Shown here: positions 1-64,000 of the stretch, one piece after another
How positions within the stretch are numbered: the first letter of the stretch is position 1
Layout of the letters: each line of letters starts with the position of its first letter
Origin: an uncultured Bacilli bacterium
GTDB lineage: Bacteria; Bacillota_I; Bacilli_A; RF39; UBA660
Assembly: GCA_934131005.1 (NCBI GenBank)
Contig: CAKOYV010000001.1
Location: 79,868-143,867 of the forward strand
DNA: 64,000 nt
Direction of reading: 5' to 3'
Translations under genes and position numbers: made by a program
Notes under the pieces: generated by a model
The model's input: only the letters and a program-made list of their open reading frames with translations
The model's database searches: none
What the model was told of the DNA's origin: nothing

Positions 1-279
1 ATAATTACTAGAAATAGCCGCCTCTAAGCCTTTTTCTAACTGAGGTACTAAATACTCTTCATTATTTGAATGCTGATTAACAACCTCTAAAGATAAATCA
101 GCCTCTCCCGCAGTACCTGCTATACTATTATTACTAGCTGTTAAAGCATAATAAGCATATGTTCCACCAGTTACTAACAATGCATAACAAAATATTCCTA
201 TAATTATTAAGCTAACTCTCTTTAGTTTAAGAATTTTGACCCCCCCCCAATTAACTTTTGGTTTATAATTATTTATCAT
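1..279 (-). CDS. 5' fragment of a SipW-signal/TasA-like + DUF285 surface protein paralog (runs off the window edge); ATG at 279 is out of frame with the signal peptide because of the G9 tract
   Basis: Positions 1-300 are about 90% identical to 19380-19690, the 5' end of the 17691-19665 gene. Minus strand reads GAGGT-N6-ATG ATA AAT AAT TAT AAA CCA AAA GTT AAT T-G9-TC AAA..., followed by the hydrophobic signal peptide and a GGTYAYYALTASNN motif. Confidence 0.55.
   Translation of the reverse strand, partial: MINNYKPKVNWGGVKILKLKRVSLIIIGIFCYALLVTGGTYAYYALTASNNSIAGTAGEADLSLEVVNQHSNNEEYLVPQLEKGLEAAISSNY
240..248. repeat. Homopolymer C9 (G9 on coding strand) within the first codons of the paralog
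   Basis: Nine consecutive C read directly; unusual in a genome this AT-rich. Same length and context as the tract at 19625-19633. Confidence 0.9.
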
Positions 280-397
280 AAATATACCTCTTATCTTTAT
301 CATATCTACTTACTATTTTACCAAAATATTTATAAAAAGAAAAGAGCAAATAAATCAATTTATCTACTCTCCAAAACAATTTAACTATCTATTCTAA

Positions 398-1312
398 TTA
401 CTTAGTCTTTTTTCTGCACAAAGAAATCCCCTCATTATAACTATTAGTAATTGACGGAAAAGTCTCTAGTGTATAGATATCTGGATAATGACGTAATAAA
501 TAAGAATTAATATCATAACCCTTATTATCTAATTCTATCATTTTATCAAAATAACAATAACAAACTCCAACTAAACCATTATCTTTAAGTTTAGAAAAAA
601 CATCTTTCATAATAAACTTATGAACCAAATTTTGTCCCTCTAATCCTTTTATATCATAATAATACTGTAAAACATTTGATAAATAAATAACATCAAAATA
701 TTTATCAGTAACATCCTTTAAATCAACAATATTTAAATCTTTAAAAACTACTAATTCATGTTTCAATCTTTCTCTTAAAATGGAATAATATTCTTGTTGA
801 TAGTATAAATTATATTCTTCTTGCAAATCCAAATTCTCTACTAAAGTACCTCTAATAAACATCGTCTCTCCAATCAACAAACAATTCTTGAAAACACAAT
901 CATAAACATAACTCCAAAATTTATAACTATCATCATCTAAATTACTACTTACTGCCTTAAAATTATCTCTTGCCAAAAAATCTTTACTACTTTTTGAAAA
1001 AAAACTTTTAAATGAATCTACATCAGCATAAGTCAAAATAGTTGCTTCCTTTAATGCTAACACATATTTAGCAAACTTATTATAATCAAAACTAACAACA
1101 CTATTTGCTCCTAACGAAAGAGCATTTAAAGCAAAATCTCCTCCTCCCGTAACACAAAGAACATCTTTCTCACGCACATCAAATATCTTAAAAATTTCTC
1201 TAAGTATTTCATTTGTTTCAACATAAACAGGAGAATATTCCAAAAAAGGAAACCCACTATTATCACTATTATACTTACTCTCAAGTAGACTATCTAATAC
1301 TTCTAACTTCAT
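398..1312 (-). CDS. SAM-dependent transferase, DUF3419/BtaA-like
   Basis: 304-aa ORF with motif LCVTGGGDFALNALSLGANSVVSFDYNKFAKYVLALKEA, resembling the nucleotide-binding and AVDLNxxQxxLLELK region of the DUF3419 family. Confidence 0.45.
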   Translation of the reverse strand: MKLEVLDSLLESKYNSDNSGFPFLEYSPVYVETNEILREIFKIFDVREKDVLCVTGGGDFALNALSLGANSVVSFDYNKFAKYVLALKEATILTYADVDSFKSFFSKSSKDFLARDNFKAVSSNLDDDSYKFWSYVYDCVFKNCLLIGETMFIRGTLVENLDLQEEYNLYYQQEYYSILRERLKHELVVFKDLNIVDLKDVTDKYFDVIYLSNVLQYYYDIKGLEGQNLVHKFIMKDVFSKLKDNGLVGVCYCYFDKMIELDNKGYDINSYLLRHYPDIYTLETFPSITNSYNEGISLCRKKTK

Positions 1313-1363
1313 ATCAAAAAAATACCAGTATGCCTATATAACACACTGATATTCAATCCCATC

Positions 1364-1900
1364 TTACTTCTCTTCAGCTTTAGCTTCTGTTTTCTTAGTT
1401 GCAGTCTTTTTTGTAGTTGTAGTAGCTTTCTTAGCAGTTGTTGTACTCTTCTTAGCAGTTGTAGTTTTCTTTGTAGTAGCCTTCTTAACAGTACTAGTAG
1501 TCTTAGCTTCACTCTTAGCACTAGCTTCTGGCTTATATTCCTTACCTTCTAAGCTATCACGACTAACACTAACTAACTTACTAAATCCTTCTTTATCAAC
1601 AATAGCCATTTCACTTAACATCTTTCTATTAATAGCAATTCCTGCTTTATTTAAACCATTAATAAACTTAGAATAACTAATATCATTCTCACGACATGCA
1701 GCATTTATTCTAGTTATCCATAATTTTCTAAAGTTTCTCTTATTTTGTCTTCTATCTCTATAAGCATATTGACCAGAATGCATAACTTGTTCATGAGCAG
1801 TCTTATATAATCTATGCTTACTACCAAAATAACCTTTTGCTTCTTTTAAAACTTTTTTTCTTCTTGCACGTGCAACAGTGCCACCTTTAACTCTTGTCAT
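1364..1900 (-). CDS. rplT: 50S ribosomal protein L20 with a roughly 60-aa K/T/A-rich C-terminal extension
   Basis: N-terminal 118 aa match L20 ([18 protein letters not shown]..); the tail is low-complexity [15 protein letters not shown]. Confidence 0.9.
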
Positions 1901-1917
1901 TTCTTAATATCCTCCTC

Positions 1918-2130
1918 TTAAATTACATCTTTAATTCTCTTATAATCTGAATTATGTAGTGTACTACCTTTTCTCTTTTGTCTACTTCTCTTAGCACTAT
2001 TCTTACCAGTATTATGATTTGTACCTTGACTAGTAATCTTTATAGAACCACTTTGTCTCTTCTTAAACACTTTACTAGCGCCACTATGAGATTTTAATTT
2101 AATTTTTTTCATTTTTACTTTCTTTGCCAT
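1918..2130 (-). CDS. rpmI: 50S ribosomal protein L35
   Basis: MAKKVKMKKIKLKSHSGASKVFKK is L35-like, in the conserved infC-rpmI-rplT order. Confidence 0.85.
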   Translation of the reverse strand: MAKKVKMKKIKLKSHSGASKVFKKRQSGSIKITSQGTNHNTGKNSAKRSRQKRKGSTLHNSDYKRIKDVI

Positions 2131-2150
2131 AACCTTATCTCCTTAATTAT

Positions 2151-2672
2151 TTATTTTTTAGGTGTTAGTTGCATAAATATAACACGACCTTCCATCTTAG
2201 GTCTAATTTCTACTTCTGCAATATCACTCAATGCTTCTTCAAACTTCATTAATACTTCCTTAGCAAGTTCAGGACGAGCAATTTGACGGCCTTTAAATCT
2301 GATACTTCCCTTAACTTTATCCCCACGCAATATTGCTTTACGGGCATTATTAACTCTTGTATCAAAATCATGCTTATCAATAGTAACAGACAATCTAAAT
2401 TCTTTTACATTAACAATAGACTCCCTCTGCTTCTTTTGTGCCTCTTTAGCCTTCTTTTTCTTTTCATACTTAAATCTATTATAATCCATAATCTTACATA
2501 CTGGTGGATTAGAACGATCATTCATCAACACTAAATCAAAACCAGCATAACCAGCTAAAGTCAAAGCATCTTTTTTTGACTTAAGACCCAATTGTTCACC
2601 ACTTGGTCCAATAACCATCATTTCCTTACATCTAATTTGCTCATTAATTAAGTTATCTCTATTGTTTGCGAT
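2151..2672 (-). CDS. infC: Translation initiation factor IF-3, probable non-AUG (ATC) start
   Basis: IF-3 motifs GEQLGL, PPVCKIMDY, IRFKGRQIARPE. GGAGGTG lies 6 nt upstream of an in-frame ATC at 2670-2672; the upstream ATG at 2726 has no SD and would add an atypical hydrophobic leader. Confidence 0.8.
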   Translation of the reverse strand: MANNRDNLINEQIRCKEMMVIGPSGEQLGLKSKKDALTLAGYAGFDLVLMNDRSNPPVCKIMDYNRFKYEKKKKAKEAQKKQRESIVNVKEFRLSVTIDKHDFDTRVNNARKAILRGDKVKGSIRFKGRQIARPELAKEVLMKFEEALSDIAEVEIRPKMEGRVIFMQLTPKK

Positions 2673-2917
2673 ATCAAACACCTCCATATAAACAAAAATG
2701 AATACAAGAAAGCTCGTATTCATCATCTATCCACATTATAATAATCCCAACTTAAATTATATATAACAATTGGCTTTAACCCATCACTATTCGTAATCAG
2801 GTGAGATAAATACATCTACTTTCCGCTTCGTTCTTGATAATTATAGTACAAATATATTTAATTGTCAACAAAATATTACCATTTCGAAAGAAAAGTACTA
2901 TTTTTTCTATAAAAAAC

Positions 2918-5098
2918 CTACAATCTATTAGGCTCTATATCAATTTCAACCTTAACCTTACTATTAGTCTTATAATGATTATCCAAATCAATAAGAACTT
3001 GCCTCAACTTATCATCTTTCTTATATTTTATAATACATTGCTGATAATAAACATTATTAACTCTAAAAACAGAAGCCATAGCTGGCCCTAGCACAAAAGT
3101 ACTACCTTCCAAATTATTTCTCAAATACTCTCCTACTTTATTAGCCTCCTTAAAACTAGCCTCATAATCCTTAGTACTAATACTAATTAAAATAATATAA
3201 TAATAAGGACTATAATTAAGTTTCTTTCTTATCTTCATCTCTTCCTTATAAAAAGACAAATAATCATGCTCACTAGCTAGTCTAATACTATAATGCTTAT
3301 CATTATAAGTCTGAATAACAACATATCCCAACCTATCAGCACGACCTGCTCTTCCAGCAACCTGCGATAATAACTGATAAGTACGCTCACTACTCCTAAA
3401 ATCAGGTATATTTAAACTAGCATCAGCATTAATAACTCCTACCAACGTAACTAAAGGAAAATCTAATCCCTTAGCAATCATCTGAGTACCAACTAAAATA
3501 TCATATTTATGTGAAGAAAAATCTTCAATAATTCTCTCATGTGCTCCCTTCTTAGAAGTCGTATCCATATCCATCCTAACAACCCTAGCATCATACCTAC
3601 GATTTAACTCTTCCTCCAACTTCTCCGTACCAAGCCCATAATCACCCAAATCATTACTACCACAGCAAGAACACTTCTCATATTTCAAAACAGCATAACC
3701 ACAATAATGACATCTAAGCATATTACTAGTCTTATGATAAGTTAAACTAATATCACAATTAGGACATTTAAACACCTCACCACACTTCTTACAAGTCAAA
3801 AAAGAAGAATATCCCCGTCTATTAAGAAGCAAAATTATTTGCTCACCCAACCTAAGCTTTTCTCTTATCTGCTCATCTAACAAAGAAGAAATAATAAAAT
3901 TCCCCTTCTTGACCTCTTCTTTCATATCAACTATTGAAACACTAGGCAACCTACCAGCTCCCGCTCTCTTTGTAAGCCTTAACAGCTCGTAAACATGATT
4001 ACCAGCTCTAGCCATACTCTCTAAAGAAGGCGTAGCACTCCCTAATAAAACAGGACAACTATGATAACGACTTCGCATCAAAGCAACATCTCTAGCATGA
4101 TACCTCGGATGATTATCTTGTTTATAAGTACTAGAATGTTCCTCATCAATAATTATAATCCCAAGATTCTTAATAGGTGCAAAAATAGCACTCCTAGCTC
4201 CTACAACAATATGAACATCCCCTCTAACAATACGCCTATATTCATCATACTTAGCAGCATCAGATAACCCCGAATGCAAAATAGCAACATCATCACCAAA
4301 ACGAGAAACAAACCTCGAAACTATCTGTGGTGTCAAACTAATCTCTGGCACCAACACAATAGCTCCCTTTCCCTTCTTAATAAAAGAAGAAATAATTCTC
4401 ATATAAACCTCAGTCTTACCACTTCCGGTAATTCCATATAACAAAAATGTTTTACTAACACCATAGCTATCAACAACCTTCGATACAACTAAAGACTGTT
4501 CCTCATTTAAAATAACCTTCTTATCACTAACAGAAGCTGAAAATTGGCCCCTCGAAGCCTCTTTTTCCAAAATTTTAACAAGTCCATGCTTAATAAGGGT
4601 CTTAATCGTACTATCAACCCGACTAATCTTAACACTTTCATTACTAATAAGTTGCTTAAGTATTAATACTTGTTTAGGATAACGACATTTATCTATATAC
4701 TCCATAACACAAGAAACACTACTATCAAGTACCAAATATTTATCAAACTTTATCCCTATATTAGTACCATACTTAGCCTTCAAAGCCCTAGGCAACATTA
4801 CCTGATAAGCACTAATTTTAGAACACAAAGTCTTCTTACTTATCTCATCTCCAAGCCATAGCATTTCCTTATTCAAAATAGGATAATCATCAACAAGCTC
4901 TATAATTGGCTTCAAATCATAGTCAACCGAAACATCATCTACTATCTCTAAAACAAAACCTTCTAAAGTTTGATGCCCAAATGAAACTTTAACTCGCTCC
5001 CCAACCATCACAGAACCACGCAAATTATCAGGAATACTATAAATAAAAGTCTTATCAACACTCTTAACACCAATCTCTACAATAACCTTAGCATACAA
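2918..5098 (-). CDS. priA: Primosomal protein N' (replication restart helicase)
   Basis: 726 aa; Walker A GITGSGKTEVY, DEEH box, CxxC zinc-binding pairs, C-terminal winged region. Confidence 0.9.
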   Translation of the reverse strand: MYAKVIVEIGVKSVDKTFIYSIPDNLRGSVMVGERVKVSFGHQTLEGFVLEIVDDVSVDYDLKPIIELVDDYPILNKEMLWLGDEISKKTLCSKISAYQVMLPRALKAKYGTNIGIKFDKYLVLDSSVSCVMEYIDKCRYPKQVLILKQLISNESVKISRVDSTIKTLIKHGLVKILEKEASRGQFSASVSDKKVILNEEQSLVVSKVVDSYGVSKTFLLYGITGSGKTEVYMRIISSFIKKGKGAIVLVPEISLTPQIVSRFVSRFGDDVAILHSGLSDAAKYDEYRRIVRGDVHIVVGARSAIFAPIKNLGIIIIDEEHSSTYKQDNHPRYHARDVALMRSRYHSCPVLLGSATPSLESMARAGNHVYELLRLTKRAGAGRLPSVSIVDMKEEVKKGNFIISSLLDEQIREKLRLGEQIILLLNRRGYSSFLTCKKCGEVFKCPNCDISLTYHKTSNMLRCHYCGYAVLKYEKCSCCGSNDLGDYGLGTEKLEEELNRRYDARVVRMDMDTTSKKGAHERIIEDFSSHKYDILVGTQMIAKGLDFPLVTLVGVINADASLNIPDFRSSERTYQLLSQVAGRAGRADRLGYVVIQTYNDKHYSIRLASEHDYLSFYKEEMKIRKKLNYSPYYYIILISISTKDYEASFKEANKVGEYLRNNLEGSTFVLGPAMASVFRVNNVYYQQCIIKYKKDDKLRQVLIDLDNHYKTNSKVKVEIDIEPNRL

Positions 5099-5129
5099 AA
5101 AATACCCCTCCTTCCATAAAAAATTAACT

Positions 5130-5567
5130 CTATTTAATAACTTCTACCTTAATCTTCTCATTTCTAAAACAAAACACTGTAAACTTATGTGAACACTTAG
5201 GACACTTACATACATGCTTTCCTCTTACAAGAGGCAATCTCAACACCGTCTTACATTTAGGACATTTACGATAAATATGTGTATTTCTATCACGCCATCT
5301 TACCTTAATTTTATCTATTCTTTTAAAAAATTTCTTTTTAAAATTCAAATAAACCATATTCTCACGCCTACGCTTATAAATATCACGTGACATCGCTCTA
5401 TAAACAATAATTATAATAAGTAAAGTCTCTATCAAACTAACAATTCTATTATTTGCAAAAATATTTATAAAAGACAACAAAACACATACAACAAGACCTA
5501 CTTTATAAACCTCATCAATTCCATATCTCCCCTGCATAAATTTATATACTTTATTAAAAAACTTCAC
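5130..5567 (-). CDS. Membrane protein with C-terminal zinc-ribbon (CPKC...CPKC)
   Basis: Two predicted TM helices followed by two CxxC pairs. Confidence 0.35.
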   Translation of the reverse strand: MKFFNKVYKFMQGRYGIDEVYKVGLVVCVLLSFINIFANNRIVSLIETLLIIIIVYRAMSRDIYKRRRENMVYLNFKKKFFKRIDKIKVRWRDRNTHIYRKCPKCKTVLRLPLVRGKHVCKCPKCSHKFTVFCFRNEKIKVEVIK

Positions 5568-5587
5568 AAATAATCCCTCTTTCTATT

Positions 5588-5902
5588 CTATAATTTTAAT
5601 TTCAAACGTGCTACTGGCACCTCTTGTTTATATTTTTCATTATATGCCATAATCATTCTAGAAAACATATCAAACATAACCTCATTTGTAGGAAATGGTT
5701 CAAAATAGCCATTTTCTATATAATATTTATAATAAGTATCAAATGCATTTTTAAAACCCAAACAATACCAAGTACCAAAAACATTTGGATCCAAAACAAC
5801 ACCATATACCTCTTCTTCATAAACCACTATCATATCTATAGCGTCACCAAAGCCATAACAATATTCTTGATATTCAAACGTATTTAACCTTTCTAATTCC
5901 AT
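5588..5902 (-). CDS. Hypothetical protein
   Basis: 104-aa ORF tightly linked upstream of 5130-5567. Confidence 0.3.
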   Translation of the reverse strand: MELERLNTFEYQEYCYGFGDAIDMIVVYEEEVYGVVLDPNVFGTWYCLGFKNAFDTYYKYYIENGYFEPFPTNEVMFDMFSRMIMAYNEKYKQEVPVARLKLKL

Positions 5903-6130
5903 AAAAAAGTACCTCCTAAATATTTATATAATATCACACTTTTCTCCACTTTAAAACCCGTAGTCAAAAATAATTAAATTTCCCTAAGTTTTTTAAATAT
6001 TTAGAAGGATTTTAGCTTTTTACCTAGAACAATATATTTAGAGGGACTAAATTCCCTCTAAACAGAAAGGAGGTAAATTATAGAAAAATTAACTGAAAAA
6101 GAAAGGTTAATTCCTTTAACCAAAGACTTT

Positions 6131-6994
6131 ATGTTTAAGCATATCTTTACCAACAATCCAGATATCCTAAAAAAATTCTTAATTGATGTTCTAAAACTAG
6201 ATATCAACCCTAACCTAGCTACTATCATTATCGAAAATAACGAACTTACTAAATCTAGGGAAAAAGAATATCAAAAGAACGTTGATATCTATGTTTCTAT
6301 TAATAATAACTTAAGAATTGATATTGAAGTAAACTCTGAAAAATTTAGCTCTATTAAAGCAAGAAATGTCTTATATTTAAATAAAATTGCTATTGATACA
6401 ACTGAATCAGGCTTTACTTATCAAAAAATGAACAAACAATATTTCTACCAACTAAACTTAAATGCTCATAAATCTGATAAATATTTAGACGAAGAATACC
6501 TACTCGTCTCTACAAATAAACACCAAATCTTACTAGATAATTATAAAATCATTTGCAAATCTCTTGATTATTACAAAGAACTTTATTATAATCAAGGTAA
6601 GAATTCAAGCAAAGATGTAATATGGTTATCTTTACTTGGAGCAAATAATTTTAATGAATTAGAGGAGATGGCAAGTTTAGTTATGGATGAAAATGAGAAA
6701 AACAAGTTTGTAAGTGAATGCAAAGATTCTAGTAAAAACACTAAATGGTTATCTGAATGGGGAACAGAATACTTTGCCGAAATGGTGAAACAAAACGTTA
6801 TCGAAGATGCTAAACAAGAAGGATTGCAAGAAGGATTACAAGAAGGATTAGAAAAAGGAATTAATCAAACAAAAACAGAAATGGTAAAAAAGTTATTAGA
6901 GCAAAAAGTATCTTATGAAATTATCGCTACCTCTGCATCAATTTCTGTTAAAGATGTAAAAAAGATAGAAAAATCCATACAAACTGGAGATTAA
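6131..6994 (+). CDS. Rpn/YhgA-like PD-(D/E)XK nuclease-family putative transposase (TIGR01784-like)
   Basis: N-terminus FKHIFTNNPDILKKFLIDVL and C-terminal QEGLQEGLQEGLEKG repeat are typical of this family. A strong SD (AAAGGAGG at 6066-6073) sits far upstream of the ATG with the frame open from 6077, so the true start may be a non-ATG codon near 6080. Confidence 0.6.
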   Translation: MFKHIFTNNPDILKKFLIDVLKLDINPNLATIIIENNELTKSREKEYQKNVDIYVSINNNLRIDIEVNSEKFSSIKARNVLYLNKIAIDTTESGFTYQKMNKQYFYQLNLNAHKSDKYLDEEYLLVSTNKHQILLDNYKIICKSLDYYKELYYNQGKNSSKDVIWLSLLGANNFNELEEMASLVMDENEKNKFVSECKDSSKNTKWLSEWGTEYFAEMVKQNVIEDAKQEGLQEGLQEGLEKGINQTKTEMVKKLLEQKVSYEIIATSASISVKDVKKIEKSIQTGD

Positions 6995-7021
6995 CTCTAT
7001 CTTTTTTTCTATTAATATTAC

Positions 7022-7456
7022 CTACTTTTTTCTACATTTATTATTTTTAATTAATTTCAAAATTCCAACAGAAACAGTATTATTCAAAACATCCTTATTA
7101 TTCTTACCTTTACGATTATTAGACTTAATAATCGCCTCATTAATTTCTAGTATACTACTATAATAATATCTATTAATAACCTCATCACTAATATTACCAT
7201 CACTCATCATATATTTAACTACCTCAAAATATTTAGAACAAGCTGTAAAAAAGCCAAATTTAAACCACGCTACATCTATTTCTCCTTCACCAAAACAATC
7301 ATTAATATAAAATTCCACATCAAAAAATATTTGTCCAACATCTACATAATAATTTTGCCTTTTCATATCCCTAATATATGAAATTCCATCCAAAAATCCC
7401 TTTTTATAGGATACATCACCAAATGTTTCTATCTTCTCTATTTTCACCCAAAACAC
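7022..7456 (-). CDS. Hypothetical protein
   Basis: 144-aa ORF convergent with the Rpn-like gene; no recognisable motif. Confidence 0.3.
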   Translation of the reverse strand: MFWVKIEKIETFGDVSYKKGFLDGISYIRDMKRQNYYVDVGQIFFDVEFYINDCFGEGEIDVAWFKFGFFTACSKYFEVVKYMMSDGNISDEVINRYYYSSILEINEAIIKSNNRKGKNNKDVLNNTVSVGILKLIKNNKCRKK

Positions 7457-7492
7457 ATCCTTTATTTAAATTTTAAAACGTTATACTATTTC

Positions 7493-8254
7493 CTATCCAT
7501 TTAAAAATTTTAATAGCATAAATAAAATTCCTATCACAAAAAACACCTTAGTCAAACGATTATAATTATACCTAAAAGAAGTAGGCAATAATTCAGACAG
7601 AGAAATTTCTAACATAATTCCTGCAATTAATGAAAATAACAATCCTAGTATAAAATCATTAATATAATTTATTAGAAAAAAATAAGTTATCAAAGCTCCA
7701 AAAGGCTCCGACAAAGCCGACACTAAAGTATAGAAAAATGCTCTAGCTCTACTTCCCGTAGCATAATATATAGGAACTGATATAGAAATACCCTCAGGGA
7801 TATTATGAAGAGCTATAGCAAAAGCTAAAGATGCCCCTAAAGAAATACTCTTAGTAGTAGAAATAAAAGTAGCTATTCCCTCAGGAATATTATGCATAAC
7901 AATAGCAATCATAGAAATAATTCCCACCTTATATAAAGATTTACCACCACTATCAGATAAATCAGGAACCACCCGTTCTATACCAATTGATAAAAATATT
8001 CCCACCATCACAAACAAAAAACACAACAATACTCGTACCACTTCGCCTATACCATCAAGCATTGATAAAGCTTCCGGAATAAGATCTGTAATGGAAACAC
8101 ATAACATAACTCCAGATGCAAAAGCAAGCGAACCAGCTACTACTCTATCTTTATTAGATGTTCTAACAAAAATAAAAAAAGTTCCTATCATAGTAGAAAG
8201 ACCAGCTAATATAGTTAATAAAAATGCTATCTTAATATTCATCATTATCACCAT
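7493..8254 (-). CDS. zupT: ZIP-family zinc transporter
   Basis: Eight TM segments, duplicated HNIPEG motif, histidine-rich loop. Confidence 0.8.
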   Translation of the reverse strand: MVIMMNIKIAFLLTILAGLSTMIGTFFIFVRTSNKDRVVAGSLAFASGVMLCVSITDLIPEALSMLDGIGEVVRVLLCFLFVMVGIFLSIGIERVVPDLSDSGGKSLYKVGIISMIAIVMHNIPEGIATFISTTKSISLGASLAFAIALHNIPEGISISVPIYYATGSRARAFFYTLVSALSEPFGALITYFFLINYINDFILGLLFSLIAGIMLEISLSELLPTSFRYNYNRLTKVFFVIGILFMLLKFLNG

Positions 8255-8287
8255 TAAATTATATGCTAAATCAATTACTATAATATT

Positions 8288-8644
8288 CTATTTTTTTATT
8301 ATCTTATACTTAACCTCTAACCATGAACTAAATGCTACCTGATAGGCCATTGTTCCAAATACAATTAAAACACTTCCACAAACAACCAAGAAAAATAACA
8401 AAACAAACAAATAATTATTACAAATATTAGAAACTATCATATTCATAATTGCAACTATACTAGGAACAAAACATAAAATTCCTACAAAAACACAAAAATA
8501 CATATTTAAACATGCCCGATGCCCAAATTTCTTACTTTTAAACTCAGTTTCCAACTCACAAGCTCTCTTAGAATCTAATTCATAAAAACTACTATATTCC
8601 CCATAATCTCTCTTATCACCTAATTTTTTAAACATCAATATCAC
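8288..8644 (-). CDS. Small membrane protein, hypothetical
   Basis: 118 aa, two or three TM segments; 6-nt gap to the next gene suggests an operon. Confidence 0.3.
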   Translation of the reverse strand: MILMFKKLGDKRDYGEYSSFYELDSKRACELETEFKSKKFGHRACLNMYFCVFVGILCFVPSIVAIMNMIVSNICNNYLFVLLFFLVVCGSVLIVFGTMAYQVAFSSWLEVKYKIIKK

Positions 8645-8650
8645 ACTTTC

Positions 8651-9010
8651 CTATTTTTTCATTTTTAACATATAATACCTAGCAAGTAAACCATAACAAA
8701 TTATTGTAAATAAAACAAGCAAAATAATTCCAACTACAATTCTAATTACCCAACTCCCAACTAAATACATAACAATAATATAAATAGTTGCAATAATAAA
8801 TGTATTAACTAAAGAATATGTATAAACAAACTTTTTATAATCTAAACTACCAATATTAATATTATATATCTTCTTAAGATAACTAGCCTCAGGCACTATC
8901 CTATCCTTCTGATATTTTTTATTATTTCTAACAACACCCAAATAATTAATTAAATATACTAATCCAAATACCCCTAAATATTCTAATAAAATATTCATCT
9001 CTACCTCCAA
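8651..9010 (-). CDS. Small membrane protein, hypothetical
   Basis: 119 aa, several TM segments; 3-nt gap to 9013-9594. Confidence 0.3.
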   Translation of the reverse strand: MEVEMNILLEYLGVFGLVYLINYLGVVRNNKKYQKDRIVPEASYLKKIYNINIGSLDYKKFVYTYSLVNTFIIATIYIIVMYLVGSWVIRIVVGIILLVLFTIICYGLLARYYMLKMKK

Positions 9011-9012
9011 CT

Positions 9013-9594
9013 CTAAGGAGCTAATTTCTTCATCTTTCCATGTCCAGCACTCTTAGGATCAAAATTATTTTCTAAATATCCATATCCATCGCTTTGTAAT
9101 TCTAAATAATAATCAGAGAAACCATAATAAGCTATTAAAAATAAAGTCATCATTTGATAATTATAAACAGCTTTATCAACCTCATCTTCTTTTATTTGAT
9201 CACTTATTTTCTTAAGAACATCATCATACAAATATTTAGAAATTTCCTCTCTTTGAGAATCATGATAAATAGACATTGCTAATATAGGTCCAACTGTATC
9301 ATAGCACTTTAATATATCATAATATTGCTCATCCTTCTGCAAAACATCATCTCTAAAATCTCGCAAATTATTCAAAACACAATCATCATCACTACGACCT
9401 AATATATCACAAACAATCGTCGTTATATAGCAACCACTACTTTCATTTTTCTTAAAAATAGGACATTTGCCATAGTTATAATCACGACAATATCTACGAT
9501 AAGTATCATCATCTACTCTTTTATCTTGTTTTATACACCAATAATCCCCAAATAATAATCCACTCTTATACTCATAAAATGTACAACTCACCAA
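9013..9594 (-). CDS. Cys-rich hypothetical protein
   Basis: 193 aa; eight Cys in the N-terminal 110 aa (CTF..YWC..YC..GKCP..GCY..VCD..DDC), acidic C-terminal half. Confidence 0.3.
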   Translation of the reverse strand: MVSCTFYEYKSGLLFGDYWCIKQDKRVDDDTYRRYCRDYNYGKCPIFKKNESSGCYITTIVCDILGRSDDDCVLNNLRDFRDDVLQKDEQYYDILKCYDTVGPILAMSIYHDSQREEISKYLYDDVLKKISDQIKEDEVDKAVYNYQMMTLFLIAYYGFSDYYLELQSDGYGYLENNFDPKSAGHGKMKKLAP

Positions 9595-9705
9595 ATCACC
9601 CTGCCTTTCTTAACAACTATATATTACTACGAGACCATAAACTAGTCAATAATTTAAATACTTAATCATTAGAAAAAGTAGGAATTAAGCAAAATTATCC
9701 TTACT

Positions 9706-12144
9706 TTATTTTTTTAAAACTTGCACATCTTTAGTACTTTGTAACCTATTTTCTACATAATCTAAACATCTATCATACTCATGCTTTGCCCTCTCATCAT
9801 AAGGAAGTACACAAGATGTGATAGTATTATCATTATTAAGTGCGATAAACCAATCATTATTACCAACAATATAACTAGTATCATCAACATTTATACTCTC
9901 ATAATACTCTTGTCTAAATTTAACTTCCTCTTTATCTAATCCCAAATAATTAATATTAGCATAATTTATTGCATTAACTATAAGACTAATTCTCTCTCTA
10001 TCACTCTCATTAGAGCTATCATATATATAAGGCTTAACTCTTTTTTGATAAAAATTATCACCACAATCCTCATAACTTATCTCCTTAGCACTACTACCCT
10101 TAGATACAATATAATTAGTAACTTCCTTCTTCATATAATCAGAATAAATAGTAGTATTAAGCGGTATAAATTTATCGAATACTATCTTATCATAACCTCT
10201 AAGCGCCATAAATGACTTAGCATGCATATCTGTAATTGTAACATAATCAATAGAATTATTATTATCAGAAGTCCAAACATCACCAATAGAAGAAATCACA
10301 TCCATTATCTTATTAAATTCATCTAAATCATCTATTTTAGGAGAAATACCATTAATATTAACCATATTACCTGTCCTAACACAAGGAAGTATATACTTAT
10401 TACTACCATGCCTTATAATAAGTATACTAGCATCATGATTAGTCAAACAATAACGGAAAAATTCTTCTCCTGGTCCACCAACTTTAAAACAATCCCCACC
10501 ATCAGGCCCTACTGCTAATAATTCTTCAGATGAAAAATTAGGAATTTCATATAAAACATCACCAATTTTACCACTAATAGTAGGAATCGAACTAGAAACC
10601 TTACGTTTTCTCTCTTTATGTAAATCTAAAACACGCCTAACAATAACTTCTAAAGGCTCACTAAGAAACTGACGTGAATTTAATATTTTAGATAATGTAT
10701 TTAAAGTAATATCTAACTCATCAGGTTTTAAATTATAAAGTAAAACTTTAGAAAAATCAATCAAATCTAACAAAGAAGCACTTGATAAATCAATATTTCT
10801 TAATTTATCAAAATTATTAATAACATTATAAACCTCATCATTAAGACCAAGTGCTTGTTTATTAAAAATCATTCTCATTAAACAATCATTATTCCTTTTA
10901 TAATTACCAAGCAACAACTTCGTTAAATCCCTATTCTCAATAACTTGCCCATTCTTACTTAAATCACATTTAATATCTACCCTAATAAATTTATCATAAA
11001 GCTCCCGAACACTAAGTGGCTTCTCTCTCTTAATACTATCATAATACATACTATTCTTAAGAATTTCCTTTTTCATACAAGAAATTTCTCGCTTCTTTAT
11101 CTCAGCCATAATAGTCTCTCTAACAAACTCTAACAACTCATCATAATTATAAAACTCTGGCAAAGATTTCTTTAATTTATCAAAAAATTTCTTAACATAC
11201 TCTAAATCATTACTCTTACAAATATTAAAAAGTATCTCATAATTATCCATAGAAACACTTTCTACCACTTCATTTTCCATTCCATGATAATAAAACTTAT
11301 CTTGATTCTTTAGCCTATAATCTCGTCTATCATCCAAAGCAAGCTCACAACTAGCCCGATTAATAGAAGCCTTAGTAGAATAAGTATAAAAATCCTCTAT
11401 TATTTTCTTACTATTATCATATCCAAAAATAGTATATAACTTAATAGCCGTTAAAAATAATTCCTTATTGCTACATTCTCCCTCTTTATCCATCAAAAAG
11501 CCTATTAAATTATTTACATGTTTTCTATTAATATCTACTAATAAATTATAATCCAAATAAACATCATCATCAAAATATAAATAATTACTTTGATTACGTT
11601 TAACCTCAACTAAAATATTAAATTTACTATAAATAAACAATTCATATTTATTCTTAATTTTACACAAATAAACATCATTATATAAAGAATTATTCTTAAT
11701 CAAAGATTCTAAATAATCAGAAACCTTAAATTTATCTATTTCTCTATCATCACCCATAAAATCAAAATTATACTTCTTAACTAACTCATCAAACTTATCA
11801 TAACTAATTTTTTTAAAATAATTACTAAGCATCTCTTTTCCCGGTACCGAAGAAGATAAATAAGGGCTCTTAAAAATATAATCTAAAACAGAATTATCCA
11901 AAAGTTCTAACAAAAGCTTACCTCTTACATTATTAGGAATCATCATTACTCTAGAAAATAAAATCTCATCATCTAAAATAACCTTCTTTATCTCAAAAGA
12001 AGCATTTAAAAATAATAAATTTAACTTATCTAAACTAATGTCCCTAATAGAATCTAGGGCATCCATAAATTCTTCCAAACTAATATTTCTAAAATATTTA
12101 ATTAAATCAACTATTGAAAATTCTTTAATATCCATAACTATCAC
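9706..12144 (-). CDS. Large hypothetical protein (812 aa), start abuts the tadA stop
   Basis: Long uninterrupted ORF in a 28%-GC genome; its start codon directly follows the tadA stop (12144/12145); no recognisable motifs. Confidence 0.4.
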   Translation of the reverse strand: MIVMDIKEFSIVDLIKYFRNISLEEFMDALDSIRDISLDKLNLLFLNASFEIKKVILDDEILFSRVMMIPNNVRGKLLLELLDNSVLDYIFKSPYLSSSVPGKEMLSNYFKKISYDKFDELVKKYNFDFMGDDREIDKFKVSDYLESLIKNNSLYNDVYLCKIKNKYELFIYSKFNILVEVKRNQSNYLYFDDDVYLDYNLLVDINRKHVNNLIGFLMDKEGECSNKELFLTAIKLYTIFGYDNSKKIIEDFYTYSTKASINRASCELALDDRRDYRLKNQDKFYYHGMENEVVESVSMDNYEILFNICKSNDLEYVKKFFDKLKKSLPEFYNYDELLEFVRETIMAEIKKREISCMKKEILKNSMYYDSIKREKPLSVRELYDKFIRVDIKCDLSKNGQVIENRDLTKLLLGNYKRNNDCLMRMIFNKQALGLNDEVYNVINNFDKLRNIDLSSASLLDLIDFSKVLLYNLKPDELDITLNTLSKILNSRQFLSEPLEVIVRRVLDLHKERKRKVSSSIPTISGKIGDVLYEIPNFSSEELLAVGPDGGDCFKVGGPGEEFFRYCLTNHDASILIIRHGSNKYILPCVRTGNMVNINGISPKIDDLDEFNKIMDVISSIGDVWTSDNNNSIDYVTITDMHAKSFMALRGYDKIVFDKFIPLNTTIYSDYMKKEVTNYIVSKGSSAKEISYEDCGDNFYQKRVKPYIYDSSNESDRERISLIVNAINYANINYLGLDKEEVKFRQEYYESINVDDTSYIVGNNDWFIALNNDNTITSCVLPYDERAKHEYDRCLDYVENRLQSTKDVQVLKK

Positions 12145-12567
12145 CTATCTTTGTTTTTGAAAAAAGCAACTTAATATACTAGCACATTCACTCGCAAGTA
12201 CACCACCTATTACCTCTATCTTACTATTTTCTAATTTACTTAAATAACCAAAAGCTTCATTTTTAGCACCATACACTACTTTAGATATTCTTGATTGAAT
12301 AATAGCTCCTGTACACATCATACAAGGCTCAACCGTCGTATAAAGTACACATTCATCTAAACGCCAAGTATCTAAATAACGGCATGCAGCATTAATTGCC
12401 AATACCTCAGCATGAGCAGTAGCAATCTTATCTTTCTCTTTTCTATTATAACAAGCTGCTATCACCTTATCACGCCAAACTACTATAGCTCCAATAGGCA
12501 CCTCATCTATTAAAACTGCCCGCCTTGCCTCCTTTATAGCCAAGTTCATATAATAAACATCACTCAT
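12145..12567 (-). CDS. tadA: tRNA-specific adenosine deaminase
   Basis: HAEVLAI and PCMMCTGAI (CDA zinc-binding) motifs; 140 aa. Confidence 0.85.
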   Translation of the reverse strand: MSDVYYMNLAIKEARRAVLIDEVPIGAIVVWRDKVIAACYNRKEKDKIATAHAEVLAINAACRYLDTWRLDECVLYTTVEPCMMCTGAIIQSRISKVVYGAKNEAFGYLSKLENSKIEVIGGVLASECASILSCFFQKQR

Positions 12568-12673
12568 ACACTCAACTCCATTACTTCTATTATAACAAAA
12601 AACTTAGAAAAAATCTCTATCTATAAATTTTTCTTAAAAGAAAAAAACAACCTAAATAAAAGTTGCCTCTATA

Positions 12674-13573
12674 TTATCTTTGTTTTTTCAACTTAAATAC
12701 CTTCATATTAGCTTTACCAATTTGATCATAAGTAATATCTCCCAAATAATCACCTGGATTCATATTCTCCTTATTAGAAACCAAAGAACTAAAACATTCC
12801 ATAAGATTATGATTAATACCAATACTTTCCAAATAATTTAAATATTCATAAAATTCATCTAAATTAGATCCATTAATTTTATTATATTTTGAAAAGTATT
12901 GTAATATCATCATCGTATAACAATACAAATCAGTATTTCTATCAGCTTCTACATAAGCTCTAGTATAATTAGTTTTATCATCACCAATAATTTTATACTT
13001 ACCTGAAACATTATTAAGAAGTGCCTTAGGATTCAAAAATTTAGATGCAAAAAATGTATCATTACCTATTCTACAACTATCCAAATCAATAACACTAACC
13101 TCACCATTAATTGGATTAACCATAAAATTACTCTCATGCAAATCATTTATATAAAATTTTCGAACCTCTGGATTTTTTCTAATATAATCCAACTGATGGA
13201 GAATTTCTCCAACTTTTTTTAAATAATATATCTGCATCATAGCATCAACTTTATTATCATTTAAAAGAACATTAAGATTAACTCCATCATTTTTAGGCAA
13301 AGTAAACCCAATAATTTTGCCTCCAACCACTACCAAATTATCTGGCAAATAAAAACTTCTTGGAAATAGATGACGATATTCATCTAATCTTTCTAAAGTA
13401 TATAACTTATTAGCAAGCCTAGATCCATCCTTATCATAAAGTTCCTTTAACACCTTATCTTCTCCTCTATAATGATAATTATAAATTTTACCTTCCGTAT
13501 TCCAAATATTTTTATCCAAATCCATTAAATTTAATTTAGAAAACTTACTATTAGTTAAAGATATAACATTCAC
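12674..13573 (-). CDS. Protein-kinase-like fold protein (CotS/APH-like)
   Basis: Catalytic-loop-like INDLHESNFMV and VIDLDSCRIG (HxDLHxxN ... IDxD). Confidence 0.4.
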   Translation of the reverse strand: MNVISLTNSKFSKLNLMDLDKNIWNTEGKIYNYHYRGEDKVLKELYDKDGSRLANKLYTLERLDEYRHLFPRSFYLPDNLVVVGGKIIGFTLPKNDGVNLNVLLNDNKVDAMMQIYYLKKVGEILHQLDYIRKNPEVRKFYINDLHESNFMVNPINGEVSVIDLDSCRIGNDTFFASKFLNPKALLNNVSGKYKIIGDDKTNYTRAYVEADRNTDLYCYTMMILQYFSKYNKINGSNLDEFYEYLNYLESIGINHNLMECFSSLVSNKENMNPGDYLGDITYDQIGKANMKVFKLKKQR

Positions 13574-13645
13574 AGTATCACCCCTAATGGTTAAGTATTA
13601 TAACACATAACCCGCAAGTTAGCAACTAGTAAAAAAGAAACTAAA

Positions 13646-15796
13646 TTATTTTTTAGCTTCCCTTTTCTTATCTGCTACTAAAACATCACGACGTGACAAA
13701 TTCAACTTACCTTTCTTATCATAGCCTGTAGCCTTAACTAAAATCTCATCACCAACACTAACAACATCGCTAGTTTTTCCAACACGCTTAACATCAAGTT
13801 GTGAGATATGAACAAGCCCTTCACAACCAGGCCATAACTCTACAAAAGCACCAAAGTCTTGAACTGAAGTAACCTTAACTTTATAAGTTTTACCTATCTC
13901 AACCTCACGAGCAACATCTTCAATCATCTTAATTGTTTTTCGAATAATTTCAGGATCCGTATGATAAACAATTACTCGTCCATCATCCTCTAAATCAACC
14001 TTAACAGCATCTTTATCTTGAACTGTCTTAACATGAGAAGCTTCTAAAATAATCTTCGTAATCATCTCTCCACCACGTCCAATAACGTCCTTAATCTTTT
14101 CTGGATTAATTGTTATTGTCTCTATCTTTGGTGCATACTTAGACAATTCAGTTCTAGGCACTTCAATGCACTCAGCCATAACATCTAATATTTGCATTCT
14201 AGCCTTTTTAGCTTGTGCCAAAGACTCCTCTAAAATCTCTCTAGTAACACCCTTAATCTTAATATCCATCTGCATTGCACAAATACCTTCTCTAGTACCT
14301 GCAACCTTAAAATCCATATCTCCCATATGATCTTCTAATCCTTGAATATCTGTAAGAATAGTATACTTATCTCCCTTAGTAATTAAACCCATAGCAATTC
14401 CTGCAACTGGAGCCTTAATAGGAACACCTGCTGCCATCAAAGATAAACATCCCGCACAAATAGATGCCTGACTACTAGAACCATTACTTTCCAAAACATC
14501 ACTAACAACACGAATTGTATATGGAAATTCTTCCTCACTAGGAATAACTTGAGCCAAAGCTCTCTCTCCCAAAGCCCCATGACCAATCTCACGACGACCA
14601 GGAGCCCCATATCGACCAGTCTCTCCTACACAAAAAGCTGGAAAATTATAATGATGCATAAATCTCTTTTCATCTTCAATACCTAAACCATCCAAAATTT
14701 GATGTTCTCCCAAAGCTCCCAATGTTGTCGTAGATAAAACTTGCGTTTGCCCTCTAGTAAACAAACCTGAACCATGAGTTCTTGCTAAAATATCAATCTC
14801 AGCCGAAAGAGGTCTTATCTCATCCATCTCTCGACCATCAGGTCTTATATGTTCATCAATAATCAAATTTCTAACACAATCAGCTTCAATATTATCACAA
14901 ACACTCTTAACATCCTTCAAAATGTCTGATAAATTGTCATCATCTTGATACTTATCTTCAAAATATTTTATTGTATTTTCTTTTATCTCATCAATTTTCG
15001 CATATTTTTCTAATTTATCCTTAATTTTAATCGCATCAAGCATATCATTACCTATATGATTTTGAACTTCTAAAACAAGTTCTTGTGGAATAGATTTTAA
15101 AACAACTTCAATTTTTTCACGGCCCACTTCCTTAACAATTTCTTCTTGAAAAGAAACTAGCTCACGAATAGCCTCATGTCCAAACATTAAAGCATCTATC
15201 ATTAACTCTTCACTAACTTCACTCGCTCCAGCTTCAACCATATTAATAGCATCTTTCGTACCAGCTACTGATAAATTAATATCACTACGTTCTAACTCAT
15301 CACAACTAGGATTGATAATAAATTTACCATCAACATGCCCAACAACAACCCCAGCAACTGGACCATCAAATGGAATATCACTTATCATTAAAGATAAAGA
15401 TGAACCAAACAACGCTGTCATCTCTGGCGTACAATCTTGATCAACTGACATAACAGTATTAACAACTTGAACTTCATTTCTAAAACCATCAGCAAACAAA
15501 GGCCTAATAGGTCTATCTATCAATCTAGCAGCCAAAATAGCCTGTTCCGTAGGACGTCCCTCTCTTTTTATAAAACCTCCCGGAATCTTACCAACAGAAT
15601 ATAATTTTTCTTGATAATTTATTGTAAGAGGAAAAAAGTCAGCAGAAGTAGTATTTTTACTCATGACACTAGCCGTTAATATAGCCGTATCATTATATCT
15701 AACCAAACATGCAGCATTAGCTTGCTTAGCAAGTCGTCCTACCTCAACAACAATCTTTCTACCTCTAAAATCTAATTCAAACTTTCTCTCTTCCAT
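13646..15796 (-). CDS. pnp: Polynucleotide phosphorylase
   Basis: Two RNase PH domains, KH and S1 domains. Likely start is the ATG at 15796 ([10 protein letters not shown]) preceded by AGGAGAGGA; the upstream ATG at 15820 lies in the rpsO terminator hairpin. Confidence 0.9.
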
Positions 15797-15814
15797 ATGT
15801 CCTCTCCTAAATAA

Positions 15815-15837
15815 AGACACTCGAAAATTGAGTGTCT
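15815..15837 (-). terminator. rpsO terminator / pnp leader hairpin
   Basis: AGACACTC-N7-GAGTGTCT followed by a U-rich run on the minus strand, between the rpsO stop and the pnp SD. Confidence 0.5.
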
Positions 15838-15854
15838 ACTGTATATATTTATAA

Positions 15855-16124
15855 TTATTTTCTTAAACCTAATTTATTAACTACATCTCTATATCTCTTA
15901 ACATCATTTTCTTTTAAGTAGTTAAGTAAGCTTCTTCTCTTACCAACTTTCATTAAAAGACCATGTTTAGAATGCTTATCTTGTTTATTGTTTTTTAAGT
16001 GTTCAGTTAAAGCATTAATCTCTGCAGTTAGAATAGCAACTTGAACCTCTGGAGAACCAGTATCCTTCTCATCTCTTGCATATTCTTTAATAATCTTAGT
16101 TTTAACTTCTTTCTTTAAAGCCAT
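15855..16124 (-). CDS. rpsO: 30S ribosomal protein S15
   Basis: 89 aa; [22 protein letters not shown]...[10 protein letters not shown]. Confidence 0.9.
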
Positions 16125-16345
16125 TTATTATTACCTCCTTTATTTCTTGCAACCATTTACCTAGCATTATGTAAGAGGTACAAAAACACCAAGTAAAAGG
16201 AACAAATTAATTGTAATATATTTAAGAAATATTTGCAAGTCTTTTTCATAAGATTTATTATATTTGTTGATTGAAAAGTTAAATGGAACAGTAAAAATTA
16301 CAATGTTCCATTTAATTTTGCATATATATTAAATTTTCTTAATTA

Positions 16346-16831
16346 TTATAAATTAAATAAATATAAATTCTCTTTATATTCCATATTATCAAGTTTAAAA
16401 CAACAAGTGTCAATCTGTTTACCACCACATTTTTCATAAAATTTAGTTGCGGAATTTTCTTGTAGAGTACTAATTAAAACATTATCATAAATACCTTTAA
16501 GTTTGGTAAATGAATATTCAAGCAACTTTCTTCCAATACCTCTTTTTTGATATTGAGAGTCTATATATAAAGCATACACTTCTGCATATTTTTCATTATA
16601 GCCTTTTTTGTTTTTTCCACATCTAAGGAAGCCAACCACTTTATTTTCTATCTCACAAACTATGTACTCATTTATTTTATTTTTGCACTTTTCTATACTT
16701 TCTGATTTTTTTTGTTCTAATTTTTCCAAAAATTCATTTGGAAATATCCCATGATAAGTTTTTACCCAACCATTAATATTAATATTTACTATACTTTCCG
16801 CATCTTGTTCTTTTGCTTCTCTAATTATCAT
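16346..16831 (-). CDS. GNAT-family N-acetyltransferase
   Basis: QKRGIGRKLLEY acetyl-CoA-binding motif. Confidence 0.7.
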   Translation of the reverse strand: MIIREAKEQDAESIVNININGWVKTYHGIFPNEFLEKLEQKKSESIEKCKNKINEYIVCEIENKVVGFLRCGKNKKGYNEKYAEVYALYIDSQYQKRGIGRKLLEYSFTKLKGIYDNVLISTLQENSATKFYEKCGGKQIDTCCFKLDNMEYKENLYLFNL

Positions 16832-17157
16832 AATATTCTCCCTTCAACAATTCTAACAAATTTTTAATTTCTGTCAGATTTTTTTTAAATTTTTCTTTCG
16901 AGTTTGATTTACTCAATACAAAAAAATTATATGCTAACACTTTTAATCCAATCATAAGTAAGCAACCTTTATAATCTAAATAAAAATTATTAGATTTTTT
17001 ATTATATATTTCTATATACTTCTCTAAATTATGTTTTTTTATTAATTGCTCGGAAATCGTATTTATACTATATGTCCTTTTAACTATTGTATCAACAAAA
17101 TCAACATATATTGACCCTTTTACAGAAAAATCAAAATCTATTATACATACATCATTA

Positions 17158-17451
17158 TTATGTTGGTGATAATGGAACAGCTTTTATAGGCCAATTGCCT
17201 TTATATATGTCAAAAATTTTCTTTACTGCTTCTTCACTAACTTTTTTTCCTTTATAATTATTTAGAACAAACATTTCACTTATTTCGTAATTATTTTCTG
17301 AATTGTCGTCTACTAATACAAATTCTAAAATATCATTGCCTGATTTAATAAAATATGCATAATCATTATCAAAATATTTATTCAAATCATATTCACATAC
17401 TTTTGAGTCAAAAGTAATTGGAAAATATAAACTTAAATCATGTAAATACAA
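17158..17451 (-). pseudogene. Short GNAT-like ORF with TTG start; possible remnant. The ORF-free 16860-17157 region carries an APH/kinase-like remnant (..IIDFDFS..).
   Basis: GNAT-like C-terminal pattern (FVLNNYKGKK) but only 97 aa, no ATG and no SD. Confidence 0.25.
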
Positions 17452-17690
17452 TTATAATAATTTTTCTTAATTTGTCCTTTCACTAGATGTTACTTTTTCT
17501 ACACTAATATCCATTTTTCCCTCCTCATTTTTTAGTGCTTCATTATTTTAATAAAAAAAGGGGGGACACAAAACAAGGTCCTCCTCCTCCAAAAATATTA
17601 ATAATAAAACACTAATTGAATTTAATTGAGATTTATTTTACCATTTTTTTCAACTATGTCAATATTTTTAATCTAAACTATAACTTACCT

Positions 17691-19665
17691 TCAAGATTTA
17701 ACAATAATATTACTACTACTAACTCCCGTAAAATTCTTATCAAGTATCCAATTCTTCTCAACTTCAGACTTAACATAAATAGTAGGTGTTTTTTTAGTTT
17801 TTATAAAATCATTATATGAATTAACTGTATTAAAATCAAAACCTGTTAAATCTAAAACTAAATTATCACTTTCATACCCTGTTCCACTAAACATATATGT
17901 TACATCAGTAACATTTGAAGTATCAAACTTATCATTCAATTTTAAAGAGAAATTTTCACTATTAAATCCTGTTTGGAAAAACATCCATCGCATTTTTGTG
18001 ACATTAGAAGTATCAAATTTATCACCTAAATCAAAAGTAAAATTACGACTAGAATAACCAACTTCCTTAAACATATACTCCATATTTGTAACATTAGAGG
18101 TATCAAATTTATCTCCCAAATCAAGTGTAAAATTAGAAGAATTTTTCCCAACATTTGCAAACATATTAGCCATATTTTTTACATTTGAAGTATTAAACTT
18201 ATCTCCTAAATTTAGTTGAAAAACCTTACTATTAGTACCACAGCCGCTAAACATCCCCCACATATCAGTGACATTAGATGTATCAAACTTACTTCCTAAA
18301 TCTAGAGAAAAAACTTCACTATTAGTACCACAACCATTAAAAAAATAAAACATATTTATCACATTATGTGTATCAAATTTATCTCCCAAATTAAGAGTAA
18401 AATTTTTAGCATTATTCCCTGTTCCAGCAAACATTCTCTCCATATTTGTTACACTAGATGTATCAAATCTATCACCCAAATCTAAAGTAAATACATCACT
18501 TACATTGCCAGTCGACCAAAACATCATATCCATATTTTTTACATTTTTAGTATTAAATTTATCACCTAAATCCAAAGTAAAAACAGAATCATTCTTACCA
18601 GTATTATAAAACATACCATTCATATAAATAACATTTCTTGTATCAAACTTATTACCTAGATTAAGAACAAAAACTGAACTACTACTTCCTAATTCTCTAA
18701 ACATATCTCTCATAGTTGTAGTTTGAATTGTATTTAAATTATCAAAAGATATACTATCTACCTTTGTCATATTTTGAAAAAATTTAGATAAATCTTTAGC
18801 ATATATTTCCTTCTTACTTCCTATATATAAATCATAATATCCATCACTACTATTATTATTAAGCCATGCTACTATACTATTATCCCCTAACTCTGATGCA
18901 TCCCACTGTACAACAGCATTACTTGTATCTATATAATCAACAAATGAAACATTCTTAATCTTTTCTCTATATTCATCACTTCTAAAAGTATCAGCACTTA
19001 TATTTTTCATATAATTAAACTCTCCAACCGTAGAAGTTACACCCGTTCCATTTGATGAAGAGAAATCAATCGTTGCATTATATTTTCCTGTATCTGGTTG
19101 ATTTTTATCTACTTCATCTATCCAAATAACCATATAATAAGTCTTTGATGCTCCCTTTCTCAAAGTTAAATCACTATCAAATCTAGCATCATCTAAACTA
19201 GCATAATGACTACTATACTTACCATAAGTATTTTTATCTTGAATAAGTCGCCATTTCAAGTTTGGCATTTTATCTATATTTCCAAAAGTTATAGTACCAT
19301 TTATTTTAACAGTAGCTGTCCCCGTATTAGTTATTTTAATAGAGTAAACTTGACAAACCGTATTATTATTATCATCAACACAATTATAATTACTAGAAAT
19401 GGCCGTTGCTAAGCCTTTTTCTAATTGAGGTACTAAATACTCTTCATTATTTGGATGTTGATTAACAACCTCTAAAGATAAATCAGCCTCTCCAGCAGTA
19501 CCGGCAATACTATTATTACTAGCTGTTAAGGCATAATAAGCATACGTTCCACCAGTTATCAACAACGCATAACAAAATATCCCTATAATTATTAAGCTAA
19601 CTCTCTTTAGTTTAAGACTTTTGACCCCCCCCCGAATTAACTTTTAGTTTATAATCATTCATCAT
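17691..19665 (-). CDS. Surface protein: SipW-type signal peptide + TasA-like domain + DUF285 repeats; annotated ATG (19665) is frameshifted relative to the body by the G9 tract
   Basis: About nine roughly 22-aa repeats LxLGDKFDTSNVTxMxxMF (DUF285-type). N-terminus GGTYAYYALTASNN...CVDDNNNTVCQVYSIKITN parallels the tandem paralogs at 22889-27800. GAGGT-N6-ATG ATG AAT GAT TAT AAA CTA AAA GTT AAT TC-G9-TCAAAAGTC; the signal-peptide frame begins after the tract. Confidence 0.6.
19625..19633. repeat. Homopolymer C9 (G9 on coding strand) in codons 11-14 of the DUF285 gene
   Basis: With G9 the ATG frame terminates after 17 codons (MMNDYKLKVNSGGGQKS*); G8 would fuse the ATG to the signal peptide and full ORF. 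Confidence 0.9.
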
Positions 19666-19756
19666 AAGTATACCTCTATTCCACTTATTTTCTTACCATA
19701 ATAATACCACATTTTACCAAAAATTAAAAATGTATTTCTCACTTTCTAAAAATAAA

Positions 19757-20962
19757 TTATTTCTTTTTCTTACGCTTTTTTTTCTTTCTACTCTTACTAC
19801 TAGAAATCATTTTTAACGAAATAAGCATCAAAATAATACTAATAGCAATAATACTATAAATAACTGGATGATAATATTTAAGATTTTCATTCAAATAAAC
19901 ATCATAACTAACTAAAAGCTTATCATTATATTTAACATCAACAACCCCTAATTTATCACCTTTCTTATTCTTATAATTAATCTCTTCAAGTCCCTTATAA
20001 TCATAACTAAGATCATCAGTACTAATACTCTTTTTCAAATACTTACTAACATCCTTATCACTCTTAGCCTCATAAATTTTCTTCTTTCCCCATTTAACTT
20101 TAATTTTCTTAAGTAATTGCCCCTCTTTTATAACTTTTTTATAACCATAATTTTTATCATAATAATTATATATTTCTAACGAATCACGAACAGCGTTTGA
20201 TTTAACTGTAGGTGATGCCCCTAGAACCACTAACATATAATTAACATCACTATAATTAGCAATCGATGCCAAACATAAACCAGCACCATCAGTAAATCCA
20301 CTCTTAGCCCCTTTAATATTATCAACATTCATCGTTTTACCATAAGTAAGTAAAGTACTCTTTAAAGTCAAATTCAAACTAGCTATTTTATATCTTTTCG
20401 TTGTATAAACTTTCTTAAAAGTATCATTTTTTAAAGCATATGAAAGCAACTTACCTAAATCACTAGCCGTTGAATAATTATTCTTAGAATCCATTCCAAT
20501 AGGATTATCAAATTCCGTATCCTTAAGTCCTATCTTTTTAGCCTCTTCATTCATTAAACTAACAAACTTAGCCTTCCCCCCAAAAGCATTAATTGCAATA
20601 GCATTAACAGCATCAGCTCCACTAGGAAGAAGCACCCCATACAAAAGATCCATAATACTAACCTTATCTCCAACCTTAAAACCTGCCTGAGCATAATCTT
20701 CTATTCCCTTAAGCGTCCTATTATCAATAACAACCTGCTTATTCAAATCATCAGATTTCTCAATAGCAACAATTGCTGTCATAATCTTAGTTAAACTAGC
20801 AATCTCCACCTTTTCATTACTATTTTTCTCATATATTACTTCATTATCATTCATGTTGTATAAAATAACATTCTTACTAGTAATATCAAAATCTTGAGCC
20901 CAAACATTACAACTACCAACAAAAAAAATAAATAACATTAATAATATCTTATTCTTCTTCAT
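19757..20962 (-). CDS. D-alanyl-D-alanine carboxypeptidase (peptidase S11, DacB/DacF-like)
   Basis: Signal peptide, SLTK (SxxK) active-site motif, C-terminal TM anchor plus a poly-Lys tail. Confidence 0.8.
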   Translation of the reverse strand: MKKNKILLMLFIFFVGSCNVWAQDFDITSKNVILYNMNDNEVIYEKNSNEKVEIASLTKIMTAIVAIEKSDDLNKQVVIDNRTLKGIEDYAQAGFKVGDKVSIMDLLYGVLLPSGADAVNAIAINAFGGKAKFVSLMNEEAKKIGLKDTEFDNPIGMDSKNNYSTASDLGKLLSYALKNDTFKKVYTTKRYKIASLNLTLKSTLLTYGKTMNVDNIKGAKSGFTDGAGLCLASIANYSDVNYMLVVLGASPTVKSNAVRDSLEIYNYYDKNYGYKKVIKEGQLLKKIKVKWGKKKIYEAKSDKDVSKYLKKSISTDDLSYDYKGLEEINYKNKKGDKLGVVDVKYNDKLLVSYDVYLNENLKYYHPVIYSIIAISIILMLISLKMISSSKSRKKKKRKKKK

Positions 20963-21076
20963 ATAACCACTACCTTACTATTCCAATTAAGTATATCATG
21001 CTCTGAACAAGAAGTAAACCAAAGAACAACATTTACATAAGAAAAAAGCTACTAATCACACAATCAATTAGTAACT

Positions 21077-21781
21077 TTAACTATTACGTATTCTAGTAAT
21101 ATAATTATTAACATTATTTGCCCATGCTGGATTCTCAGCATATTTAGGATTCATCGTATCAGCAGTTGTTAAACCATAAGCAACATAGTTTCTAGATATA
21201 TTATCAATAAATGCTCTAATTCCATCATCTAATGTATTAAAATATCCATAACTACCGCATCCACTTCCCTTCATACCACCAACATTATTACAAGTTTTAA
21301 TCAAATTACTACAATTATAATTACAACCTGTCTCCTCTAAAGAAATAGCTGCTGCCAAATAAGGATCAACATTTTTCTCTAAAGAATATGAAGCATACAA
21401 ATATCCCTTATTACTAAGTTCATTTTTAAAAGAACGATTAAGTTTACTAGCAAGTTCATCTAAAGTAAGTCCATCATAAACAACATTATCCTCATTCTTA
21501 TCTTCATTATCAGTGGTAAGAGCATCATCATTATTATTTGAATCATTATTATCATTATTTGTTGTATCATCATATATTTCACTTTCTTTAATATCAACCT
21601 CTTCAGCCCCTACCTGCTCTTGAGTCTCTTCTTGATTATTAGATGCAGCCAAATTTGAGCCAACATTAACTTGTGTCTTTATCTCATCATCATCAACATT
21701 AAATAAATAAACCATTGCCAAACAACAAGATACAAATACACAAAGACATGATAATAATAATCTTTTTCTAAAATTTAGCAT
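21077..21781 (-). CDS. Glucosaminidase-domain peptidoglycan hydrolase, membrane-anchored
   Basis: C-terminal domain has LAAAISLEETG...GMKG...YAENPAWANNV like PF01832. Probable start is the ATG at 21781 with the SD GGGGGGAGAA (a G6 tract acting as the SD here). Confidence 0.5.
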   Translation of the reverse strand: MLNFRKRLLLSCLCVFVSCCLAMVYLFNVDDDEIKTQVNVGSNLAASNNQEETQEQVGAEEVDIKESEIYDDTTNNDNNDSNNNDDALTTDNEDKNEDNVVYDGLTLDELASKLNRSFKNELSNKGYLYASYSLEKNVDPYLAAAISLEETGCNYNCSNLIKTCNNVGGMKGSGCGSYGYFNTLDDGIRAFIDNISRNYVAYGLTTADTMNPKYAENPAWANNVNNYITRIRNS

Positions 21782-21929
21782 TATTCTCCCCCCGAGATTT
21801 TTTTCCAAGTATCAAACCTAACAGATACCTGCACTTGTAAACAAGTGATTGATATAATAACATAAACCTATATCTTTGTCAAATTTGAAAGAATTTTGAT
21901 AATATGTTACAATACCAACTGGTGATTAT

Positions 21930-22871
21930 ATGTTCAAATATACTTTAGATAATAAAAGATATCACACCCTAAACTATCACGTTAAAACCAAGTATAACTG
22001 TAAAGTTGTTAAAGTAAGCATCAATGCAGGTTTCTCTTGCCCCAATATAGATGGACGCGTAGGATATGGTGGTTGCATTTACTGTTCAAAATCCGGCAGT
22101 GGCGAATTTGGTGGAAATGTCACTAAACCACTACCAGAACAATTTAACGATATCAAAAATAAAATTAGTAAAAAATGGCCAAACAGCAAATACATAGCTT
22201 ATTTCCAGGCTCATACAAACACCTACGCCCCCGTTAGCGTACTAAAAGAAAAGTACGAAAGTGTTCTAAAACTAAAAGATGTAATTGGCATTGCTATAGC
22301 AACAAGATGCGATGCTATCAGTGATGAATGCCTAGATTATTTAACAGAACTAAACAAAAAGACTAATCTCACAATTGAACTAGGCCTTCAAACCATTCAC
22401 CCAAAAACTTCAAAATTAATAAATAGATGCCATGATTTAAAACAATTTGAATCTATGTACTATAAATTAAAAGAAAGAAATATTGAAATTGTAGTTCACA
22501 TCATCAACGGCCTTCCCTACGAAAATAAAAAAATGATGCTCGAAACTGCCAAATATCTAAACAAATTAAAAGTAGATGGTATTAAAATTCATATGCTAAA
22601 CATTACCAAAAACACAGCCTTAGAAAAATTATACGAAAAAGAAAAATTCCATATTTTAACCAAAGAAGAATACATAGATATTACCATTTGCCAACTAGAA
22701 TTACTCAATCCCAAAATTGTAATCCATCGCATAACCTCTGATCCTGACCCAGAACAATTAATTGCTCCATCTTGGCTTCTTAAAAAGTTTTGTCTTCTAA
22801 ACGATATTGATAAAGAAATGAAAAAAAGAGACACCTATCAAGGAATATCTCTTAAAAATACTGATAACTAA
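21930..22871 (+). CDS. Radical SAM protein, TIGR01212 (YhcC-like) family
   Basis: CPNIDGRVGYGGCIYC cysteine motif and family-typical length. Confidence 0.75.
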   Translation: MFKYTLDNKRYHTLNYHVKTKYNCKVVKVSINAGFSCPNIDGRVGYGGCIYCSKSGSGEFGGNVTKPLPEQFNDIKNKISKKWPNSKYIAYFQAHTNTYAPVSVLKEKYESVLKLKDVIGIAIATRCDAISDECLDYLTELNKKTNLTIELGLQTIHPKTSKLINRCHDLKQFESMYYKLKERNIEIVVHIINGLPYENKKMMLETAKYLNKLKVDGIKIHMLNITKNTALEKLYEKEKFHILTKEEYIDITICQLELLNPKIVIHRITSDPDPEQLIAPSWLLKKFCLLNDIDKEMKKRDTYQGISLKNTDN

Positions 22872-22888
22872 AAATCAGTTTTTTTATT

Positions 22889-23623
22889 TTAATCAAATGT
22901 TGCTTTAATTTCATTACCCTCAGCCGTTACAAACGTAGCTTCTCCATTAAATACATGTTCCATTCCCTGCATATAATCTTGAGAAGTACCATCATCATAA
23001 ATCCATATCATAACATAAAAATCTCTACTAGTTGCCACTTCTAAACCACTCTTATCTGCACCACCAATTTGTTCATTAGAAACAAACAAACAATCATAAT
23101 CATCTTTATGATTAAAACCACCTTCATTACCATTTCTAGAACCAGTCTTAATCACTGCTCTCTCATCAAAACTATCATCCTTAAAATCGTCTGTCGTATA
23201 CTTAGTTGTAAATATTTCCTTATCTTCCGATACTTTTTTAGGATAAACTCTAGTAAATCTAGCCTCTACGCCATCCTTTGTCTCAAAAGTTATATAACCA
23301 TCAACAAAAAACACATCATCTTCGCCACCACTAACAGTAATTTTATATATTTGACATCCAGCATTGTTATTATCATCTAAACACAACTGTTCAGATGCAT
23401 GTGGGGCTTCACTATTTTTCATTGGAACTAAACCATTTATTATATCAGCCATTGTTACCCTTGAAATAGCCATACTAAAACTAGTTGTTTCACTTCGTCC
23501 TCTAACAGTATTTCCATCTTGACTACTAGCTGCAAAATAAGCAAATGTAGCCCCTATTATTATAATTGACAAAACCATACAACCAACAAACAAATAAAAC
23601 ATTTTCTTATTACTATTATTCAT
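22889..23623 (-). CDS. TasA/camelysin-like secreted protein with SipW-type signal peptide (divergent, short member)
   Basis: IIIGATFAYFAAS after a K-rich n-region and hydrophobic core; CLDDNNNAGCQIYKITV; C-terminal ...ATFD. Confidence 0.55.
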   Translation of the reverse strand: MNNSNKKMFYLFVGCMVLSIIIIGATFAYFAASSQDGNTVRGRSETTSFSMAISRVTMADIINGLVPMKNSEAPHASEQLCLDDNNNAGCQIYKITVSGGEDDVFFVDGYITFETKDGVEARFTRVYPKKVSEDKEIFTTKYTTDDFKDDSFDERAVIKTGSRNGNEGGFNHKDDYDCLFVSNEQIGGADKSGLEVATSRDFYVMIWIYDDGTSQDYMQGMEHVFNGEATFVTAEGNEIKATFD

Positions 23624-23644
23624 AGCATCACCCTATTCTAAAAA

Positions 23645-23673
23645 CATTATAACAAATAGGCACTAAAAAAACA
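23645..23673 (-). promoter_or_regulatory. Sigma-A-type promoter of the 22889-23623 gene
   Basis: TTGTTT-N17-TATAAT on the minus strand, followed by AGGGTGAT-ATG. Confidence 0.5.
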
Positions 23674-23705
23674 ATACAAGACTTAATTTTTGTATTGTTT
23701 TTAAA

Positions 23706-24665
23706 TTATTGACCAACTCTTTGATCAGATGGAACAGTAGTATATCCACCAAATGTAGCACTTACCTCTCCACCTTGTGCAGAATTAAATGTTACAGTAC
23801 CACTAAAGAAATTATTAGCAGCTGTACTACTACCAGTAGTATCAATAGTTTGATTAGTACCAGTCTCATGTAACCATACAACTATATATAGAATACTAAC
23901 ATTTTTATTAGTAGTATCTCCTTGTGGCTTCAAATATTGATTATATACTAAAGCATCTGCCATATCTTTAGCTCTATCATACTTACCACTAACATGCTTA
24001 CTAGTTCTAATATAATTAGTACTAATAATTTGTCTACTATTACCAGCAAAAGCAGCATTATCTGTAACAGTATTCAAATATCCACCAGCAGTTGAATAAA
24101 TTTTAGTCTTACTCATACCAGTAGCATCTGCTTTATTATCCAAATTAGCAAAAGTTTTTTCTGTATCAGCATTCAAAGCCGTCGTACCACCCGTAGAATA
24201 AGTATTACCAGTTTTAAATACTTGTGCCCATCTCATAGTAGTCTTAGCCGTTGTATCATCTGTTGAAGTACCTGTCTCAGTATTATTAGTCAAAGTAACA
24301 TAACCATCCAAGAACATACTAGCACTTGATTCGTTAGTTAAAGTTATTTTATATATCTGACAAACTGAGTTTCCATTATCATCAACACACGCTTTAGAAT
24401 GTTTAACTGCTTGTTCAACCATTGTATTAGACATTGGTATTAAACCACCATTAGTCTGATCAGTACTCTCATCTCTTTCAACTTTCAATCCAAAGTTAAT
24501 TGTAGCAGCATTACCCGTTAAAGTCGTTGTATTAGTTTGAGTTGCCATAAAGTATGCAAATGTTGCTCCTACAACTGCAACAACTAACGTAAGAATAGCT
24601 ACAACTATATATATTATTCCTTTTCTATCTCTTCCATTATCACTCATTGCTATCCTCCTTACCAT
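23706..24665 (-). CDS. TasA/camelysin-like secreted protein, SipW-type signal peptide (tandem paralog 2)
   Basis: VGATFAYFMATQTN; INFGLKVER; CVDDNGNSVCQIYKITLTN; conserved C-terminus LYIVVWLHETGTNQTI...TVTFNSAQGGEVSATFGGYTTVPSDQ. Confidence 0.6.
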   Translation of the reverse strand: MVRRIAMSDNGRDRKGIIYIVVAILTLVVAVVGATFAYFMATQTNTTTLTGNAATINFGLKVERDESTDQTNGGLIPMSNTMVEQAVKHSKACVDDNGNSVCQIYKITLTNESSASMFLDGYVTLTNNTETGTSTDDTTAKTTMRWAQVFKTGNTYSTGGTTALNADTEKTFANLDNKADATGMSKTKIYSTAGGYLNTVTDNAAFAGNSRQIISTNYIRTSKHVSGKYDRAKDMADALVYNQYLKPQGDTTNKNVSILYIVVWLHETGTNQTIDTTGSSTAANNFFSGTVTFNSAQGGEVSATFGGYTTVPSDQRVGQ

Positions 24666-24671
24666 GTATTA

Positions 24672-24719
24672 AGTATACCAAAAAAGCAAGAAAAAAACAA
24701 CACAAAATTTGCATTGTTT
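24672..24719 (-). promoter_or_regulatory. Terminator hairpin plus embedded promoter between paralogs (same layout at 25691-25738 and 26733-26761)
   Basis: Hairpin AAACAA(C/T)ACAAA-ATTT-G(C/T)ATTGTTT with a U-run on the minus strand. The 3' arm TTGTTT serves as the -35, then N17, then TATACT, then SD AAGGAGG-ATG. Confidence 0.5.
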
Positions 24720-24727
24720 AAATCAAT

Positions 24728-25663
24728 TTACTGTTGATCAGATGGAACAGTAGTATAACCACTAAATGTAGCACTTACCTCTCCACCTTGTGCTGAATTA
24801 AACGTTACAGTACCACTAAAGAAATTCTTAGCAGCCTCTTGATTACCAGTAGTATCAATAGTTTGATTAGTACCAGTCTCATGTAACCACACAACTATAT
24901 ATAATTCACTTTTATTCTTACCATCTTGGGTATTAGTAGATTTTAAATATTGATCATACACTAAAGCATCAGCTAAATCACTCGTTCTATCATACTTACT
25001 ATCCGGCTTATGTTGACTAGTCCTAATATAATTAGTACTAATTATATCTCTAGAATTACCAGCAAAATTAGCTGTATCTGTAACAGTATTTAAATAGCCA
25101 TCACCACTTGCATAAATCATATTCTTACTCATTCCTGTAAGATCACTCTTATTATCCAAAGAATTTATTGTCTTCTCACTATCAGCATTCAAAGTTGTTG
25201 TACCACCAGTAGAATAAGTATTACCACTTTTAAATACTTGTGCCCATCTCATAGTAGTACCAGCACTAGCTAAATCAGTAGATTTACCAGTCTCAGTTTT
25301 ACTACTCAAAGTAACGTAACCATCCAAGAACATACTAGCACTTGATTGATTAGTTAAAGTAATTTTATATATTTGACAAACTGAGTTTCCATTATCATCC
25401 TTACAAGGCGTTTCTGCTGTTACAGCTTTCTCAACCATTGTATTAGACATTGGAATTAAACCACCATTAGTCTGATCAGTAGTCTCAGCTCTCTCAACAT
25501 CTAATCCAAAATTAATTGATGCCGCATTACCTGTAATTGTATCATCATTAGTTTGTGTTGCTGTAAAATATGCAAAAGTAGCTCCTATTATAGCAACTAT
25601 TAATGTAGCAATTCCAATCACACCATAAAACAAACCTTTTCCGTTATAATGATTACCATCCAT
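24728..25663 (-). CDS. TasA/camelysin-like secreted protein (tandem paralog 3)
   Basis: Same conserved N- and C-terminal blocks; variable Ser/Thr-rich core. Confidence 0.6.
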   Translation of the reverse strand: MDGNHYNGKGLFYGVIGIATLIVAIIGATFAYFTATQTNDDTITGNAASINFGLDVERAETTDQTNGGLIPMSNTMVEKAVTAETPCKDDNGNSVCQIYKITLTNQSSASMFLDGYVTLSSKTETGKSTDLASAGTTMRWAQVFKSGNTYSTGGTTTLNADSEKTINSLDNKSDLTGMSKNMIYASGDGYLNTVTDTANFAGNSRDIISTNYIRTSQHKPDSKYDRTSDLADALVYDQYLKSTNTQDGKNKSELYIVVWLHETGTNQTIDTTGNQEAAKNFFSGTVTFNSAQGGEVSATFSGYTTVPSDQQ

Positions 25664-25746
25664 TCTCTCATCCTCCTCTATTATGAAATAAGTATATCAA
25701 AAAAGGAAGAAAAAAACAATACAAAATTTGTATTGTTTAAATTAAT

Positions 25747-26706
25747 TTATTGTTGGTCAGATGGAACAGTAGTGTATCCATTGAATGTAGCACTAACCTC
25801 TCCGCCTTGTGCAGAGTTAAATGTTACAGTACCAGTAAAGAAATTCTTGGCAGCTTCTGCATTACCAGTAGTATCAATAGTTTGGTTAGTTCCTGTCTCA
25901 TGTAACCATACAACTATATATAATTCATTTTTATTCTTACCATCTTGAGTACTAGCAGATTTTAAATATTGGTCATATACTAAAGCATCTGATAAATCTC
26001 CTGTTCTAGTATATTTATTATTTCCTTCTCCAGCTTTTACATGCTTACTAGTTCTAATATAGTTCTTATTTATAACTTCTCTTTTATTTCCAGCAAAAGT
26101 AGTATTTTCACTATCAGTAACTGCACTTAAATATTCTCCACCAGCTGAGTTATAAATATTTTTCTTATTCATACCAGTAGTATCAGTAGCATTATCAATA
26201 TTAGCAATTTGAACTTCTGTATCAGCATTCAAAGTTGTTGTACCACCAGTAGAATAAGTTTCACCACTTTTAAATACTTGTGCCCATCTCATAGTAGTAT
26301 TAGTAGCAGAAGTATCATCAGTAGAAGTTCCTGTAGCAGTTGCATTTGTCAAAGTTACATAACCATCCAAGAACATACTAGCAGTTGATTCATTAGTCAA
26401 AGTAATTTTATATATTTGACAAACTGAGTTTCCGTTATCATCCTTACAAGGAGTTGTAGCTGTTACAGCTTTCTCAACCATTGTATTAGACATTGGAATT
26501 AAACCACCATTAGTCTGGTCAGTAGTTTCAGCTCTTTCTACTTTTAAACCAAAGTTAATTGATGCAGCATTACCAGTAATAGTATTATCATTAGTTTGTG
26601 TAGCTGTAAAGTATGCAAAAGTAGCACCAATTATAGCAACAACTAATGTAGCAACACCAATTACACCATAAAATATTCCTCTTCCTTTCTTATTTTCATT
26701 ATTCAT
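25747..26706 (-). CDS. TasA/camelysin-like secreted protein (tandem paralog 4)
   Basis: Same blocks; variable core. Confidence 0.6.
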   Translation of the reverse strand: MNNENKKGRGIFYGVIGVATLVVAIIGATFAYFTATQTNDNTITGNAASINFGLKVERAETTDQTNGGLIPMSNTMVEKAVTATTPCKDDNGNSVCQIYKITLTNESTASMFLDGYVTLTNATATGTSTDDTSATNTTMRWAQVFKSGETYSTGGTTTLNADTEVQIANIDNATDTTGMNKKNIYNSAGGEYLSAVTDSENTTFAGNKREVINKNYIRTSKHVKAGEGNNKYTRTGDLSDALVYDQYLKSASTQDGKNKNELYIVVWLHETGTNQTIDTTGNAEAAKNFFTGTVTFNSAQGGEVSATFNGYTTVPSDQQ

Positions 26707-26852
26707 TATTATCTATCCTCCTTACTGTAACAAGTATAACAAATTTAATTTTAAAAGACAATATCTTTTTCACATTTTAAAAAAAAATTTATCTAAACAT
26801 CAAAAAAGAATACATATTTCTATGTACACTTTTTATCATAAACTAAATATTA

Positions 26853-27800
26853 TTATTGTGTTCTTGAAGTATCAGATGGAACAGTAGTATAACCACTAAA
26901 TGTAGCACTAACCTCTCCACCTTGCGCAGAGTTAAATGTTACAGTACCAGTGAAGAAGCCATCAGTTTGTCCACCTTCAGCAATTGTTTGGTTAGTACCA
27001 GTTTCATGTAACCATACAACTATATATAAATCATTAGTATTAGCATTATCAGCAGAACCCTTTGCTTTCAAATATTGATCATATACTAAAGCATCTGATA
27101 AATCTTTAGTTCTATCATATGAAGCAGCAGTATGTTTGCTAGTTCTAATATAGTTTTTATTGATTATAGTTCTATTATTACCAGCAAAAGCAGCCTCACC
27201 AGTAACAGCACTCAAATACCCATCACCAGTTCCATAAATCTTATCTTTACTCATACCAGTACCATCAGCTTTATTATCAATATTATCAATTTGAACTTCT
27301 GTATCAGCCTTTAATGTTGTTGTACCACCAGTAGAATACTTACTACCGTCATAAAATACTTGTGCCCATCTCATAGTAGTAGGAGCAGAAGTATCATCAG
27401 TAGACGTACCAGTTGCACCAGCAACTGTATCTTTTAAAGTTACATAACCATCCAAGAACATACTAGCAGTTGATTCATTAGTCAAAGTAATTTTATATAT
27501 TTGACAAACTGAGTTTCCGTTATCATCCTTACAAGGCGTTTCTGCTGTTACAGCTTTCTCAACCATTGTATTAGACATCGGAATTAAACCACCATTAGTC
27601 TGATCAGTAGTTTCTGCTCTAGCTACCTTTAAACCAAAGTTAATTGATGCAGCATTACCAGTAATTGTATCCTCATTAGTTTGTGTTGCAGTAAAGTATG
27701 CAAAAGTAGCACCAATAATAGCAACAACTAATGTAGCAACACCAATTACACCATAAAATACTCCTCTTCCTTTCATTTTATTATCATTACTCATTATCAT
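26853..27800 (-). CDS. TasA/camelysin-like secreted protein (tandem paralog 5, promoter-proximal)
   Basis: Same blocks; variable core. Confidence 0.6.
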   Translation of the reverse strand: MIMSNDNKMKGRGVFYGVIGVATLVVAIIGATFAYFTATQTNEDTITGNAASINFGLKVARAETTDQTNGGLIPMSNTMVEKAVTAETPCKDDNGNSVCQIYKITLTNESTASMFLDGYVTLKDTVAGATGTSTDDTSAPTTMRWAQVFYDGSKYSTGGTTTLKADTEVQIDNIDNKADGTGMSKDKIYGTGDGYLSAVTGEAAFAGNNRTIINKNYIRTSKHTAASYDRTKDLSDALVYDQYLKAKGSADNANTNDLYIVVWLHETGTNQTIAEGGQTDGFFTGTVTFNSAQGGEVSATFSGYTTVPSDTSRTQ

Positions 27801-27817
27801 CTATCCTCCTTACTATA

Positions 27818-27850
27818 CTAAGTATACCAAAACATTTTCTAAAAAGCAAC
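27818..27850 (-). promoter_or_regulatory. Promoter of the first tandem paralog
   Basis: TTGCTT-N17-TATACT on the minus strand, 20 nt upstream of AAGGAGGATAG-ATG. Confidence 0.5.
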
Positions 27851-27857
27851 ATCTTTT

Positions 27858-29174
27858 TTAACGTTTTTTGTTAACATAAAGATTATTTAGATTAGACGAA
27901 CTAATCAATTCATAATGAGAAGAAATATAAGAAACAATTTCCTTACTAGTCTGCCCTATTTCTTTACTAACTTCTTCATTATTAACAACAAATACACAAT
28001 TATTATTCAAACAATAATCAGAAATCTCTTTAATATATTTATAACTTCCCCCATAGCCCATATTACCATCATTAATCAAATCATATTTGGAAATCTTAAG
28101 TCCTAACTCTAACTTAGCCATATAAGCCCTAGAATCAAGCAAAAAAACACGATAACCAGAATATTCTTTATAAACATTCTTAACTAAAGAAAAATATTCC
28201 CTCATATAATTAGGCATCCTCTTATAAAGAAATTTACTATTACCATAATCATATATACCATCATATTGATTTGATTTAGGACTAATAACCGAAACAAACG
28301 ATCCCAAAAAGCCAAAAAAAACAATAATGCTAATTAAAAAAGCACCACAAAAATTAACTTTCTTATAAAGATAATAAATAACGGGACTAACCCCCAAAAC
28401 AAAATGTGAACTATCAACAATCGGAAAATCAATAATTTGAAATAATAATATATATATAAGTTGTCTATCTTTAGTCTTTATAAACATAAATAACAACCAA
28501 CAACAAATAAAAATCTCTACTACAGTTAAATATGAAAGCCCAACATTATTCTTACTACCAAAATCAAACAGTCCTAAAAAACAATAATCAATAAACTTAT
28601 ATAATCCTTCATAACTAACTAAATATAAGAGTAATACAAAAACACTAAGCATAATCAAAGCAAACATCCTCTTACGCCTCTTAGCATAATAAAGAAAAGG
28701 AATAGCCATCATAATAAATGTCTGTTTAGTTAAAAACATCAACACAATTATAATCCCAATAATTATCTCATTATTATCTCTATCTAAAAAATATAATAAC
28801 AAAAACATCAACAAAACTAAAAAAGTATTATAGCCATTATAAGGATAAATAAGCATAACCATATAAACAAAAATAGCCTTATACCCAATCATTTTATAAC
28901 AAACTAAAAAAATCATTAACAAAATTAAACTAACAAATATATGATACGCTATAAAATTATCACCAATCACTCCCATAAAAGCCCCCAAAATAATAGGAAA
29001 AAGTGGCGTAATAACCATATTAAAATCTAAATAAGGCCTAAGTCCATGCAATATATTATAACCAAATCCATAATTCCAAACACTATCTAAATTATAAGGT
29101 GCCAAATAATATAAATAAAAACAAGTACTTACTAGTAGTAAAAAAGAAAATATAATGCTTAAATATTTTCTCAT
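27858..29174 (-). CDS. Polytopic membrane protein (about 10 TM) with a roughly 130-aa C-terminal soluble domain; possible GT-C-type glycosyltransferase
   Basis: Hydrophobic profile; first loop YNLDSVWNYGFGYNILHGLRPYLDF; no decisive motif. Confidence 0.35.
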   Translation of the reverse strand: MRKYLSIIFSFLLLVSTCFYLYYLAPYNLDSVWNYGFGYNILHGLRPYLDFNMVITPLFPIILGAFMGVIGDNFIAYHIFVSLILLMIFLVCYKMIGYKAIFVYMVMLIYPYNGYNTFLVLLMFLLLYFLDRDNNEIIIGIIIVLMFLTKQTFIMMAIPFLYYAKRRKRMFALIMLSVFVLLLYLVSYEGLYKFIDYCFLGLFDFGSKNNVGLSYLTVVEIFICCWLLFMFIKTKDRQLIYILLFQIIDFPIVDSSHFVLGVSPVIYYLYKKVNFCGAFLISIIVFFGFLGSFVSVISPKSNQYDGIYDYGNSKFLYKRMPNYMREYFSLVKNVYKEYSGYRVFLLDSRAYMAKLELGLKISKYDLINDGNMGYGGSYKYIKEISDYCLNNNCVFVVNNEEVSKEIGQTSKEIVSYISSHYELISSSNLNNLYVNKKR

Positions 29175-29176
29175 AA

Positions 29177-29884
29177 CTATCTCTTCTTAACCAAAAATTC
29201 TACTTTAGAAAAAAGTTCATCATTAATACTATTAATTGACCTAATCTCATCATTAGGAGCGCAATTAATAACATCAAAATTATAAATATCAGCAAGTTCA
29301 AAATAAGTACGCTCTGCATTCATTAAATGACGACTATTAGCCTCATGTTGATCAATACTATCATGACGATTTTTCTTAAGTTCACTAGCAACCTTATAAG
29401 GAACATATAAAAATATAACTTTATCAGGCTTAGGAATCTCTAAAATATCAAACTCTAGCTTTTCTATTTTATTAAAATACTTCTCCCTCTCACTCTTATC
29501 ATCTATCTTACCACCTTGATGCGCTAAATTAGAATAAATATATCTATCCAAAATAACATTAACACCACTATCTAACAAACTAATTATTTTATCTTTATTA
29601 TATCTTCTATCAGCAGCATAATACAAAGAAGAAGTAAGATAATCAACACAACTAGCCCCTTCCTTAAATAAACCTCTAACACCATCTTTAAATAAATAAT
29701 CACAATACTCAGGCTTTCCCAAATAACAAGTAGCAACAATCATTCCCGTAGGAGTATCATACATAGGAAAAGACAATCTCTTAGCCTTTATTCCTAATTT
29801 ATTTAATCTATCCTCTAACATTAAAGTCTGTGTTTCCTTACCAGAACAATCTGTACCTTCAACTACAATTAATTTACCTCTCAT
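29177..29884 (-). CDS. tmk: Thymidylate kinase
   Basis: P-loop IVVEGTDCSGKETQ, DRY motif, lid region. Confidence 0.85.
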   Translation of the reverse strand: MRGKLIVVEGTDCSGKETQTLMLEDRLNKLGIKAKRLSFPMYDTPTGMIVATCYLGKPEYCDYLFKDGVRGLFKEGASCVDYLTSSLYYAADRRYNKDKIISLLDSGVNVILDRYIYSNLAHQGGKIDDKSEREKYFNKIEKLEFDILEIPKPDKVIFLYVPYKVASELKKNRHDSIDQHEANSRHLMNAERTYFELADIYNFDVINCAPNDEIRSINSINDELFSKVEFLVKKR

Positions 29885-30029
29885 AACTATACTATCCCTC
29901 TCTATTACCCCCTATTAATTCTACTTCTTTATGATAACATACTTTTAATTATTATACCAAAAAATTAACCAAGAAGATAATTGTCAGAAAAAGAAAAAAA
30001 TGATATACTGATAAGCATGGAGGATAATT

Positions 30030-30752
30030 ATGAGAAGTATATTATATTATTTTTTAATTTTTTTTATCTATTCTATTCTAGGGTGGATAATGGAATCATT
30101 CTACGTTAGTATTAGGCAAAAAAAGTTCGTAGACCGAGGCTTTCTAATAGGTCCCTACTGCCCAATCTATGGCTTGGGATCAACAATAATGATTCTCTAC
30201 CTAGAACAATATAAAGATAACATCCTAACCGTCTTTATATTAGGATGCGTAATCTGTTCCACCCTAGAATACCTAACAAGCTATTTTATGGAAAAACTCT
30301 TTAAAGCTAGATGGTGGGATTATAGCAAGCAAAAATTCAACCTAAATGGCCGTATCTGTGGAAGAAATTCTATTCTCTTTGGCCTAGGTGGAGTGCTTAT
30401 TATCTATGTAATTCAGCCCATAGTAGATCCATTCATAAAAGAAGTAGAAGGATCATGGCTAATTTTTGTTGCTATCCTCTTCATTATATGTTTTATAGCA
30501 GACACCATAGTATCTTGTAATATTGTAAACAAATTAAAGAAAAATCTAAGCAATATCGAAATAAAAAAAGACTCAACTCAAGAGTTAAAAAATTTAGTAA
30601 CTGAAGTTATTAATAATAATCTTAAAACTAAACAGTTAAATATTTTCCAAAAAAGAATTATCACAGCCTTCCCCAACTTCGATTTTCATAAATTTGTCAA
30701 AATAAATGACCGAAAAATTGAAAAGCTCAAGAAAATATTTAGAAAAAACTAA
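30030..30752 (+). CDS. DUF1113 / putative ABC-transporter type IV membrane protein
   Basis: ILGWIMESFYVSI...RGFLIGPYCPIYGLGS signature and multiple TM segments. Confidence 0.45.
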   Translation: MRSILYYFLIFFIYSILGWIMESFYVSIRQKKFVDRGFLIGPYCPIYGLGSTIMILYLEQYKDNILTVFILGCVICSTLEYLTSYFMEKLFKARWWDYSKQKFNLNGRICGRNSILFGLGGVLIIYVIQPIVDPFIKEVEGSWLIFVAILFIICFIADTIVSCNIVNKLKKNLSNIEIKKDSTQELKNLVTEVINNNLKTKQLNIFQKRIITAFPNFDFHKFVKINDRKIEKLKKIFRKN

Positions 30753-31562
30753 CTACATACCCTTTGTTATAAAATAACCAAGAATAACAAAAACAGTACA
30801 GATAATGCCCTCTAAAATACTAATACCTCCTTGAAAAACTCGTACTATTAAAAGAAAAACAGATGATAAAGTTACGCCTATTATAAAGGCAAAAGATAAA
30901 GATTTATAATACTTAAACATAAAATTAACAACTAAAGAAAGAACTATAATACCAATAAATAACCCCATCGAAAAAGGAAGTAAAAAGAAAAGCGTACTAC
31001 CTAACACACTAAAATCAAATATATTAGCAAGTGTTGATAAAAAAGTATTATAAATTCCCATTAGCATAAGTAATGCCGTTGAACTAATACCTGGCAAAAC
31101 AGTACCAACAGCCTCTAAGATGCCCGCTATGAAATATACAAGCAAATCAACAGCATTGTGCCTAATAGCATAACTATTATCCCCTGATATAAAAGAGATT
31201 AATGTCATTATAGCAAAAGATAGACCTATAATTAAATAATCTCCTTTTTTATGCTCTATATTTCCAAGCAAAACAGGAATTCCTCCCAATATAAGCCCCA
31301 CAAACAAAGAAGTAGTATAAACATAATAATTAACAATAAAATAACTAAGCACTCTACTAAACCCAACAATTCCAAGACCTATTCCTAATCCTAAATTAAA
31401 AAGAAACAAAAAATTCCCCTTAACATCATCAAAAAAATTAGTAATAGCACAAATAGCCTTATCATATAAATTAAAACTAATCATCAAAACTGCTCCAGAT
31501 AAACCTGGTATTATTTTCGCAACGCCAATTATAATTCCCTTTAAAAAATTTTTAATATTCAT
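30753..31562 (-). CDS. DUF368-family membrane protein (candidate polyprenyl-phosphate translocase)
   Basis: Duplicated IPGLSGA / LPGISST motifs, about 8 TM. Confidence 0.5.
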   Translation of the reverse strand: MNIKNFLKGIIIGVAKIIPGLSGAVLMISFNLYDKAICAITNFFDDVKGNFLFLFNLGLGIGLGIVGFSRVLSYFIVNYYVYTTSLFVGLILGGIPVLLGNIEHKKGDYLIIGLSFAIMTLISFISGDNSYAIRHNAVDLLVYFIAGILEAVGTVLPGISSTALLMLMGIYNTFLSTLANIFDFSVLGSTLFFLLPFSMGLFIGIIVLSLVVNFMFKYYKSLSFAFIIGVTLSSVFLLIVRVFQGGISILEGIICTVFVILGYFITKGM

Positions 31563-31604
31563 ACTAATATATATGATATTAAAAAAAATTTATCATATAT
31601 ATTA
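31563..31604. promoter_or_regulatory. Perfect 15-bp inverted repeat with 12-nt A-rich spacer in a divergent intergenic region
   Basis: CTAATATATATGATA-TTAAAAAAAATT-TATCATATATATTAG, read directly. Confidence 0.5.
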
Positions 31605-31621
31605 GTATGAGGTGAAGAAAA

Positions 31622-32116
31622 ATTATAACAAACTTCTTTCGTCAAAATATCTGTGAATATGCCTATACATTCCTTGATAAAGCATATACATCAGGAAAAA
31701 GTGGCACAGATAGTTTTGATGCTCCAGGCTTTACCTGGTATCTTTTCAACAAGCTATTCCAAATAGACATCAATAAAGATGGCTACGGTCTTGATAATAC
31801 AACCAAGCAAATGACAAATAATTTAGGAACCATTAAAATATATCCCGAAGACGATAAGAATAAAGAAAAATATCTAAAAGACATTAAACCTGGCGAAATT
31901 TTATTTTTTCATACACTAAAAAGCCAAGATAAAAAACCCGAAGCAACCAATAAATACCCTGGCCACGTCGGATTATATCTAGGCAATAACACTTTCATTC
32001 ATGCCAACTATCAAGCCGGAAAAATCACTACTAACCTACTTGATGACTATTGGCTAAAAAAACTAGTAGCAAGCCGTGATTTAATAGAATATCTAACCAA
32101 AAATTATCCTAAATAG
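31622..32116 (+). pseudogene. NlpC/P60-like domain protein lacking a canonical start and lacking the catalytic Cys
   Basis: Frame open from 31616 with no ATG/GTG/TTG before 31811. GAGGTGA SD lies 6-9 nt before ATT/ATA codons. Domain aligns with NlpC/P60 but GFDCSG is SFDAPGF (Cys to Ala) while the His in GHVGLYLGNNTFIHA is kept. Confidence 0.4.
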
Positions 32117-32124
32117 GATTTTTT

Positions 32125-32937
32125 TTATGCACCACTACCAACATTTTTTGAATCTTTACTATTACTATTCTTAAAAGAATCACTATTAGCAATATCTTGT
32201 AACTCATCTATCAATTTATTATAACCTGTTGCCTTATTATCATCAGAAAAATAAACCTCTCCCTTCTCTATCTCTAAAGAAGCATTATTAGCCTTCAAAT
32301 AATCAATAATTTCTCTCTCTTTACTAAAAAACTTATCCAAATCAACTGCTAATTTTTTCATATCACTCTTAATTTGCTTCAACTCTTGCAAATCTTTTTT
32401 ACTATACATAAGTTCCTTATATAAATCAAGATAATAATCATCATCCAACTTTTCCGAATCAACCAAAGACTTAATTTTCTTCTCATCACATAGCTCCGAA
32501 ATAGACTCCATTGCTTCCACAACCTTTGAAGATGCATCATCAATTAATTTATAACTTTTCTTAAATTCAGGCCTATCACTCTCTAAATTATCTCCCGATA
32601 ATATATTTGCCAAATCATCATCATCTAAATAATGATCAATTACCTTAACATCATCAGATAATTCCTTATAATATTTCTTAATAGCCTCCTCAATATAAGC
32701 ATAATCTCCCTTAGTTTTAATTTTTATATCATAATTATCACTACCCAAATCCTTATTATTAAGTTTAACAATCTCTTGCTTCAAAATAGCTTCCTGCTTC
32801 ATATCATCATAAACAAAATAACCAACACCTCCAATAATAATAAGTATAATCAACAATATAATTATAATAATTATCCTCTTCATAAAAACTCCATCTCCAT
32901 ATTCATTCCTTAACAATCTTTGCATTAATAAAATCAA
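32125..32937 (-). CDS. Membrane-anchored acidic coiled-coil protein, hypothetical
   Basis: One N-terminal TM, then a D/E/K-rich helical region. Confidence 0.3.
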   Translation of the reverse strand: MILLMQRLLRNEYGDGVFMKRIIIIIILLIILIIIGGVGYFVYDDMKQEAILKQEIVKLNNKDLGSDNYDIKIKTKGDYAYIEEAIKKYYKELSDDVKVIDHYLDDDDLANILSGDNLESDRPEFKKSYKLIDDASSKVVEAMESISELCDEKKIKSLVDSEKLDDDYYLDLYKELMYSKKDLQELKQIKSDMKKLAVDLDKFFSKEREIIDYLKANNASLEIEKGEVYFSDDNKATGYNKLIDELQDIANSDSFKNSNSKDSKNVGSGA

Positions 32938-33006
32938 TTATATTGTATCACATATCTTCCAAAATAGTAAAATTAATATTCCAATATATATAATTTTTCA
33001 AACATT

Positions 33007-33717
33007 TTACGAATTAAGTATCCAATCTATAATTAATTTTTTGATTTCATAATATTCACTTTCTTCAAATTGCATATTAGCTATACAAAATCGTTTAGAT
33101 GCAATATGGGAACAAAACATACATTCATATAAATCAAAACAATCTTGAATAAATAAAGAATTACTTACTTTATTAGAACAAATAACATTATAACTATTAC
33201 TACAATTTTTGGAATCATCACATCTTATACAAAAATTACACCCACCCGATCTTTGAGAAGCCAATAAAAATTCACTCTTACCACAAGAATCACAGTAAAT
33301 CATATTTCTAGAATCACTACACCCCGTACTTCTATAAATATTTTCACATCTATAAATAGTATCACTCCCAAAAACATCAATAGAATCATAAACTCTCTCA
33401 GTTGTAGTTAAATTAATAGTATTCCATATATCAATTAATTCTTGCAAATTAACTATTTTCCTCTTAGTAAGCATCCAACCACTCTCCCTATCTCTCTTTT
33501 CCATATTCTTATTTGTTATAAATTTACCACTATTAATAGAGTCTGCCCAAGTTATTTCATTTGTAACCGAATCATTTACCTGTTTAGGTAATTTAACATC
33601 AAAAGCAAATTTTTCTAACAAAATATCCATAAAAAAATTATTTTCTCTATCAAATACACTTTCAAATATTTTATTAACAATCAATAACGCCTTAGTACCA
33701 TCCATTTTATCACACAC
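33007..33717 (-). CDS. Cys-rich protein (about 20 Cys in the C-terminal 110 aa), hypothetical partner of the ATPase
   Basis: Start overlaps the ATPase stop by 8 nt (33710-33717); repeated C-x(2-4)-C / CxxS motifs. Confidence 0.35.
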   Translation of the reverse strand: MCDKMDGTKALLIVNKIFESVFDRENNFFMDILLEKFAFDVKLPKQVNDSVTNEITWADSINSGKFITNKNMEKRDRESGWMLTKRKIVNLQELIDIWNTINLTTTERVYDSIDVFGSDTIYRCENIYRSTGCSDSRNMIYCDSCGKSEFLLASQRSGGCNFCIRCDDSKNCSNSYNVICSNKVSNSLFIQDCFDLYECMFCSHIASKRFCIANMQFEESEYYEIKKLIIDWILNS

Positions 33718-35602
33718 CCTTTTTACTTGTTGAATTAGCTATCAAAATATCTTTTAAACTTACATTACCATTTAAATTAAAATTAGTTTTAGATTTATTT
33801 AAATTATCCTTATTAACTGTATTAGTACTCTTACTTGATACCATTCTCTTTATTCTAGGAATACTCGTATAATTTAATGTTCTTCCCTTAAATGCTGGTA
33901 ATAATACACCATTAGACTCTATTCTAGCAATACATTCCCTATTATTAAGCTCTGTTAATAATTTAATTTTTCTCTCTCTAGAATCATCTAATGGTATTTT
34001 CATATTAAAATTATCTACTAATATATTAGCATCTAACTTTGATACTCTAAATATAAAATAATTAATAACATTAGCAAATATAGAATTTCTTAATTCATCA
34101 GATATTTGATTAAAATATTGACCCGCTAATATTAAAGATAAATTATACTTTCTTGCCTCTGATAAATATCTAGACAAAATTGGATTTTCAACGACCGCAA
34201 CCTCATCAATAATAAAGATAATATGCTCACCTATTCCTCGTCTTTTCATTATAGTTAATAACTGTTGCATAATTAACCCTGATATCGTTTTAGTTACTTT
34301 ATCCCCCAACTTTGTTCTATCTAGTGAGAATAAAGTCAAAAAATTATCACAAATAGTATCTTTTAAATTTTTACTATTTTTATTTGAATTAAATACAGGT
34401 ATCATTTCCATCTCATCAATAAAACCTATAATTGGAGATATTGCTTCTCCATAAGCCTTAGTTTTTAAATCATTAAAATCAGATAAAAAAAAGTCTATTA
34501 CACTAATAGGTAAATTACATTTTAATTCCTTTATTAAGCTATTCCTATATTCCAAATCTAATATAAGTCTTCTTAAATTTTTAAAATTAAACTCCCCATA
34601 AGTCAATAGCAAATGTATAGAATGTCTTAAAACTCTCTCTAATTTAGAATTATATTGATAAGCAATTAATGATTTTAATAGCTCTAACAAAAGTTCTGTT
34701 GATGCAACAATATCACTACTATCATTAATAAACAAATCTATACTATCTAAATCACTTTTAAAATCAATTATTTTTCCAATACCACCTATATCATCTTCAA
34801 GAGAAGCATGAGGATCTATTACTACAACTTTATACCTTTCTCTAAGCTCTTCGCATTTATTAATATTATTAATTAATAAGCTTATAAATTTAGATTTACC
34901 ACATCCTGAAGACCCCATTATAATAGAATGCTTAGCAAAACTAAAATTATTTTGTTTTAAATAAAAATCTTCCTGTAAATAAGGAAATGTATCAACTGAT
35001 AATAAAGCATTATTAGAATCATTAGTTAATAAATATAATATTTTACTTACATCTAAATATTTAGGAAAACTCTTATAAAAGTATCTTTTATTTCCTTCAA
35101 AATCTACTGATAATATACTAGTCGCAACAGCAAATATAGCATTATACCTCTTTATTACCCCATCTTTATTAAGGTAAAAACATATTTTAGACTTAATCTT
35201 ATCTTCATACAATTTCCAAAAACTAATTTCTAAATATTCTAAAGTACCTTTATTTCTAACTTCATTATAATTTATTAAATCTATAATACTACTCCCAACT
35301 TTAATTAATGAAAAGAACGTATATTTTGGATTATGAACCTCTACTAACTTTCCTTCCTTTAACAAAAAAGAATTCAAATTATTTACCGTAGCAGGCAAAT
35401 TACATCTAGTTTTAATAAAATATCTTATTTGATTTCTATCATTAGTAATAATTATTTTCCATCCCTTTAAAATACCATTATAATCTGATATTGTCTTAAT
35501 TAATTCTAACCATTCTTCTTTTGTAACAAATTTTTTAGTTAGATATATTTCTGAAGTTACCCCATAACAAATCGCCTCACAAAAAGTATACCAAAATGGC
35601 AA
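33710..35602 (-). CDS. HerA/FtsK-superfamily (DUF87-like) P-loop ATPase
   Basis: Walker A IMGSSGCGKSKF followed by VVIDPHASLED (HerA-like iDPHGEY), Walker B IIFIIDEVAVV, LILAGQ sensor-like motif; 230-aa N-terminal domain without TM. Confidence 0.5.
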   Translation of the reverse strand: MPFWYTFCEAICYGVTSEIYLTKKFVTKEEWLELIKTISDYNGILKGWKIIITNDRNQIRYFIKTRCNLPATVNNLNSFLLKEGKLVEVHNPKYTFFSLIKVGSSIIDLINYNEVRNKGTLEYLEISFWKLYEDKIKSKICFYLNKDGVIKRYNAIFAVATSILSVDFEGNKRYFYKSFPKYLDVSKILYLLTNDSNNALLSVDTFPYLQEDFYLKQNNFSFAKHSIIMGSSGCGKSKFISLLINNINKCEELRERYKVVVIDPHASLEDDIGGIGKIIDFKSDLDSIDLFINDSSDIVASTELLLELLKSLIAYQYNSKLERVLRHSIHLLLTYGEFNFKNLRRLILDLEYRNSLIKELKCNLPISVIDFFLSDFNDLKTKAYGEAISPIIGFIDEMEMIPVFNSNKNSKNLKDTICDNFLTLFSLDRTKLGDKVTKTISGLIMQQLLTIMKRRGIGEHIIFIIDEVAVVENPILSRYLSEARKYNLSLILAGQYFNQISDELRNSIFANVINYFIFRVSKLDANILVDNFNMKIPLDDSRERKIKLLTELNNRECIARIESNGVLLPAFKGRTLNYTSIPRIKRMVSSKSTNTVNKDNLNKSKTNFNLNGNVSLKDILIANSTSKKGV

Positions 35603-35640
35603 AAGAAAAAATTGACTTTTTAATAATCAATTTTGTCAGT

Positions 35641-36444
35641 TTAATAAATTGCTACTAGAAAATCAGTTATACCATCATGATAATATTCTAACTCAGGTAA
35701 TTCTTTCAAATTATATTTAACTGATGGTAAAAACTCGCCATAAAACTTATGCGATATTTCTTGAATTTCTTTAGGATTTTGTGAATTAATCCTAAACTTC
35801 AACCACTTACTTTTAGGTATTTTAATTTGTTCAAATCCTTCAATTTTCTTATCATATAAACAATAATATCTTTGACTCTCTTTATGCAAAAGATCATAAG
35901 TAATCATTCCATATATAACACTACCACATGTACTTAAATATTTATCCTCAACACTCTTAAAAAAAATTGGAGCATACTTACCGATTTCATCATTATTAAC
36001 TATAATACTAACACCATACAAATCCATCTCATCTAGAGTAACTATTTCATAATCTAACTCAGTAGTAAAATTTATATTTTCATTAAAAACTATCCTAGGA
36101 AAATTTTTTAACTTTGTCTCTTTATTTACTAAACTAGGCTTAATACCATGAAATTTTTCAAATGCTCTTGAAAAAGATGTAGCATTCCCATATTGGTATT
36201 TAAACGCAACATCTATTACCTTTAAATGTCCTTCATATAAATCATATCCAGCACTAGATAGCCTTCTTTTTCTAATATATTCAGCCAAGGAAATACCCGC
36301 TATCATAGTAAATAACCTCTGCATCGTATAAACATTTACACCCAATACTTTGGCCAAAACTTCATAATTAATCTCTTCTTCTAAATTTTCATCAATATAT
36401 TTAGTAATTTCATTTAAACTTTTATAGATATTCAAAATAATCAC
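35641..36444 (-). CDS. AraC-family transcriptional regulator with C-terminal GyrI-like effector-binding domain
   Basis: N-terminal AraC HTH (VNVYTMQRLF...ATSFSRAFEKFHGIKP) followed by a roughly 150-aa GyrI-like domain. Confidence 0.7.
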   Translation of the reverse strand: MIILNIYKSLNEITKYIDENLEEEINYEVLAKVLGVNVYTMQRLFTMIAGISLAEYIRKRRLSSAGYDLYEGHLKVIDVAFKYQYGNATSFSRAFEKFHGIKPSLVNKETKLKNFPRIVFNENINFTTELDYEIVTLDEMDLYGVSIIVNNDEIGKYAPIFFKSVEDKYLSTCGSVIYGMITYDLLHKESQRYYCLYDKKIEGFEQIKIPKSKWLKFRINSQNPKEIQEISHKFYGEFLPSVKYNLKELPELEYYHDGITDFLVAIY

Positions 36445-36556
36445 CTATATCTCATTTTACCATAAAATTAATAACTTTAATGATTTTTACTAATTTTAGC
36501 ATCAAATCTCCAACCAGAATTTAAATTTTGCAAAATATCCTAAAAATGAAAATTTA

Positions 36557-37486
36557 TTATTTAACAATCTTTGTATTAATAAAATCAACTATATCATTAT
36601 AAACCTCTAAATATTTAGCTTCATGTAATATATCATGACGCATACCAGGATATATTTTCATATCAACTGAAGCTATTTTAGCCTGTTTAAATTTATTATA
36701 AGTTTTAATAACTCCCTTACCAAAATTGCCAACCGGATCATCTCCACCAGACAAAAGCAAAATTGGCATCTCTTTACTCATTTTTTCTATATTTTTCTTA
36801 AAACAGGCAACCTGCATACTATTTAACATCTCTCTAAATAAACCTACTGTAAAATCTCCTCCTCTATGTACATCAGCTATATATTCATCTAATTGCTTAT
36901 TATCAGCACATAACCAATCATAATCAGTTCTATTTGGCTTAAATTTCTTATTATAAGTACCAAACGTTAATTTCCTTATACCAGGACTAGTCTTATTATC
37001 ATCTACATGCCTTCCCTCATTCCATACAGCCATTCTAGCAAGCTTTAATTCTATAGACGAAATATCACCAGTTCCCATAATAATAGCCCCATCTACCAAT
37101 CCAGGGTACTCAATTAATAAATCTCTAACTAAAAATGATCCCAAAGAAAAACCTATCAGACAATAAGGAACATTATCATATTCACCACTCCCCTTAAGAT
37201 AACAAGTATATAAATCACCAACCGCATCTTCATAACTGCCATCAGTCCCAAAATACATAACATTATCTTTATTTAAAACTGATTCTCCATGTCCCAAATG
37301 ATCATTCCCAATAACCACAAAACCACGTTCTGTCATATATTTAGCAAATCTATCATATCTAAGAATATATTCTGTAACTCCATGTGCTATTTGAATAACA
37401 CCTCGAACCTTACCATCAGGAACCCATTTTACCCCATGAATCTTTGTCTTACCATCACAAGAATCATAATAAAAATCCTCTCTCAT
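36557..37486 (-). CDS. Alpha/beta hydrolase (lysophospholipase/monoacylglycerol-lipase-like)
   Basis: HG oxyanion motif, GFSLGS nucleophile elbow, C-terminal His. Confidence 0.7.
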   Translation of the reverse strand: MREDFYYDSCDGKTKIHGVKWVPDGKVRGVIQIAHGVTEYILRYDRFAKYMTERGFVVIGNDHLGHGESVLNKDNVMYFGTDGSYEDAVGDLYTCYLKGSGEYDNVPYCLIGFSLGSFLVRDLLIEYPGLVDGAIIMGTGDISSIELKLARMAVWNEGRHVDDNKTSPGIRKLTFGTYNKKFKPNRTDYDWLCADNKQLDEYIADVHRGGDFTVGLFREMLNSMQVACFKKNIEKMSKEMPILLLSGGDDPVGNFGKGVIKTYNKFKQAKIASVDMKIYPGMRHDILHEAKYLEVYNDIVDFINTKIVK

Positions 37487-37693
37487 TCTATCCCTCCATT
37501 ATATATAATTATATTGTATCATGTATACCTTAAGATGTAAATTAATGTTCAAAAAATCATTAGGTTATGATAAAACAAAACATAAATTAAACCATACATT
37601 ACATGTAGTTGACAAGCAGTTAATTAACAATATAAATTCTGTTATGATAATTGTATAAAAATTAAAAATAGTGTATCATTATAATAGGAGGAA

Positions 37694-38530
37694 GTGAATG
37701 AAATGAATGAAAAGAAGTATTTAAATGAAGAAAATTATGAAAAAGGAAAGAGAAAAGTTAAATTAATTGCATTGATTGTTTTGGTTGTAGGATTATGTAT
37801 AGGTGGAGGATTAATTGCAAAAGGTTTAATCACTCAAAATAGTGTTAATTCTAAATATTCTGAAAAGAATAAAGCAGATTTGCAACAAAAATTAGAAACA
37901 GAAAAGCAAAATCTTATCTCCAAAAAAACAGAATTAGAAAAAGAAATAAAAACAAAAACAGATACCATTCAGAAACAAATAAATACATTAAACACTAAAT
38001 TAGCTAATTTAAAAGCACAACAAAGTACTGAATTTCATGCAAATGGTTTTTCTGAAAAATATTATTCTTTAGAAAGCGAAATTAATAGTATCAACAATGA
38101 AATAAACACTTTAAAATCAAATATTCAAAATGAAAATTCATCAACTGATATCATTGACAAAGCATTAGATGATAGTTTTGATTATTGCAAATTAGAAGCA
38201 AAAAGTAATTCTTATACCGCTAATTATTGTTCAATAAAAAATCAAATTAATAACTTAACTGATTTTAACAAAGAATTTGATTCATTTGATAGTATTCCAT
38301 TTTATATTTCTGGAGCATTTATAATTATTGTAAGTTGTATGATTTCTGGATCTATTTATGCGTTTGCTAAAAGAAGAGAACTTGTTGCATTTACAACTCA
38401 ACAAGTTATACCAGTTGCCAAAGAAAGTATAGATGAAATGGCACCTACACTTAGTAATGCTGCAGGTGAAATTGCTAAAGGCATAAAAAAAGGATTAAAT
38501 GATGATGAAAATAAATCGAGTAGAGATTAA
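37694..38530 (+). CDS. Membrane protein with long coiled-coil (TM-coiled-coil-TM), hypothetical
   Basis: Topology from hydrophobicity; heptad-rich middle. Confidence 0.3.
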   Translation: MNEMNEKKYLNEENYEKGKRKVKLIALIVLVVGLCIGGGLIAKGLITQNSVNSKYSEKNKADLQQKLETEKQNLISKKTELEKEIKTKTDTIQKQINTLNTKLANLKAQQSTEFHANGFSEKYYSLESEINSINNEINTLKSNIQNENSSTDIIDKALDDSFDYCKLEAKSNSYTANYCSIKNQINNLTDFNKEFDSFDSIPFYISGAFIIIVSCMISGSIYAFAKRRELVAFTTQQVIPVAKESIDEMAPTLSNAAGEIAKGIKKGLNDDENKSSRD

Positions 38531-38582
38531 ATAATTAATTTATTTAATCCCTCAGAGTATTGAACTTTGTCAACACTCTGAA

Positions 38583-38610
38583 CCATCAACTATGTTGATG
38601 GTTTTTCTCT
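38583..38610 (+). terminator. Rho-independent terminator
   Basis: CCATCAAC-TAT-GTTGATGG followed by TTTTTCTCT. Confidence 0.6.
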
Positions 38611-38782
38611 AGCCCCTATAAAGATTATTATTCTAATTACAATTAAAAGCTACCTTTTTATTAACCGTAAATTAACACTCCAATAGTTTAGAAAATCACT
38701 ATAAAAAAACAAAGAGACAAAAAAAAACAACTATTTCTAGTCAGTTTATTAAAAACTCAAACTTGAGCTAATTATCATTAAT

Positions 38783-38856
38783 TGGAGGGCCTAGTCGGAT
38801 TTGAACCAACGATCAGGGAGTTGCAGTCCCATGCCTTACCACTTGGCTATAGACCC
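38783..38856 (-). tRNA. tRNA-Cys (anticodon GCA), CCA encoded
   Basis: Cloverleaf folded by eye: acceptor GGGTCTA/TAGGCCC, D-arm GCCA..GGCA, anticodon loop CTGCAAC, T-arm GTTGG-TTCAAAT-CCGAC, 3' TCCA. Confidence 0.85.
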
Positions 38857-38973
38857 AATAACAATTAATATTATATAATAAATTAAAGCTAAGTGTCAAC
38901 ACCTTTGAATTATTTTTTAAAGAAAATTATCTCGTATAAATAATTACCATAATAATCAAAAAGAAAAAAAGAG

Positions 38974-39414
38974 TTAGTCCCTATTTCTCATAGCATACCT
39001 CTTTTTTTCTTTTATCATATATTCAGACATAATAGTCTCAATCTCTTCCAAAGCATTACGACTTATATGAGATAAGAAAACTTCTTCCTTAACTGTATCA
39101 AGAATAACACTCCCCCATAAAAGTCCACGATGAATAGTTAAATCATTAAACATATCAGGTGTTATAGAAATAAAGAAATACCCCCATACAATTCTCTTAG
39201 TTGCTACTATAATTCTCTTATTAGTCAATGCTATAACATTAGTATAAAACATCTCATAAAATTTACTACTCTTCTGAGCCGGAAAAGCATAAAGAATCTC
39301 TTCATCTGGATTCAAATGCATATCCACAACCTCACAATGACGTGCTAATCTAAAAGCAACAGTCGATGGATATTTACTTTTAAAACGCTTAACCATTTCA
39401 TAACACTTACTCAT
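38974..39414 (-). CDS. Bacterial PH-domain (bPH_2/YdbT-like) protein
   Basis: LNPDEEILYAFPAQKSS ... NKRIIVATKR ... GSVILDT pattern. Confidence 0.4.
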   Translation of the reverse strand: MSKCYEMVKRFKSKYPSTVAFRLARHCEVVDMHLNPDEEILYAFPAQKSSKFYEMFYTNVIALTNKRIIVATKRIVWGYFFISITPDMFNDLTIHRGLLWGSVILDTVKEEVFLSHISRNALEEIETIMSEYMIKEKKRYAMRNRD

Positions 39415-39430
39415 ATCTAATCACCAACTT

Positions 39431-39946
39431 TTATTCACTTTTACTATTTTTATATTCATCAATATCAAAATACTTTTTATAAGTTTTTAATAAATTACTA
39501 GCGGTTGTCTCTCCTTCAATATAATTTACAGTTTGCTTACCAACTTGTATTAAAGTAGTAGGAGTTCCCCAATTATTACCTTTTTCTTTAAAGAAAGTCG
39601 TAGATTTTTCTAATTTTGTCCAATCAGCTTCTTTCATTTCATCAGTATCAATATAATACATAGGTAATTTATTATCCTTAGCAAATTTTTCTGCAACTGG
39701 CATAAAGTTTTGACAGTGTGAACAAGTAGTTCTTTCAATTATAACAACAAAAGAATCTTTATTATCAATCTTCTTTTGATACTCATCATAACTTAACTTA
39801 ACAAGTCCACTATCACCACTAAGCTTCAAAGGTAAATCATACTTAATTTCCTCTTCTTTATTTCCTTTCATTACAAAACACCCTAATAATATTACCAATA
39901 CTACTCCAACTATTAGAGCAATATCTGTCTTCTTAATCTTCTTCAT
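39431..39946 (-). CDS. Membrane-anchored thioredoxin-fold thiol-disulfide oxidoreductase (TlpA/ResA/Bdb-like)
   Basis: N-terminal TM; CSHC active site. Confidence 0.7.
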   Translation of the reverse strand: MKKIKKTDIALIVGVVLVILLGCFVMKGNKEEEIKYDLPLKLSGDSGLVKLSYDEYQKKIDNKDSFVVIIERTTCSHCQNFMPVAEKFAKDNKLPMYYIDTDEMKEADWTKLEKSTTFFKEKGNNWGTPTTLIQVGKQTVNYIEGETTASNLLKTYKKYFDIDEYKNSKSE

Positions 39947-40030
39947 ACTTACCTCCTAAATTCATTTTACTATGTTTTATAACTAAAATCAAGAAAAAGC
40001 TTTATAAAATAAAAAGAAGATAAATATAAA

Positions 40031-40861
40031 CTACTCATCTTCTACCTTAGCATCTATTACTTTCTTAAGCCTTCTACCTCTTAACCTTGTATCATTACTA
40101 TTACTACTAACTTTAGAATCATTAAATATTACCTTAGTATTAGATAATATCTCATGTAATCCTCTATTATCAAGCCTAACCATTACCATAATCATAATAA
40201 TTGCACTCAAATAATTTCTAATATTACCAAGTATTATACTTGAAGTATAAAAAGTATTAGCATCACTTATCATACTAGCAATTACTACCCCCAAATAATA
40301 AAGTGGATTATATAAAATAAGTACTCTTACTAAATATTGCCAATTCAAAACACTACCATCTTGTACTGAAACAATTCTAAGTCCCATTATCTTCTTACCA
40401 ATAGTAGCACCCTTCATAAGAATATTACAAGCCATAAAATAAACAGTAATAACTAAAGCTCCAATAATATTTCCCGCAATAGAATATTTACTCAACTTAT
40501 AGTTAATTTTCTTATATTTATCTTCATACTCACGACTAATATCCTTAGATAATTTTTTATAATTACTAGAAGTAAGCTTTCCATCATGATAATATTTTGA
40601 CACTTTATCCTTAAACGAAGGATATTTAGAAATAAGCACCTTATACTCTTTATTACTCAAATCCTTATCTTGATAATAATCAGACAAATCCTTAGCAAAA
40701 TTAGTATACTCGCTATAAATCTTAACATACTTATGATAATAAGTATTATATTTAGAATTACTAGGATTAAGAAAAGGAATACTAGTAAGTCCCATAATAA
40801 TAGTATATACAATCAACATATCAATAATATATGCTAAAAAACGTTTAAAAATCTTCTTCAA
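40031..40861 (-). CDS. RDD-family membrane protein
   Basis: N-terminal RFLAYIIDMLIVYTI motif and TM segments. Confidence 0.45.
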   Translation of the reverse strand: MKKIFKRFLAYIIDMLIVYTIIMGLTSIPFLNPSNSKYNTYYHKYVKIYSEYTNFAKDLSDYYQDKDLSNKEYKVLISKYPSFKDKVSKYYHDGKLTSSNYKKLSKDISREYEDKYKKINYKLSKYSIAGNIIGALVITVYFMACNILMKGATIGKKIMGLRIVSVQDGSVLNWQYLVRVLILYNPLYYLGVVIASMISDANTFYTSSIILGNIRNYLSAIIMIMVMVRLDNRGLHEILSNTKVIFNDSKVSSNSNDTRLRGRRLKKVIDAKVEDE

Positions 40862-40872
40862 AACACACCTAC

Positions 40873-42759
40873 TTACTTAGAAATAATATCACAAATCAAA
40901 TTACTAATCTCTGTTGGATTATCAATAGGAAGACCTTCAATAAGTCTAGCCTCAGAATACAATATCTTTGTATATTTCTCTAATTCTTCCTTATCTTCTT
41001 TATATAATTTTTCTAGCTTTTTAGCAATAGGATGACTATCATTTATCTCCATAATCATCGAAGCATTAACTTTTTGATCATTAGGTAGAGCATTAAGAAC
41101 TTTCTCCATTTCAACAGACAACTCTCCTTCAGTGGTTAAACATACAGGATGATTCTTAAGTCTATGTGTAAATCTAATATCTGATATCTTACTATCACTC
41201 AAAGCCTTCTTCATTGTATCAAACATATCATGAGATTTCTTATTAAGCTCCTCCAAAGCCTTCTTTTCTTCTTCTGTATCCAAATCAACATTATCATTAG
41301 AAACATTAACAAACTTTTTATCTTTATAAGTAGTCAAACTTTGTAACGCAAACTCATCAACATATTCAGTTAAATATAAAATTTCATATCCCTTATCCTT
41401 AATAAGTTCTACTTGTGGCATATTATCAACCTTATCATTAGACTCTCCACAAGCATAATAAATACATTCTTGTCCTTCCTTCATTCTATCAATATACTCA
41501 CTCAAAGTAACAAGATGCTTCTCTTTTGATGAATAAAACATCAATAAATCTTTCAAATTATCCTTATTTACACCATAATCAGCATAAACACCAAACTTAA
41601 TTTGCATACCAAAAGTCTTAAAGAATTCTTCATAACTACTCCTATTATTTCGTAGCATATTCTCTAATTCTCTTTTTATCTTCTTCTCAATAGATTTTGC
41701 TATCAACTTAACTGAATGATCTTGTTGTAATATCTCTCTTGAAATATTTAAAGACAAATCTTCTGTATCAACAATTCCCTTAACAAAACTAAAATAATCT
41801 GGAAGAAGTTCTGAACACTTATCCATTATCAAAACTCCATTTGAATATAATGAAAGTCCTTTCTCATACTCTTTAGTATAAAAATCAAAAGGTAAATGAC
41901 TAGGTATATATAATAATGCATTATAGCAACAATTACCTTCAACAGAAGTATGAATAGTCTTTAGTGGCTTATCATAATCCATAAATTTATCACTATAGAA
42001 TGAATTATACTCATCCTCTGTAACATCACTCTTACTCTTCTTCCAAATAGGAATCATACTATTTACAATTTCCTCTTCAACATAAGTTTCATATTCCTTA
42101 TCACTACCCTCTTTCAATCTAGATTTTTCAATCAGCATTTTAATTGGATATCTAATATAATCAGAATATTTCTTAACAATACCACGAACACGGAAACTAT
42201 CCAAAAATTCTGAATACTTATATTCATCAGTATCATCTTTAAGTTTTAAAGTTATCTTAGTACCAACATCATGCATCTTACCTTCGCGAATAGTATAGCC
42301 ATCAGCACCTTCACTCTTCCATACATAACTCTTATCAGCACCACTAACTCTACTCTCAACCTTAATCTTCTTAGCCACCATAAAAGCAGAATAAAATCCT
42401 ACCCCAAATTGACCAATAATATCAACTTCATCACTCTTAACATCAGACTTAAAATCTAATGAGCCGCTCTTAGCAATAGTACCTAAATTATTTTCCAATT
42501 CATCACGACTCATACCACAACCATTATCGGTAATAACTAACTTACGCTTATCTTTATCTATATCTATCTTAATACACAAATCTTCCTTATTAACCTTTAT
42601 AGCCTCATCAGTTAAAGAATTATAATACAACTTATCAATAGCATCACTAGCATTAGAAATTAATTCTCTTAAAAATATTTCTTTATTAGTATAAATTGAA
42701 TTAATCATTAAATCTAATAACTTCTTTGATTCAGCCTTAAACTGTTTTTTCTTTTCCAT
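40873..42759 (-). CDS. htpG: Chaperone HtpG (Hsp90)
   Basis: NKEIFLRELISNASDAIDK, GQFGVGFYS. Start placed at the ATG at 42759 (MEKKKQF), which has a GAGAGGA SD. Confidence 0.9.
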   Translation of the reverse strand: MEKKKQFKAESKKLLDLMINSIYTNKEIFLRELISNASDAIDKLYYNSLTDEAIKVNKEDLCIKIDIDKDKRKLVITDNGCGMSRDELENNLGTIAKSGSLDFKSDVKSDEVDIIGQFGVGFYSAFMVAKKIKVESRVSGADKSYVWKSEGADGYTIREGKMHDVGTKITLKLKDDTDEYKYSEFLDSFRVRGIVKKYSDYIRYPIKMLIEKSRLKEGSDKEYETYVEEEIVNSMIPIWKKSKSDVTEDEYNSFYSDKFMDYDKPLKTIHTSVEGNCCYNALLYIPSHLPFDFYTKEYEKGLSLYSNGVLIMDKCSELLPDYFSFVKGIVDTEDLSLNISREILQQDHSVKLIAKSIEKKIKRELENMLRNNRSSYEEFFKTFGMQIKFGVYADYGVNKDNLKDLLMFYSSKEKHLVTLSEYIDRMKEGQECIYYACGESNDKVDNMPQVELIKDKGYEILYLTEYVDEFALQSLTTYKDKKFVNVSNDNVDLDTEEEKKALEELNKKSHDMFDTMKKALSDSKISDIRFTHRLKNHPVCLTTEGELSVEMEKVLNALPNDQKVNASMIMEINDSHPIAKKLEKLYKEDKEELEKYTKILYSEARLIEGLPIDNPTEISNLICDIISK

Positions 42760-42893
42760 ATATTTAATCATCCTCTCTTGCAATTGTTAATAACTTTTAT
42801 TAACTATAAATAATATAACACCTCATTTAGCAATTGTCAATAAAGATTGCTAATTTCTTAAAAAAGAAAGATAAGCCATCAAAATAGCCTATC

Positions 42894-43142
42894 TTAATAA
42901 GAGTCTACATTTATTCTAACTCTTTTTTTCAAATTCAAACTAGCAGAAGCTTGAACAACATTTCTAATCGAATTAATCGTTCTTCCACCCTTACCAATAA
43001 CCTTACCCAAATCTGCATTAGAAACTAAAACTTCTATTTGAATAACATTATCATCACTAGTTTCAAATTCTTTAACTGATACAGAATCTTTATTATCAAT
43101 TATTCCTTTTACAATATACTCAGTAAGTACTACTAAATCCAC
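42894..43142 (-). CDS. KH-domain RNA-binding protein (UPF0109/YlqC-like)
   Basis: VIGKGGRTINSIR GXXG loop; downstream of rpsP. Confidence 0.7.
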   Translation of the reverse strand: MDLVVLTEYIVKGIIDNKDSVSVKEFETSDDNVIQIEVLVSNADLGKVIGKGGRTINSIRNVVQASASLNLKKRVRINVDSY

Positions 43143-43144
43143 AA

Positions 43145-43417
43145 TTACTTACCTTGACGCATATTATGAAATTTTTCCATAATACCAGCTTTACTTAAAA
43201 TATTCTTAACAGTATCAGTAGGTTGAGCTCCCTTAGATAACCAACTTAAAGTCTCTTCTTCTTTAATAGAAATCTCAGCTGGATCTGTAAGTGGGTTATA
43301 AGTACCTAAAGTTTCAATAAATCTACCATCCCTAGGACTTCTAGAATCAGCTACTATAACTCTATAAAAAGGTCTCTTCTTAGCTCCCATTCTCTTTAAT
43401 CTAATCTTAACAGCCAT
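43145..43417 (-). CDS. rpsP: 30S ribosomal protein S16
   Basis: [35 protein letters not shown]. Confidence 0.9.
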
Positions 43418-43499
43418 TTATTACTCCTCCTTTGCTTTTAATCATGACCTATCATACCATAAACTACAAGCCATTGTCAACCTTTTTGTGTTACAAGCA

Positions 43500-43920
43500 A
43501 AAAATTATTTGTAAATCTCTTGATTATTACAAAGAACTTTATTATAATCAAAGTAAAAATTCAAGCAAAGATGTAATATGGTTATCTTTACTTGGAGCAA
43601 ATAATTTTAGCGAATTAGAGGAAATGGCAAGTTTAGTTATGAATGAGAAAGAAAAAAATAAATTTGTAGATGAATGCAAAGATTTTAGTAAAAATACCAA
43701 ATGGTTATCTGAGTAAGGAACAGAATACTTTGCCGAAATGGTGAAACAGAATGTTATCGAAGATGCTAAACAAGAAGGAATTAATCAAAATAAAACAGAA
43801 ATGGTAAAAAAGTTATTAGAGCAAAAAGTATCTTATGAAATTATTGCTACATCTGCTTCTATTTCTGCCCTAGACGTAAAAAGGATAGAAAAATCCATGC
43901 AAAATGTGGATTAACTCTAT
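43500..43920 (+). pseudogene. Decayed 3' copy of the Rpn-like transposase gene
   Basis: About 90% nucleotide identity to 6575-6990; premature TAA (TGAGTAAGG vs TGAATGGGG) and a 33-nt deletion removing the QEGL repeat; ends with the same TTAACTCTATC motif. Confidence 0.6.
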
Positions 43921-43951
43921 CCTTTTCTAATTTAAATAACTTTATCTAATA

Positions 43952-45052
43952 TTAATTACTACTTCCCTTAGATAATGTAACTTTAATTGTATGTTCCTTA
44001 TTATCTCTAATATATTTAACTGAAACTTTTTCGTTTACTTTATGCTTATATAATTCATATCTAAATTCAGCCGCAGAACTAATCTTCTCACCACCTAATT
44101 CAACGATAATATCTCCTTTTTTAATACCAGCCTCACGTGCAGGAGATTTATCACTAACCTCCATAACAACAATTCCCTCACGAACATTATCAGGAATTGT
44201 TATCTTGTTTTGCCATAAATAATAACCATTAGAAACATCTACCATACTTATTCCAAAATAAGGTCTCTCTATCTTTTTACCATTTTCCATAACTCCAGCA
44301 TAATATAGAGCATCCTCAATAGGAATAGCAAATCCCATCCCCTCTACTGAATTATCTACCAATTTCATATTAGTAATACCTATTACTTCACCATTAATAT
44401 TACAAATAGGGCCTCCACTATTACCAGGATTAATAGCCGCATCTGTTTGTAATACTTTCATATAATAATCAGAAGTTTTACTATTAGATAAAGCAACTGC
44501 CACTAATCTATCTTTACCAGAAATGATTCCCTTGGTAACTGTTCCCGCATAATCAGCCCCTTCTGGAGAACCAACGGCAAAAACAGTATCCCCAACTTTT
44601 ACCTTACTACTATCACCAGCAATCGCAACTTTAATATTCTTACTAGTCTCTATACTCAAAACAGCAATATCCGAATAAGCCTCACTTCCCTTTACTGAAG
44701 CATCAATTTCTGTTTTATCAGATAAAATAACCTTAACATTATCACAACCACTAACAACATGATGATTAGTCATAACATAAAATTTATCACCATTTTTCTT
44801 ATAAATAAACCCCGTTCCCGTAGATGCTAATTCATTCTTTTTATAGCCCTCAATTACTACAACAGAATCATATACTTTATCAACTGATGCCGAAATACTA
44901 TCTGACTCACTAAGTGTTATATTACTAGTCTTAATAATTGTTCCGCCATCACTACTACTATTCATAACAACAAAATAAGCACTAAATCCCCCACATAAAA
45001 ATGATACTAATAATACTACTACGATTATAATTCCTATATTACTCTTCTTCAT
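43952..45052 (-). CDS. htrA: HtrA/DegP-family serine protease with PDZ domain
   Basis: N-terminal TM; His and Asp of the triad; GNSGGPICNINGEVIGI; C-terminal PDZ. Confidence 0.85.
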   Translation of the reverse strand: MKKSNIGIIIVVVLLVSFLCGGFSAYFVVMNSSSDGGTIIKTSNITLSESDSISASVDKVYDSVVVIEGYKKNELASTGTGFIYKKNGDKFYVMTNHHVVSGCDNVKVILSDKTEIDASVKGSEAYSDIAVLSIETSKNIKVAIAGDSSKVKVGDTVFAVGSPEGADYAGTVTKGIISGKDRLVAVALSNSKTSDYYMKVLQTDAAINPGNSGGPICNINGEVIGITNMKLVDNSVEGMGFAIPIEDALYYAGVMENGKKIERPYFGISMVDVSNGYYLWQNKITIPDNVREGIVVMEVSDKSPAREAGIKKGDIIVELGGEKISSAAEFRYELYKHKVNEKVSVKYIRDNKEHTIKVTLSKGSSN

Positions 45053-45066
45053 TTCTATCCTTCTTT

Positions 45067-45993
45067 CTATAAATCAATTAATTTCATATAATTACTAGGC
45101 ATTCCCATCTTATCAAGAATTTTCTCTATTGGAATTGAATTAACAATACCATCTAATTTTTCTATCTCATACTCAACTTCTTTCATCATCATCCGAAATT
45201 CATCTTCCCGAAGTAAATATTTAAGGATAATAAAGACCGAAAACATATCATTTTTTCCATATATATATTCATTATCCATTCTAGGTATTTCTAACATCTC
45301 ATGATAAGGCGTATTAATAATTGACTTCTCTGTTCTATGTTCATAAACAATATCTTCATGAGCACATAAATTTCTATAATTAGATAAAATTGGTAAAAAG
45401 CTTTCCATATAATCAGTATTTATTCCAAAGATATCAGCAATTGCAATTTGATCTTCTGGTTTTAAAATAGAATAAAACTCACAAACAATCCCAAAAGACA
45501 AAACTTTAACTAAAACCCATAATGGAATATAACCATAATTATTAATATAATGCATCGTAGCCATATGATGAGCTCCATTAACTCTAACTTGTCTCTTAAT
45601 TTTCTCAATAACATCTTTAACTCTTCTAGCCTTAAGTCTATCATTGGTAAAATTCTTAGGATTTAAATAATCTTTATCACGATATCCATACTTCTTAGAT
45701 AATTGATAAGATATAATAGACTTTAAATTATTTTCAATAATCATTAAATTCTTAAACAAAATATTTCTAATATATCTATCAAATAAGAATATAGAATAAA
45801 GTTCTCTAAAAGTAGAACCTATTATAAAATTCCTATCTGCATAAGAATTCATAAGTAATCCTCTATATCCATTGATAAAAAAATAATTCTCTCGAAGAAG
45901 TATCTCTTTAGTTTGCTCTTCATCTTCTATTATTAAGCCTTTATCTTTAAGGATAGATAATTGCTCATCTAAAGTTTTAAATAGCTTCTCCAC
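45067..45993 (-). CDS. Abi_2 (AbiD/AbiF-like) abortive-infection protein
   Basis: LSFGIVCEFYSIL ... RNLCAHEDIVYEH matches the Abi_2 signature RNxxAHHxR. Confidence 0.6.
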   Translation of the reverse strand: MEKLFKTLDEQLSILKDKGLIIEDEEQTKEILLRENYFFINGYRGLLMNSYADRNFIIGSTFRELYSIFLFDRYIRNILFKNLMIIENNLKSIISYQLSKKYGYRDKDYLNPKNFTNDRLKARRVKDVIEKIKRQVRVNGAHHMATMHYINNYGYIPLWVLVKVLSFGIVCEFYSILKPEDQIAIADIFGINTDYMESFLPILSNYRNLCAHEDIVYEHRTEKSIINTPYHEMLEIPRMDNEYIYGKNDMFSVFIILKYLLREDEFRMMMKEVEYEIEKLDGIVNSIPIEKILDKMGMPSNYMKLIDL

Positions 45994-46056
45994 TAGCGCA
46001 CCACCTTACCATAACAGTATACCATAATATAGAGAAAAAAGATATCTTTTTAATTT

Positions 46057-47109
46057 TTAATGTAAACTATTTTTCTTCTTCTTAGCCTTAAAGCGGCCAA
46101 ATCTTGCCTCTATATAATCATTAATAGATTCATAGTCATAAAGTCTAAGTATTCCTAAAATAGTCTTCTTATTAAGGGAAGTCATTATCTCCCTAGGATT
46201 CCCCATATCTCTAGTAAAACACTTAACATCACCACTATCAAGATACTCATGAAAAATAGCTTCTACCTTAGTATAATCATTATATTTATCAAACAGACAA
46301 GAAATAACATAATCAAGCATTGCTATTGAAGAATAGTAAAAAGAACAATCTCCCGTCATAGGATAATCTGCATCAACAATTCCTTCCTTAACTAAATATC
46401 CTCTCATATAATATCCCAAATAAGCAGCCGCTCCAAAAGTATTCTCAATCTCACGAGAAAGACTATCATCAAGATTTAAACTTTTAATATTATTTGTATT
46501 CAAATATTCATCTATAACCCTATAACCAGATTCATAATAATTACCACTAATACATTGATACTTACTCATAACAGAAATTACCATTCGATTAATAATATCT
46601 AGCTTCTCATCATAACTCATAACTTTAGCAATTACTTCTTTCGTATTATTCACCTTAACATTATTTTTAGAAGATGTTTTAGAAGAAGGCAATATCTTAT
46701 CTTTTTTCTTTCTTTTATAACCCTTAACATATATATAATTAGCACGTAAAGCCTTAAAATCTCTATTACTAAGACTATAATTATCATCGCTAATTTTCTC
46801 TAATAACAAAGAAAGCTTATTTCCCTCTTCATCTTTATAACTAGGACTCTTTTTTATAACTTCTCTAATCTTTTTATTATCAACCTCTCCCTTAACAATA
46901 AATATTCCATTATTGCAAAGAAGCTTCATATCATTATCCGTAAGTCTATAATTAACTCGTTCATTAATTCTAAGAAGTAAATTAAGTAAATCATTCTCTT
47001 GCATATATCCCGATTCCTTTAAATGAATACCATTATTAATATCCATCAAGTAAGAATTAAGCTTTTTTTCAATTAACTTCTTAACTTCTACACCCTTCAA
47101 TATATCCAC
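46057..47109 (-). CDS. Hypothetical two-domain protein immediately upstream of the Abi gene
   Basis: 350 aa; basic linker KRKKKDKILPSSKTSSK between two domains; 63-nt gap to the Abi_2 gene. Confidence 0.3.
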   Translation of the reverse strand: MDILKGVEVKKLIEKKLNSYLMDINNGIHLKESGYMQENDLLNLLLRINERVNYRLTDNDMKLLCNNGIFIVKGEVDNKKIREVIKKSPSYKDEEGNKLSLLLEKISDDNYSLSNRDFKALRANYIYVKGYKRKKKDKILPSSKTSSKNNVKVNNTKEVIAKVMSYDEKLDIINRMVISVMSKYQCISGNYYESGYRVIDEYLNTNNIKSLNLDDSLSREIENTFGAAAYLGYYMRGYLVKEGIVDADYPMTGDCSFYYSSIAMLDYVISCLFDKYNDYTKVEAIFHEYLDSGDVKCFTRDMGNPREIMTSLNKKTILGILRLYDYESINDYIEARFGRFKAKKKKNSLH

Positions 47110-47266
47110 CTCAATTCTAACTATCTATATTAATTATTATTATACCAAAAAATTAAAAAATAAAAAATTATCTTAGAGCTATTTTGACAATAATTTACAT
47201 AAATTCAAAAAATATTACAAATAATTAAAAAATTAATATATAATTATAACAGAAAGAAGTGATAAA

Positions 47267-48250
47267 ATGCCTAGTTCTATGACTCATACTTACTTTAGTA
47301 ACGATGTTTATAATACTCTTCCTCCTACATGTCAAAAGAAAGTTATAAAAACTTCTTACTACTACCTAGCAGCCCAAGGTGCTGACCCCCTAATGTTTTA
47401 TAATTTTTTTATAGGCCCAAAAAGCAATTACTACAAAAAACTCCAACATCTAATCCATACAACAAATACTAGAGACTACTTTCTAAATCTTATTAATTAT
47501 ATTCATAAAAATAAGCTAGAAAAAAACAAGCAAGTAATGTCCTACCTCTATGGTAATATTTGTCACTACTACCTCGATCTAAATACTCATCCCCTAATCT
47601 TCTATAAAACTGGCCTTTTCCAAAAGGGTAAAAAAGATACTTATAAGTATAATAGCCTTCATGCTCTAATGGAATACACCATCGATTGCTACTACATTGA
47701 CAAAAACGAAAACATATCGCCCCAAAAATTCCCTATTTGGAAACATATCTTTACCTACAAACCATTTAGTAAAGAACTTACAGACACCATTAACTACGTT
47801 TTTGATAAAACCTATAATATTAAAAATATAACTCGCCACTACATAAAATCCATAAAAGACATGCAATTATTTTTTAAATACATAAACTATGATAAGTATG
47901 GCTTAAAATTAAAAGTTTATAAATTAATTAATCATCTAACCCCAGCATCAACTCCTAATTTATCTGTTCTATCTTATGCAAACAATTACAAAAAGAATCT
48001 TAATTATCTAAATCTTTCTAATAAAACTTGGAATCATCCTACCAATTATCAAGAAAAATATAAATCTTCTTTCAATGAGTTATACCAAAAAGCCCAAAAA
48101 GAAGCAAGCCAAGCAATTATTGACGTAACAACTATGCTAGATAATAAACACTTAAACCAAACTAAACTAAAACTTATTTTCCAAAATATCTCCTATACAA
48201 CGGGCAAAGATTGCACTTTAGAAGAAAATTTCAAATATTTTGAATTCTAA
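47267..48250 (+). CDS. Hypothetical protein, possibly zinc-dependent phospholipase C/P1-nuclease-like
   Basis: His-rich spacing (MTHTYF...HLIHT...CHYYLDLNTHP); weak. Confidence 0.3.
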   Translation: MPSSMTHTYFSNDVYNTLPPTCQKKVIKTSYYYLAAQGADPLMFYNFFIGPKSNYYKKLQHLIHTTNTRDYFLNLINYIHKNKLEKNKQVMSYLYGNICHYYLDLNTHPLIFYKTGLFQKGKKDTYKYNSLHALMEYTIDCYYIDKNENISPQKFPIWKHIFTYKPFSKELTDTINYVFDKTYNIKNITRHYIKSIKDMQLFFKYINYDKYGLKLKVYKLINHLTPASTPNLSVLSYANNYKKNLNYLNLSNKTWNHPTNYQEKYKSSFNELYQKAQKEASQAIIDVTTMLDNKHLNQTKLKLIFQNISYTTGKDCTLEENFKYFEF

Positions 48251-48262
48251 AAAGGAATATAC

Positions 48263-48625
48263 TTACTGTAACTTAAAGTATATTCCTTTTTTTATCAATT
48301 TATCAGAAGATTTATAATCCATAGGATAATATCCTTCCTTAAGTAATTTCTCAATAATCATCATATTATAATTTGAGGCAAACAAAAAATTTATCACCAC
48401 AATCATAATTAAACATAATAAAAGCCTAAACATCATAGCAACTGGTACCAATATAAGAATTAATGTACATATTGACATTTGCAATAACAATGTTATAAAG
48501 AAATAATAATAATCTTTCTTCTTATACGGATACATAAATCCTAAATATAAAAAAGGTGCTGCAAATCCATAATCACATTCCACATAAGGCTTAACATTAT
48601 CATATTTTAAATAAACTTTCTCCAT
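48263..48625 (-). CDS. Small membrane protein, hypothetical
   Basis: 120 aa, two TM. Confidence 0.3.
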   Translation of the reverse strand: MEKVYLKYDNVKPYVECDYGFAAPFLYLGFMYPYKKKDYYYFFITLLLQMSICTLILILVPVAMMFRLLLCLIMIVVINFLFASNYNMMIIEKLLKEGYYPMDYKSSDKLIKKGIYFKLQ

Positions 48626-48680
48626 CTATACCACCTCTACTATGTTAATAGTATACTACATTTTTTAAAACTTTTAAACC

Positions 48681-49343
48681 CTATTTATTAAAATAATCAA
48701 CAACACCATCTACAATATTATTAGTCAAAATATCCTGATACTTACTTTGCCTAATTTTGTAATTATCCTGACTATTACTAATAAAACCAGCCTCTACCAA
48801 AATACCAGGTACCTTTATTTTAGAATACATATAATACCCATTTTCTTGTTTATAATCTCTAACATTTGACATATTACTAGACAACTTCTTAGTTACACTC
48901 TCGGCAAGAAGTTTATTATCCCTAACAACATTACTATAAAAAACTTGTATTCCATGCCACTTACTACTAGGACTAGCATTAAGATGCATAGAAATATACA
49001 CATCACAACCTGCACTGTTAATGAATCTAGCTCGCTGATATAAATCATTTCGCTTCCGGTTAATCTCTCCTTCTGCCAAATCATAATCCCCATCACGTGT
49101 CAAAAATACCATAGCACCTCTATTAAAAAAATTAATCGCAAGCTTTGAAGTAAGCTCTAAATTCATATCTTTTTCCAAAATATTAGAAGAAATAGCTCCC
49201 GCATCAACGCCACCATGACCAGCATCAAGACAAATACTCTTCCCCACCAAATCATAGCCTCTAATCTTAGCATTAACAACACCAAAACAAAATACACAAA
49301 TAAAAAATATAATTAACATAAGTGTTTTATATTGTCTCATCAA
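48681..49343 (-). CDS. cwlD: N-acetylmuramoyl-L-alanine amidase, CwlD-like (germination-specific type)
   Basis: LDAGHGGVDAGA, ISMHLNASPSSKWHGIQVFY, LVEAGFISN; short family-3 amidase with signal anchor, as in CwlD. Confidence 0.7.
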   Translation of the reverse strand: MMRQYKTLMLIIFFICVFCFGVVNAKIRGYDLVGKSICLDAGHGGVDAGAISSNILEKDMNLELTSKLAINFFNRGAMVFLTRDGDYDLAEGEINRKRNDLYQRARFINSAGCDVYISMHLNASPSSKWHGIQVFYSNVVRDNKLLAESVTKKLSSNMSNVRDYKQENGYYMYSKIKVPGILVEAGFISNSQDNYKIRQSKYQDILTNNIVDGVVDYFNK

Positions 49344-49493
49344 ACTTCACCTATCTAATTATATTAATATAAAATTATATTTATTATACATACATTCTTC
49401 CTAGTCATTTATAAGTTAATTAATCTATATTTAGTATAAAAAGAAAAATACTTTTTTAATATATTAAAACCTAATATTTATAAAAACTAACTT

Positions 49494-50939
49494 CTAACTT
49501 ATACCATTAAATTCCTTTATTCTACTCCTAGCCTTTGTAGTTTGCACATCTCCTAACCATTCTTCTCTAGGGCCACGAGACTTAACATCAGTAATAATTT
49601 TAACTCTATCTTTATTATGTAAAACATAATTAGCATCAACCAACTTATCATTAACAATAGCCCCGATAATCATATTACCAATATCTGTCTGAATTTTATA
49701 AGCAAAATCAATTGCTGTTGAACCACGAGGCAATTCTATAACTTGACCACGAGTAGTATAAACATATATCTTATCAGCAAATAACTCTTCACGTACCTTT
49801 GCAACAAACTCCTTACTATCCGAAAATGCATCATTAATCTCTACTAACGAATTATAAAATTGAAACTTATTCTTCAAATCATTTTGCATAATATCCCTCG
49901 TATTTTTCTTCAAATTCCAATAAGCAACAATTCCAAACGATGCAACCTTATCCATATCAAAAGTCCTAATTTGAGTTTGAACTAATCTATCATCCTCGCC
50001 AAAAACAGTAGTATGAAGAGAACTATACATATTAGTCTTAGGATTAGCTATATAATCTTTAAACTTATTATTAATAGGACGATATTTAGAATGAACAAGA
50101 CCTAAAGTTTGATAGCAATTAATTGTATCATCAACCATAACTTTCAAAGCTAGCAAATCATGAATATCACTAATATTATGCCCAGCCTTAAGTCTCTTAT
50201 AAATACCATAAACATTCTTCGTTCTAACTTTTATCTCATGTGGAATATTTTTATCACTAAGAACTTCATCTATCATTTCATACATCTGCTCTAAACAATG
50301 CTTACTATCATCACAAACTCTCCTCTGAATATCACAAGTTCCCTGATAAACATTAGGATATAAATATTTAAAAGACAAATCTTCTAACTCACTCTTAATT
50401 CTATATGCCCCTAAATAATAAGCAAAAGGCACAAAAATATCCATTGTCTCCATCGCATTCTCTTTTTGCTTAAGCTCTGACTTAAAGCCTAATGTTCGCA
50501 TATTATGAAGTCTATCAGCAAGTTTAATAATTATTATTCTAACATCATTCATAACCCCTGTAATAATCTTTCGCGTATTAGCATTTACTCTATCCTCCTT
50601 AGAAGAAAAATTCAATTTAGAAATCTTTGTAACCCCATCTACCAGATTAGCAATAACTTCATTAAAGTAAATACTAATCTCCTCATAAGTAGCTTTTGTA
50701 TCTTCTAAAGTATCATGCAAAAGAGCTGCACAAATCGTTTGAGTATCAGCATTCATTTGCGCTAAAATATAAGCAACATTAAGAGGATGCGTAATATAAT
50801 CCTCTCCACTCTGTCTAACCTGTCCATGATGCATATAATCAGCAAAATCATAAGCTCGCTCAATCATTAATAAATCATCTATATTCTTATTATACTTTAA
50901 AACTTCCTCTTTTAAATCTTCTAACCTTATATTACTCAT
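49494..50939 (-). CDS. RelA/SpoT-family protein: intact HD hydrolase domain, degenerate synthetase motif, TGS domain, no ACT/C-terminal regulatory region
   Basis: HD: HHGQ...HD..ED intact. Synthetase: VQTQIRTFDMDKVASFGIVAYW, whereas canonical sequences have EVQIRTxEMHxxAExGxAAHW. TGS: YVYTTRGQVIELPRGSTAIDFAY. Only 481 aa. Confidence 0.75.
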   Translation of the reverse strand: MSNIRLEDLKEEVLKYNKNIDDLLMIERAYDFADYMHHGQVRQSGEDYITHPLNVAYILAQMNADTQTICAALLHDTLEDTKATYEEISIYFNEVIANLVDGVTKISKLNFSSKEDRVNANTRKIITGVMNDVRIIIIKLADRLHNMRTLGFKSELKQKENAMETMDIFVPFAYYLGAYRIKSELEDLSFKYLYPNVYQGTCDIQRRVCDDSKHCLEQMYEMIDEVLSDKNIPHEIKVRTKNVYGIYKRLKAGHNISDIHDLLALKVMVDDTINCYQTLGLVHSKYRPINNKFKDYIANPKTNMYSSLHTTVFGEDDRLVQTQIRTFDMDKVASFGIVAYWNLKKNTRDIMQNDLKNKFQFYNSLVEINDAFSDSKEFVAKVREELFADKIYVYTTRGQVIELPRGSTAIDFAYKIQTDIGNMIIGAIVNDKLVDANYVLHNKDRVKIITDVKSRGPREEWLGDVQTTKARSRIKEFNGIS

Positions 50940-51135
50940 TCCTTAAACCTTCCTTTTCAACATAAATATAAACAAAAAAAGACAGCATCAAAATACTATC
51001 TCCAATTAACTGTATAAATATTAAAAAACTTAATAATAAAACCCATCCACATACTTATACCTCCAAAAAATATTTAATTTAATATACTCTCCTTTATAAT
51101 AATTGTCAACTATTTTTATCTAAATTTATACAAAT

Positions 51136-52737
51136 TTATTTAAAACTTTTATATAAAGATGCAATGTGTTCAAATACTAAGACACCATCCATAGCTGCTG
51201 AAGTAATTCCTCCCGCATAACCAGCACCTTCTCCAGCTGGAAATATCCCTCTATAATTAGCCTCTCCATGTTCATCTCTAATAATTCTAACTGGCGAAGA
51301 AGTTCTACTCTCAACACCAGCAACAATTACATCATCATCACCAAAACCTTTTATCTTCCTAGAAAAAGCATTCATCCCTTCTACAAAAGCTAAATTAACA
51401 TACTCAGGAAAAATATCCCAAACCTTAGAAAAATTATATTCTCCCTTAAAAATAGGCTTTATTTTACCAAATTTATGAGAAAGTTTTCGCATACGATAAT
51501 CACCATATAAACAAACAGGAATACGACCATTGCCAACAAGGTAAGCCCTACGCTCCAAATCTTCTTGAAATTTAATACCTGCCATGGGATTAGTACCAAA
51601 ATCATCTGGCCCAACCGTTACAATAACAGCACTATTAGCATTACCACTATCACGTTTATAATTACTCATTCCATTAATAGCAAGCCTCCCTTCTTCACTA
51701 GAAGCATTAACAACATAACCACCGGGACACATACAAAAAGTATAAACTCCCCTATTATTAGAAGCCCTATGAACAAGCTTATAACTAGCCTCCTTCAAAA
51801 TATCATGCTTTAAAACTCCATATCTGCTCATATTAATCATAGATTGTGGATGTTGAACTCTAACTCCTACCGCAAAAGGCTTAGCCTCCATACAAACTCC
51901 TCTTTCATATAACATCGAAAAAGTATCTCTAGCACTATGACCAATTGCCAACACTAAAGCATCACATAAAATCTCTTCTCCATTATCAAGAATAATAGAT
52001 TCTAACTTATCATTATTAACTTTTATATCAACAAGCTTTGTATTAAATCTAATTTCTCCTCCTAACGAAATAATTTTCTTATCAATATTACTAACAATTT
52101 TCTTTAAATTATCCGTCCCAATATGTGGTTTAGCTTCATACAATATCTCTTCATTAGCTCCTGATGCAACAAAAGTTTCAAATACTAATCTTTGTCTATT
52201 GCCCTTATCTCGAACTAATGTATTAAGCTTACCATCAGAATAAGTACCAGCCCCTCCTTCACCAAATTGCACATTTGAATCTAAGTTAAGTTTATCATTC
52301 TTCCAAAAATTATTAACATCAACATCCCTCTTACTAACCTTACTCCCTCTTTCAATAACAAGTGGCTGATAACCATATAATGCCAACATATATGCACACA
52401 TAAGACCACAAGGACCACTTCCTACAACAACTATTTTGTTCTTAATAGCAACTTCTCCTGTAGGAGTAAATTTATATTCTAAATCAGGAGCCTTAACTAT
52501 ATCATTATTATTATAATTCTTCTTAAGAAGCAACTCCTCATCTAAAACATCAACATCTACTGTATAAATATAATAAATATTAGGCTTATGTCTAGCATCA
52601 ACAGAACGTTTAAAAATCCTTAACCCCAAAATATCCGAAGACTTAATTTTTAATTTATTACTTACTTCCTCTTTTAATAATAAATCACTATTTGCACTAA
52701 CTAAAATTTTAACTTGTCTTACTCTAATCATTAACAA
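51136..52737 (-). CDS. FAD-dependent dehydrogenase (COG2509-like)
   Basis: VVVGSGPCGLMCAYML Rossmann motif; C-terminal FAD-dependent domain. Confidence 0.65.
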   Translation of the reverse strand: MLMIRVRQVKILVSANSDLLLKEEVSNKLKIKSSDILGLRIFKRSVDARHKPNIYYIYTVDVDVLDEELLLKKNYNNNDIVKAPDLEYKFTPTGEVAIKNKIVVVGSGPCGLMCAYMLALYGYQPLVIERGSKVSKRDVDVNNFWKNDKLNLDSNVQFGEGGAGTYSDGKLNTLVRDKGNRQRLVFETFVASGANEEILYEAKPHIGTDNLKKIVSNIDKKIISLGGEIRFNTKLVDIKVNNDKLESIILDNGEEILCDALVLAIGHSARDTFSMLYERGVCMEAKPFAVGVRVQHPQSMINMSRYGVLKHDILKEASYKLVHRASNNRGVYTFCMCPGGYVVNASSEEGRLAINGMSNYKRDSGNANSAVIVTVGPDDFGTNPMAGIKFQEDLERRAYLVGNGRIPVCLYGDYRMRKLSHKFGKIKPIFKGEYNFSKVWDIFPEYVNLAFVEGMNAFSRKIKGFGDDDVIVAGVESRTSSPVRIIRDEHGEANYRGIFPAGEGAGYAGGITSAAMDGVLVFEHIASLYKSFK

Positions 52738-53962
52738 TCTCTCCCGTACAATTAATTCCAGCTATTAGACCAGTTGTCCAAGCAAAAGTCAAGTTATAAC
52801 CACCACAATCTCCATCTACATCAACAACTTCCCCAGCTATATAAATACCAGGAACCTTCAAAGATTCCATTGTTAATGGATTAATATCTTCTAAACTAAC
52901 TCCTCCTGAACAAACTTGAGCTTCATGAAAAGTATTAGTTCCATTAATCTCTATTTCAAAATTAACAATAGCATTAATAAGCTTTCTTTTTTCATCCATA
53001 TCAAGCTCATCATATTTTTTATCTTTACCAATCCCTACATACTTAATTAAAAAGTTAGATAGTTTATAATTCATAATATTATCTAGCAAATCGGTAACCT
53101 TTCTTCCTCTTAATTTCTTAGCATAACTATCCAAAAATTCTTCTAGCTCCGAAGCACAACTTACTAAATCAGCAACAAAATTTATTCTAACAAAAACACG
53201 ATTTCCATTATCTAAATATCTAGCAGCATCTCCACCAAGCTGCATCGCACATATACCACTTATTCCATATATTGTAAGTAAAATCTCCCCAACACAACTT
53301 CTAATAACTCTATCATCAACAACTAACGAAATATTAGCATTACTTCTAATTCCAAGCCATCTTTTACATAACTTACTATCATCAATCCTAAGTTGTACCA
53401 ACGCTGGTAACGGCTTAATAATTTTATGACCTAACTTCGCTATAATATCATAGCCATTATTAACTGCATTCTTATAATAAGCATAACTACCAGTAGCCAT
53501 TATAACTCTATCACAGCAATATCCACGCTTATCAGTATGAACAATAAACTTATCACCAGATGCTACTATATCACTTGCCCAAATATTATTAACAATCTTA
53601 ACTCCTAAAATCTCACACTCTAACAACAAAGCATTAACAATACTAACAGCCTGATTAGAAAAAGGATAATAATAACCATCCTTAACTCTAGGAACTACCC
53701 CAATAGAATCAAAGAAATCAAGTACCATCTTATTACTTTTATCATTAATAATATTTTTTATATATAAATCTTCCCCGTTTGTATGATAATGACTAATATT
53801 TTGATCATCATTATAATAATTACATCTTCCATTTCCCGTAACCAAAAGTTTCTTACCACAATTCTTCTCTTTTTCTAAAACAATAACATTTCCTCCATGT
53901 CTTGCTGCCGTTATCGCACTAACTAATCCAGCAGCACCTCCACCTATTACAACAATATCCAT
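52724..53962 (-). CDS. HI0933/BaiN-family flavoprotein
   Basis: IVVIGGGAAGL..LEKEKNCGKKLLVTGNGRCN signature. Confidence 0.75.
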   Translation of the reverse strand: MDIVVIGGGAAGLVSAITAARHGGNVIVLEKEKNCGKKLLVTGNGRCNYYNDDQNISHYHTNGEDLYIKNIINDKSNKMVLDFFDSIGVVPRVKDGYYYPFSNQAVSIVNALLLECEILGVKIVNNIWASDIVASGDKFIVHTDKRGYCCDRVIMATGSYAYYKNAVNNGYDIIAKLGHKIIKPLPALVQLRIDDSKLCKRWLGIRSNANISLVVDDRVIRSCVGEILLTIYGISGICAMQLGGDAARYLDNGNRVFVRINFVADLVSCASELEEFLDSYAKKLRGRKVTDLLDNIMNYKLSNFLIKYVGIGKDKKYDELDMDEKRKLINAIVNFEIEINGTNTFHEAQVCSGGVSLEDINPLTMESLKVPGIYIAGEVVDVDGDCGGYNLTFAWTTGLIAGINCTGEIVND

Positions 53963-54075
53963 ATACTTCCCTCCAAACTAATATATATATAGTATATCAT
54001 AAATAAGTCATTGATTATTTTTAAAATTAATTTTATAATAGAAGATATAAAAATATAAAAGAAAGGTGTTAGTTT

Positions 54076-54570
54076 ATGAAAGAAATAAATCCTGATAATT
54101 TTGATTTTAATCCTTTTAATTTAAAAGAAAATTGGGCTCTACTTACAAGTGGAGATGAAAATAAAATAAATACAATGACTATATCTTGGGGAACATTTGG
54201 TTTTCTTTGGAATAAAAATATTGTAACCATCTACGTAAGGCCTCAAAGATACACTAAAAAATTTATTGATAAAACCGGCTATTTTACTTTATCATTTTTT
54301 GATAATAAATATAAAAGTGAATTAACTCGTCTAGGTAGAGTTAGTGGGGCTAATATTGATAAGTTAAAAGACAGCCCTCTTTCTCCTTACATAGATGGAA
54401 ATATAGTATCTTTTAAAGAAGCTAATATTATAATAGTTGCTAAAACTTTATACGTATCAGAATTAAAAGAAAACGATTTTCTAGATTCTAATATCAAGAA
54501 TATTAATTACCCAAACCAAGATTACAGTTATCAATATATCGCTGAAATAGAGAAGATTTTAATCAAATAA
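54076..54570 (+). CDS. Flavin-reductase-like FMN-binding split-barrel protein
   Basis: LLTSGDENKINTMTISWGT pattern. Confidence 0.55.
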   Translation: MKEINPDNFDFNPFNLKENWALLTSGDENKINTMTISWGTFGFLWNKNIVTIYVRPQRYTKKFIDKTGYFTLSFFDNKYKSELTRLGRVSGANIDKLKDSPLSPYIDGNIVSFKEANIIIVAKTLYVSELKENDFLDSNIKNINYPNQDYSYQYIAEIEKILIK

Positions 54571-54590
54571 TCTTCTCTATTTTTTATATT

Positions 54591-54857
54591 CTAATTACTA
54601 GCTATAACATAAGGATTAGCCTTCGTCCCATTACCTTCACTAATTAATGTATCTTTTTTCAAATTAATAACAGGCCTTACGCCAAGCCAATAACAATCTG
54701 TCCACCCATCATTATGCAACACTCCATCGGAAGCCACATTCCACATTACACTAGAAACCCTATAATTAGAAAAATAAGAAGGTGACATTGTCCAAAAAGT
54801 CTGACCCGTTATTAACCAATTAAGAGGATTGGCGGTCTTATCAGAAATTCCTGCCAA
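54591..54857 (-). CDS. Short ORF with TTG start; possibly the 3' remnant of a gene truncated at the adjacent Rpn fragment
   Basis: No ATG; the Rpn-fragment repeat lies immediately 5' of it on this strand. Confidence 0.2.
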   Translation of the reverse strand: MAGISDKTANPLNWLITGQTFWTMSPSYFSNYRVSSVMWNVASDGVLHNDGWTDCYWLGVRPVINLKKDTLISEGNGTKANPYVIASN

Positions 54858-54877
54858 AAATGCCTCATCTACAGTTA

Positions 54878-54982
54878 TTAAAGCAAAAAGTATCTTATAA
54901 AATTATTGCTACATCTGCTTCTATTTCTGCCCTAGACGTAAAAAAGATAGAAAACTCCATGCAAAGTGGAGACTAACTCTAT
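54878..54982 (+). repeat. Third, about 105-bp 3'-terminal fragment of the Rpn-like transposase gene
   Basis: Near-identical to 43820-43918; ends TAACTCTATCTTTT. Confidence 0.55.
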
Positions 54983-55021
54983 CTTTTTTATTTATAACAA
55001 ATTTAAGTTTCATAATATTCA

Positions 55022-56473
55022 TTACTTAATCAAATCTGATTTATCTTCATATTTAGTATGTAACAATTCATGAGCTACATTACTAAGAGGACTCTCTAAA
55101 AACTCAGCATATAACTTTTTAATCTCTGGATTTTCATAACTGCACCTAATTTTTTGTGCTTTATCCCTATTATAAAGTGCCTTCATTCTCTTTTCTTTTA
55201 TTTCTTTCTCATGATAAATTTCTATCTTAGGTTGACCTCCACCACCTATACAGCCACCCTGACAATTCATAACCTCAACAAAATGATATTTTCTCTTACC
55301 ATCTCTAATCTCATCTAATATCCTACGAGCTTTTCCTATTCCATGAATAACACAAACATCAATTTTCTCATTTCCAATATTAATAGAAGCCTCTTTAACA
55401 TTATCATAACCTCTAACACTATTAAAATCCAATTTATCTATATCTAAATTTTTACCTGTAATCAAATAATAAGCCGTTCTAAGAGCTGCTTCCATTACAC
55501 CACCAGTACTACCAAAAATAACACCAGCACCACTGCCCTCTCCAAACATAGAATCAAAATCACTATCTGGAATATCTTCATACTTAATTTTTTTCTCTTT
55601 AATAACATCTATTAACTCATTAAGAGTAATAACCAAATTAGTTCCTCTAATCTCATCTCTTTTGATTTCGTACTTCTTTGCTGTACAAGGAGTAATTGCT
55701 ACAGTATACATATTATCTTCATCTATATTCTTAAACTTAGTAAAATACTTACTAATAACACTCCCCATCATGGCAATTGGACTCTTACAAGTAGAAATAT
55801 TAGATAAAAGACTTGGATAAAACTGCTCTGCATACTTAACCCAAGCAGGGCAACAACTAGTAAACATTGGCAAATTAGAATTATTATTAATTCTCATAAC
55901 TAACTCGCTAGCTTCTTCCATAATAGTCAAATCAGCTCCAAAAGTAGTATCAAAAACATAATCAAATCCTAACATTCTAAGCAAACCAACAACTTTTTTC
56001 TGTTCAAAAGAACCATATTCAAGCCCAAATATTTCCCCTAAAGAAACTCTAACTGCAGGAGATATATAAGCAATACACACTTTTTTATTTAAATGTGCTT
56101 CCTCAAATAAAGAAAATTCATATCTAGCACTAAGCGCCTTCGTCGGACAAGTTTGAATACATTGACCACAGCTAACACAAAGTTCACTATTACTATCAAA
56201 CTGCATTCCCTCACGAATAACACAAGTCTGTGTACAAATTCCACAATTAACACATAAATCATTATTTCGAACAACCCCCTTATTATCAAGAGATATTTTA
56301 ACCGCATTAGAAGGTGTCATATCACTAGATGAATTATCACTAACAGAAGAAAATAAATTTATTGTAGCACCACACATAGGACAAGTCCACTCACTAGATA
56401 ATTTATCAAATTTAATATCTTCCCTATCTTCATCATAAACATAACCACAAATCATACATTTATATTTACTCAT
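55022..56473 (-). CDS. [FeFe]-hydrogenase with N-terminal rubredoxin domain and two [4Fe-4S] ferredoxin motifs
   Basis: Rubredoxin CMICGY...CPMCG; CVNCGICTQTC and CVSCGQCIQTCP; H-cluster motifs TSCCPAW, TPCTAKKYE, VEVMNCQGGCIGGGGQP. Confidence 0.8.
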   Translation of the reverse strand: MSKYKCMICGYVYDEDREDIKFDKLSSEWTCPMCGATINLFSSVSDNSSSDMTPSNAVKISLDNKGVVRNNDLCVNCGICTQTCVIREGMQFDSNSELCVSCGQCIQTCPTKALSARYEFSLFEEAHLNKKVCIAYISPAVRVSLGEIFGLEYGSFEQKKVVGLLRMLGFDYVFDTTFGADLTIMEEASELVMRINNNSNLPMFTSCCPAWVKYAEQFYPSLLSNISTCKSPIAMMGSVISKYFTKFKNIDEDNMYTVAITPCTAKKYEIKRDEIRGTNLVITLNELIDVIKEKKIKYEDIPDSDFDSMFGEGSGAGVIFGSTGGVMEAALRTAYYLITGKNLDIDKLDFNSVRGYDNVKEASINIGNEKIDVCVIHGIGKARRILDEIRDGKRKYHFVEVMNCQGGCIGGGGQPKIEIYHEKEIKEKRMKALYNRDKAQKIRCSYENPEIKKLYAEFLESPLSNVAHELLHTKYEDKSDLIK

Positions 56474-56534
56474 ATCACTAATTCCTTACTATTTAACAAA
56501 AGAGTTCCTAAGAAAAGAACTCTTTATTATAATC

Positions 56535-57077
56535 TTAATAATTTTCACTCTTAATCTCAAAGAAACTTTGAGGATGAGAACATATAGGACAAACCTTAGG
56601 AGCTTCCTTACCAATAACCACATGGCCACAATTACGACAAATCCAAATCTTTTCTCCATCCTTAGAAAATACTAAACCATTCTCAACATTATCAAGTAAT
56701 TTTCTATATCTTTCTTCATGCTCTTTTTCTATTTTAGCAACTCCCTCAAAAAGAAATGCTAATCTATCAAATCCTTCTTCACGAGCTGTCTTAGCAAACT
56801 CTGCATACATATCAGTCCATTCATAATTTTCTCCCTCAGCAGCTGCTAGTAAATTACCCATAGTAGAAGGAATTTCTCCACCATTTAATTCTTTAAACCA
56901 TAACTTAGCATGTTCTTTTTCATTATTAGCAGTCTCTTCAAAAATAGCTGCTATTTGCTCATAGCCATCCTTTTTAGCTTTTGAAGCAAAATAAGTATAC
57001 TTATTTCTAGCTTGACTCTCACCAGCAAAGGCAGTCATTAAATTTTGATACGTTTTACTATCTTTAAGTTCCATCAA
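56535..57077 (-). CDS. rbr: Rubrerythrin
   Basis: Di-iron ferritin-like EKEH motifs plus C-terminal rubredoxin CxxC...CxxC. Confidence 0.85.
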
Positions 57078-57142
57078 TATTACCTCTTTTCTTAATTAAA
57101 ATACTCCTTAATTATAACAAATAAGATTTAAAAAAGCAACCA

Positions 57143-57706
57143 TCATTGCTTTTTATCTTCAGCTTTTTCATCTGTTTTTATATAATCATCTCGAACACTA
57201 TTATCTATCTCATTAGAAACTTCATCATCATAACTAACATCATCTATTACATCCCATGGATCTTCATCTTCTTCAACAGCAACTTTAACCTTTGTATCTC
57301 CAACTATTTCTACTCCTAATTCTTTTTCAATTTCAATCGAAATACTCTTACCATCTTCATGTGCTTTAATACAATTAGGTTGTTTCAAACTTCTAACTAT
57401 TATATCTTTACTAGAAGTTGAACTAGATTCCCTCTGCCTTACCATCACAGCTTCTGAATATTTAATTTTCTTTGTAATAACAGTAGTCTTAGTATCATTA
57501 TTATAAGAATACCAAATATTAACATCAAAACTACCATCTATTATAATCTTTCCTCCAACATCACTTCCTTTAAATTTATGATTAATAACCCAACATCCTA
57601 AAACAGTACTAGGCTCCTGCTCTGTATCCAAAACATATGTATTTTTATAATATTTTTTACCTTTACCAATTATCGCTTTCGTAACTATTTCTTTATACGC
57701 AGCCAA
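57143..57706 (-). CDS. cotE: Spore coat morphogenetic protein CotE
   Basis: AAYKEIVTKAIIGKGKK...PSTVLGCWVINHKF...VNIWYSYNNDTKT aligns residue-for-residue with the B. subtilis CotE N-terminus, and the tail is acidic. Likely TTG start at 57706 after AGAGGGGTGA. A sigma-K-like -10 (CATAAATTA) lies upstream. Confidence 0.75.
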   Translation of the reverse strand: MAAYKEIVTKAIIGKGKKYYKNTYVLDTEQEPSTVLGCWVINHKFKGSDVGGKIIIDGSFDVNIWYSYNNDTKTTVITKKIKYSEAVMVRQRESSSTSSKDIIVRSLKQPNCIKAHEDGKSISIEIEKELGVEIVGDTKVKVAVEEDEDPWDVIDDVSYDDEVSNEIDNSVRDDYIKTDEKAEDKKQ

Positions 57707-57896
57707 GATAATCACCCCTCTAATTTAATTTATGATGATCATCCCAAAAAAGTACTATAAAAATTATATATATACACTTTAACAAAAAAATATAGATATA
57801 AAAGCATAAACCAAAATTTTAAATTATGCTAATATATCTATTACTCTTAATTTATATACTATCAAGCTATTAATTATAAAATCTATACTAAAGCCC

Positions 57897-58715
57897 TCAA
57901 TAATCCCTTTTCTTAATTAATTTCAAAACATCATATCTCATATAACTATATTCATCAACCCCCACATCATAATCATCCAAATTATTCCATAACAAATCAT
58001 TATCTATGATATCATCAACAGATACTCCAAAAGTTTTATATACTCTTTCAACGGGATATGAAAATTTAATAACCCCTTTATTTAATAGACTTGTAAGTTT
58101 TTGTTTAAATTTAACATATTCAACTATCAACCTCATCTTAACTATATCTACATCACTATAACCATAACCATTATTAATACAATCCGTCAAAATTAAATTT
58201 ATTTTTTCCATAAACTCAATACTAAGCTTTTTATTTTTAATAATATATGCCAAAAGTTGTAATCTTTTTTCAACCATATCATATCTTTTATAAAAAATAT
58301 TTCCATCATCTTCTATTCCACTAAATCCATACATCCATTCATCTATCATACTGTAAGTACAATTATCATCATTTGACCTAATTTCAACTAAAACATCATA
58401 GTGATAAAGTAAATACTCCATTAAATCTAATGCTAAATTTTGTGGATTAGTAGAAAGTACTCCAAATAAATTTTTTTGATAGCAAATTCTTCTATTATCA
58501 TGCATTTTATAAAAATTAAACATTTGATTTAAATCTAATTTATTTTTTAACTTACAATCTACAACACCAACATCCGTCAAAATTAAAAGTTTTAAACATT
58601 TAAGTGCCTCGGGACGACTATCACCCGCAAGCATCACAGCAACTTTCTCATATCCTACATCGTTATAAAAAACTCCATTCAAAAGTTGCAAACTTCTTTT
58701 TGTATAATCATTCAA
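57897..58715 (-). CDS. Hypothetical protein, paralog of 59476-60258
   Basis: Shared blocks LKxLKLLxLxD...NPQNxALExxxYxxxxYDV...NIFYKRYDM. Confidence 0.35.
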   Translation of the reverse strand: MNDYTKRSLQLLNGVFYNDVGYEKVAVMLAGDSRPEALKCLKLLILTDVGVVDCKLKNKLDLNQMFNFYKMHDNRRICYQKNLFGVLSTNPQNLALDLMEYLLYHYDVLVEIRSNDDNCTYSMIDEWMYGFSGIEDDGNIFYKRYDMVEKRLQLLAYIIKNKKLSIEFMEKINLILTDCINNGYGYSDVDIVKMRLIVEYVKFKQKLTSLLNKGVIKFSYPVERVYKTFGVSVDDIIDNDLLWNNLDDYDVGVDEYSYMRYDVLKLIKKRDY

Positions 58716-58754
58716 TCAAATCACCCTTATTCAAAAAAACTAGTAACAAATATA

Positions 58755-59231
58755 CTAGCGTCTTCTTGCTCCACTTTTCCATTCACCAATAAATTGTGAA
58801 GCATAAATATCCTCAACATCAACAAAATCTGTTACTTTTTTATCACAAAGTTCTTCTTCCAACATTACAATTCCTTTATCAACAGTATCAACAAGCATAT
58901 CCTTAAATACTTCTCCTCCCCAAGAAAGAGTTACCTTAATTTTATCTTCATTAAATTTAGAAAAATTAATAACAAAACCATTTCCTAAAAAAGAATCTAA
59001 ATTTATATCTTGCATCAATTCTTTATGATTTTTATTGTTTGAAAGAAATGCTAATGAATTTAATAATCCTCTACCATTAGCAAACTCTAAAATTTCTTCT
59101 TTCTTTGTTTTTTTATTATATTTAGTAACAAATGTATCAACCTCTGTTCTTTTATCAAATTTACACAAAGATTTAACATTACATCCCATTTTTATAATTT
59201 TATCTAAACTACTAAATCTCTCTTGTTCCAT
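58755..59231 (-). CDS. Hypothetical protein
   Basis: Start placed at the ATG at 59231 after AAGGGGGAGA SD. Confidence 0.3.
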   Translation of the reverse strand: MEQERFSSLDKIIKMGCNVKSLCKFDKRTEVDTFVTKYNKKTKKEEILEFANGRGLLNSLAFLSNNKNHKELMQDINLDSFLGNGFVINFSKFNEDKIKVTLSWGGEVFKDMLVDTVDKGIVMLEEELCDKKVTDFVDVEDIYASQFIGEWKSGARRR

Positions 59232-59475
59232 ATTTATCTCCCCCTTAGAACGAGTAATATAATACACTAACCATTAACAAAAGTCAAGCATAATTACCAA
59301 AATAGTCTTCAATCAAAGCAATAAATACATACGTTAATTTCTTTTAATTAACCTCTTTCTTTTGCCATTATCAACAAGCAAATTATCCCATAATGCTCTA
59401 ATAGCACGTACATTAATTTTCTCACCTGAATTGCAAATCTCACTAGGATCAACAAAATAGCCATCTAATAATTCA

Positions 59476-60258
59476 CTAAATTTTCCTCTCTTTTATTAAC
59501 CTAGGAATTTCATATTCAATATAACTTACCTGATCATAAGACAATCTATAATCTTCTAATAATTCTTTTTTTGCTCTCCTTTTAATAGTAATTTCATCAT
59601 CTTGCGAAGAATAAAGACTACCTCCAGATAATCCTTTAAATGACTTATCATTCATAATACCTTCTAATTTACAAATATATTTTTGAATATCAATAAAATA
59701 TTTTATTTTCCATAATTGTTCTTTTGAAAAAGCATGAGAATTTTCTAATAAATATTTATATTGATTTCTAACTCTATTTACTTGATTCTTACTCAAAAGT
59801 CTATTACTTACTAAATAATCAATAATCTCTAATTTATAATCAATCATATCATATCTCTTATAAAATATATTTTCACAATCATCATCAATATTTATAAAAG
59901 AATTAAGCCATAAATCTATAATAGATTCTCCTGTTAAATATGTAAAATTATATTTAACATCATAATTTTTAACAATATAATCAAATATTTCCAAAGCATA
60001 GTTTTGAGGATTAATAGCCAAACAACTAACAATATTTTCTTTTTGTTGAACACCTCTATAAATATAACTACACAAAAAATTTACATCTACTTCCTTAAGC
60101 AATTTGCCACTTTTATCTAAAAGCAACAATAATTTTAAAGTTTTCAATGCATCTATATCCCTCTCTTCTGCTAAATAAACACCTAGTTTATTATAATTTT
60201 TCAAATCCTTAGTTACATTATTAAAAATCGTTATTGCATTTTTAACTCCTTCAGTCAT
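59476..60258 (-). CDS. Hypothetical protein, paralog of 57897-58715
   Basis: Start placed at the ATG at 60258 (MTEGVKN) after AGGAGGAG SD; the longer ORF-track start lacks an SD. Confidence 0.35.
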   Translation of the reverse strand: MTEGVKNAITIFNNVTKDLKNYNKLGVYLAEERDIDALKTLKLLLLLDKSGKLLKEVDVNFLCSYIYRGVQQKENIVSCLAINPQNYALEIFDYIVKNYDVKYNFTYLTGESIIDLWLNSFINIDDDCENIFYKRYDMIDYKLEIIDYLVSNRLLSKNQVNRVRNQYKYLLENSHAFSKEQLWKIKYFIDIQKYICKLEGIMNDKSFKGLSGGSLYSSQDDEITIKRRAKKELLEDYRLSYDQVSYIEYEIPRLIKERKI

Positions 60259-60499
60259 ATCTCTCCTCCTATAATCTCTAACTAGATTTTTTAAATTCAA
60301 TGGTTCATTTTTATTTTTCACAAAAACATACTTAAATTTTTTTATAAAAAAACGAACTATACAAGTCCGATTGTAATCAATTTGGTGCGAATGACGAAGT
60401 AGTTTACAACTCTTTCGCATAAAAACGATTGATTTATATCAATCATTATATTCATTTTACCATAAATAAGAAAAATTAAAAGTACTTTATTAAATTTTG

Positions 60500-60531
60500 T
60501 TAAAAAAAGAAAATACTTCAAACGAAGTATT
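60500..60531 (-). terminator. Rho-independent terminator of the 60534-61430 gene
   Basis: AATACTTC-GTTT-GAAGTATT followed by TTCTTTTTTT on the minus strand. Confidence 0.5.
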
Positions 60532-60533
60532 AA

Positions 60534-61430
60534 CTATTTTGTTCTCAACGATTGATTATTATTTGTTGGTTGATTCTCTTTTTGAGTTTGCAATTCAATT
60601 TTCTTTAAAAGAATGTCAGCAATTAATTGATTTCCTGTTGTATTAGGATGAAAATCCATAGGAGCACAATAATCTTTTAAAAATGTGATATCGCAATGTT
60701 CAACATAATCATATTTTTTACTTGCTTCTAATAACATTTCATTATATAAATTTATTACTTCCATAAATTTATTTATATATTTCTTATTTCTATTTTTCAC
60801 TTTTTCTTGAAGATAAATTAATTTTTGAATTTTGTCATATAGTGGAGAATAATAATAACTTAACGAATATATTTTAACATTTGGATTTAATTGATGAAGC
60901 AACTGCCAATTCTTTTCAATATTACTAATACATTGCTCTAATATAGGTCTAATATCTTTTGGTAATTTTGCTCTAACATTTTTATCAGTCAATTCAACAG
61001 GACCAGCTTTTATATATGTAAAAAAGTCATTAGGCCCCGCACTATATATGAATATTGGATTTTCAGCATTCACATATAATGATTTCAATGTATTATCATT
61101 ATCTGTTGAGTTAATTTTAAAACTTTCTTTATACTTTTTGGGAACTACTAATTTGAATAATATATTTGTATTTCTTAAATCATCTATTGATTTTACTTGT
61201 AGCCTTTTTATATATGCAAGGCTTTTATCTTCATTTAGATTACTTTCTAAATCCCATGTGTGATTTTTATTTAATCTTGAAAAATTAAATCCAGATACAT
61301 TGTATCCTTTACTTTTCATAGTTCCTACAATAATATCATAATAACCTATATGATTCTTATTTTCTTTTGTAAAAGGCATTCCTAATGAAGAAACACCACA
61401 AAATATTTCTACATTTGTCAATACAATCAC
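60534..61430 (-). CDS. SGNH/GDSL-type hydrolase-like protein
   Basis: C-terminal block MDFHPNTTGNQLIA resembles GDSL block V (DxxHP); short intergenic gap to the next gene. Confidence 0.45.
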   Translation of the reverse strand: MIVLTNVEIFCGVSSLGMPFTKENKNHIGYYDIIVGTMKSKGYNVSGFNFSRLNKNHTWDLESNLNEDKSLAYIKRLQVKSIDDLRNTNILFKLVVPKKYKESFKINSTDNDNTLKSLYVNAENPIFIYSAGPNDFFTYIKAGPVELTDKNVRAKLPKDIRPILEQCISNIEKNWQLLHQLNPNVKIYSLSYYYSPLYDKIQKLIYLQEKVKNRNKKYINKFMEVINLYNEMLLEASKKYDYVEHCDITFLKDYCAPMDFHPNTTGNQLIADILLKKIELQTQKENQPTNNNQSLRTK

Positions 61431-61445
61431 AATCCTTATTAATAA

Positions 61446-62594
61446 TTAACGACTTTTTTTCATATCATTTAAGTCTTTTGCAATATTATTATCTGTTGAA
61501 CCTCTATAAAAATCAAATGGATATCTACCTTTTAAATAAGTTTTAATAAAGTCAATGAAGTAATTATAATCTCCTGTTTTGCTCTCATATTTTTTAGCAA
61601 TTTCATCAATAACATCTTTTATATCATTTTTAGAATAATTTGTACCATTTACATCATTATCATTACTCATTTGGAATAATATTCTGTCTAAATCAATCAT
61701 TAAATCTCTAATGAAATAATTATCAATTATTTTGTTTTCTATTTCTGCTAGAAAATGATAATATTCTGCTTGATTATAATGTGGATCTGGAATAATACTT
61801 CCACTAGGTGTTTTATAAAATGCTTGTCTAGGGAATGATGGCACATATGTAACATTAGCAAATGTAGCTCCAACTTTTTTAATTTTAAAATTCATAAACA
61901 TATCAGTTAGTGCTGTATTAACTATTCTAGGGGCACCACATAAATAAATTTGAGTATTTGAATTATTATTTCTGTTATTATTTTGTATTAATTCAAGTAT
62001 AGCATTTATACCATATATATCTCTATCAACTGAACCAAAAATATTTGGAATAGATAGAGAACCATGTCTAGTTACAACATCTAAAAATGAGCCTGTTCCT
62101 AAATTTAGAATCACTATATTTGCATTTGCTTTATTTGTGTCAAATATAACATCTTGTATTTTTTTATCAGAACCACCTGCAAAGAATTCATTGATTTCTT
62201 CTTCAGTTAAAAGTGGACTTCCATTTTCTATAGCTCTTCTATAATCGACTATATTCCAATTATGTGAGTCCTTTTCACAACAATTTTGTGTAATCCAGTT
62301 AGATACTGCTAATGCATTATTATTTTCACTTCTTGATAATTGATATGTTTGAACATCTAATCCTTTACTTTTTCCAAAGTCAATTAAACCTAAATTTCTA
62401 TCTAATAATAACCTTCCAGGCTCTGACATAGAAAATCCATCACTTATTGAATTACCTATTGCAGTAAGAGATAATTTATCTTTCGGATAATCTCTCATAA
62501 ATCTTACTAATTCTTCATTAACTTGTTCTAATTTTTCTTTTTCTTCACTTTTATCATATTTCAAAGTTAAACACCTCGTATATAATTTTACCAT
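61446..62594 (-). CDS. Hypothetical protein, weakly SGNH-like
   Basis: TAIGNSISDG resembles GDSxxxG block I with N for D; weak. Confidence 0.3.
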   Translation of the reverse strand: MVKLYTRCLTLKYDKSEEKEKLEQVNEELVRFMRDYPKDKLSLTAIGNSISDGFSMSEPGRLLLDRNLGLIDFGKSKGLDVQTYQLSRSENNNALAVSNWITQNCCEKDSHNWNIVDYRRAIENGSPLLTEEEINEFFAGGSDKKIQDVIFDTNKANANIVILNLGTGSFLDVVTRHGSLSIPNIFGSVDRDIYGINAILELIQNNNRNNNSNTQIYLCGAPRIVNTALTDMFMNFKIKKVGATFANVTYVPSFPRQAFYKTPSGSIIPDPHYNQAEYYHFLAEIENKIIDNYFIRDLMIDLDRILFQMSNDNDVNGTNYSKNDIKDVIDEIAKKYESKTGDYNYFIDFIKTYLKGRYPFDFYRGSTDNNIAKDLNDMKKSR

Positions 62595-62719
62595 ATTTAA
62601 AGTTATTTTCCTATACTATCGGTCGAAGTCATCATGATTTTTTTCTATTTTTAATAGCATTATACTATGATAATATCAAAAGGCAGTTACATTAATCTAT
62701 AATTATTGCATAAAAAAAC

Positions 62720-62810
62720 GATGGGATACCCTAGGCAAGATGAATGCTCACATATAAAATATGCTTACTGGCATTGCCAACACATCGTTAATCCTTCACA
62801 AGTATCCCAT
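62720..62810. other. Structured element: 10-bp perfect long-range inverted repeat enclosing nested hairpins (strand undetermined)
   Basis: GATGGGATAC (62724-33) and GTATCCCATC (62798-807); inside, GGCAA...TTGCC and CATAT-AAAA-ATATG stems; GC content above the local background. Confidence 0.3.
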
Positions 62811-62831
62811 CTACAAATATATTACATCATA

Positions 62832-63341
62832 TTAATATAAATTATTCATTTTTTTTTGCTTTTTATTTTCTTCAATGTAAACTTGACTTATATATTCTAT
62901 TGCTAAATCACTATACATATTAATATTTGTATTATAATATTTAAACTGATAACAATATTCTTGGTTAGTTTTAATATTTTTTCTTTTGCAAATATCATGA
63001 AATTTATTTGATGTAAATCCATGGTTTGGTCCTAACGCCAATTCTATCGTTTCACTTATCTTATTTACTATTTCTTTTGTTTTATATGGATGAGATTTGT
63101 CTATATCTTTTGGAACATTAATTATTTTTGCACTTTCGCTACCATCTTTTACGATAGTATATTTTAAATCTGCATCTGTTTCTTTTTTTGTTGATACTAA
63201 TTTTAATGTTTGTACTAAGTTTTCATCTGTATCTAATTCATTTTTTAATTTATCAAATAGTATTAGATTTGCTGGATTGAATACTAATGATGAAACATCT
63301 TGATTATCTCCAGGATTTACGAGTGCTATATATGGTGTCAC
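62832..63341 (-). CDS. Hypothetical protein
   Basis: 169-aa ORF. Confidence 0.3.
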   Translation of the reverse strand: MTPYIALVNPGDNQDVSSLVFNPANLILFDKLKNELDTDENLVQTLKLVSTKKETDADLKYTIVKDGSESAKIINVPKDIDKSHPYKTKEIVNKISETIELALGPNHGFTSNKFHDICKRKNIKTNQEYCYQFKYYNTNINMYSDLAIEYISQVYIEENKKQKKMNNLY

Positions 63342-63354
63342 TTTTTCGTTTAAA

Positions 63355-63717
63355 TTATAATCAGAAAAAGAATTTTATGGTGCTGAAGAAATTGAATCTA
63401 GTTTGAAAACAAATCGCAAAATTACAAATTTATTTCATTGTAATCCAGGTGCTTCATATCAAAAAGGAGCAATAGAAAAAAATCATGAATATATTAGACA
63501 CATTCTTCCAAAAGGTTCATCATTCGATAATCTTACTCAAGAAGATTGTAATATAATCATGAGTCATATTAATTCAACACCTAGAAAATCTTTAAAAAAT
63601 AAAACACTTTATCAAGCAATACACACAATATTTTCACAAAAAGAATCGTTTGATTTAGGGGTTAGAAAGATTAACCCTGACAAAGTTAATCTAACAAAAA
63701 AAGTCATTAAAAGATAG
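63355..63717 (+). pseudogene. IS30-family transposase C-terminal fragment (remnant)
   Basis: CNPGASYQKGAIEKNHEYIRHILPKGSSFDNLTQEDCNIIMSHINSTPRKSL matches the IS30 DDE-domain C-terminus (..YASWQKGxxEN..R..PKG..F..NNRPRK). No N-terminal HTH or catalytic core, and no ATG. Confidence 0.6.
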
Positions 63718-64000
63718 TAAAAAACTTAATTACTATCAACGGCACATAAACATAGTATAACTAGCACAATACGTGCATTTACTTTTGAAAGCATTAACTT
63801 ATAATTAAGGTAATGTCTTTTTGCCGTGCTATTAAACTCTAAAAAATTTAATAACAATACAACCTTACTACAAAAATGAACTGAAATTAATCCTTAAAAG
63901 TTAAAAAAAGTCATAAATTGCAAAGAATTTTTGACTTTTTTTAGCTAACGTGCGTTTACTTTTTAATTCAACCTATATAATTTTCTAGTTCTGATAGTTT

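Follow-up and report, generated by a model that had tools for sequence, protein, structure and literature searches.

Two minus-strand genes in the 64-kb stretch of DNA analysed here (the window; 28.5% GC), designated gene A and gene B, open with closely similar leaders, each interrupted at the same place by a run of nine G residues. The question raised by this locus is whether such runs are sequencing or assembly errors, relics in decaying gene copies, or switches by which members of a protein family are turned on and off. All tract data come from consensus assemblies of short-read metagenomes, the contigs having been assembled from gut metagenomes of the Hadza and of other human cohorts. The closest PriA is 71% identical, and related gut metagenome-assembled genomes carry the labels ‘uncultured Bacilli/Tenericutes’, Clostridium sp. 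CAG:302/CAG:914 and Firmicutes bacterium CAG:321.

Two G9 tracts in a duplicated leader

Alignment of window positions 1–291 with 19,386–19,677 gave 92.4% identity over 289 columns, with one 1-nt gap, bearing out a sequence-only reading of this DNA that had noted a duplication of about 90% identity between 1–300 and 19,380–19,690. Similarity between the two genes starts at the Shine-Dalgarno sequence (core GAGG on the minus strand, at 287–290 in gene A, 7 nt 5′ of the ATG, and, from sequence and alignment, at 19,673–19,676 in gene B); 5′ of this point the sequences are unrelated (53%). In both genes the ATG is followed by ten codons and then by exactly G9, as had also been described, the tract occupying codons 11–14 and appearing as C9 on the plus strand (240–248 and 19,625–19,633). 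The window holds no other G/C run of ≥7 nt and both tracts lie at the same codon position of their genes, while base composition predicts ~0.02 runs of ≥9 nt across the 64 kb, and the two tracts and the duplication can therefore be considered real rather than products of chance.

The reading frames of the two genes at the tract differ. Only the first 93 codons of gene A (1–279, minus strand; ATG at 279–277) lie in the window, which the gene exits at the left edge. Here the tract is read as GTT AAT TGG GGG GGG GTC AAA, forming part of a Trp-Gly-Gly-Val stretch within the leader's positively charged N-region, and all 93 codons are free of stops; the product begins MINNYKPKVNWGGVKILKLKRVSL and, translated with G9 in frame, its leader is MINNYKPKVNWGGVKILKLKRVSLIIIGIFCYALLVTGGTYAYY. 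As it is in frame with G9, gene A is predicted to be ON. In gene B (17,691–19,665, minus strand; ATG at 19,665, stop at 17,691), the corresponding codons are AAT TCG GGG GGG GGT CAA AAG TCT TAA. An extra C (G on the plus strand, at 19,634) precedes the G9, so that the whole tract spans 19,625–19,634, and shifts the frame: the product, MMNDYKLKVNSGGGQKS, ends after 17 codons and gene B is predicted to be OFF. A 644-codon ORF goes on in the −1 frame beyond the tract, and deletion of one G would give a protein of 657 aa; for gene B to be ON with its own leader, C+G8 or C+G11 would be needed.

The predicted state of the window is thus gene A ON and gene B OFF, with the tracts in frames that differ by 1 nt, and the earlier idea that both genes keep a common OFF length does not hold. 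Gene A had been taken to be frameshifted by its G9, but the peptide quoted for it, MINNYKPKVNWGGGQNS followed by a stop (…WGGGQNS), is the product of a G10 allele, which is found in other samples and absent from the window. Two of the differences then listed between the copies (CCA versus CTA and ATT versus AGT) are genuine substitutions, whereas TGG versus TCG reflects the 1-nt difference in length.

Complete gene A and its surroundings

Contig L071, from a Hadza gut metagenome, was reached in public assemblies through the DUF3419 gene next to gene A and then through protein P0007; it is 100% identical to window positions 1–10,279 and continues leftward. On this contig gene A is a complete ORF, not a truncated remnant, with G9 and a 536-aa product identical to P0007. 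Locus A sits between the DUF3419 gene and a HerA-like gene. Products of 527 aa and 565 aa proposed by gene callers start at a TTG beside the tract; this start was rejected as an annotation artefact because the Shine-Dalgarno sequence lies ~40 nt upstream of it. Promoter and terminator scans around gene A and gene B performed no better on this AT-rich DNA than on shuffled sequence, and for this reason no promoter is claimed for either gene.

Directly left of the window and downstream of gene A, L071 (11,696–21,611) carries genes for a HerA/DUF87-type ATPase, a 217-aa ORF, a signal peptidase, a DUF5305 protein and a 2,275-aa protein with Flg_new repeats. The third of these (14,291–15,421) encodes an archaeal/SipW-type signal peptidase I (TIGR02228, 81.9 bits, cut-off 51.85) of 376 aa, with the peptidase I match in its C-terminal half, and the DUF5305 gene comes next. 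These genes look like a secretion/processing and surface-protein cluster.

Two adjacent minus-strand ORFs resembling GNAT acetyltransferases (16,346–16,831, 161 aa; 17,158–17,451, 97 aa) are found just downstream of gene B, the shorter of which may be a fragment or part of a split gene, as it matches only part of the Acetyltransf_1 profile. A second HerA/DUF87-like ATPase, of 630 aa and with weak TrwB/AAA_22 matches, is encoded on the minus strand at 33,710–35,602. The window also contains dispersed direct repeats (6,545–6,823 and 43,501–43,779, 279 nt, 91.8% identity; 43,811–43,960 and 54,873–55,026, ~150 nt, 87%), with the copy at 43.5–43.96 kb in a stretch lacking any ORF of ≥100 aa (42,784–43,951).

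Tract length and coding state at locus A

The homopolymer at locus A is kept in other strains, with lengths of G9, G10 and G11 among independent assemblies. G9, the ON form, is present in the window/L071 and in L002, L067 and L066; G10 (L001, L072 and L073) and G11 (L003) are OFF. While G9 gives the 536-aa product, G10 and G11 give peptides of 17 and 19 codons, respectively. The sequences around the tract are nearly invariant: L071 and L073 have no mismatches in 4,512 nt and differ solely in G9 versus G10, L067 and L072 are distinguished by one SNP plus the tract, and L001, L002 and L003 by 12–27 SNPs in 20.9 kb, with the tract as the only internal indel. In all three haplotype groups, then, the tract is the sole indel across 4.5–21 kb, and these near-invariant flanks of G9, G10 and G11 contigs imply at least four independent changes in length on three haplotypes. 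This pattern is the signature of a hypermutable site, and recurrence on three haplotypes would point to high mutability of the tract.

In the protein database, 11 contigs have gene A called at full length (536 aa) and ~22 have it called in a truncated form (502–527 aa). Locus A is thus OFF in about two-thirds of contigs, which makes OFF a normal state of a functional gene. The features by which contingency loci are recognized are seen together here, namely over-representation of a 5′ coding homopolymer of ≥7 nt, length differences between near-identical strains and toggling between a full ORF and an early stop.

State of gene B and further paralogs

With its own leader, gene B has C+G9 (OFF) in all four assemblies read, including L004, L005 and L006, and is called truncated on ~25 contigs; an ON form with this leader was never seen among these four assemblies and ~25 contigs. 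The 657-aa protein P0129 appeared to be a candidate, but was rejected as it comes from L066 (ERZ28614378), in which the upstream flank and leader of gene A are joined to the body and downstream flank of gene B. L005 (ERZ28615708) has the reciprocal join, which would delete 19 kb of essential genes including priA, infC, rpmI, rplT, pnp and rpsO, and the join in L066 would loop these same 19 kb. Both contigs are most likely assembly chimeras formed via the 0.9-kb 5′ repeat, although L066 might conceivably represent a tandem duplication. Treating L005 and L066 as chimeras means that gene B ON has not been observed.

The leader, tract included, recurs in at least five or six paralogs, so that the further copies anticipated by the sequence-only reading do exist. 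A 297-kb conspecific contig, which also encodes the products of genes A and B, has a second locus beside pheST with three tandem paralogs (C, D and E). Their leaders (Shine-Dalgarno, ATG, 10 codons, TTC-Gn-TC) have C+G9, C+G10 and C+G10, respectively, and all three are OFF. ON alleles with the C-type leader (…KVNSGGVK…) occur in related clusters, represented by P0002, P0006, P0008, P0014, P0156 and P0160, and P0156 and P0160 share a 90% cluster with P0011, which is OFF. L074 has a paralog beside uvdE that is ON with G10+C and is followed by a paralog lacking the tract. The same contig (6,597–7,725) has a poly-G leader with C+G9, out of frame and therefore OFF (MNSGYKLKVNSGG·VKSLKLKRISL…), on a body that is not DUF285 but a glycine-rich-domain protein (PF12810, ALK_LTK_GRD), indicating that the switchable leader is modular. 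L075 has, in other genomic surroundings, a homologue with 61% identity whose G9 tract leaves it ON. Relatives without the tract include P0005, P0010, P0019, P0020 and P0022.

Across the family, the rule predicted from reading frames is that a (C)+G total of 9 or 12 corresponds to ON. In each OFF copy, 482–644 codons beyond the tract are free of stops and a difference of one or two G separates the gene from ON, and pairwise dN/dS between paralogs is 0.10–0.52. P0013 begins MFINQKLIRGGVKSLK, from an ATG in another frame upstream of the tract, so for some alleles two of the three phases of the tract may be compatible with ON; this P0013-type frame is closed in gene B, where the CTA codon, which is CCA in gene A, gives rise to a TAA.

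Probable concerted evolution of the 5′ domain

The region that the paralogs have in common extends well beyond the 300 bp originally proposed, to ~0.9 kb (about the first 300 codons), and covers the leader and the N-terminal domain. dS between paralogs is 0.13–0.27 in this 5′ part versus 0.7–1.26 in the repeat part. Differences between gene A alleles of different strains all fall within the 5′ 900 nt (21 versus 0 and 10 versus 0), and form blocks that match other paralogs, with a 10-site B-like patch in L067 and L072 and a D/E-like patch in L001–L003. The contrast in dS, the restriction of allelic differences to the 5′ end and the paralog-matching blocks all suggest concerted evolution of the 5′ domain. 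They support a role for gene conversion, already suspected from the shared 5′ end and compatible with both the SNP mosaics and the dS contrast, which would keep the 5′ ~0.9 kb alike while the repeat domain diverges. Switching between repeats during assembly may contribute something to the mosaic pattern.

Protein family, predicted fold and leader

With one G removed, gene B matches Pfam DUF285 (PF03382; E 6.7e-43, 145.7 bits, cut-off 25) and the NCBIfam PARCEL repeat (TIGR02167; 62 bits, cut-off 30), and gene A carries PF03382 in the contig annotation. Membership in the DUF285/PARCEL (BspA-like leucine-rich-repeat) family is thus given by cut-offs that gene B exceeds and by the listing of gene A under PF03382. 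An AlphaFold model of the gene A product (mean pLDDT 78) has an N-terminal helix (residues 15–50), a β-sandwich predicted with moderate confidence (~60–200) and a repeat solenoid from about residue 230 (pLDDT >90). A Foldseek search of this model against the PDB gave no match at E ≤0.001, the only hits being weak ones to FimA, an archaeal filament and the TasA fibre. A profile search with the N-terminal domain against PDB sequences returned nothing meaningful, a scan with this domain found no relative among GTDB species representatives, and the leader had no exact-pattern match in JGI metagenomes.

The leader consists of an N-region rich in Lys/Arg, with Trp/Ser-Gly-Gly contributed by the tract, then a hydrophobic helix and then GGTYAYYALTASNNSIAGTAGEADLSLEV. 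Its motif GGTYAY…ADLSLEV resembles, by eye, a TasA-type signal plus first strand. The first 93 aa of gene A have no match to TIGR04088 at E values up to 10, and the match of the leader to Peptidase_M73 (PF12389) is sub-threshold (E 0.022, 15 bits, cut-off 22.5). By inspection, no lipobox ([LVI][ASTVI][GAS]C) is found in MINNYKPKVNWGGVKILKLKRVSLIIIGIFCYALLVTGGTYAYY, where the sole Cys is preceded by G-I-F, and no known wall anchor is present. Proteins of the gene A/B family are putatively secreted or membrane-anchored and surface-exposed.

The minus strand at 22,889–27,800, ~3 kb upstream of gene B, is occupied by five paralogous ORFs in tandem (244, 319, 311, 319 and 315 aa). The four long ones have 70–78% mutual identity, and none of the five has a Pfam match. 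Their leaders (IIGATFAYFTATQTN..TITGNAASINFGL) score 14.3–18.6 bits against TIGR04088 (SipW-dependent-type signal), below the cut-off of 19, and these ORFs may encode TasA-like secreted or fibre subunits.

Proposed mechanism and alternatives

The findings are probably explained by a family of genes under slipped-strand, translational phase variation, the 5′ 0.9 kb of which is homogenized by gene conversion. Each leader comprises a Shine-Dalgarno sequence, ATG, 10 codons and a homopolymer of G8–G11 in the N-region of a signal/anchor peptide, where slipped-strand mispairing at replication would add or remove single G residues. A (C)+G total of 9 or 12 would place the ATG in frame and give the full protein, and at other totals translation would end after 17–19 codons; changes of ±3 would merely add or remove one Gly in the leader. 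With a separate tract in each paralog, different subsets would be expressed across the cell population, and gene conversion would keep the first ~0.9 kb similar as the repeat domains drift apart. Tract polymorphism, its effect on the frame, the number of family members and the intact ORFs of the OFF copies are seen directly in the sequences, whereas reversibility and the rate of switching within a clone are inferred, and the selective benefit would probably lie in immune, phage or adhesion variation.

If, instead, tract length were fixed, the calls of 9, 10 and 11 and the frameshift in gene B would be sequencing or assembly errors. G runs of ≥9 nt are error-prone on Illumina, the evidence comes from assemblies alone and the family does suffer misassembly, as in the chimeric L005 and L066. 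However, four assemblies, made in different projects with different assemblers, all give C+G9 for gene B, so that calls are reproducible per locus, and identical truncated products were found again on 8, 5 and 4 contigs. Random assembly noise is also unlikely since no second indel was seen across 20.9 kb, a region that should hold many A/T runs (there are 232 of 6–9 nt in the 64-kb window), and the tract lies at the same codon in at least six paralogs and in the 61%-identical homologue. An artefact is thus very improbable, and with G9, G10 and G11 at one locus, at least five or six paralogs and both ON and OFF forms, the view of the tracts as marking a small family of surface proteins that can be switched independently is upheld; the sequence-only reading was wrong about the frame of gene A and essentially right in its overall interpretation. 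We consider it unlikely that gene A is the functional copy and B to E are dead, frameshifted ones, perhaps serving as donors for gene conversion. In favour of this reading, no ON form of gene B with its own leader was seen in the four assemblies and ~25 contigs, the single genome read for C, D and E has all three OFF, the patches in the gene A mosaic correspond to B or D/E, and for most drp genes of Mycoplasma agalactiae phase variation was judged ‘unlikely’ and a reservoir role proposed (Nouvel et al., PMC2824730). Against this, none of the OFF copies has acquired a secondary stop or frameshift in its 482–644 codons, dN/dS is that of the range given above, every copy is within two G of ON, C-type ON alleles exist in the same 90% cluster as an OFF protein and locus A itself is OFF in most contigs.

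Constant low expression by recoding has also to be considered. Long homopolymers are slippage sites for RNA polymerase, and slippage of this kind, or ribosomal frameshifting, could allow the tract to tune dosage and not to act as a switch, in keeping with the conservation of the OFF ORFs. Differences in length are, however, seen directly at the DNA level and are enough to explain the states, and known productive transcriptional slippage is mainly on A/T runs. Recoding in place of switching thus seems extremely unlikely, though it could coexist with phase variation. A broader and rather doubtful proposal is that the poly-G leader is a portable, switchable SipW/TasA-type secretion module placed on varied passengers (DUF285 leucine-rich-repeat adhesins and the glycine-rich-domain protein), with the β-sandwich joining, by donor-strand exchange, a TasA-like fibre made of the five tandem SipW-signal proteins at 22.9–27.8 kb, so that phase variation would pick the decorating adhesin. 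Were this true, an uncultured lineage of the human gut would have a Gram-positive or wall-reduced counterpart to the tip adhesins of pili that are subject to phase variation.

Slipped-strand phase variation as proposed here would mean that mutation-based switching has been naturally sampled in uncultured, reduced-genome human-gut Bacilli (in Hadza and other cohorts), and the family could be used as a marker of ON/OFF population dynamics straight from metagenomic reads. It would also point to DUF285 proteins as surface molecules under fluctuating selection by antibody, phage or attachment. For annotation, the lesson is that gene callers split or truncate such genes (503, 527 or 624 aa in place of 536 or 657 aa), and for assembly, that chimeras form through the common 0.9-kb 5′ domain.

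Comparison with known systems

No paper connecting RF39 with homopolymeric tracts or BspA came up in our literature search, and none joining homopolymeric tracts, phase variation and metagenome-assembled genomes. The nearest parallel is in M. agalactiae, where the PARCEL/DUF285 lipoproteins MAG1330 and MAG3260 have an N-terminal poly-G tract (Röske et al. 2010, PMC2996958). Between two strains of this species, genes for surface lipoproteins differ at their 5′ ends by G8/G9 and similar changes, and a DUF285 ‘drp’ family was described with silent copies proposed as a reservoir (Nouvel et al. 2010, PMC2824730). Common to that system and the one described here are DUF285/PARCEL repeats, a multigene family with many silent copies and rearranged paralog loci. 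The host here, however, is not a Mycoplasma but an uncultured gut member of the Bacilli that uses the standard code, table 11 yielding long ORFs, and the proteins lack a lipobox, having instead a charged N-region, a hydrophobic helix and GGTYAYY, reminiscent of SipW/TasA-type leaders. They also have an extra β-sandwich domain of ~200 aa, and tract polymorphism is documented in many natural samples.

In loci of the M. capricolum type, the mutable repeats are TA or homopolymer tracts in the promoter, controlling transcription. Such loci, and those of other mycoplasma variable lipoproteins, share with the present family a 5′ cassette carrying a mutable simple repeat on diverse bodies and combinatorial ON/OFF expression, but here the repeat is inside the coding sequence and would act on the reading frame. 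The account given in PMC2996958 of the modular contingency-gene repertoire of M. capricolum (Wise et al. 2006) likewise places the repeats in 5′ flanking regions.

With respect to tract type, there is a resemblance to the poly-G/C loci of Gram-negative pathogens. Campylobacter jejuni, Helicobacter pylori, Neisseria and Haemophilus have G/C homopolymers of ~8–13 nt in the 5′ coding part of surface-structure genes, in low-GC genomes; strain differences of ±1 cause frameshifts, switching rates have been measured there and the products are glycosyltransferases, outer-membrane proteins and restriction-modification systems. Tract type and ±1 frameshifts are the same here, while the gene products differ. 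Likeness to Bacillus TasA/camelysin lies in the SipW-like peptidase gene near gene A and the five ORFs with near-threshold SipW signals, although the gene A leader itself scores below the models; TasA is not known to be phase-variable by a homopolymer. The mechanism is thus that of a classic translational contingency locus, and what is new is the lineage that hosts it, a SipW-like leader that is not of the lipoprotein kind, the occurrence of this leader on different bodies and the population-level evidence for ON and OFF states from metagenomes.

Follow-up and report, generated by a model that had tools for sequence, protein, structure and literature searches.

A poly-G tract in the secretion leader of a DUF285 surface-protein gene of a gut Firmicute: a candidate phase-variation switch, predicted OFF as sequenced

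The locus described here raises the question of whether a run of nine guanines close to the start of a gene serves as an on/off switch for a secreted protein, or whether it marks a gene that is misassembled, decayed or recoded. The gene lies on the minus strand of the window, i.e. the whole stretch of 64,000 nucleotides that was analysed, and its 5' end reads GAGGT, a 6-nt spacer, ATG ATG AAT GAT TAT AAA CTA AAA GTT AAT TC, G9 and TCAAAAGTC, exactly the layout given in the original prediction. The tract begins 32 nt past the first base of the first ATG (19663-19665), and the sequence that follows it directly is TCAAAAGTCTTAAACTAAAGAGAG in the longer reading. Homopolymers or short tandem repeats in the 5' coding region that are long enough for slippage (about 7-8 or more G or C) characterize translational contingency loci, and the G9 of the target gene is of this kind.

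For the frame test the target gene was rebuilt in silico with tracts of 7 to 12 G. Translation ended after 17 codons with G9, after 19 codons with G10 and after 18 codons with G7, and products of 657 and 658 aa were obtained with G8 and G11, respectively. Both ON products begin with MMNDYKLKVNSGG(G)VKSLKLKRVSLIIIGIFCYALLITGGTYAYYALTASNN and read ...NSGG(G)VKSLKLKRVSLIIIGIFCYALLITGGTYAYYALTASNN. With the prefix AATTC in front of the tract, G8 and G11 correspond to ON and G9 and G10 to OFF. The early stop in the sequenced state and the rescue of the long frame, together with its leader, by eight or eleven G had both been anticipated, and both were reproduced. It had also been noted that the six-frame translation could start this frame only at an internal TTG; the ORF in question (624 aa from TTG 19565) proved to be the mechanical remainder of the target frame; its product would lack the charged n-region together with the greater part of the hydrophobic core and would have no usable leader. 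Adding or removing one unit toggles between the full-length product and an early stop, and no alternative functional start is present. The conclusion that the target gene is OFF in the genome as sequenced is supported by these results. The features of the locus are collected in Table 1, together with the tract states on related contigs.

Table 1. Positions of features in the window, and tract lengths on the window and on related contigs (L numbers)
Feature	Position or contig	Strand	Description
Target poly-G tract	19625..19633	-	G9 on coding strand, C9 on plus strand; codons 11-14; proposed slippage site
Frame open in the sequenced G9 state	19612..19665	-	MMNDYKLKVNSGGGQKS, then stop; 17 codons plus TAA
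Shine-Dalgarno GAGGT	19672..19676	-	Separated from ATG 19663-19665 by 6 nt; kept in every leader copy
Target gene body frame	17691..19625	-	644 codons, from GTC at tract end to stop 17691-17693; intact, strain-conserved
TGGTAAAAT, extended -10-like motif	19711..19719	-	Conserved upstream of 8/8 aligned leader-bearing genes
Secretion leader coding region	19539..19665	-	From translation; Lys-rich n-region with tract, core VSLIIIGIFCYALLI, then TGGTYA/YY
N-terminal all-beta domain, about 190 aa, CVDDNNNTVCQVY motif	18974..19538	-	From homology and model; coordinates approximate
DUF285 / PARCEL repeat region	17834..18810	-	Profile matches; coordinates approximate
Second poly-G tract (G9)	240..248	-	Same leader, paralog; prefix AATT, not AATTC; in frame, predicted ON
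Paralog 5' part	1..279	-	ATG 277-279; Shine-Dalgarno GAGGT 286-290; TGGTAAAAT 315-323; reads MINNYKPKVNWGGVKILKLKRVSL...
Target locus, carboxypeptidase upstream, AATTC	window, L003, L004, L005, L012, L017		G9
Target locus, AATTC	L015		G8
Target gene body, AATTC	L013		G10; contig starts 9 nt before tract
Paralog locus, DUF3419 upstream, AATT	window, L009, L011		G9 (ON)
Paralog locus, AATT	L010		G10 (OFF)
Three tandem DUF285 genes, AATTC	L001 (a, b, c)		G9, G10, G10; 297-kb Hadza contig
Another context, AATTC	L014		G9
Laminin_G_3-type body, AATTC	L002a		G11 (ON); full-length protein P0006
ALK_LTK_GRD-type (glycine-rich) body, AATTC	L002b		G9

The restored target protein matched Pfam DUF285 (PF03382; E=6.7e-43, 145.7 bits, curated cut-off 25) and the NCBIfam PARCEL repeat (TIGR02167; E=3e-17, 62 bits, curated cut-off 30), both matches falling in its C-terminal two thirds. 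The all-beta domain comprises residues ~43-230 and is homologous to stand-alone secreted proteins of ~235 aa, including the product of the window gene at 22889-23623. The position of leader cleavage is approximate, having been placed by analogy with SipW-type leaders. These data support the view of the target as a predicted surface protein of DUF285 type that carries a secretion leader at its N terminus; the protein is probably located at the cell surface, and its leader may be processed in the SipW manner. An archaeal/ER-type signal peptidase I is encoded on L004 (11589-12719) and on L010, three genes downstream of the paralog and just outside the window (TIGR02228, 81.9 bits against a cut-off of 51.85; SipW equivalog, E=1.6e-15).

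The gene had been labelled DUF285/TasA-like, and the first half of this label was retained, the second being given up. The Peptidase_M73/TasA Pfam model gave no match at E<=0.01 in the restored protein, a PDB sequence search returned no relative at E<=1, and the target leader was not matched by TIGR04088, the model of SipW-dependent-type leaders, even at E<=10; the likeness to SipW-type leaders is confined to the GGTYAYY motif. TIGR04088 scored 16-18.6 bits, just under its cut-off of 19, on the neighbouring genes 22889-23623, 25747-26706 and 26853-27800. An AlphaFold (AF2) model of the N-domain matched generic Ig-like sandwiches only (TM 0.3-0.46), and TasA was absent among the best 50 of 58 fold matches with E<=0.001, this fold test being a weak one since the quality of the model was modest (pLDDT 67).

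The occurrence of such a tract in this DNA is hardly accidental. The G+C content of the window is 28.5%, in agreement with the predicted value below 30%, and its plus strand contains 8.9% G and 19.6% C, so that from base composition alone a coding-strand run of at least nine G is expected ~0.02 times per 64 kb. Runs of at least seven G or C were found at two places in the 64-kb window, 19625-19633 and 240-248, both in the same type of leader; dinucleotide-preserving shuffles gave a mean of 1.08 matches for such runs, and none of 100 reached the observed count. In the 50 long ORFs of the window GGG accounts for 11% of the glycine codons, and GGG-GGG for 2 of the 71 Gly-Gly pairs, and thus codon preference would break up a G run of this length. 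The comparison was extended to 194 kb, comprising the window and 11 related contigs, where 16 of 16 runs of seven or more G were located at one position of one leader. Three contigs added later (L015, L016 and L017) contributed three more runs, again solely at the leader position. All 18 runs of seven or more G in ~220 kb of window and related gut-metagenome contigs occupy this position, with lengths of G8 to G11 and with different bodies behind them, and the tract is kept at the same codon position in at least eight distinct leader-bearing genes.

The second G9 tract of the window (240-248), which was absent from the original prediction, belongs to a paralog whose body leaves the window at the left edge and whose orthologs measure 536 aa (L011). 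Its leader reads GAGGT, 6 nt, ATG ATA AAT AAT TAT AAA CCA AAA GTT AAT T, G9, TCAAAATTCTTAAACTAAAGAGAG, and the 5' regions of the two genes are ~93% identical. The prefix of the paralog is shorter by one base, AATT instead of AATTC, and for this reason the same G9 is ON in the paralog and OFF in the target. From its reading frame, the paralog is predicted to be ON in the sequenced genome.

Related copies were collected from ENA gut-metagenome assemblies, Hadza samples included, where the leader is frequent; all of these are consensus assemblies, and those behind L001, L003, L010-L013 and L017 are ERZ4561101, ERZ27287121, ERZ4567702, ERZ28615431, ERZ4561379, ERZ4560598 and ERZ28753254. The D-Ala-D-Ala carboxypeptidase gene neighbouring the target was found in 77 blocks of the ENA gut collection and the DUF3419 gene in 96. 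The leader was not found in a collection of species-representative genomes searched with protein patterns and with a leader DNA pattern of variable gap, and the leader pattern gave three chance matches in JGI metagenomes, none of them with a G tract. SpoIIIAH, CotZ and Germane genes are present on related contigs; these sporulation genes and the occurrence in gut metagenomes indicate a host among the spore-forming, low-GC Firmicutes that live in the human gut.

At the target locus, G9 was found in six of the seven contigs with verified upstream context, some of them from divergent strains. The original prediction had named an invariant tract length as an argument against a switch. The copies taken together, which vary from G8 to G11, speak against invariance, and the near constancy of the target locus remains as a reservation; the evidence for length variation therefore rests mainly on the paralogs. 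The contigs with G8 are short (L015, 1.2 kb; L016, 0.9 kb, prefix AATTC), and both have lost one more nucleotide outside any repeat, the site differing between the two. These extra deletions mark low-quality or independently broken copies, and little weight was given to both contigs. Full-length ON alleles are present in protein collections, namely P0016 (657 aa), P0028 (570 aa, NSGGVKS) and P0006 (403 aa, NSGGGVKS). P0015 and P0017 had also been considered as clean G8 ON alleles and were downgraded, the DNA of each having a second 1-nt deletion.

The most direct comparison is that of the window with L010 at the paralog locus, where no substitution occurs in 6,179 aligned bases and the sole difference is G9 against G10. 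This difference is the strongest single result pointing to hypermutability of the tract. Around the target, 10.5 kb of the window agree with L003 in every base, the G9 tract among them, and no other indel was seen in pairwise alignments of 6-10.5 kb around either locus. As in known contingency loci, the tract length differs with flanks conserved, more weakly so at the target locus, and the gene would remain functional despite frequent OFF states.

It could be argued that the true tract is G8, the gene being simply intact and G9 a homopolymer error of sequencing or assembly. G-homopolymers are indeed difficult templates for Illumina chemistry (PMC9187656), and the additional 1-nt deletions in both G8 contigs show that some assemblies contain indel errors. 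Nevertheless, the window and five other contigs, six assemblies from different studies, all show G9 between the same flanks, and the assemblers and sources differ as well (MEGAHIT k141, SPAdes NODE, METAG scaffolds and an 805-kb contig); moreover, the agreement of the window with L003 extends through the tract, and the aligned flanks are free of other indels. An error, which had been named as an alternative, is accordingly hard to credit. Almost as improbable is a fixed frameshift, in which the gene would be a pseudogene and the homopolymer merely its break point. Such a view would agree with the OFF state in most assemblies of the target locus and in 11 of the 15 DNA copies. Every OFF copy, however, has an intact frame of 402-658 codons with no other stop or indel; in each of the ten complete ones, correcting a single base restores an unbroken ORF of 475-658 codons. 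Comparison of gene bodies from copies that were each assembled in the OFF state gave dN/dS values of 0.07-0.29, indicative of purifying selection, with no indels over 1,932 nt. The intact frames and these ratios rule out simple decay. In addition, the tract is uninterrupted in every paralog despite codon preference, and ON alleles of the same genes exist.

A third explanation, which deserves somewhat more attention and is still unlikely, is that slippage of RNA polymerase or ribosomal frameshifting on G9 yields some in-frame product, so that G9 would mean constitutive low expression and not a true OFF state. For A/T runs of ~9 nt, slippage during transcription is established in bacteria. The predominance of G9 at the target locus, even in divergent strains, and its being the commonest length overall, whatever the frame, would fit this explanation. 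On the other hand, G9 is in frame in the paralog with the AATT prefix, and no single frame relation is conserved as a programmed site would need; G10 and G11 alleles exist, that with G11 being called as a normal full-length gene; and neither a downstream stimulatory structure nor a slippery heptamer is present. The equivalent effect of a G-tract in Bifidobacterium breve was ascribed to replication slippage at the DNA level (PMC9187656).

Taken together, the reading frames, the conservation of the tract, its lengths of G8 to G11, the difference between the window and L010 and the intact OFF bodies argue for the reading originally proposed, a slipped-strand contingency locus that is OFF as sequenced, and for its extension to a translational switch of a secreted or surface DUF285/PARCEL protein, carried on a shared promoter-leader cassette; judged from sequence comparison, we assign to this reading a probability of about 0.75. 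According to this model, slipped-strand mispairing during replication would add or remove one G in the hypermutable homopolymer. Translation would begin at ATG 19665 behind a good Shine-Dalgarno sequence, and the tract would fall within the Lys-rich n-region of the leader, where one additional Gly should be tolerated. With G8 or G11 the start codon would share one frame with the hydrophobic core and the body of 644 codons (ON), and with G9 or G10 a stop would be met after 17 or 19 codons (OFF). An interrupted tract (GGAGGTGGA) would represent a locked version and is expected to be ON. Replication slippage is the probable cause, and the switching rate within a clone may be high and reversible; host immunity, phage or adhesion could be the selective agent.

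The cassette was studied in an alignment of eight distinct leader-bearing genes from -130 to +170. Conservation sets in ~75 nt upstream of the ATG and continues over the Shine-Dalgarno sequence, the start codon, the tract and the signal peptide, beyond which the bodies diverge; bodies of the DUF285, Laminin_G_3 and ALK_LTK_GRD types are preceded by the cassette. At least eight genes, from this organism and related ones, have the cassette in front of bodies that differ, and, each copy having its own tract length, a population could express different subsets of surface proteins. The motif TGGTAAAAT may act as a promoter element. This role is suggested by the alignment, the consensus scan being uninformative: a sigma-70 and terminator scan of 17400-19900 gave no more sites than shuffled sequences, and none in the spacer 19666-19756. 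An Rfam search of the window returned tRNA-Cys only, with nothing near the target locus.

In more distant relatives of the leader and N-domain the n-region is an ordinary Lys-rich one devoid of the Gly-Gly segment, which indicates that the tract is a lineage-specific addition; the divergent leader P0046 retains NSGGV. The tract is placed in the Lys-rich n-region, where an additional glycine is harmless. It is tempting to speculate, tentatively, that a modular phase-variable secretion leader, consisting of promoter, 5' UTR, Shine-Dalgarno sequence, ATG, poly-G and a SipW-like signal peptide, has spread by recombination onto at least eight unrelated surface-protein bodies (DUF285, laminin-G-like and glycine-rich) in this spore-forming gut Firmicute, the outcome being a combinatorial surface variation of Mycoplasma or Neisseria style. 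If so, the odd joins of paralogs in L004, L009 and L014 would be real shuffling of cassettes and bodies and not assembly chimeras. These three contigs join the paralogs in mutually inconsistent ways, and for this reason the assignment of loci relies on the ~100 nt that precede the tract, where the sequence is unique. Either the repeated leader confuses assemblers or the paralogs possibly recombine. A real recombination between the two paralogs in L004 and L009 was considered and set aside: the deletion product would remove pnp, rpsO, priA, infC, rpmI and rplT, a loss that makes assembly chimeras the likelier explanation for these two contigs.

In gut commensals, most known cases of phase variation involve invertible promoters (Bacteroides, Clostridioides difficile), and switches driven by repeats have been described in pathogens, in Mollicutes and, of late, in bifidobacteria. 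Secreted proteins of one family, each switched by its own poly-G tract, in a common spore-forming gut Firmicute would extend repeat-driven switching, and the resulting diversity of the surface within a strain could bear on escape from IgA or phage, or on adhesion. Since gene callers use internal starts or fragments (624, 503 and 363 aa), protein catalogues largely miss the family and its leaders; in metagenome assemblies, the repetition of the leader also causes breaks or wrong joins.

[quoted passage not shown] Those proteins are lipoproteins of wall-less Mollicutes, and the switch was proposed there from curation only, whereas the leader described here is of non-lipoprotein type with a GGTYAYY motif like that of SipW-type leaders, the organism is a gut Firmicute that forms spores and the cassette is also shared with non-DUF285 bodies. 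For surface lipoprotein genes of M. agalactiae, Nouvel et al. described poly-G tracts at the 5' end with as many as 13 G (PMC2824730). In the lipoprotein cassettes of Mycoplasma capricolum (Wise et al. 2006, ref. 43 in PMC2996958) a conserved 5' module of promoter, repeat and leader likewise stands before different bodies, some of them PARCEL-containing; most repeats there are situated in the promoter region 5' of the gene and affect transcription, and in the present cassette the repeat lies in the coding region and acts on the reading frame.

In the sortase-dependent pilus genes of Bifidobacterium breve UCC2003 a G-tract is located between the signal-peptide ORF and the body; its variation was demonstrated by maximum-depth sequencing, and the ON length was enriched in mice (PMC9187656). 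This is also a Gram-positive gut commensal in which a G-tract (G11/G12) separates an ORF for a Sec signal from the remainder of a surface gene, the downstream 'start codon' lacks a Shine-Dalgarno sequence and a signal, the reference genome is annotated OFF and several tract loci occur per genome (PMC9187656). It differs in being a high-GC actinobacterium with an LPXTG pilin and a tract further into the gene, and its switch was shown experimentally, the present one being deduced from comparison alone (PMC9187656). The contingency loci of Campylobacter jejuni resemble the target in their poly-G of 8-11, a genome of ~30% GC and translational ON/OFF control (PMC6321876, PMC8437040); they belong to a Gram-negative pathogen, concern mostly glycan-modification enzymes and have no homology to the cassette.

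The genus Neisseria offers a further precedent in two forms. Its pilC gene carries poly-G in the signal-peptide region, and its opa genes carry CTCTT repeats in the leader. The opa genes are a multigene family in which each copy has its own repeat in the leader-peptide coding region, with combinatorial expression, as proposed here; the organisms are Gram-negative pathogens, the products outer-membrane adhesins, and homology to the cassette is absent. This kind of switch is well known, and the bacterial group concerned here is one for which it has rarely been reported. New features are the occurrence in a gut Firmicute that forms spores, a SipW-like leader of non-lipoprotein type, and the sharing of one switch-bearing cassette by unrelated bodies.

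The DUF285 gene under study has a paralog at the left edge of the window, where only part of it is contained since the gene extends past this edge. Its near-identical leader also carries a G9 tract, which is in frame in the window, the prefix being AATT instead of AATTC. The ortholog of this paralog on L010, a related gut-metagenome contig, has G10 (OFF), with flanks identical to those of the window over 6.2 kb. The positions of the features described here are collected in the table.

Features of the window and of related contigs
Feature	Location	Strand	Remark
Second G9 tract	window 240-248, within 1-330	minus	near-identical leader of DUF285 paralog
Complete GNAT gene, 161 aa	window 16346-16831		adjoins the 97-aa ORF
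97-aa ORF	window 17158-17451	minus	partial GNAT acetyltransferase match only
Five tandem genes, 244, 319, 311, 319 and 315 aa	window 22889-27800	minus	
Possible module downstream of paralog	L004 8994-13206; L010 7730-10915		just past left edge of window
HerA-like DUF87 ATPase, 589 aa	L004 and L010		downstream of paralog
217-aa protein	L004 and L010		downstream of paralog
Archaeal/SipW-type signal peptidase I, 376 aa in total	L004 and L010		downstream of paralog; N-terminal extension of ~250 aa
DUF5305 protein	L004 and L010		downstream of paralog
Transposase-bearing stretches (rve-family; UPF0236)	L017 1088-2104 and 6114-7574		

The whole window shows very strong strand asymmetry: its plus strand contains 8.9% G against 19.6% C, a GC skew of about -0.38. 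Of its 51 ORFs of at least 150 aa, the minus strand encodes 45. It is the strand rich in G, presumably the leading one, that carries the poly-G tracts.

Three related contigs (L004, 7298-13206; L009, 5775-13748; L014, 2898-7872) link the sequence context upstream of one paralog with a different paralog's body and the region that follows it, and the joins of L004 and L009 are reciprocal across the two direct-repeat paralogs, 19.4 kb apart. Since the deletion form would cost pnp, rpsO, priA, infC, rpmI and rplT, assembly chimeras are likelier than genuine recombinants, with gene conversion a lesser possibility. The short G8 contigs L015 (404-1205) and L016 (36-885) each contain one extra 1-nt deletion, located at different non-repeat sites ~340 nt into the gene, and the protein-collection entry P0012 ends out of frame near the same region. 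Either the assemblies are prone to indels or the copies were broken independently.

The N-terminal domain of the target protein is homologous to the 244-aa member of the tandem set. None of these five genes gave a Pfam match or contains a G or C run of at least 7, and the leaders of three scored slightly below the cut-off of TIGR04088, the SipW-dependent-type signal peptide model. On L017, an 805-kb contig of a divergent strain, one rve-family and one UPF0236 transposase gene lie inside or adjoining the cluster of SipW-type-leader genes; the window is free of these insertions. L017 also lacks both GNAT-related reading frames, and L014 has a 120-aa version at the position of the 97-aa ORF, which may be a duplicate in decay.

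The DUF87 ATPase, 217-aa protein, signal peptidase I and DUF5305 protein encoded downstream of the paralog may together serve the leader family as a dedicated module for processing or assembly.

Follow-up and report, generated by a model that had tools for sequence, protein, structure and literature searches.

A tandem array of secreted proteins with SipW-type signals in an uncultured Bacilli bacterium, probably building fibres in the manner of TasA

What do five similar genes, arranged head-to-tail in the genome of an uncultured Bacilli bacterium, contribute to its cell surface? They lie in a stretch of 64,000 nucleotides, here called the window, and a sequence-only reading had taken their products for TasA/camelysin-like proteins with SipW-type signal peptides, conserved ends and a diversified core. 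Here, we describe a secreted beta-sandwich family with SipW-type signals that is probably fibre-building in the TasA manner; as far as sequence comparison goes, its mature domains are without detectable relationship to TasA.

The gene array and its family

The list of open reading frames agrees with the head-to-tail arrangement: five genes follow each other on the minus strand between 22889 and 27800 (Table 1). The DNA repeats across the array with a period of 1.0-1.1 kb, and each gene has a promoter-like sequence of its own together with a strong ribosome-binding site, which in case of gene 1 read TTGCTT-17-TATACT and AAGGAGG. The lengths of 313 aa for genes 1 and 4 are counted from the start used by gene callers. 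The gene 1 product comprises one N-terminal hydrophobic helix, the motif GATFA/YF (the slash marks the putative cleavage site) and a mature protein of approximately 30 kDa with a pI of 4.6. The gene 3 protein, P0007, is present on 72 public contigs.

Table 1. Features of the window discussed in the text.
Feature	Position	Strand	Remarks
Long subunit gene 1	26853..27794	-	313 aa from MSNDNK; ORF (315 aa) opens at 27800
Long subunit gene 2	25747..26706	-	319 aa; protein chosen for structure model
Long subunit gene 3	24728..25663	-	311 aa; identical to P0007
Long subunit gene 4	23706..24647	-	313 aa from MSDNGR; ORF (319 aa) opens at 24665
Short subunit gene 5	22889..23623	-	244 aa; without central insertion
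GT-C fold membrane glycosyltransferase	27858..29174	-	438 aa; directly upstream of array, co-directional
Family domain::DUF285 repeats fusion	17691..19665	-	adhesin-like 'tip' candidate
Second family::DUF285 fusion, 5' end	1..279	-	runs past window edge

The four long paralogues are 70-79% identical to each other, and gene 5 shares 32% identity with them. The N- and C-terminal blocks that had been quoted for all five proteins are found in the four long genes, while gene 5 keeps their motifs only in degenerate form (GATFAYF, C.DDN.N..CQIYKIT, W...GT.Q and a C-terminal ATF). The plan of the array, in which a GT-C glycosyltransferase gene is followed by n long subunits and one conserved short subunit, is itself conserved, and 'n long + 1 short' holds for 9 out of 9 arrays adjoining a radical-SAM gene. 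Orthologues of gene 5 (43-56% identity) are known from at least 13 other genomes, where they invariably close a long-subunit array; gene 5 is a candidate for a minor, nucleator or anchor subunit.

With 1,944 homologues at E<=1e-3, the family places the observation far beyond chance. It comprises approximately 1,500 representatives (clusters at 50% identity), has neither a Pfam model nor a name, and is hosted by gut MAGs labelled "Bacilli/Tenericutes", often with 3-7 copies per locus and with several loci per genome. No Pfam domain was found on the best 120 of the 1,944 homologues. When scanned with Pfam and NCBIfam, which include TasA/camelysin, BsaA and further models of SipW substrates, the proteins matched the signal model only, and PDB profile searches with the long-class and short-class alignments gave nothing relevant.

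The GT-C gene begins 2 bp after tmk, and its product has the GT-C membrane fold, including the conserved acidic residue of the first loop outside the membrane. Its candidate substrates are the subunits or the wall. In the first of the two DUF285 fusions listed, a G9 tract (19625-19633) inside the signal-peptide coding part breaks the reading frame, so that the ORF opens only at 19565. The second fusion is in frame through its G9 tract (240-248); strain L082 has it at full length (536 aa), strain L081 in a truncated form (503 aa).

Signal peptide and peptidase module

The proposal of a SipW-type signal peptide is supported by the cleavage motif, by profile matches and by a peptidase in the same species. 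Of 217 family ORFs, 174 contain GATFAYF or a closely similar motif, which is absent from every other ORF in 1.26 Mb of loci. P1' of these 174 is Tyr in 164 cases and Phe in 10, and P2' is aromatic in all of them (Phe 157, Tyr 17). According to hhalign, GATFA/YF stands in register with the TasA site GGTWA/AF, both following the pattern G-x-T-[FW]-A with an aromatic P2'. TIGR04088 is the sole recurrent model match in the family: 52 of 68 members are matched at E<=0.1 (best 7.5e-5), and scores of 14.3-18.6 bits, just short of the curated cut-off of 19 bits, were obtained for four of the five proteins in the window. LepB is reported to be poor at cutting such sites, and SipW to handle the P2' Phe of TasA (PMC10269814). 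We infer SipW cleavage of the window proteins. A type IV pilin or pseudopilin identity was rejected on direct reading of the alignment, from which the prepilin-peptidase site G/F-T-L-x-E is absent; the conserved motif sits at the end of the hydrophobic helix, not at its start.

No SipW-type peptidase gene is located within the 64-kb window. The search elsewhere in the genome that had been suggested led to strain L081, which shares 98.2% identity with the window along 11.3 kb and carries a TIGR02228-type peptidase gene approximately 4 kb past the left window edge (L081:15325-16455; 376 aa, polytopic; 81.9 bits vs a cut-off of 51.85). A DUF5305 gene follows directly (PF17231, 44.9 bits vs 29). 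The gene order in L081 is family::DUF285 fusion, HerA-like ATPase, 217-aa protein, SipW-type peptidase, DUF5305 and giant protein, where the 217-aa protein has a similar signal and the N-terminus of the giant protein reads LTFAYYV. This is in good agreement with the layout of Tafi/AbpX loci, which consist of a dedicated SPase I, DUF5305, major and minor subunits and tip proteins (PMC11821415; bioRxiv 2026.01.04.697558): in L081, the neighbours of the SPase I and DUF5305 genes include a family::DUF285 fusion and proteins that carry similar signals. A ten-helix SPase I occurs among the described Tafi/AbpX loci of the TasA superfamily. Gene-neighbourhood clustering revealed peptidases with T-G-S-M-x-P variants of the Ser box: out of 74 species-representative loci, 8, belonging to 8 other genomes, have a SipW-type gene (103.8 bits) at most 10 kb from family genes. 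It comes directly after the array in four of these loci, and is followed by DUF5305 in four.

Fold and variation of the mature protein

The TasA/camelysin-like identity that had been assigned to the proteins is not borne out by profile comparison. PF12389 (TasA/camelysin, Peptidase_M73) is unmatched at E<=1 by all five proteins, and hhalign against 36 TasA-family sequences aligned residues ~6-60 only, with probabilities of 15.5% and 3.2%. This alignment is restricted to the signal peptide and the strand that opens the mature protein, and the mature domain has no significant match to the TasA/camelysin profile. Membership in the AbpX family was rejected: AbpX of P. abyssi aligned to the family profile with an hhalign probability of 0.2%. 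AbpX is characterised by an aromatic residue at mature position 2, an acidic one at position 4 and a pI of about 4; in the sequences studied here, position 2 is Phe, but 156 of 174 have Ala at position 4, and the pI is 4.4-5.4.

Structure prediction, proposed in search of a TasA-like fold, yielded a beta-sandwich for gene 2 (mean pLDDT 77.7), with the TasA fibre 8aur_A ranked 4th by Foldseek (E=4.5e-3); the predicted fold is a generic Ig-like beta-sandwich of a type common to many adhesins. Residues 32-50, the mature N-terminal segment, are conserved, yet show pLDDT<50 in the model.

Divergence along the alignment is not uniform, and conserved ends around a variable centre are confirmed. Windowed Nei-Gojobori counts along the paralogues gave pN values (30-codon windows) of 0.05-0.11 at both ends vs 0.15-0.27 in the centre, while omega rises from ~0.15 at the ends to a central peak of 0.4-0.7 and dS is even along the genes. 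Gene 5 is under the strongest constraint in the array (omega ~0.1). Calling the core Ser/Thr-rich is only roughly right: Ser and Thr together account for 24-26% of the complete mature long proteins and locally reach at most 13 out of 30 residues. Of the explanations offered for the uneven divergence, positive selection is not demonstrated by the windowed counts, and gene conversion or cassette exchange was rejected in view of the even dS, the shortness of near-identical tracts (longest 87 nt, at 90-95% identity) and the stable orthology, which is 1:1 in strains L001, L002, L077 and L079. All five genes are intact and stable in three strains; order and orthology being stable there, cassette shuffling is not seen.

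Probable fibre subunits and alternative readings

The most likely reading, which we hold with moderate confidence, is that the array encodes the major and minor subunits of a fibre in the style of TasA, Tafi and AbpX, processed by SipW and perhaps glycosylated. Precursors would be exported via Sec, their single N-terminal hydrophobic helix ending in the nearly invariant G-A-T-F-A/Y-F. An archaeal/ER-type (SipW-type) signal peptidase I, encoded elsewhere beside DUF5305, would cut after Ala and leave Tyr-Phe as the new N-terminus. Once released, the acidic beta-sandwich proteins (~30 kDa) may assemble extracellularly into a fibre or matrix, with the unpacked, conserved N-terminal ~20 residues presumably acting as donor strand, a mechanism known from TasA, Tafi and AbpX. 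Genes 1-4 would represent lineage-specific duplicates of the major subunit, whose central insertion (~90-120 residues) would form an exposed, fast-evolving face, and gene 5 would be an old, separately conserved minor subunit. The Ser/Thr-rich insertion may be glycosylated by the upstream GT-C glycosyltransferase. The analysis establishes gene anatomy, family, signal motif, same-species peptidase and DUF5305, GT-C fold and constraint pattern, and we infer strand-donation polymerisation, glycosylation and the major and minor roles.

A possible, though rather improbable, alternative is that the proteins do not polymerise and are SipW-processed or signal-anchored surface or secreted proteins, which serve as a variable coat, adhesin or decoy layer and provide antigenic breadth against immunity or phages. 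A generic Ig-like sandwich is frequent in adhesins, evolution is more rapid in the centre than at the ends, fusions of related family domains with DUF285 repeats lie behind putatively phase-variable G tracts, and the N-terminal helix of the AF2 model continues through the cleavage motif. However, the strictly conserved mature N-terminal segment, the dedicated peptidase with DUF5305 and the plan of major plus minor genes are hallmarks of strand donation, and the stability of five intact genes in three strains argues in the same direction. It is very doubtful that we are dealing with bona fide, highly divergent members of TasA/camelysin (PF12389), in spite of the signal peptide and first mature strand in register with TasA, the Foldseek rank of 8aur_A and, on direct reading, the resemblance of Y-K-I-T-L-T-N-x-S to the TasA strand and turn F-x-F-x-N-x-G-S; the profile comparisons reach no further than this first strand.

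We see a similarly slim chance that the proteins, instead of self-assembling, are pilin-like substrates of an ATP-driven machine with an atypical F-type ATPase or HerA-like motors. In 29 of the 74 loci, an F1-like cluster has a short family array immediately downstream and in the same direction, often followed by SipW; the c-like subunit of this cluster is without the ion-binding carboxylate, and a HerA-like ATPase adjoins SipW in the window's species. No ATPase adjoins the window array, however, and the F1-like linkage may be inherited synteny in one clade because the beta subunits are 66-99% identical. L072 has array and SipW between the same flanking genes without the ATPase, the prepilin-peptidase motif is missing, and known SipW-type fibres work without an ATPase. 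Unlikely as well is that, in this clade of Mollicutes-related gut Bacilli, the family forms a surface appendage with a hitherto undescribed, atypical F-type rotary ATPase as the motor for its assembly, extrusion or movement. This ATPase, whose c-ring is without the ion-binding carboxylate, lacks a and delta subunits and shares one block with SipW and short paralogues of the family; abundant variable shaft proteins would then come from the long-subunit array of the window. If true, F1-like motors would have been recruited to surface machines in a third independent case, the earlier two being the Mycoplasma mobile gliding motor and MIB-MIP, and this case would be the first tied to SipW-processed pilin-like proteins. 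Literature searches linking SipW/TasA with F1-like ATPases, RF39, Erysipelotrichales or Mollicutes found nothing. Compared with the Mycoplasma F1-like X0 ATPases (Type 2 gliding; Type 3 with MIB-MIP), the off-window relatives also have an extra, atypical F-type ATPase cluster beside surface-protein genes in Mollicutes-related bacteria, but its subunit set and order differ, being c-like, b-like, alpha, beta, epsilon-like, 5-helix protein and gamma-like, no mycoplasma-specific NCBIfam model passed, and the cluster is absent from the window.

To return to the fibre reading, TasA/CalY with SipW and TapA in Bacillus share with the window family the signal end (G-x-T-[FW]-A, aromatic P2'), a dedicated archaeal-type signal peptidase I, a putative major and a distinct minor subunit, and an acidic, beta-rich mature protein. 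Differences are the mature domain without detectable TasA homology, a peptidase outside the operon of the subunits, four presumed paralogues of the major subunit that each carry a large Ser/Thr-rich insertion, the upstream GT-C glycosyltransferase and the hosts, which are uncultured, low-GC gut Bacilli. Archaeal Tafi (TafA/TafE, TafD peptidase, TafG=DUF5305) and AbpX resemble the family in the dedicated SPase I with DUF5305, in its long polytopic form (~9-10 helices), in several putative major and minor subunit genes, in subunit-like domains fused to adhesin-like 'tip' domains and in two-component regulators, which in relatives occur close by. Unlike them, the family has no AbpX sequence match, carries Ala at position 4, is exported by a Sec-type and not a Tat route, and keeps its subunit array apart from the peptidase module.

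The surface biology of the uncultured, low-GC Bacilli from animal guts is almost uncharacterised, and the locus exposes a large unnamed family that uses the SipW/DUF5305 route. If fibre-forming, the family probably gives these bacteria one of their main structures for matrix formation or adhesion, and the cross-domain TasA-type fibre system would extend to a new subunit family with features of its own, namely the large variable insertion, the linked GT-C glycosyltransferase and the putatively phase-variable adhesin fusions. The locus provides a concrete gene set for expression and imaging. As a minor observation, the 217-aa neighbour of SipW in L081 shows a faint TasA-like 'PG..x..N.G' motif, at an hhalign probability of 0.6%.

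The probable subunit array and its family

The secreted beta-sandwich proteins encoded at this locus form a new family, as yet unnamed, with signals of the SipW type. Most probably the array supplies an extracellular fibre of the TasA/Tafi/AbpX style with its major and minor subunits, and a GT-C glycosyltransferase gene is linked to it; confidence is high for gene anatomy and SipW linkage and moderate for fibre formation. The window has a G+C content of ~28%, a strongly negative GC skew all along and most of its genes on the minus strand. The tandem array recognized in the sequence-only reading is present as five consecutive ORFs, with the qualification that four are close paralogues (genes 1-4, mutual protein identity 70-79%) and one is distant (gene 5, 32% identity to the others). 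Its DNA repeat period is 1.0-1.1 kb. Each protein starts with a short polar stretch, followed by a single hydrophobic helix ending in GATFAYF. Every gene is preceded by a promoter-like site of its own (TTGnnT, 17 nt, extended TG-TATACT) and by an AAGGAGG ribosome-binding site; intrinsic terminators did not show up between neighbouring genes in a simple scan.

Coordinates of the array and of related features (window positions unless a public locus, L, is named)
Feature	Location	Strand	Remarks
Array	22889-27800	minus	five ORFs
Gene 1	26853-27800	minus	genes 1-4: 311-319 aa
Gene 2	25747-26706	minus	conserved Cys element at 26419-26448
Gene 3	24728-25663	minus	
Gene 4	23706-24665	minus	
Gene 5	22889-23623	minus	244 aa
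GT-C gene	27858-29174	minus	438 aa
HerA/DUF87-like ATPase, second	33710-35602		630 aa; 5 kb upstream of array
ORF without family match	33007-33717		after 630-aa ATPase
ORF without family match	32125-32937		after 630-aa ATPase
Family::DUF285 gene, first copy	279 to beyond left edge	minus	G9 at 240-248
Family::DUF285 gene, second copy	19665-17691	minus	G9 at 19625-19633
L081 gene block	L081:11134-20915		about 0-10 kb past left edge of window
1st member			family::DUF285 fusion
2nd member			HerA/DUF87-like ATPase, 589 aa
3rd member			secreted protein, 217 aa; similar signal, G-F-S-A-F-S; faint TasA-like PG...N.G motif
4th member	about 4.0-5.1 kb past window edge		polytopic SipW-type peptidase, 376 aa; TIGR02228 81.9 bits
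5th member			DUF5305 protein, 388 aa; two membrane helices
6th member			giant repeat protein, >2,275 aa; Flg_new repeats; N-terminus LTFAYYV
F-type ATPase clusters	L035:4314-9580, L048:3693-8980, L055:3579-9000, L009:240-5402		25 further loci

The family has 1,944 matches at E<=1e-3 in a 90%-clustered collection, the best 120 of which carry no Pfam domain, and 1,461 representatives in a profile search of a 50%-clustered library; its homologues are named solely 'hypothetical protein' at source. Gene 5 represents the shorter of two size classes (about 200-260 aa) and genes 1-4 the longer (about 310-420 aa), which a central insertion sets apart. Among species-representative genomes the hosts are gut MAGs (human, ruminant, rabbit and other) that carry the labels Bacilli, Tenericutes or Erysipelotrichaceae, some of the records being evidently mis-binned. 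A locus holds 1-14 copies, and several loci per genome are frequent. Within the literature library searched, no paper linking TasA or SipW with these lineages was found. The most conserved element is C-x-D-D-N-G-N-x-V-C-Q-[IV]-Y-K-I-T (residues 87-96 of each protein), with both Cys of C-x-D-D-N-G-N-x-V-C invariant across the size classes; a disulphide may close it into a loop, possibly one that binds Ca, in front of a core strand.

The order upstream membrane protein, n long subunits, one short subunit is kept across genera, usually with a convergent radical-SAM gene next. Each of the nine arrays that adjoin that gene ends in a short family gene preceded by a long one, and gene 5 orthologues (43-56% identity) occupy exactly the last position in at least 13 genomes. 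Long genes elsewhere reach at most 54% identity to genes 1-4, vs 70-79% among the latter, so that the fourfold duplication is specific to the lineage of the window. The protein encoded directly upstream is a GT-C glycosyltransferase, with an AF2 model at pLDDT 93, a PMT_2 match in 10 of 58 homologues and an invariant first-loop Asp. Its gene directly precedes a family gene in all nine species-representative loci that contain it. The Ser/Thr-rich insertion as a candidate glycosylation target is a reasonable idea, held with low confidence. In seven loci without the GT-C gene at this place (among them L009, L011, L012, L017, L003 and L032), the preceding gene encodes a ~380-aa protein that has a linker rich in Pro, Thr and Gln and a membrane helix at its C-terminus; this protein may be an alternative as anchor or accessory factor.

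Export signal and peptidase module

TIGR04088, the SipW-cognate signal model, is the sole recurring model among family proteins, with a match at E<=0.1 in 52 of 68 members. Among 217 family ORFs, 174 have GATFAYF or a near variant, which is missing from all other ORFs over 1.26 Mb of related loci; by profile alignment the motif is in register with the TasA cleavage site GGTWA↓AF. The SipW-type signal proposed earlier is supported; four of the five window proteins, at 14.3-18.6 bits, stay just below the model's cut-off of 19. All 174 ORFs with the motif have an aromatic P2' residue (Phe 157, Tyr 17). Such sites are reportedly poor substrates of LepB-type peptidases, and SipW is reported to handle them in TasA (PMC10269814).

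No SipW-type peptidase gene was found inside the 64-kb window. Clustering of the genes neighbouring family genes in 74 species-representative loci revealed such a gene in 8 of these 74 (TIGR02228 103.8 bits, cut-off 51.85), bearing T-G-S-M-x-P, H-R and K-G-D-N boxes. It directly follows the family array in four loci, and a DUF5305 gene comes next after the peptidase in four. The left flank was extended via L081, a public contig with 98.2% identity to the window across 11.3 kb, and holds a gene block that probably serves the window's array as processing and tip module. A genome without sipW was to count against the sequence-only reading; with a SipW-type peptidase in this flank, that objection falls away. 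A second HerA/DUF87-like ATPase and two ORFs without family match lie within the window.

Relation to TasA, Tafi and AbpX fibres

The assignment to TasA/camelysin was not borne out. PF12389 has no match at E<=1 among the window proteins. A rebuilt TasA-family alignment, every member of which has PF12389, aligned with the long- and short-class profiles over the first ~51-55 residues alone (signal peptide and first mature strand), at probabilities of 3.2% and 15.5%. The structure prediction suggested earlier yielded a beta-sandwich for gene 2 (AF2, mean pLDDT 77.7, pTM 0.76). Foldseek returned nothing below E=1e-3; the TasA fibre 8aur_A stands at rank 4 (E=4.5e-3, TM 0.25/0.32). AbpX has no match to the family in sequence comparison. 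Judged by sequence, the family does not belong to TasA/camelysin, though it may be part of the wider TasA superfamily; it resembles TasA in export and probably in assembly, while probably standing outside the TasA family proper.

Haloarchaeal Tafi loci pair a dedicated SPase I (TafD) with a DUF5305 protein (TafG), and deletion of tafD leaves TafA unprocessed and abolishes fimbriae (PMC11821415, PMC12337348). AbpX-type loci of archaea and Bacillota carry the same kind of pair, with an SPase I of ten helices, and further encode minor subunits, tip proteins, anchors and two-component regulators (bioRxiv 10.64898/2026.01.04.697558). All these fibres polymerise by donor-strand complementation. The family is likewise linked to a peptidase module, has several subunit paralogues, fuses subunit domains to adhesin-like repeats, is accompanied by two-component regulator genes in 12 related loci, and has an acidic mature protein whose conserved N-terminal segment is left unpacked in the monomer model. 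In gene 2, residues 30-46 have pLDDT<50; Y32, A35 and G45 are invariant in the family.

Variable core and neighbouring observations

The sequence-only reading explained the variable core by diversifying selection or cassette-like recombination. Among genes 1-4, dS is similar over the whole gene (0.25-0.71), while omega rises from 0.13-0.27 at either end to 0.4-0.7 in the middle, never >1. The ends thus owe their conservation to purifying selection and not to recent gene conversion; long identical tracts are absent among the array genes. A pair of public contigs shows no difference from the window, and two further strains (95-99% identical) retain five genes, in unchanged order and 1:1 orthologous, so that cassette-type shuffling is not seen in the strains compared. 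Between the window and strain L077, omega is near 0.5 in the centre and near 0.15 at the ends; L079 is closer, and its changes are too few for the ends to be resolved. In the strain comparison omega rises to about 1 in the middle of gene 2, with few changes underlying, and is about 0.1 for gene 5. It follows from both comparisons that the centre is less constrained, and positive selection possibly acts at some central sites.

In loci outside the window, short family arrays are directly preceded by a co-directional cluster for an atypical F-type ATPase, and SipW often comes after them. The cluster comprises c-like (81 aa), b-like (255 aa), alpha-like, beta, epsilon-like (83 aa) and gamma-like (262 aa) subunits and a 5-helix 177-aa protein; no a or delta subunit was seen within it. 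The alpha-like subunit is under every NCBIfam cut-off, and none of the 19 distinct c-like subunits has the acidic residue of helix 2 to which the coupling ion binds.

Only two G/C homopolymers of at least 7 nt occur in the 64-kb window. Both are G9 on the coding strand, within the signal-peptide coding part of paralogous genes that fuse the family domain to DUF285 repeats; one copy is in frame, the other frameshifted. The pattern suggests that adhesin-tipped family members undergo slipped-strand phase variation. Of the first copy, sister strain L081 has a truncated form (503 aa) and sister strain L082 a full-length one (536 aa).

Follow-up and report, generated by a model that had tools for sequence, protein, structure and literature searches.

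How are the members of a tandem array of related genes transcribed, as one message or each from a promoter of its own? The question is raised by a locus in a 64,000-nt window (positions 79,868-143,867 of contig CAKOYV010000001.1, assembly GCA_934131005.1; 28% GC) from an uncultured gut Bacilli bacterium (RF39; UBA660). Here five co-oriented tandem paralogs, g1 to g5, all lie on the minus strand, separated by short intergenic spacers of 80-146 nt. A preliminary description of the sequence had proposed that every paralog carries its own promoter, built into the preceding terminator, in a module with an AT-only hairpin that is repeated four times. What it had observed proved largely real and is partly confirmed here, though it lies on the minus strand and needs correction. 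Its interpretation is partly supported: the promoter and terminator of each paralog hold up, while "four times" and "AT-only" do not. Each of the five paralogs looks like a transcription unit of its own.

Results

Four of the paralogs are long (about 311-319 aa) and g5 is a divergent protein of 244 aa. On the minus strand, g1 (313 aa) occupies 26853..27794; translation starts at its second ATG (27794, not 27800), as indicated by the Shine-Dalgarno spacing and by an identical 313-aa gene call in the related locus L004. The g2 ORF (25747..26706, 319 aa) is 82% identical to g1. The g3 ORF (24728..25663, 311 aa) has the same sequence as P0007, which is present on 72 contigs. The true start of g4 (23706..24647, 313 aa) is at 24647, an ATG at 24665 lying upstream of the Shine-Dalgarno site. 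The last gene, g5 (22889..23623), is 34-38% identical to the other paralogs and has the GATFAYF signal motif in common with the long ones; it had been left undescribed, though one of the three embedded modules considered below would drive it. The repeat period is 1013-1115 bp, in keeping with the tandem unit of about 1040 bp estimated earlier. A short paralog also follows the long gene or genes in most related loci.

No Pfam family was found for the paralogs, and a Pfam domain is absent from all 120 g2 homologues listed of the 1944 detected at E<=0.001. The product, so far uncharacterised, is predicted to be a beta-sandwich protein that is secreted or located at the surface and has a signal motif of SipW-type appearance. 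In the structural model, the beta-sandwich is preceded by a disordered N-terminal extension that could serve as a donor strand. The top Foldseek match in the PDB is the TasA fibre 8aur, with TM-scores of only 0.25-0.32. GATFAYF aligns with GGTWAAF of TasA at the cleavage region, at an hhalign probability of only 0.2%, and four of the five paralogs give sub-threshold scores with the TIGR04088 model of SipW-cognate signal peptides (14.3-18.6 bits against a cut-off of 19). Like the SipW-dependent matrix fibre subunits of the TasA/CalY type (tapA-sipW-tasA; PMC9674648, PMC10151520), the paralogs form a gene pair of major subunit and minor paralog. Beyond the signal motif, no sequence homology to TasA/CalY-type proteins was found, nor did a Pfam scan of window ORFs reveal a sipW gene or a signal-peptidase family.

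All five paralogs are preceded by the pattern TTGnnn-N17-TGn-TATA(C/A)T and a Shine-Dalgarno site. The candidate promoter P1, upstream of g1, reads TTGCTT-N17-(TGG)TATACT (27821..27849, minus strand), just as first described. It starts 8 nt past the stop codon of an upstream membrane-protein gene, its predicted +1 is the A at about 27814, and no convincing hairpin lies upstream of it (fold -2.9 kcal/mol, z -0.4). The remaining promoters, also on the minus strand, are P2 upstream of g2, TTGTCT-N17-(TGT)TATACT (26733..26761); P3, TTGTTT-N17-(TGA)TATACT (25691..25719); P4, TTGTTT-N17-(TGG)TATACT (24672..24700); and P5, for g5, TTGTTT-N17-(TGT)TATAAT (23646..23674). In every case exactly 17 nt separate the two boxes. 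The preliminary description had placed AAGGAGG and an ATG after the -10 box, and a GGAGG-type Shine-Dalgarno sequence and a start codon do follow all five sites, with 22-27 nt from the end of the -10 box to the start codon. What it had overlooked is an invariant TG at -15/-14, the extended -10 element, in five of five promoters. The boxes TGnTATACT or TGnTATAAT match the -10 consensus at five or six of six positions, and both this match and the TG recur in every related locus.

The -35 hexamers (TTGCTT, TTGTCT or TTGTTT) match TTGACA at three or four of six positions, with only TTG conserved, which is why a generic scanner picked up just one of these promoters. Sigma-A promoters of the extended -10 (TGn) type are known from B. 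subtilis and other low-GC Gram-positive bacteria, and a poor -35 match is tolerable in such a promoter. The promoters described here resemble them in having TG one base before a near-consensus -10 box, a 17-nt spacer, a -35 element reduced to TTG and A/T-rich flanks; they differ in that the non-consensus C of TATACT is strictly kept in all long-paralog promoters of all lineages examined. Across the five aligned intergenic regions, which are otherwise 51% identical, TTG, the 17-nt spacer, TG and TATA-T are invariant.

A hairpin followed by a U-run lies after each gene, on the minus strand. T1, after g1 (26803..26834), has the form AAAAAG.GUACAUA-GAAA-UAUGUAU.CUUUUU (region -12.9 kcal/mol, z -2.6). 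Its sequence is unrelated to T2-T4, and strain L005 carries a variant whose changes preserve pairing. T2, after g2 (25707..25738), consists of AAACAAUACAA-AUU-UUGUAUUGUUU and a U-tract (-8.7 kcal/mol, z -5.0), and none of 200 shuffles folded equally well. T3, after g3 (24688..24719), is AAACAAUGCAA-AUU-UUGUGUUGUUU with its U-tract (-9.8 kcal/mol), and T4, after g4 (23662..23702), is an inverted repeat forming a 13-bp hairpin, AAAAACAAUACAA-(10-nt loop)-UUGUAUUGUUUUU, again with a U-tract (-10.4 kcal/mol, z -3.0). The stems measure 10-13 bp and are followed by T7 runs (-8.7 to -12.9 kcal/mol, z -2.6 to -5.0). T5 (22853..22886; -8.6 kcal/mol, z -3.0, 0/200 shuffles folding as well) closes the array between g5 and a convergent radical-SAM gene.

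The reported order of hairpin and U-run between paralogs was thus found again, 8-12 nt past the stops of g2, g3 and g4. The hairpins are not AT-only: each embedded one has two C-G pairs, and the g3-g4 hairpin, compared with T2, contains two G-U wobbles as well. Their stems are nonetheless not the G+C-rich stems of the usual intrinsic terminator, having two G-C pairs each (GC 0.16-0.24), and a generic terminator scan called none of them because it required at least three. Hairpin and U-run elements in the window, 19 of them intergenic and 11 within the ORFs that cover most of it, range from -5.2 to -14.5 kcal/mol and from 0.11 to 0.43 in GC, and the cluster hairpins fall inside both ranges. Since the other candidate terminators are similarly AU-rich, the expectation of a G+C-rich stem is probably organism-dependent. 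Compared with terminators of E. coli or B. subtilis, the three embedded stems (-8.7 to -10.4 kcal/mol) are weak and AU-rich. Polymerase is therefore likely to read through them to some extent, and inefficient termination could leave a substantial amount of polycistronic RNA.

The promoter is not built into the preceding terminator throughout. The -35 element lies inside the terminator 3' arm at three junctions only, g2-g3, g3-g4 and g4-g5, where all six of its bases are paired in the arms of T2, T3 and T4, respectively, and where TTGTTT stands exactly 17 nt from the -10 box as had been claimed. The embedded TTGTTT module therefore occurs three times rather than four. P1 and the g1-g2 junction are different: the latter spans 146 nt, and the -35 of P2 starts 41 nt after the unrelated T1 stem, separate from it. 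Within the window the embedded arrangement is found at this locus only, in 3 of 19 candidate terminators.

We compared 12 loci from some ten lineages, whose proteins are 46-55% identical to those of the window. Every long paralog in them has TTGnnn-17-TGnTATACT 23-29 nt before its start, which strongly supports, by comparison, the earlier claim that each paralog would have its own promoter; the short paralogs have TTG(C/T)TT-17-TGn-TAnAAT, and hairpin and U-tract elements again lie between the genes. In the single-copy loci L003 and L013 the same cassette of promoter, gene and terminator stands alone. This comparison supports cassette-like transcription well. The junction from long to short paralog is embedded in seven of nine lineages (the window species, L001, L002, L007, L010, L014 and L015). 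The exceptions are L009, with the -35 at the end of the terminator U-tract, and L012, with the -35 starting about 17 nt after it. Stem sequences differ among the seven lineages with an embedded -35 while complementarity is kept; a compensatory change replaces G-C by A-T at the fourth position of the -35, and the pairs nearest the loop co-vary. Read from the opposite strand, several of the G-U wobbles would turn into A-C mismatches, which indicates that the sense RNA is the strand that folds.

Between long paralogs, the embedded form is confined to this species. In the g2-g3 and g3-g4 junctions, the upstream half is 66-67% identical to the g4-g5 junction versus 51-55% to the regions upstream of g1 and g2, while the downstream half is closer to the promoters of g1 and g2 (73-80% versus 61-64%). 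Duplication of a long gene by recombination within the promoter spacer could have produced such hybrid junctions, joining a g5-type hairpin and -35 element to a long gene's -10 box and leader, although this model is based on short alignments and modest identity differences. The upstream halves of g2-g3 and g3-g4 are 89% identical to each other; the two modules are duplicates and thus not independent evidence.

Discussion

Taken as a whole, the locus is probably best explained as a series of self-contained cassettes, with terminator and promoter overlapping at three of the junctions. Each cassette would begin with an extended -10 promoter of the housekeeping-sigma (sigma-A/sigma-70) type, TTGnnn-17-TGnTATA(C/A)T, and its predicted +1, an A, would lie seven nt downstream of the -10 box. 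A leader of about 15-20 nt with a strong Shine-Dalgarno sequence would then lead into the ORF, and an AU-rich intrinsic terminator would end the unit. At the embedded junctions the same DNA would be used twice. In the RNA, ...UUGUAUUGUUUUUUU would supply the terminator of the upstream gene with its 3' arm and U-tract; in the DNA, TTGTTT would be the -35 element of the next promoter and the T-run the start of its 17-nt spacer. If the promoters fire and the hairpins terminate in vivo, as we infer, transcripts would be mostly monocistronic with some read-through.

Other readings of the locus have to be weighed against these cassettes. It is possible, though rather unlikely, that the genes form one polycistronic operon, transcribed from P1 or from the upstream tmk and membrane-protein genes, in which the internal boxes are inactive copied relics and the hairpins, just as improbably, serve as RNA processing or 3'-stabilising elements or as weak attenuators. 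Co-oriented genes with spacers of 80-146 nt would suit an operon, as would embedded stems of -8.7 to -10.4 kcal/mol, -35 elements matching the consensus at three or four of six positions, and g2-g3 and g3-g4 junctions that are copies of one another. Relics, however, would decay, yet lineages with proteins about 50% identical all keep TTG, the 17 nt, TG and TATACT unchanged amid intergenic sequence that differs; the hybrid junctions have retained exactly 17 nt. An operon also does not account for the same promoter before the single-copy genes of L003 and L013, or for hairpins that directly follow the stops with a U-tract always next.

Far less probable is that the palindromes overlapping the -35 elements are DNA operators for a dimeric repressor of the paralogs rather than RNA terminators. 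AAACAATACAAATTTTGTATTGTTT is a near-perfect palindrome over the -35, a classic operator position, but between lineages only complementarity is conserved, not the stem sequence. Moreover, the loop varies from 3 to 10 nt, several G-U wobbles break the dyad symmetry of the DNA and pair in the sense RNA only, a U-tract always follows, the element always lies 8-12 nt past a stop codon, and no such palindrome is present at P1 or at P2, with its unrelated T1. That the motifs are chance matches, on the ground that DNA of 28% GC should contain TTG...TATA-like strings and A/T palindromes anyway, is scarcely credible. A loose sigma-70 scan does find no excess in the region (42 sites versus 46 expected), and TGNTATAMT alone is mildly enriched (28 versus 17). 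The full pattern TTG-N17(TGn)-TATAMT, in contrast, has eight matches in the 64 kb versus 0.46 expected (about 17-fold), a number reached in none of 100 shuffles. All eight are intergenic, correctly oriented and 20-33 nt upstream of an ORF start, exclusively upstream of genes, and five belong to the paralog cluster. This pattern enrichment, together with significant hairpin z-scores and conservation across genomes with covariation, already contradicts the chance reading.

Returning to the cassettes, tufB-secE of Salmonella is an already known case in which a terminator overlaps the promoter that follows and couples neighbouring units, an arrangement called operon concatenation (2019, PMC6735719). 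There, as here, one unit's terminator physically overlaps the next promoter and has kept doing so over long evolutionary distances; the overlap ties neighbours together in expression and gene order, as it may do in our case. By this analogy, the physical overlap argues for coupling rather than independence. The units of tufB-secE are ribosomal and translation operons, whereas those described here are single paralogous genes for a predicted secreted structural protein in a low-GC Firmicute. Unlike in tufB-secE, the whole -35 hexamer is paired in the stem and the U-tract doubles as promoter spacer, and two of the three copies are apparently recent duplication junctions. A polymerase terminating at the U-tract would sit on the next promoter, so that occlusion or re-initiation might couple the neighbours. 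RNA polymerase that stays on the DNA after intrinsic termination has been described to initiate again (Kang et al. 2020, PMC6978380; Tenenbaum et al. 2023, PMC10372574), and a terminator adjoining a same-strand promoter, as predicted here, is the geometry that would most favour such recycling. In those in vitro studies, done with E. coli polymerase, terminator and promoter lay tens to about 1000 bp apart, compared with zero or negative distances here.

The arrangement is a tidy, conserved case of something known and not a new mechanism. Between long paralogs, the embedded form looks like a by-product of the mode of duplication, as judged from the junction sequences. The long-to-short junction arrangement, by comparison across lineages, is ancient and maintained by selection.

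Results

The array consists of four long tandem paralogs, g1 (26853-27794), g2 (25747-26706), g3 (24728-25663) and g4 (23706-24647), followed by a shorter divergent paralog, g5 (22889-23623); all genes of the 22889-27800 stretch lie on the minus strand. The long paralogs are 70-82% identical to one another and share 34-38% identity with g5. The mechanical ORF list overruns the start of g1 by two codons and that of g4 by six, and the starts at 27794 and 24647 were set from the Shine-Dalgarno spacing together with the genes called on a public contig of identical sequence (L004). The repeat period measures 1013-1115 bp, in agreement with the duplicated unit of about 1040 bp proposed in a preliminary description made from the sequence. 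Directly upstream of the array is a gene for a 438-aa multi-pass membrane protein (27858-29174, minus strand) that has no Pfam or NCBIfam match. The order tmk, membrane protein, paralogs recurs in several related loci, and the membrane protein is a candidate export or modification partner.

On the coding strand, TTGnnn-N17-TATA(C/A)T precedes each of the five paralogs. The -35 box is TTGCTT for g1, as described previously together with its 17-nt spacer, TTGTCT for g2 and TTGTTT for g3, g4 and g5. The start codon comes 22-27 nt after the -10 box, with a GGAGG-type Shine-Dalgarno site in between. The spacer always ends in TGn, a feature overlooked in the preliminary description, which makes all five promoters of the extended -10 type. 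When the five intergenic regions are aligned they are 51% identical overall, the invariant columns being TTG, TTTG-TATA-T and a few T's. An A is found exactly 7 nt past the -10 box in all five window promoters, and the very short leader places the Shine-Dalgarno site a few nucleotides from the predicted 5' end (27807-27826, 26719-26738 and the equivalents in the related loci L001-L015).

A loose sigma-70 consensus scan gave no enrichment in region 22000-30000 (42 matches, 46 expected) and missed four of the five paralog promoters; it reports only that of g2, as TTGTTT and TTGCTT share just three of six bases with TTGACA, below the scanner's minimum of four. Generic scanning was replaced by a specific pattern search with shuffled controls and by our own hairpin plus U-run scan. 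The pattern TTG-N17(TGn)-TATAMT occurs eight times in the 64 kb, where shuffles expect 0.46 and none of 100 shuffles reaches eight, and its TTGTTT version occurs three times (0.34 expected). All eight extended-pattern matches fall between genes in the right orientation, 20-33 nt 5' of an ORF start, and five of them belong to the paralog cluster.

Genes g2, g3 and g4 are each followed, 8-12 nt past the stop codon, by a hairpin of 10-13 bp and then U7, with folding energies of -8.7, -9.8 and -10.4 kcal/mol and z-scores of -5.0, -3.0 and -3.0, respectively. All six bases of the next gene's TTGTTT -35 box are paired in the hairpin's 3' arm, and the U-tract supplies the first bases of the 17-nt spacer. 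These stems had been described as AT-only; they are AU-rich, with two C-G pairs in each and two G-U wobbles in the g3-g4 copy. The 146-nt g1-g2 junction is built differently, with an unrelated hairpin (26803-26834) and a separate TTGTCT promoter that starts 41 nt further on, so the embedded module is present three times and not four, one of the three serving g5. The preliminary observation is partly confirmed, and its interpretation, that every paralog carries its own promoter inside the preceding terminator, is partly supported and correct in spirit: a predicted promoter precedes all five genes, and its -35 box lies inside a terminator-like hairpin at three junctions. An Rfam search of 22000-30200 returned a single chance miRNA match (E 0.37), and the g1-g2 spacer accordingly holds no known RNA element.

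None of the paralog hairpins was called by a generic terminator scan, which skips them because they have fewer than three G-C pairs. A window-wide scan for perfect hairpins with U-runs gave 19 intergenic and 11 intragenic candidates, although most of the sequence is taken up by ORFs. Those between genes span -5.2 to -14.5 kcal/mol at a GC content of 0.11-0.43, and the paralog hairpins are ordinary though weak putative terminators for a 28%-GC genome. Embedding of the -35 box as a genome-wide habit was rejected for the window, since the arrangement was seen at the paralog locus only. In predicted folds of read-through RNA, the U/C-rich promoter spacer UUUUCUUCCUUUUUU pairs with the downstream Shine-Dalgarno region AGAGGAGGA (25664-25713 and 24648-24694, minus strand). 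Such pairing would mask translation of read-through transcripts; it may simply result from the composition of a pyrimidine run and a purine run.

At E<=0.001, g2 has 1944 homologues; among the 120 listed, no Pfam domain was found and the sole source name was 'hypothetical protein'. Both P0007, a protein identical to that of g3, and g5 are present on more than 70 contigs (ENA ERZ27287121 is an example). Related loci were compared from "Bacilli bacterium" metagenome-assembled genomes and from gut metagenomes (goat, Hadza and others), the set comprising the 100%-identical contig, a strain variant (L005) and nine remoter lineages, whose proteins are 46-55% identical to those of the window. The usual gene order is one to four long genes and then one short paralog, and the block is often flanked by tmk and the unannotated multi-pass membrane protein, with a convergent radical-SAM gene on the other side. 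In some lineages an F1-like ATPase gene cluster adjoins the locus (L007, 7924-12957; L010, 1-700), and in L010 the locus is also close to a small protein that weakly matches the archaeal Class_IIIsignal family (PF04021).

At every locus, every long gene has TTGnnn-17-TGnTATACT 23-29 nt 5' of its start, followed by the nearly invariant leader TAyAGTAAGGAGGA. The C at position 5 of the non-consensus -10 box TATACT is kept without exception in the long-paralog promoters of all these lineages. Short genes with a readable promoter all have TTG(C/T)TT (or TTGAT[T/A])-17-TGn-TAnAAT. Hairpin and U-tract elements separate the genes in all loci examined, and in the single-copy loci L003 and L013 the same promoter-gene-terminator cassette stands alone. 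Seven lineages (the window species, L001, L002, L007, L010, L014 and L015) have the -35 box of the long-to-short junction within the 3' arm of the terminator hairpin; in L009 the box falls at the end of the terminator U-tract, and in L012 it begins about 17 nt past it.

Folds computed for each sequence, with the -35 box as anchor, bear on what these palindromes are. Chance matches in AT-rich DNA are disfavoured, since the long-to-short stems vary in sequence and in loop length (3-10 nt) with their pairing kept. Binding sites for a regulator would also produce palindromes, but operators are disfavoured by covariation and by G-U pairs confined to the sense strand. Position 4 of the -35 box is paired G-C in six lineages but A-T in the window species, which is a compensatory change, loop-proximal pairs co-vary between lineages, and several stem pairs are G-U, which an antisense RNA would show as A-C mismatches and a DNA dyad as asymmetries. 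Together these features favour a hairpin in the sense-strand RNA, that is, a terminator.

Pfam and NCBIfam searches with the paralogs gave nothing beyond sub-threshold matches to TIGR04088, the "SipW-cognate signal" model, which scores just under its cut-off. An AlphaFold model from a 51-sequence alignment (pLDDT 78, pTM 0.77) has an N-terminal hydrophobic helix, disordered residues 24-47 and a beta-sandwich. Among PDB structures, Foldseek ranks the TasA fibre first (8aur, E 3.3e-4, TM-scores 0.25-0.32); a sequence profile search of the PDB gave no match even at E 10, and hhalign against B. subtilis TasA aligned an 11-residue cleavage-site/signal motif and nothing else. No sipW or prepilin peptidase gene was found among the window ORFs scanned. 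By analogy with TasA and TapA (PMC9674648, PMC10151520), a reasonable guess for the product is a secreted fibre subunit of the TasA kind, accompanied by a minor partner. The N-terminal hydrophobic segment GRGIFYGVIGVATLVVAIIGATFAYFTA (residues ~8-35 of g1-g3) is almost invariant between these proteins and the long paralogs of L001-L015, at only ~50% identity over the full length. This is unusual for a cleaved signal peptide, and the segment could be retained, or cleaved after the basic 'GRG' in a class III or prepilin-like manner.

The N-terminal 110-160 residues of the paralogs are also common to two DUF285-type surface proteins (17691-19664 and ~7-270, both minus strand; 25-33% identity, E 1e-10 to 1e-14). 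The shared stretch covers the signal motif and the first part of the beta-sandwich, with GGTYAYY in the DUF285 proteins and GATFAYF in the paralogs, and points to a shared module for export or assembly that has been joined to an adhesin-like repeat region. Each DUF285 gene carries a G9 tract at about codon 11-13 (minus strand, 19625-19633 and 240-248) in this 28%-GC genome. In the assembly, the gene at 17691-19664 is out of frame, and one G less would restore a full N-terminus with signal peptide; the gene at the left window edge is in frame. From their sequence, the tracts look like sites of slipped-strand phase variation.

The surroundings, with genes for PriA, PNPase, HtpG, RelA, PBP5 and CotE, are ordinary chromosomal DNA of a low-GC Firmicute that contains peptidoglycan and probably forms spores. 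The CotE spore-coat gene (57143-57715, minus strand, E 5e-50) indicates that the organism is probably an endospore former; it adjoins a rubrerythrin gene (56535-57077, minus strand) preceded by a strong promoter match (57111-57139), one of the window's eight. GC skew is strongly negative throughout the window (-0.17 to -0.52 per 2 kb), GC content is 24-34% and about 90% of the ORFs are on the minus strand, among them genes for an Abi_2 abortive-infection-like protein (45067-45993) and an EC042_2821-like restriction-endonuclease-like domain protein (62832-63341). A PD-(D/E)XK transposase-family protein (6131-6994) is encoded by one of the few plus-strand ORFs.

Discussion

In all the other lineages, and at g1-g2 here, long-to-long junctions keep hairpin and promoter apart, the promoter lying 15-52 nt downstream, and the embedded form at g2-g3 and g3-g4 is found in this species only (the window and its strain variant). 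In short alignments, the hairpin/-35 halves of these two junctions are 66-67% identical to the g4-g5 junction versus 51-55% to the regions upstream of g1 and g2, and their -10/leader halves are 73-80% identical to long-gene promoters versus 61-64% to that of g5. A repeat family (D3) runs from the 3' end of g4 through the hairpin and ends at the -10 box of the g5 promoter. The simplest reading of these alignments is duplication of a long gene through unequal recombination between T-rich stretches inside the promoter spacers, which would leave a hybrid promoter that keeps the 17-nt spacing.

Building on the identity, statistics, structure and conservation of these motifs, we infer that all five genes have working housekeeping-sigma promoters of their own, with predicted +1 A residues at 27814, 26726, 25684, 24665 and 23639. 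The U-tracts would end most transcripts, and the weak stems point to some read-through. Where terminator and promoter overlap, as they do at three junctions, the polymerase that terminates would sit over the next promoter, so that neighbouring genes may be coupled by transient occlusion or by re-initiation. Overlap of a terminator with the following promoter, linking the two units, has been described for Salmonella tufB-secE (PMC6735719). Single-molecule studies show that polymerase which has terminated is able to start again at promoters close by (PMC6978380, PMC10372574). A bolder proposal, which we regard as unlikely, is that selection has shaped the junction for hand-off: a polymerase that lets go of its RNA in the U-tract, being already on the next -35 box and spacer, would re-initiate without leaving the DNA and thereby set the major/minor subunit stoichiometry of an undescribed, abundantly expressed surface filament of uncultured gut Bacilli, whose N-terminal assembly module would also occur in the apparently phase-variable DUF285 adhesin-like proteins.

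The arrangement is neat and evolutionarily maintained, and it belongs to a kind of system that is already known. It offers a natural, deeply conserved case of a terminator hairpin that holds the next -35 box, a test case for models of polymerase recycling and occlusion, and a compact part with two functions that synthetic biology could use. The comparison further provides a clean, comparatively validated definition of promoters and terminators for an uncultured, very AT-rich lineage of gut Bacilli (TTG-17-TGnTATAMT, short leaders, AU-rich terminators), in which generic scanners miss both kinds of element. Finally, it draws attention to a large nameless family of about 1900 homologues, without a Pfam family, which common gut bacteria probably express strongly on their cell surface.
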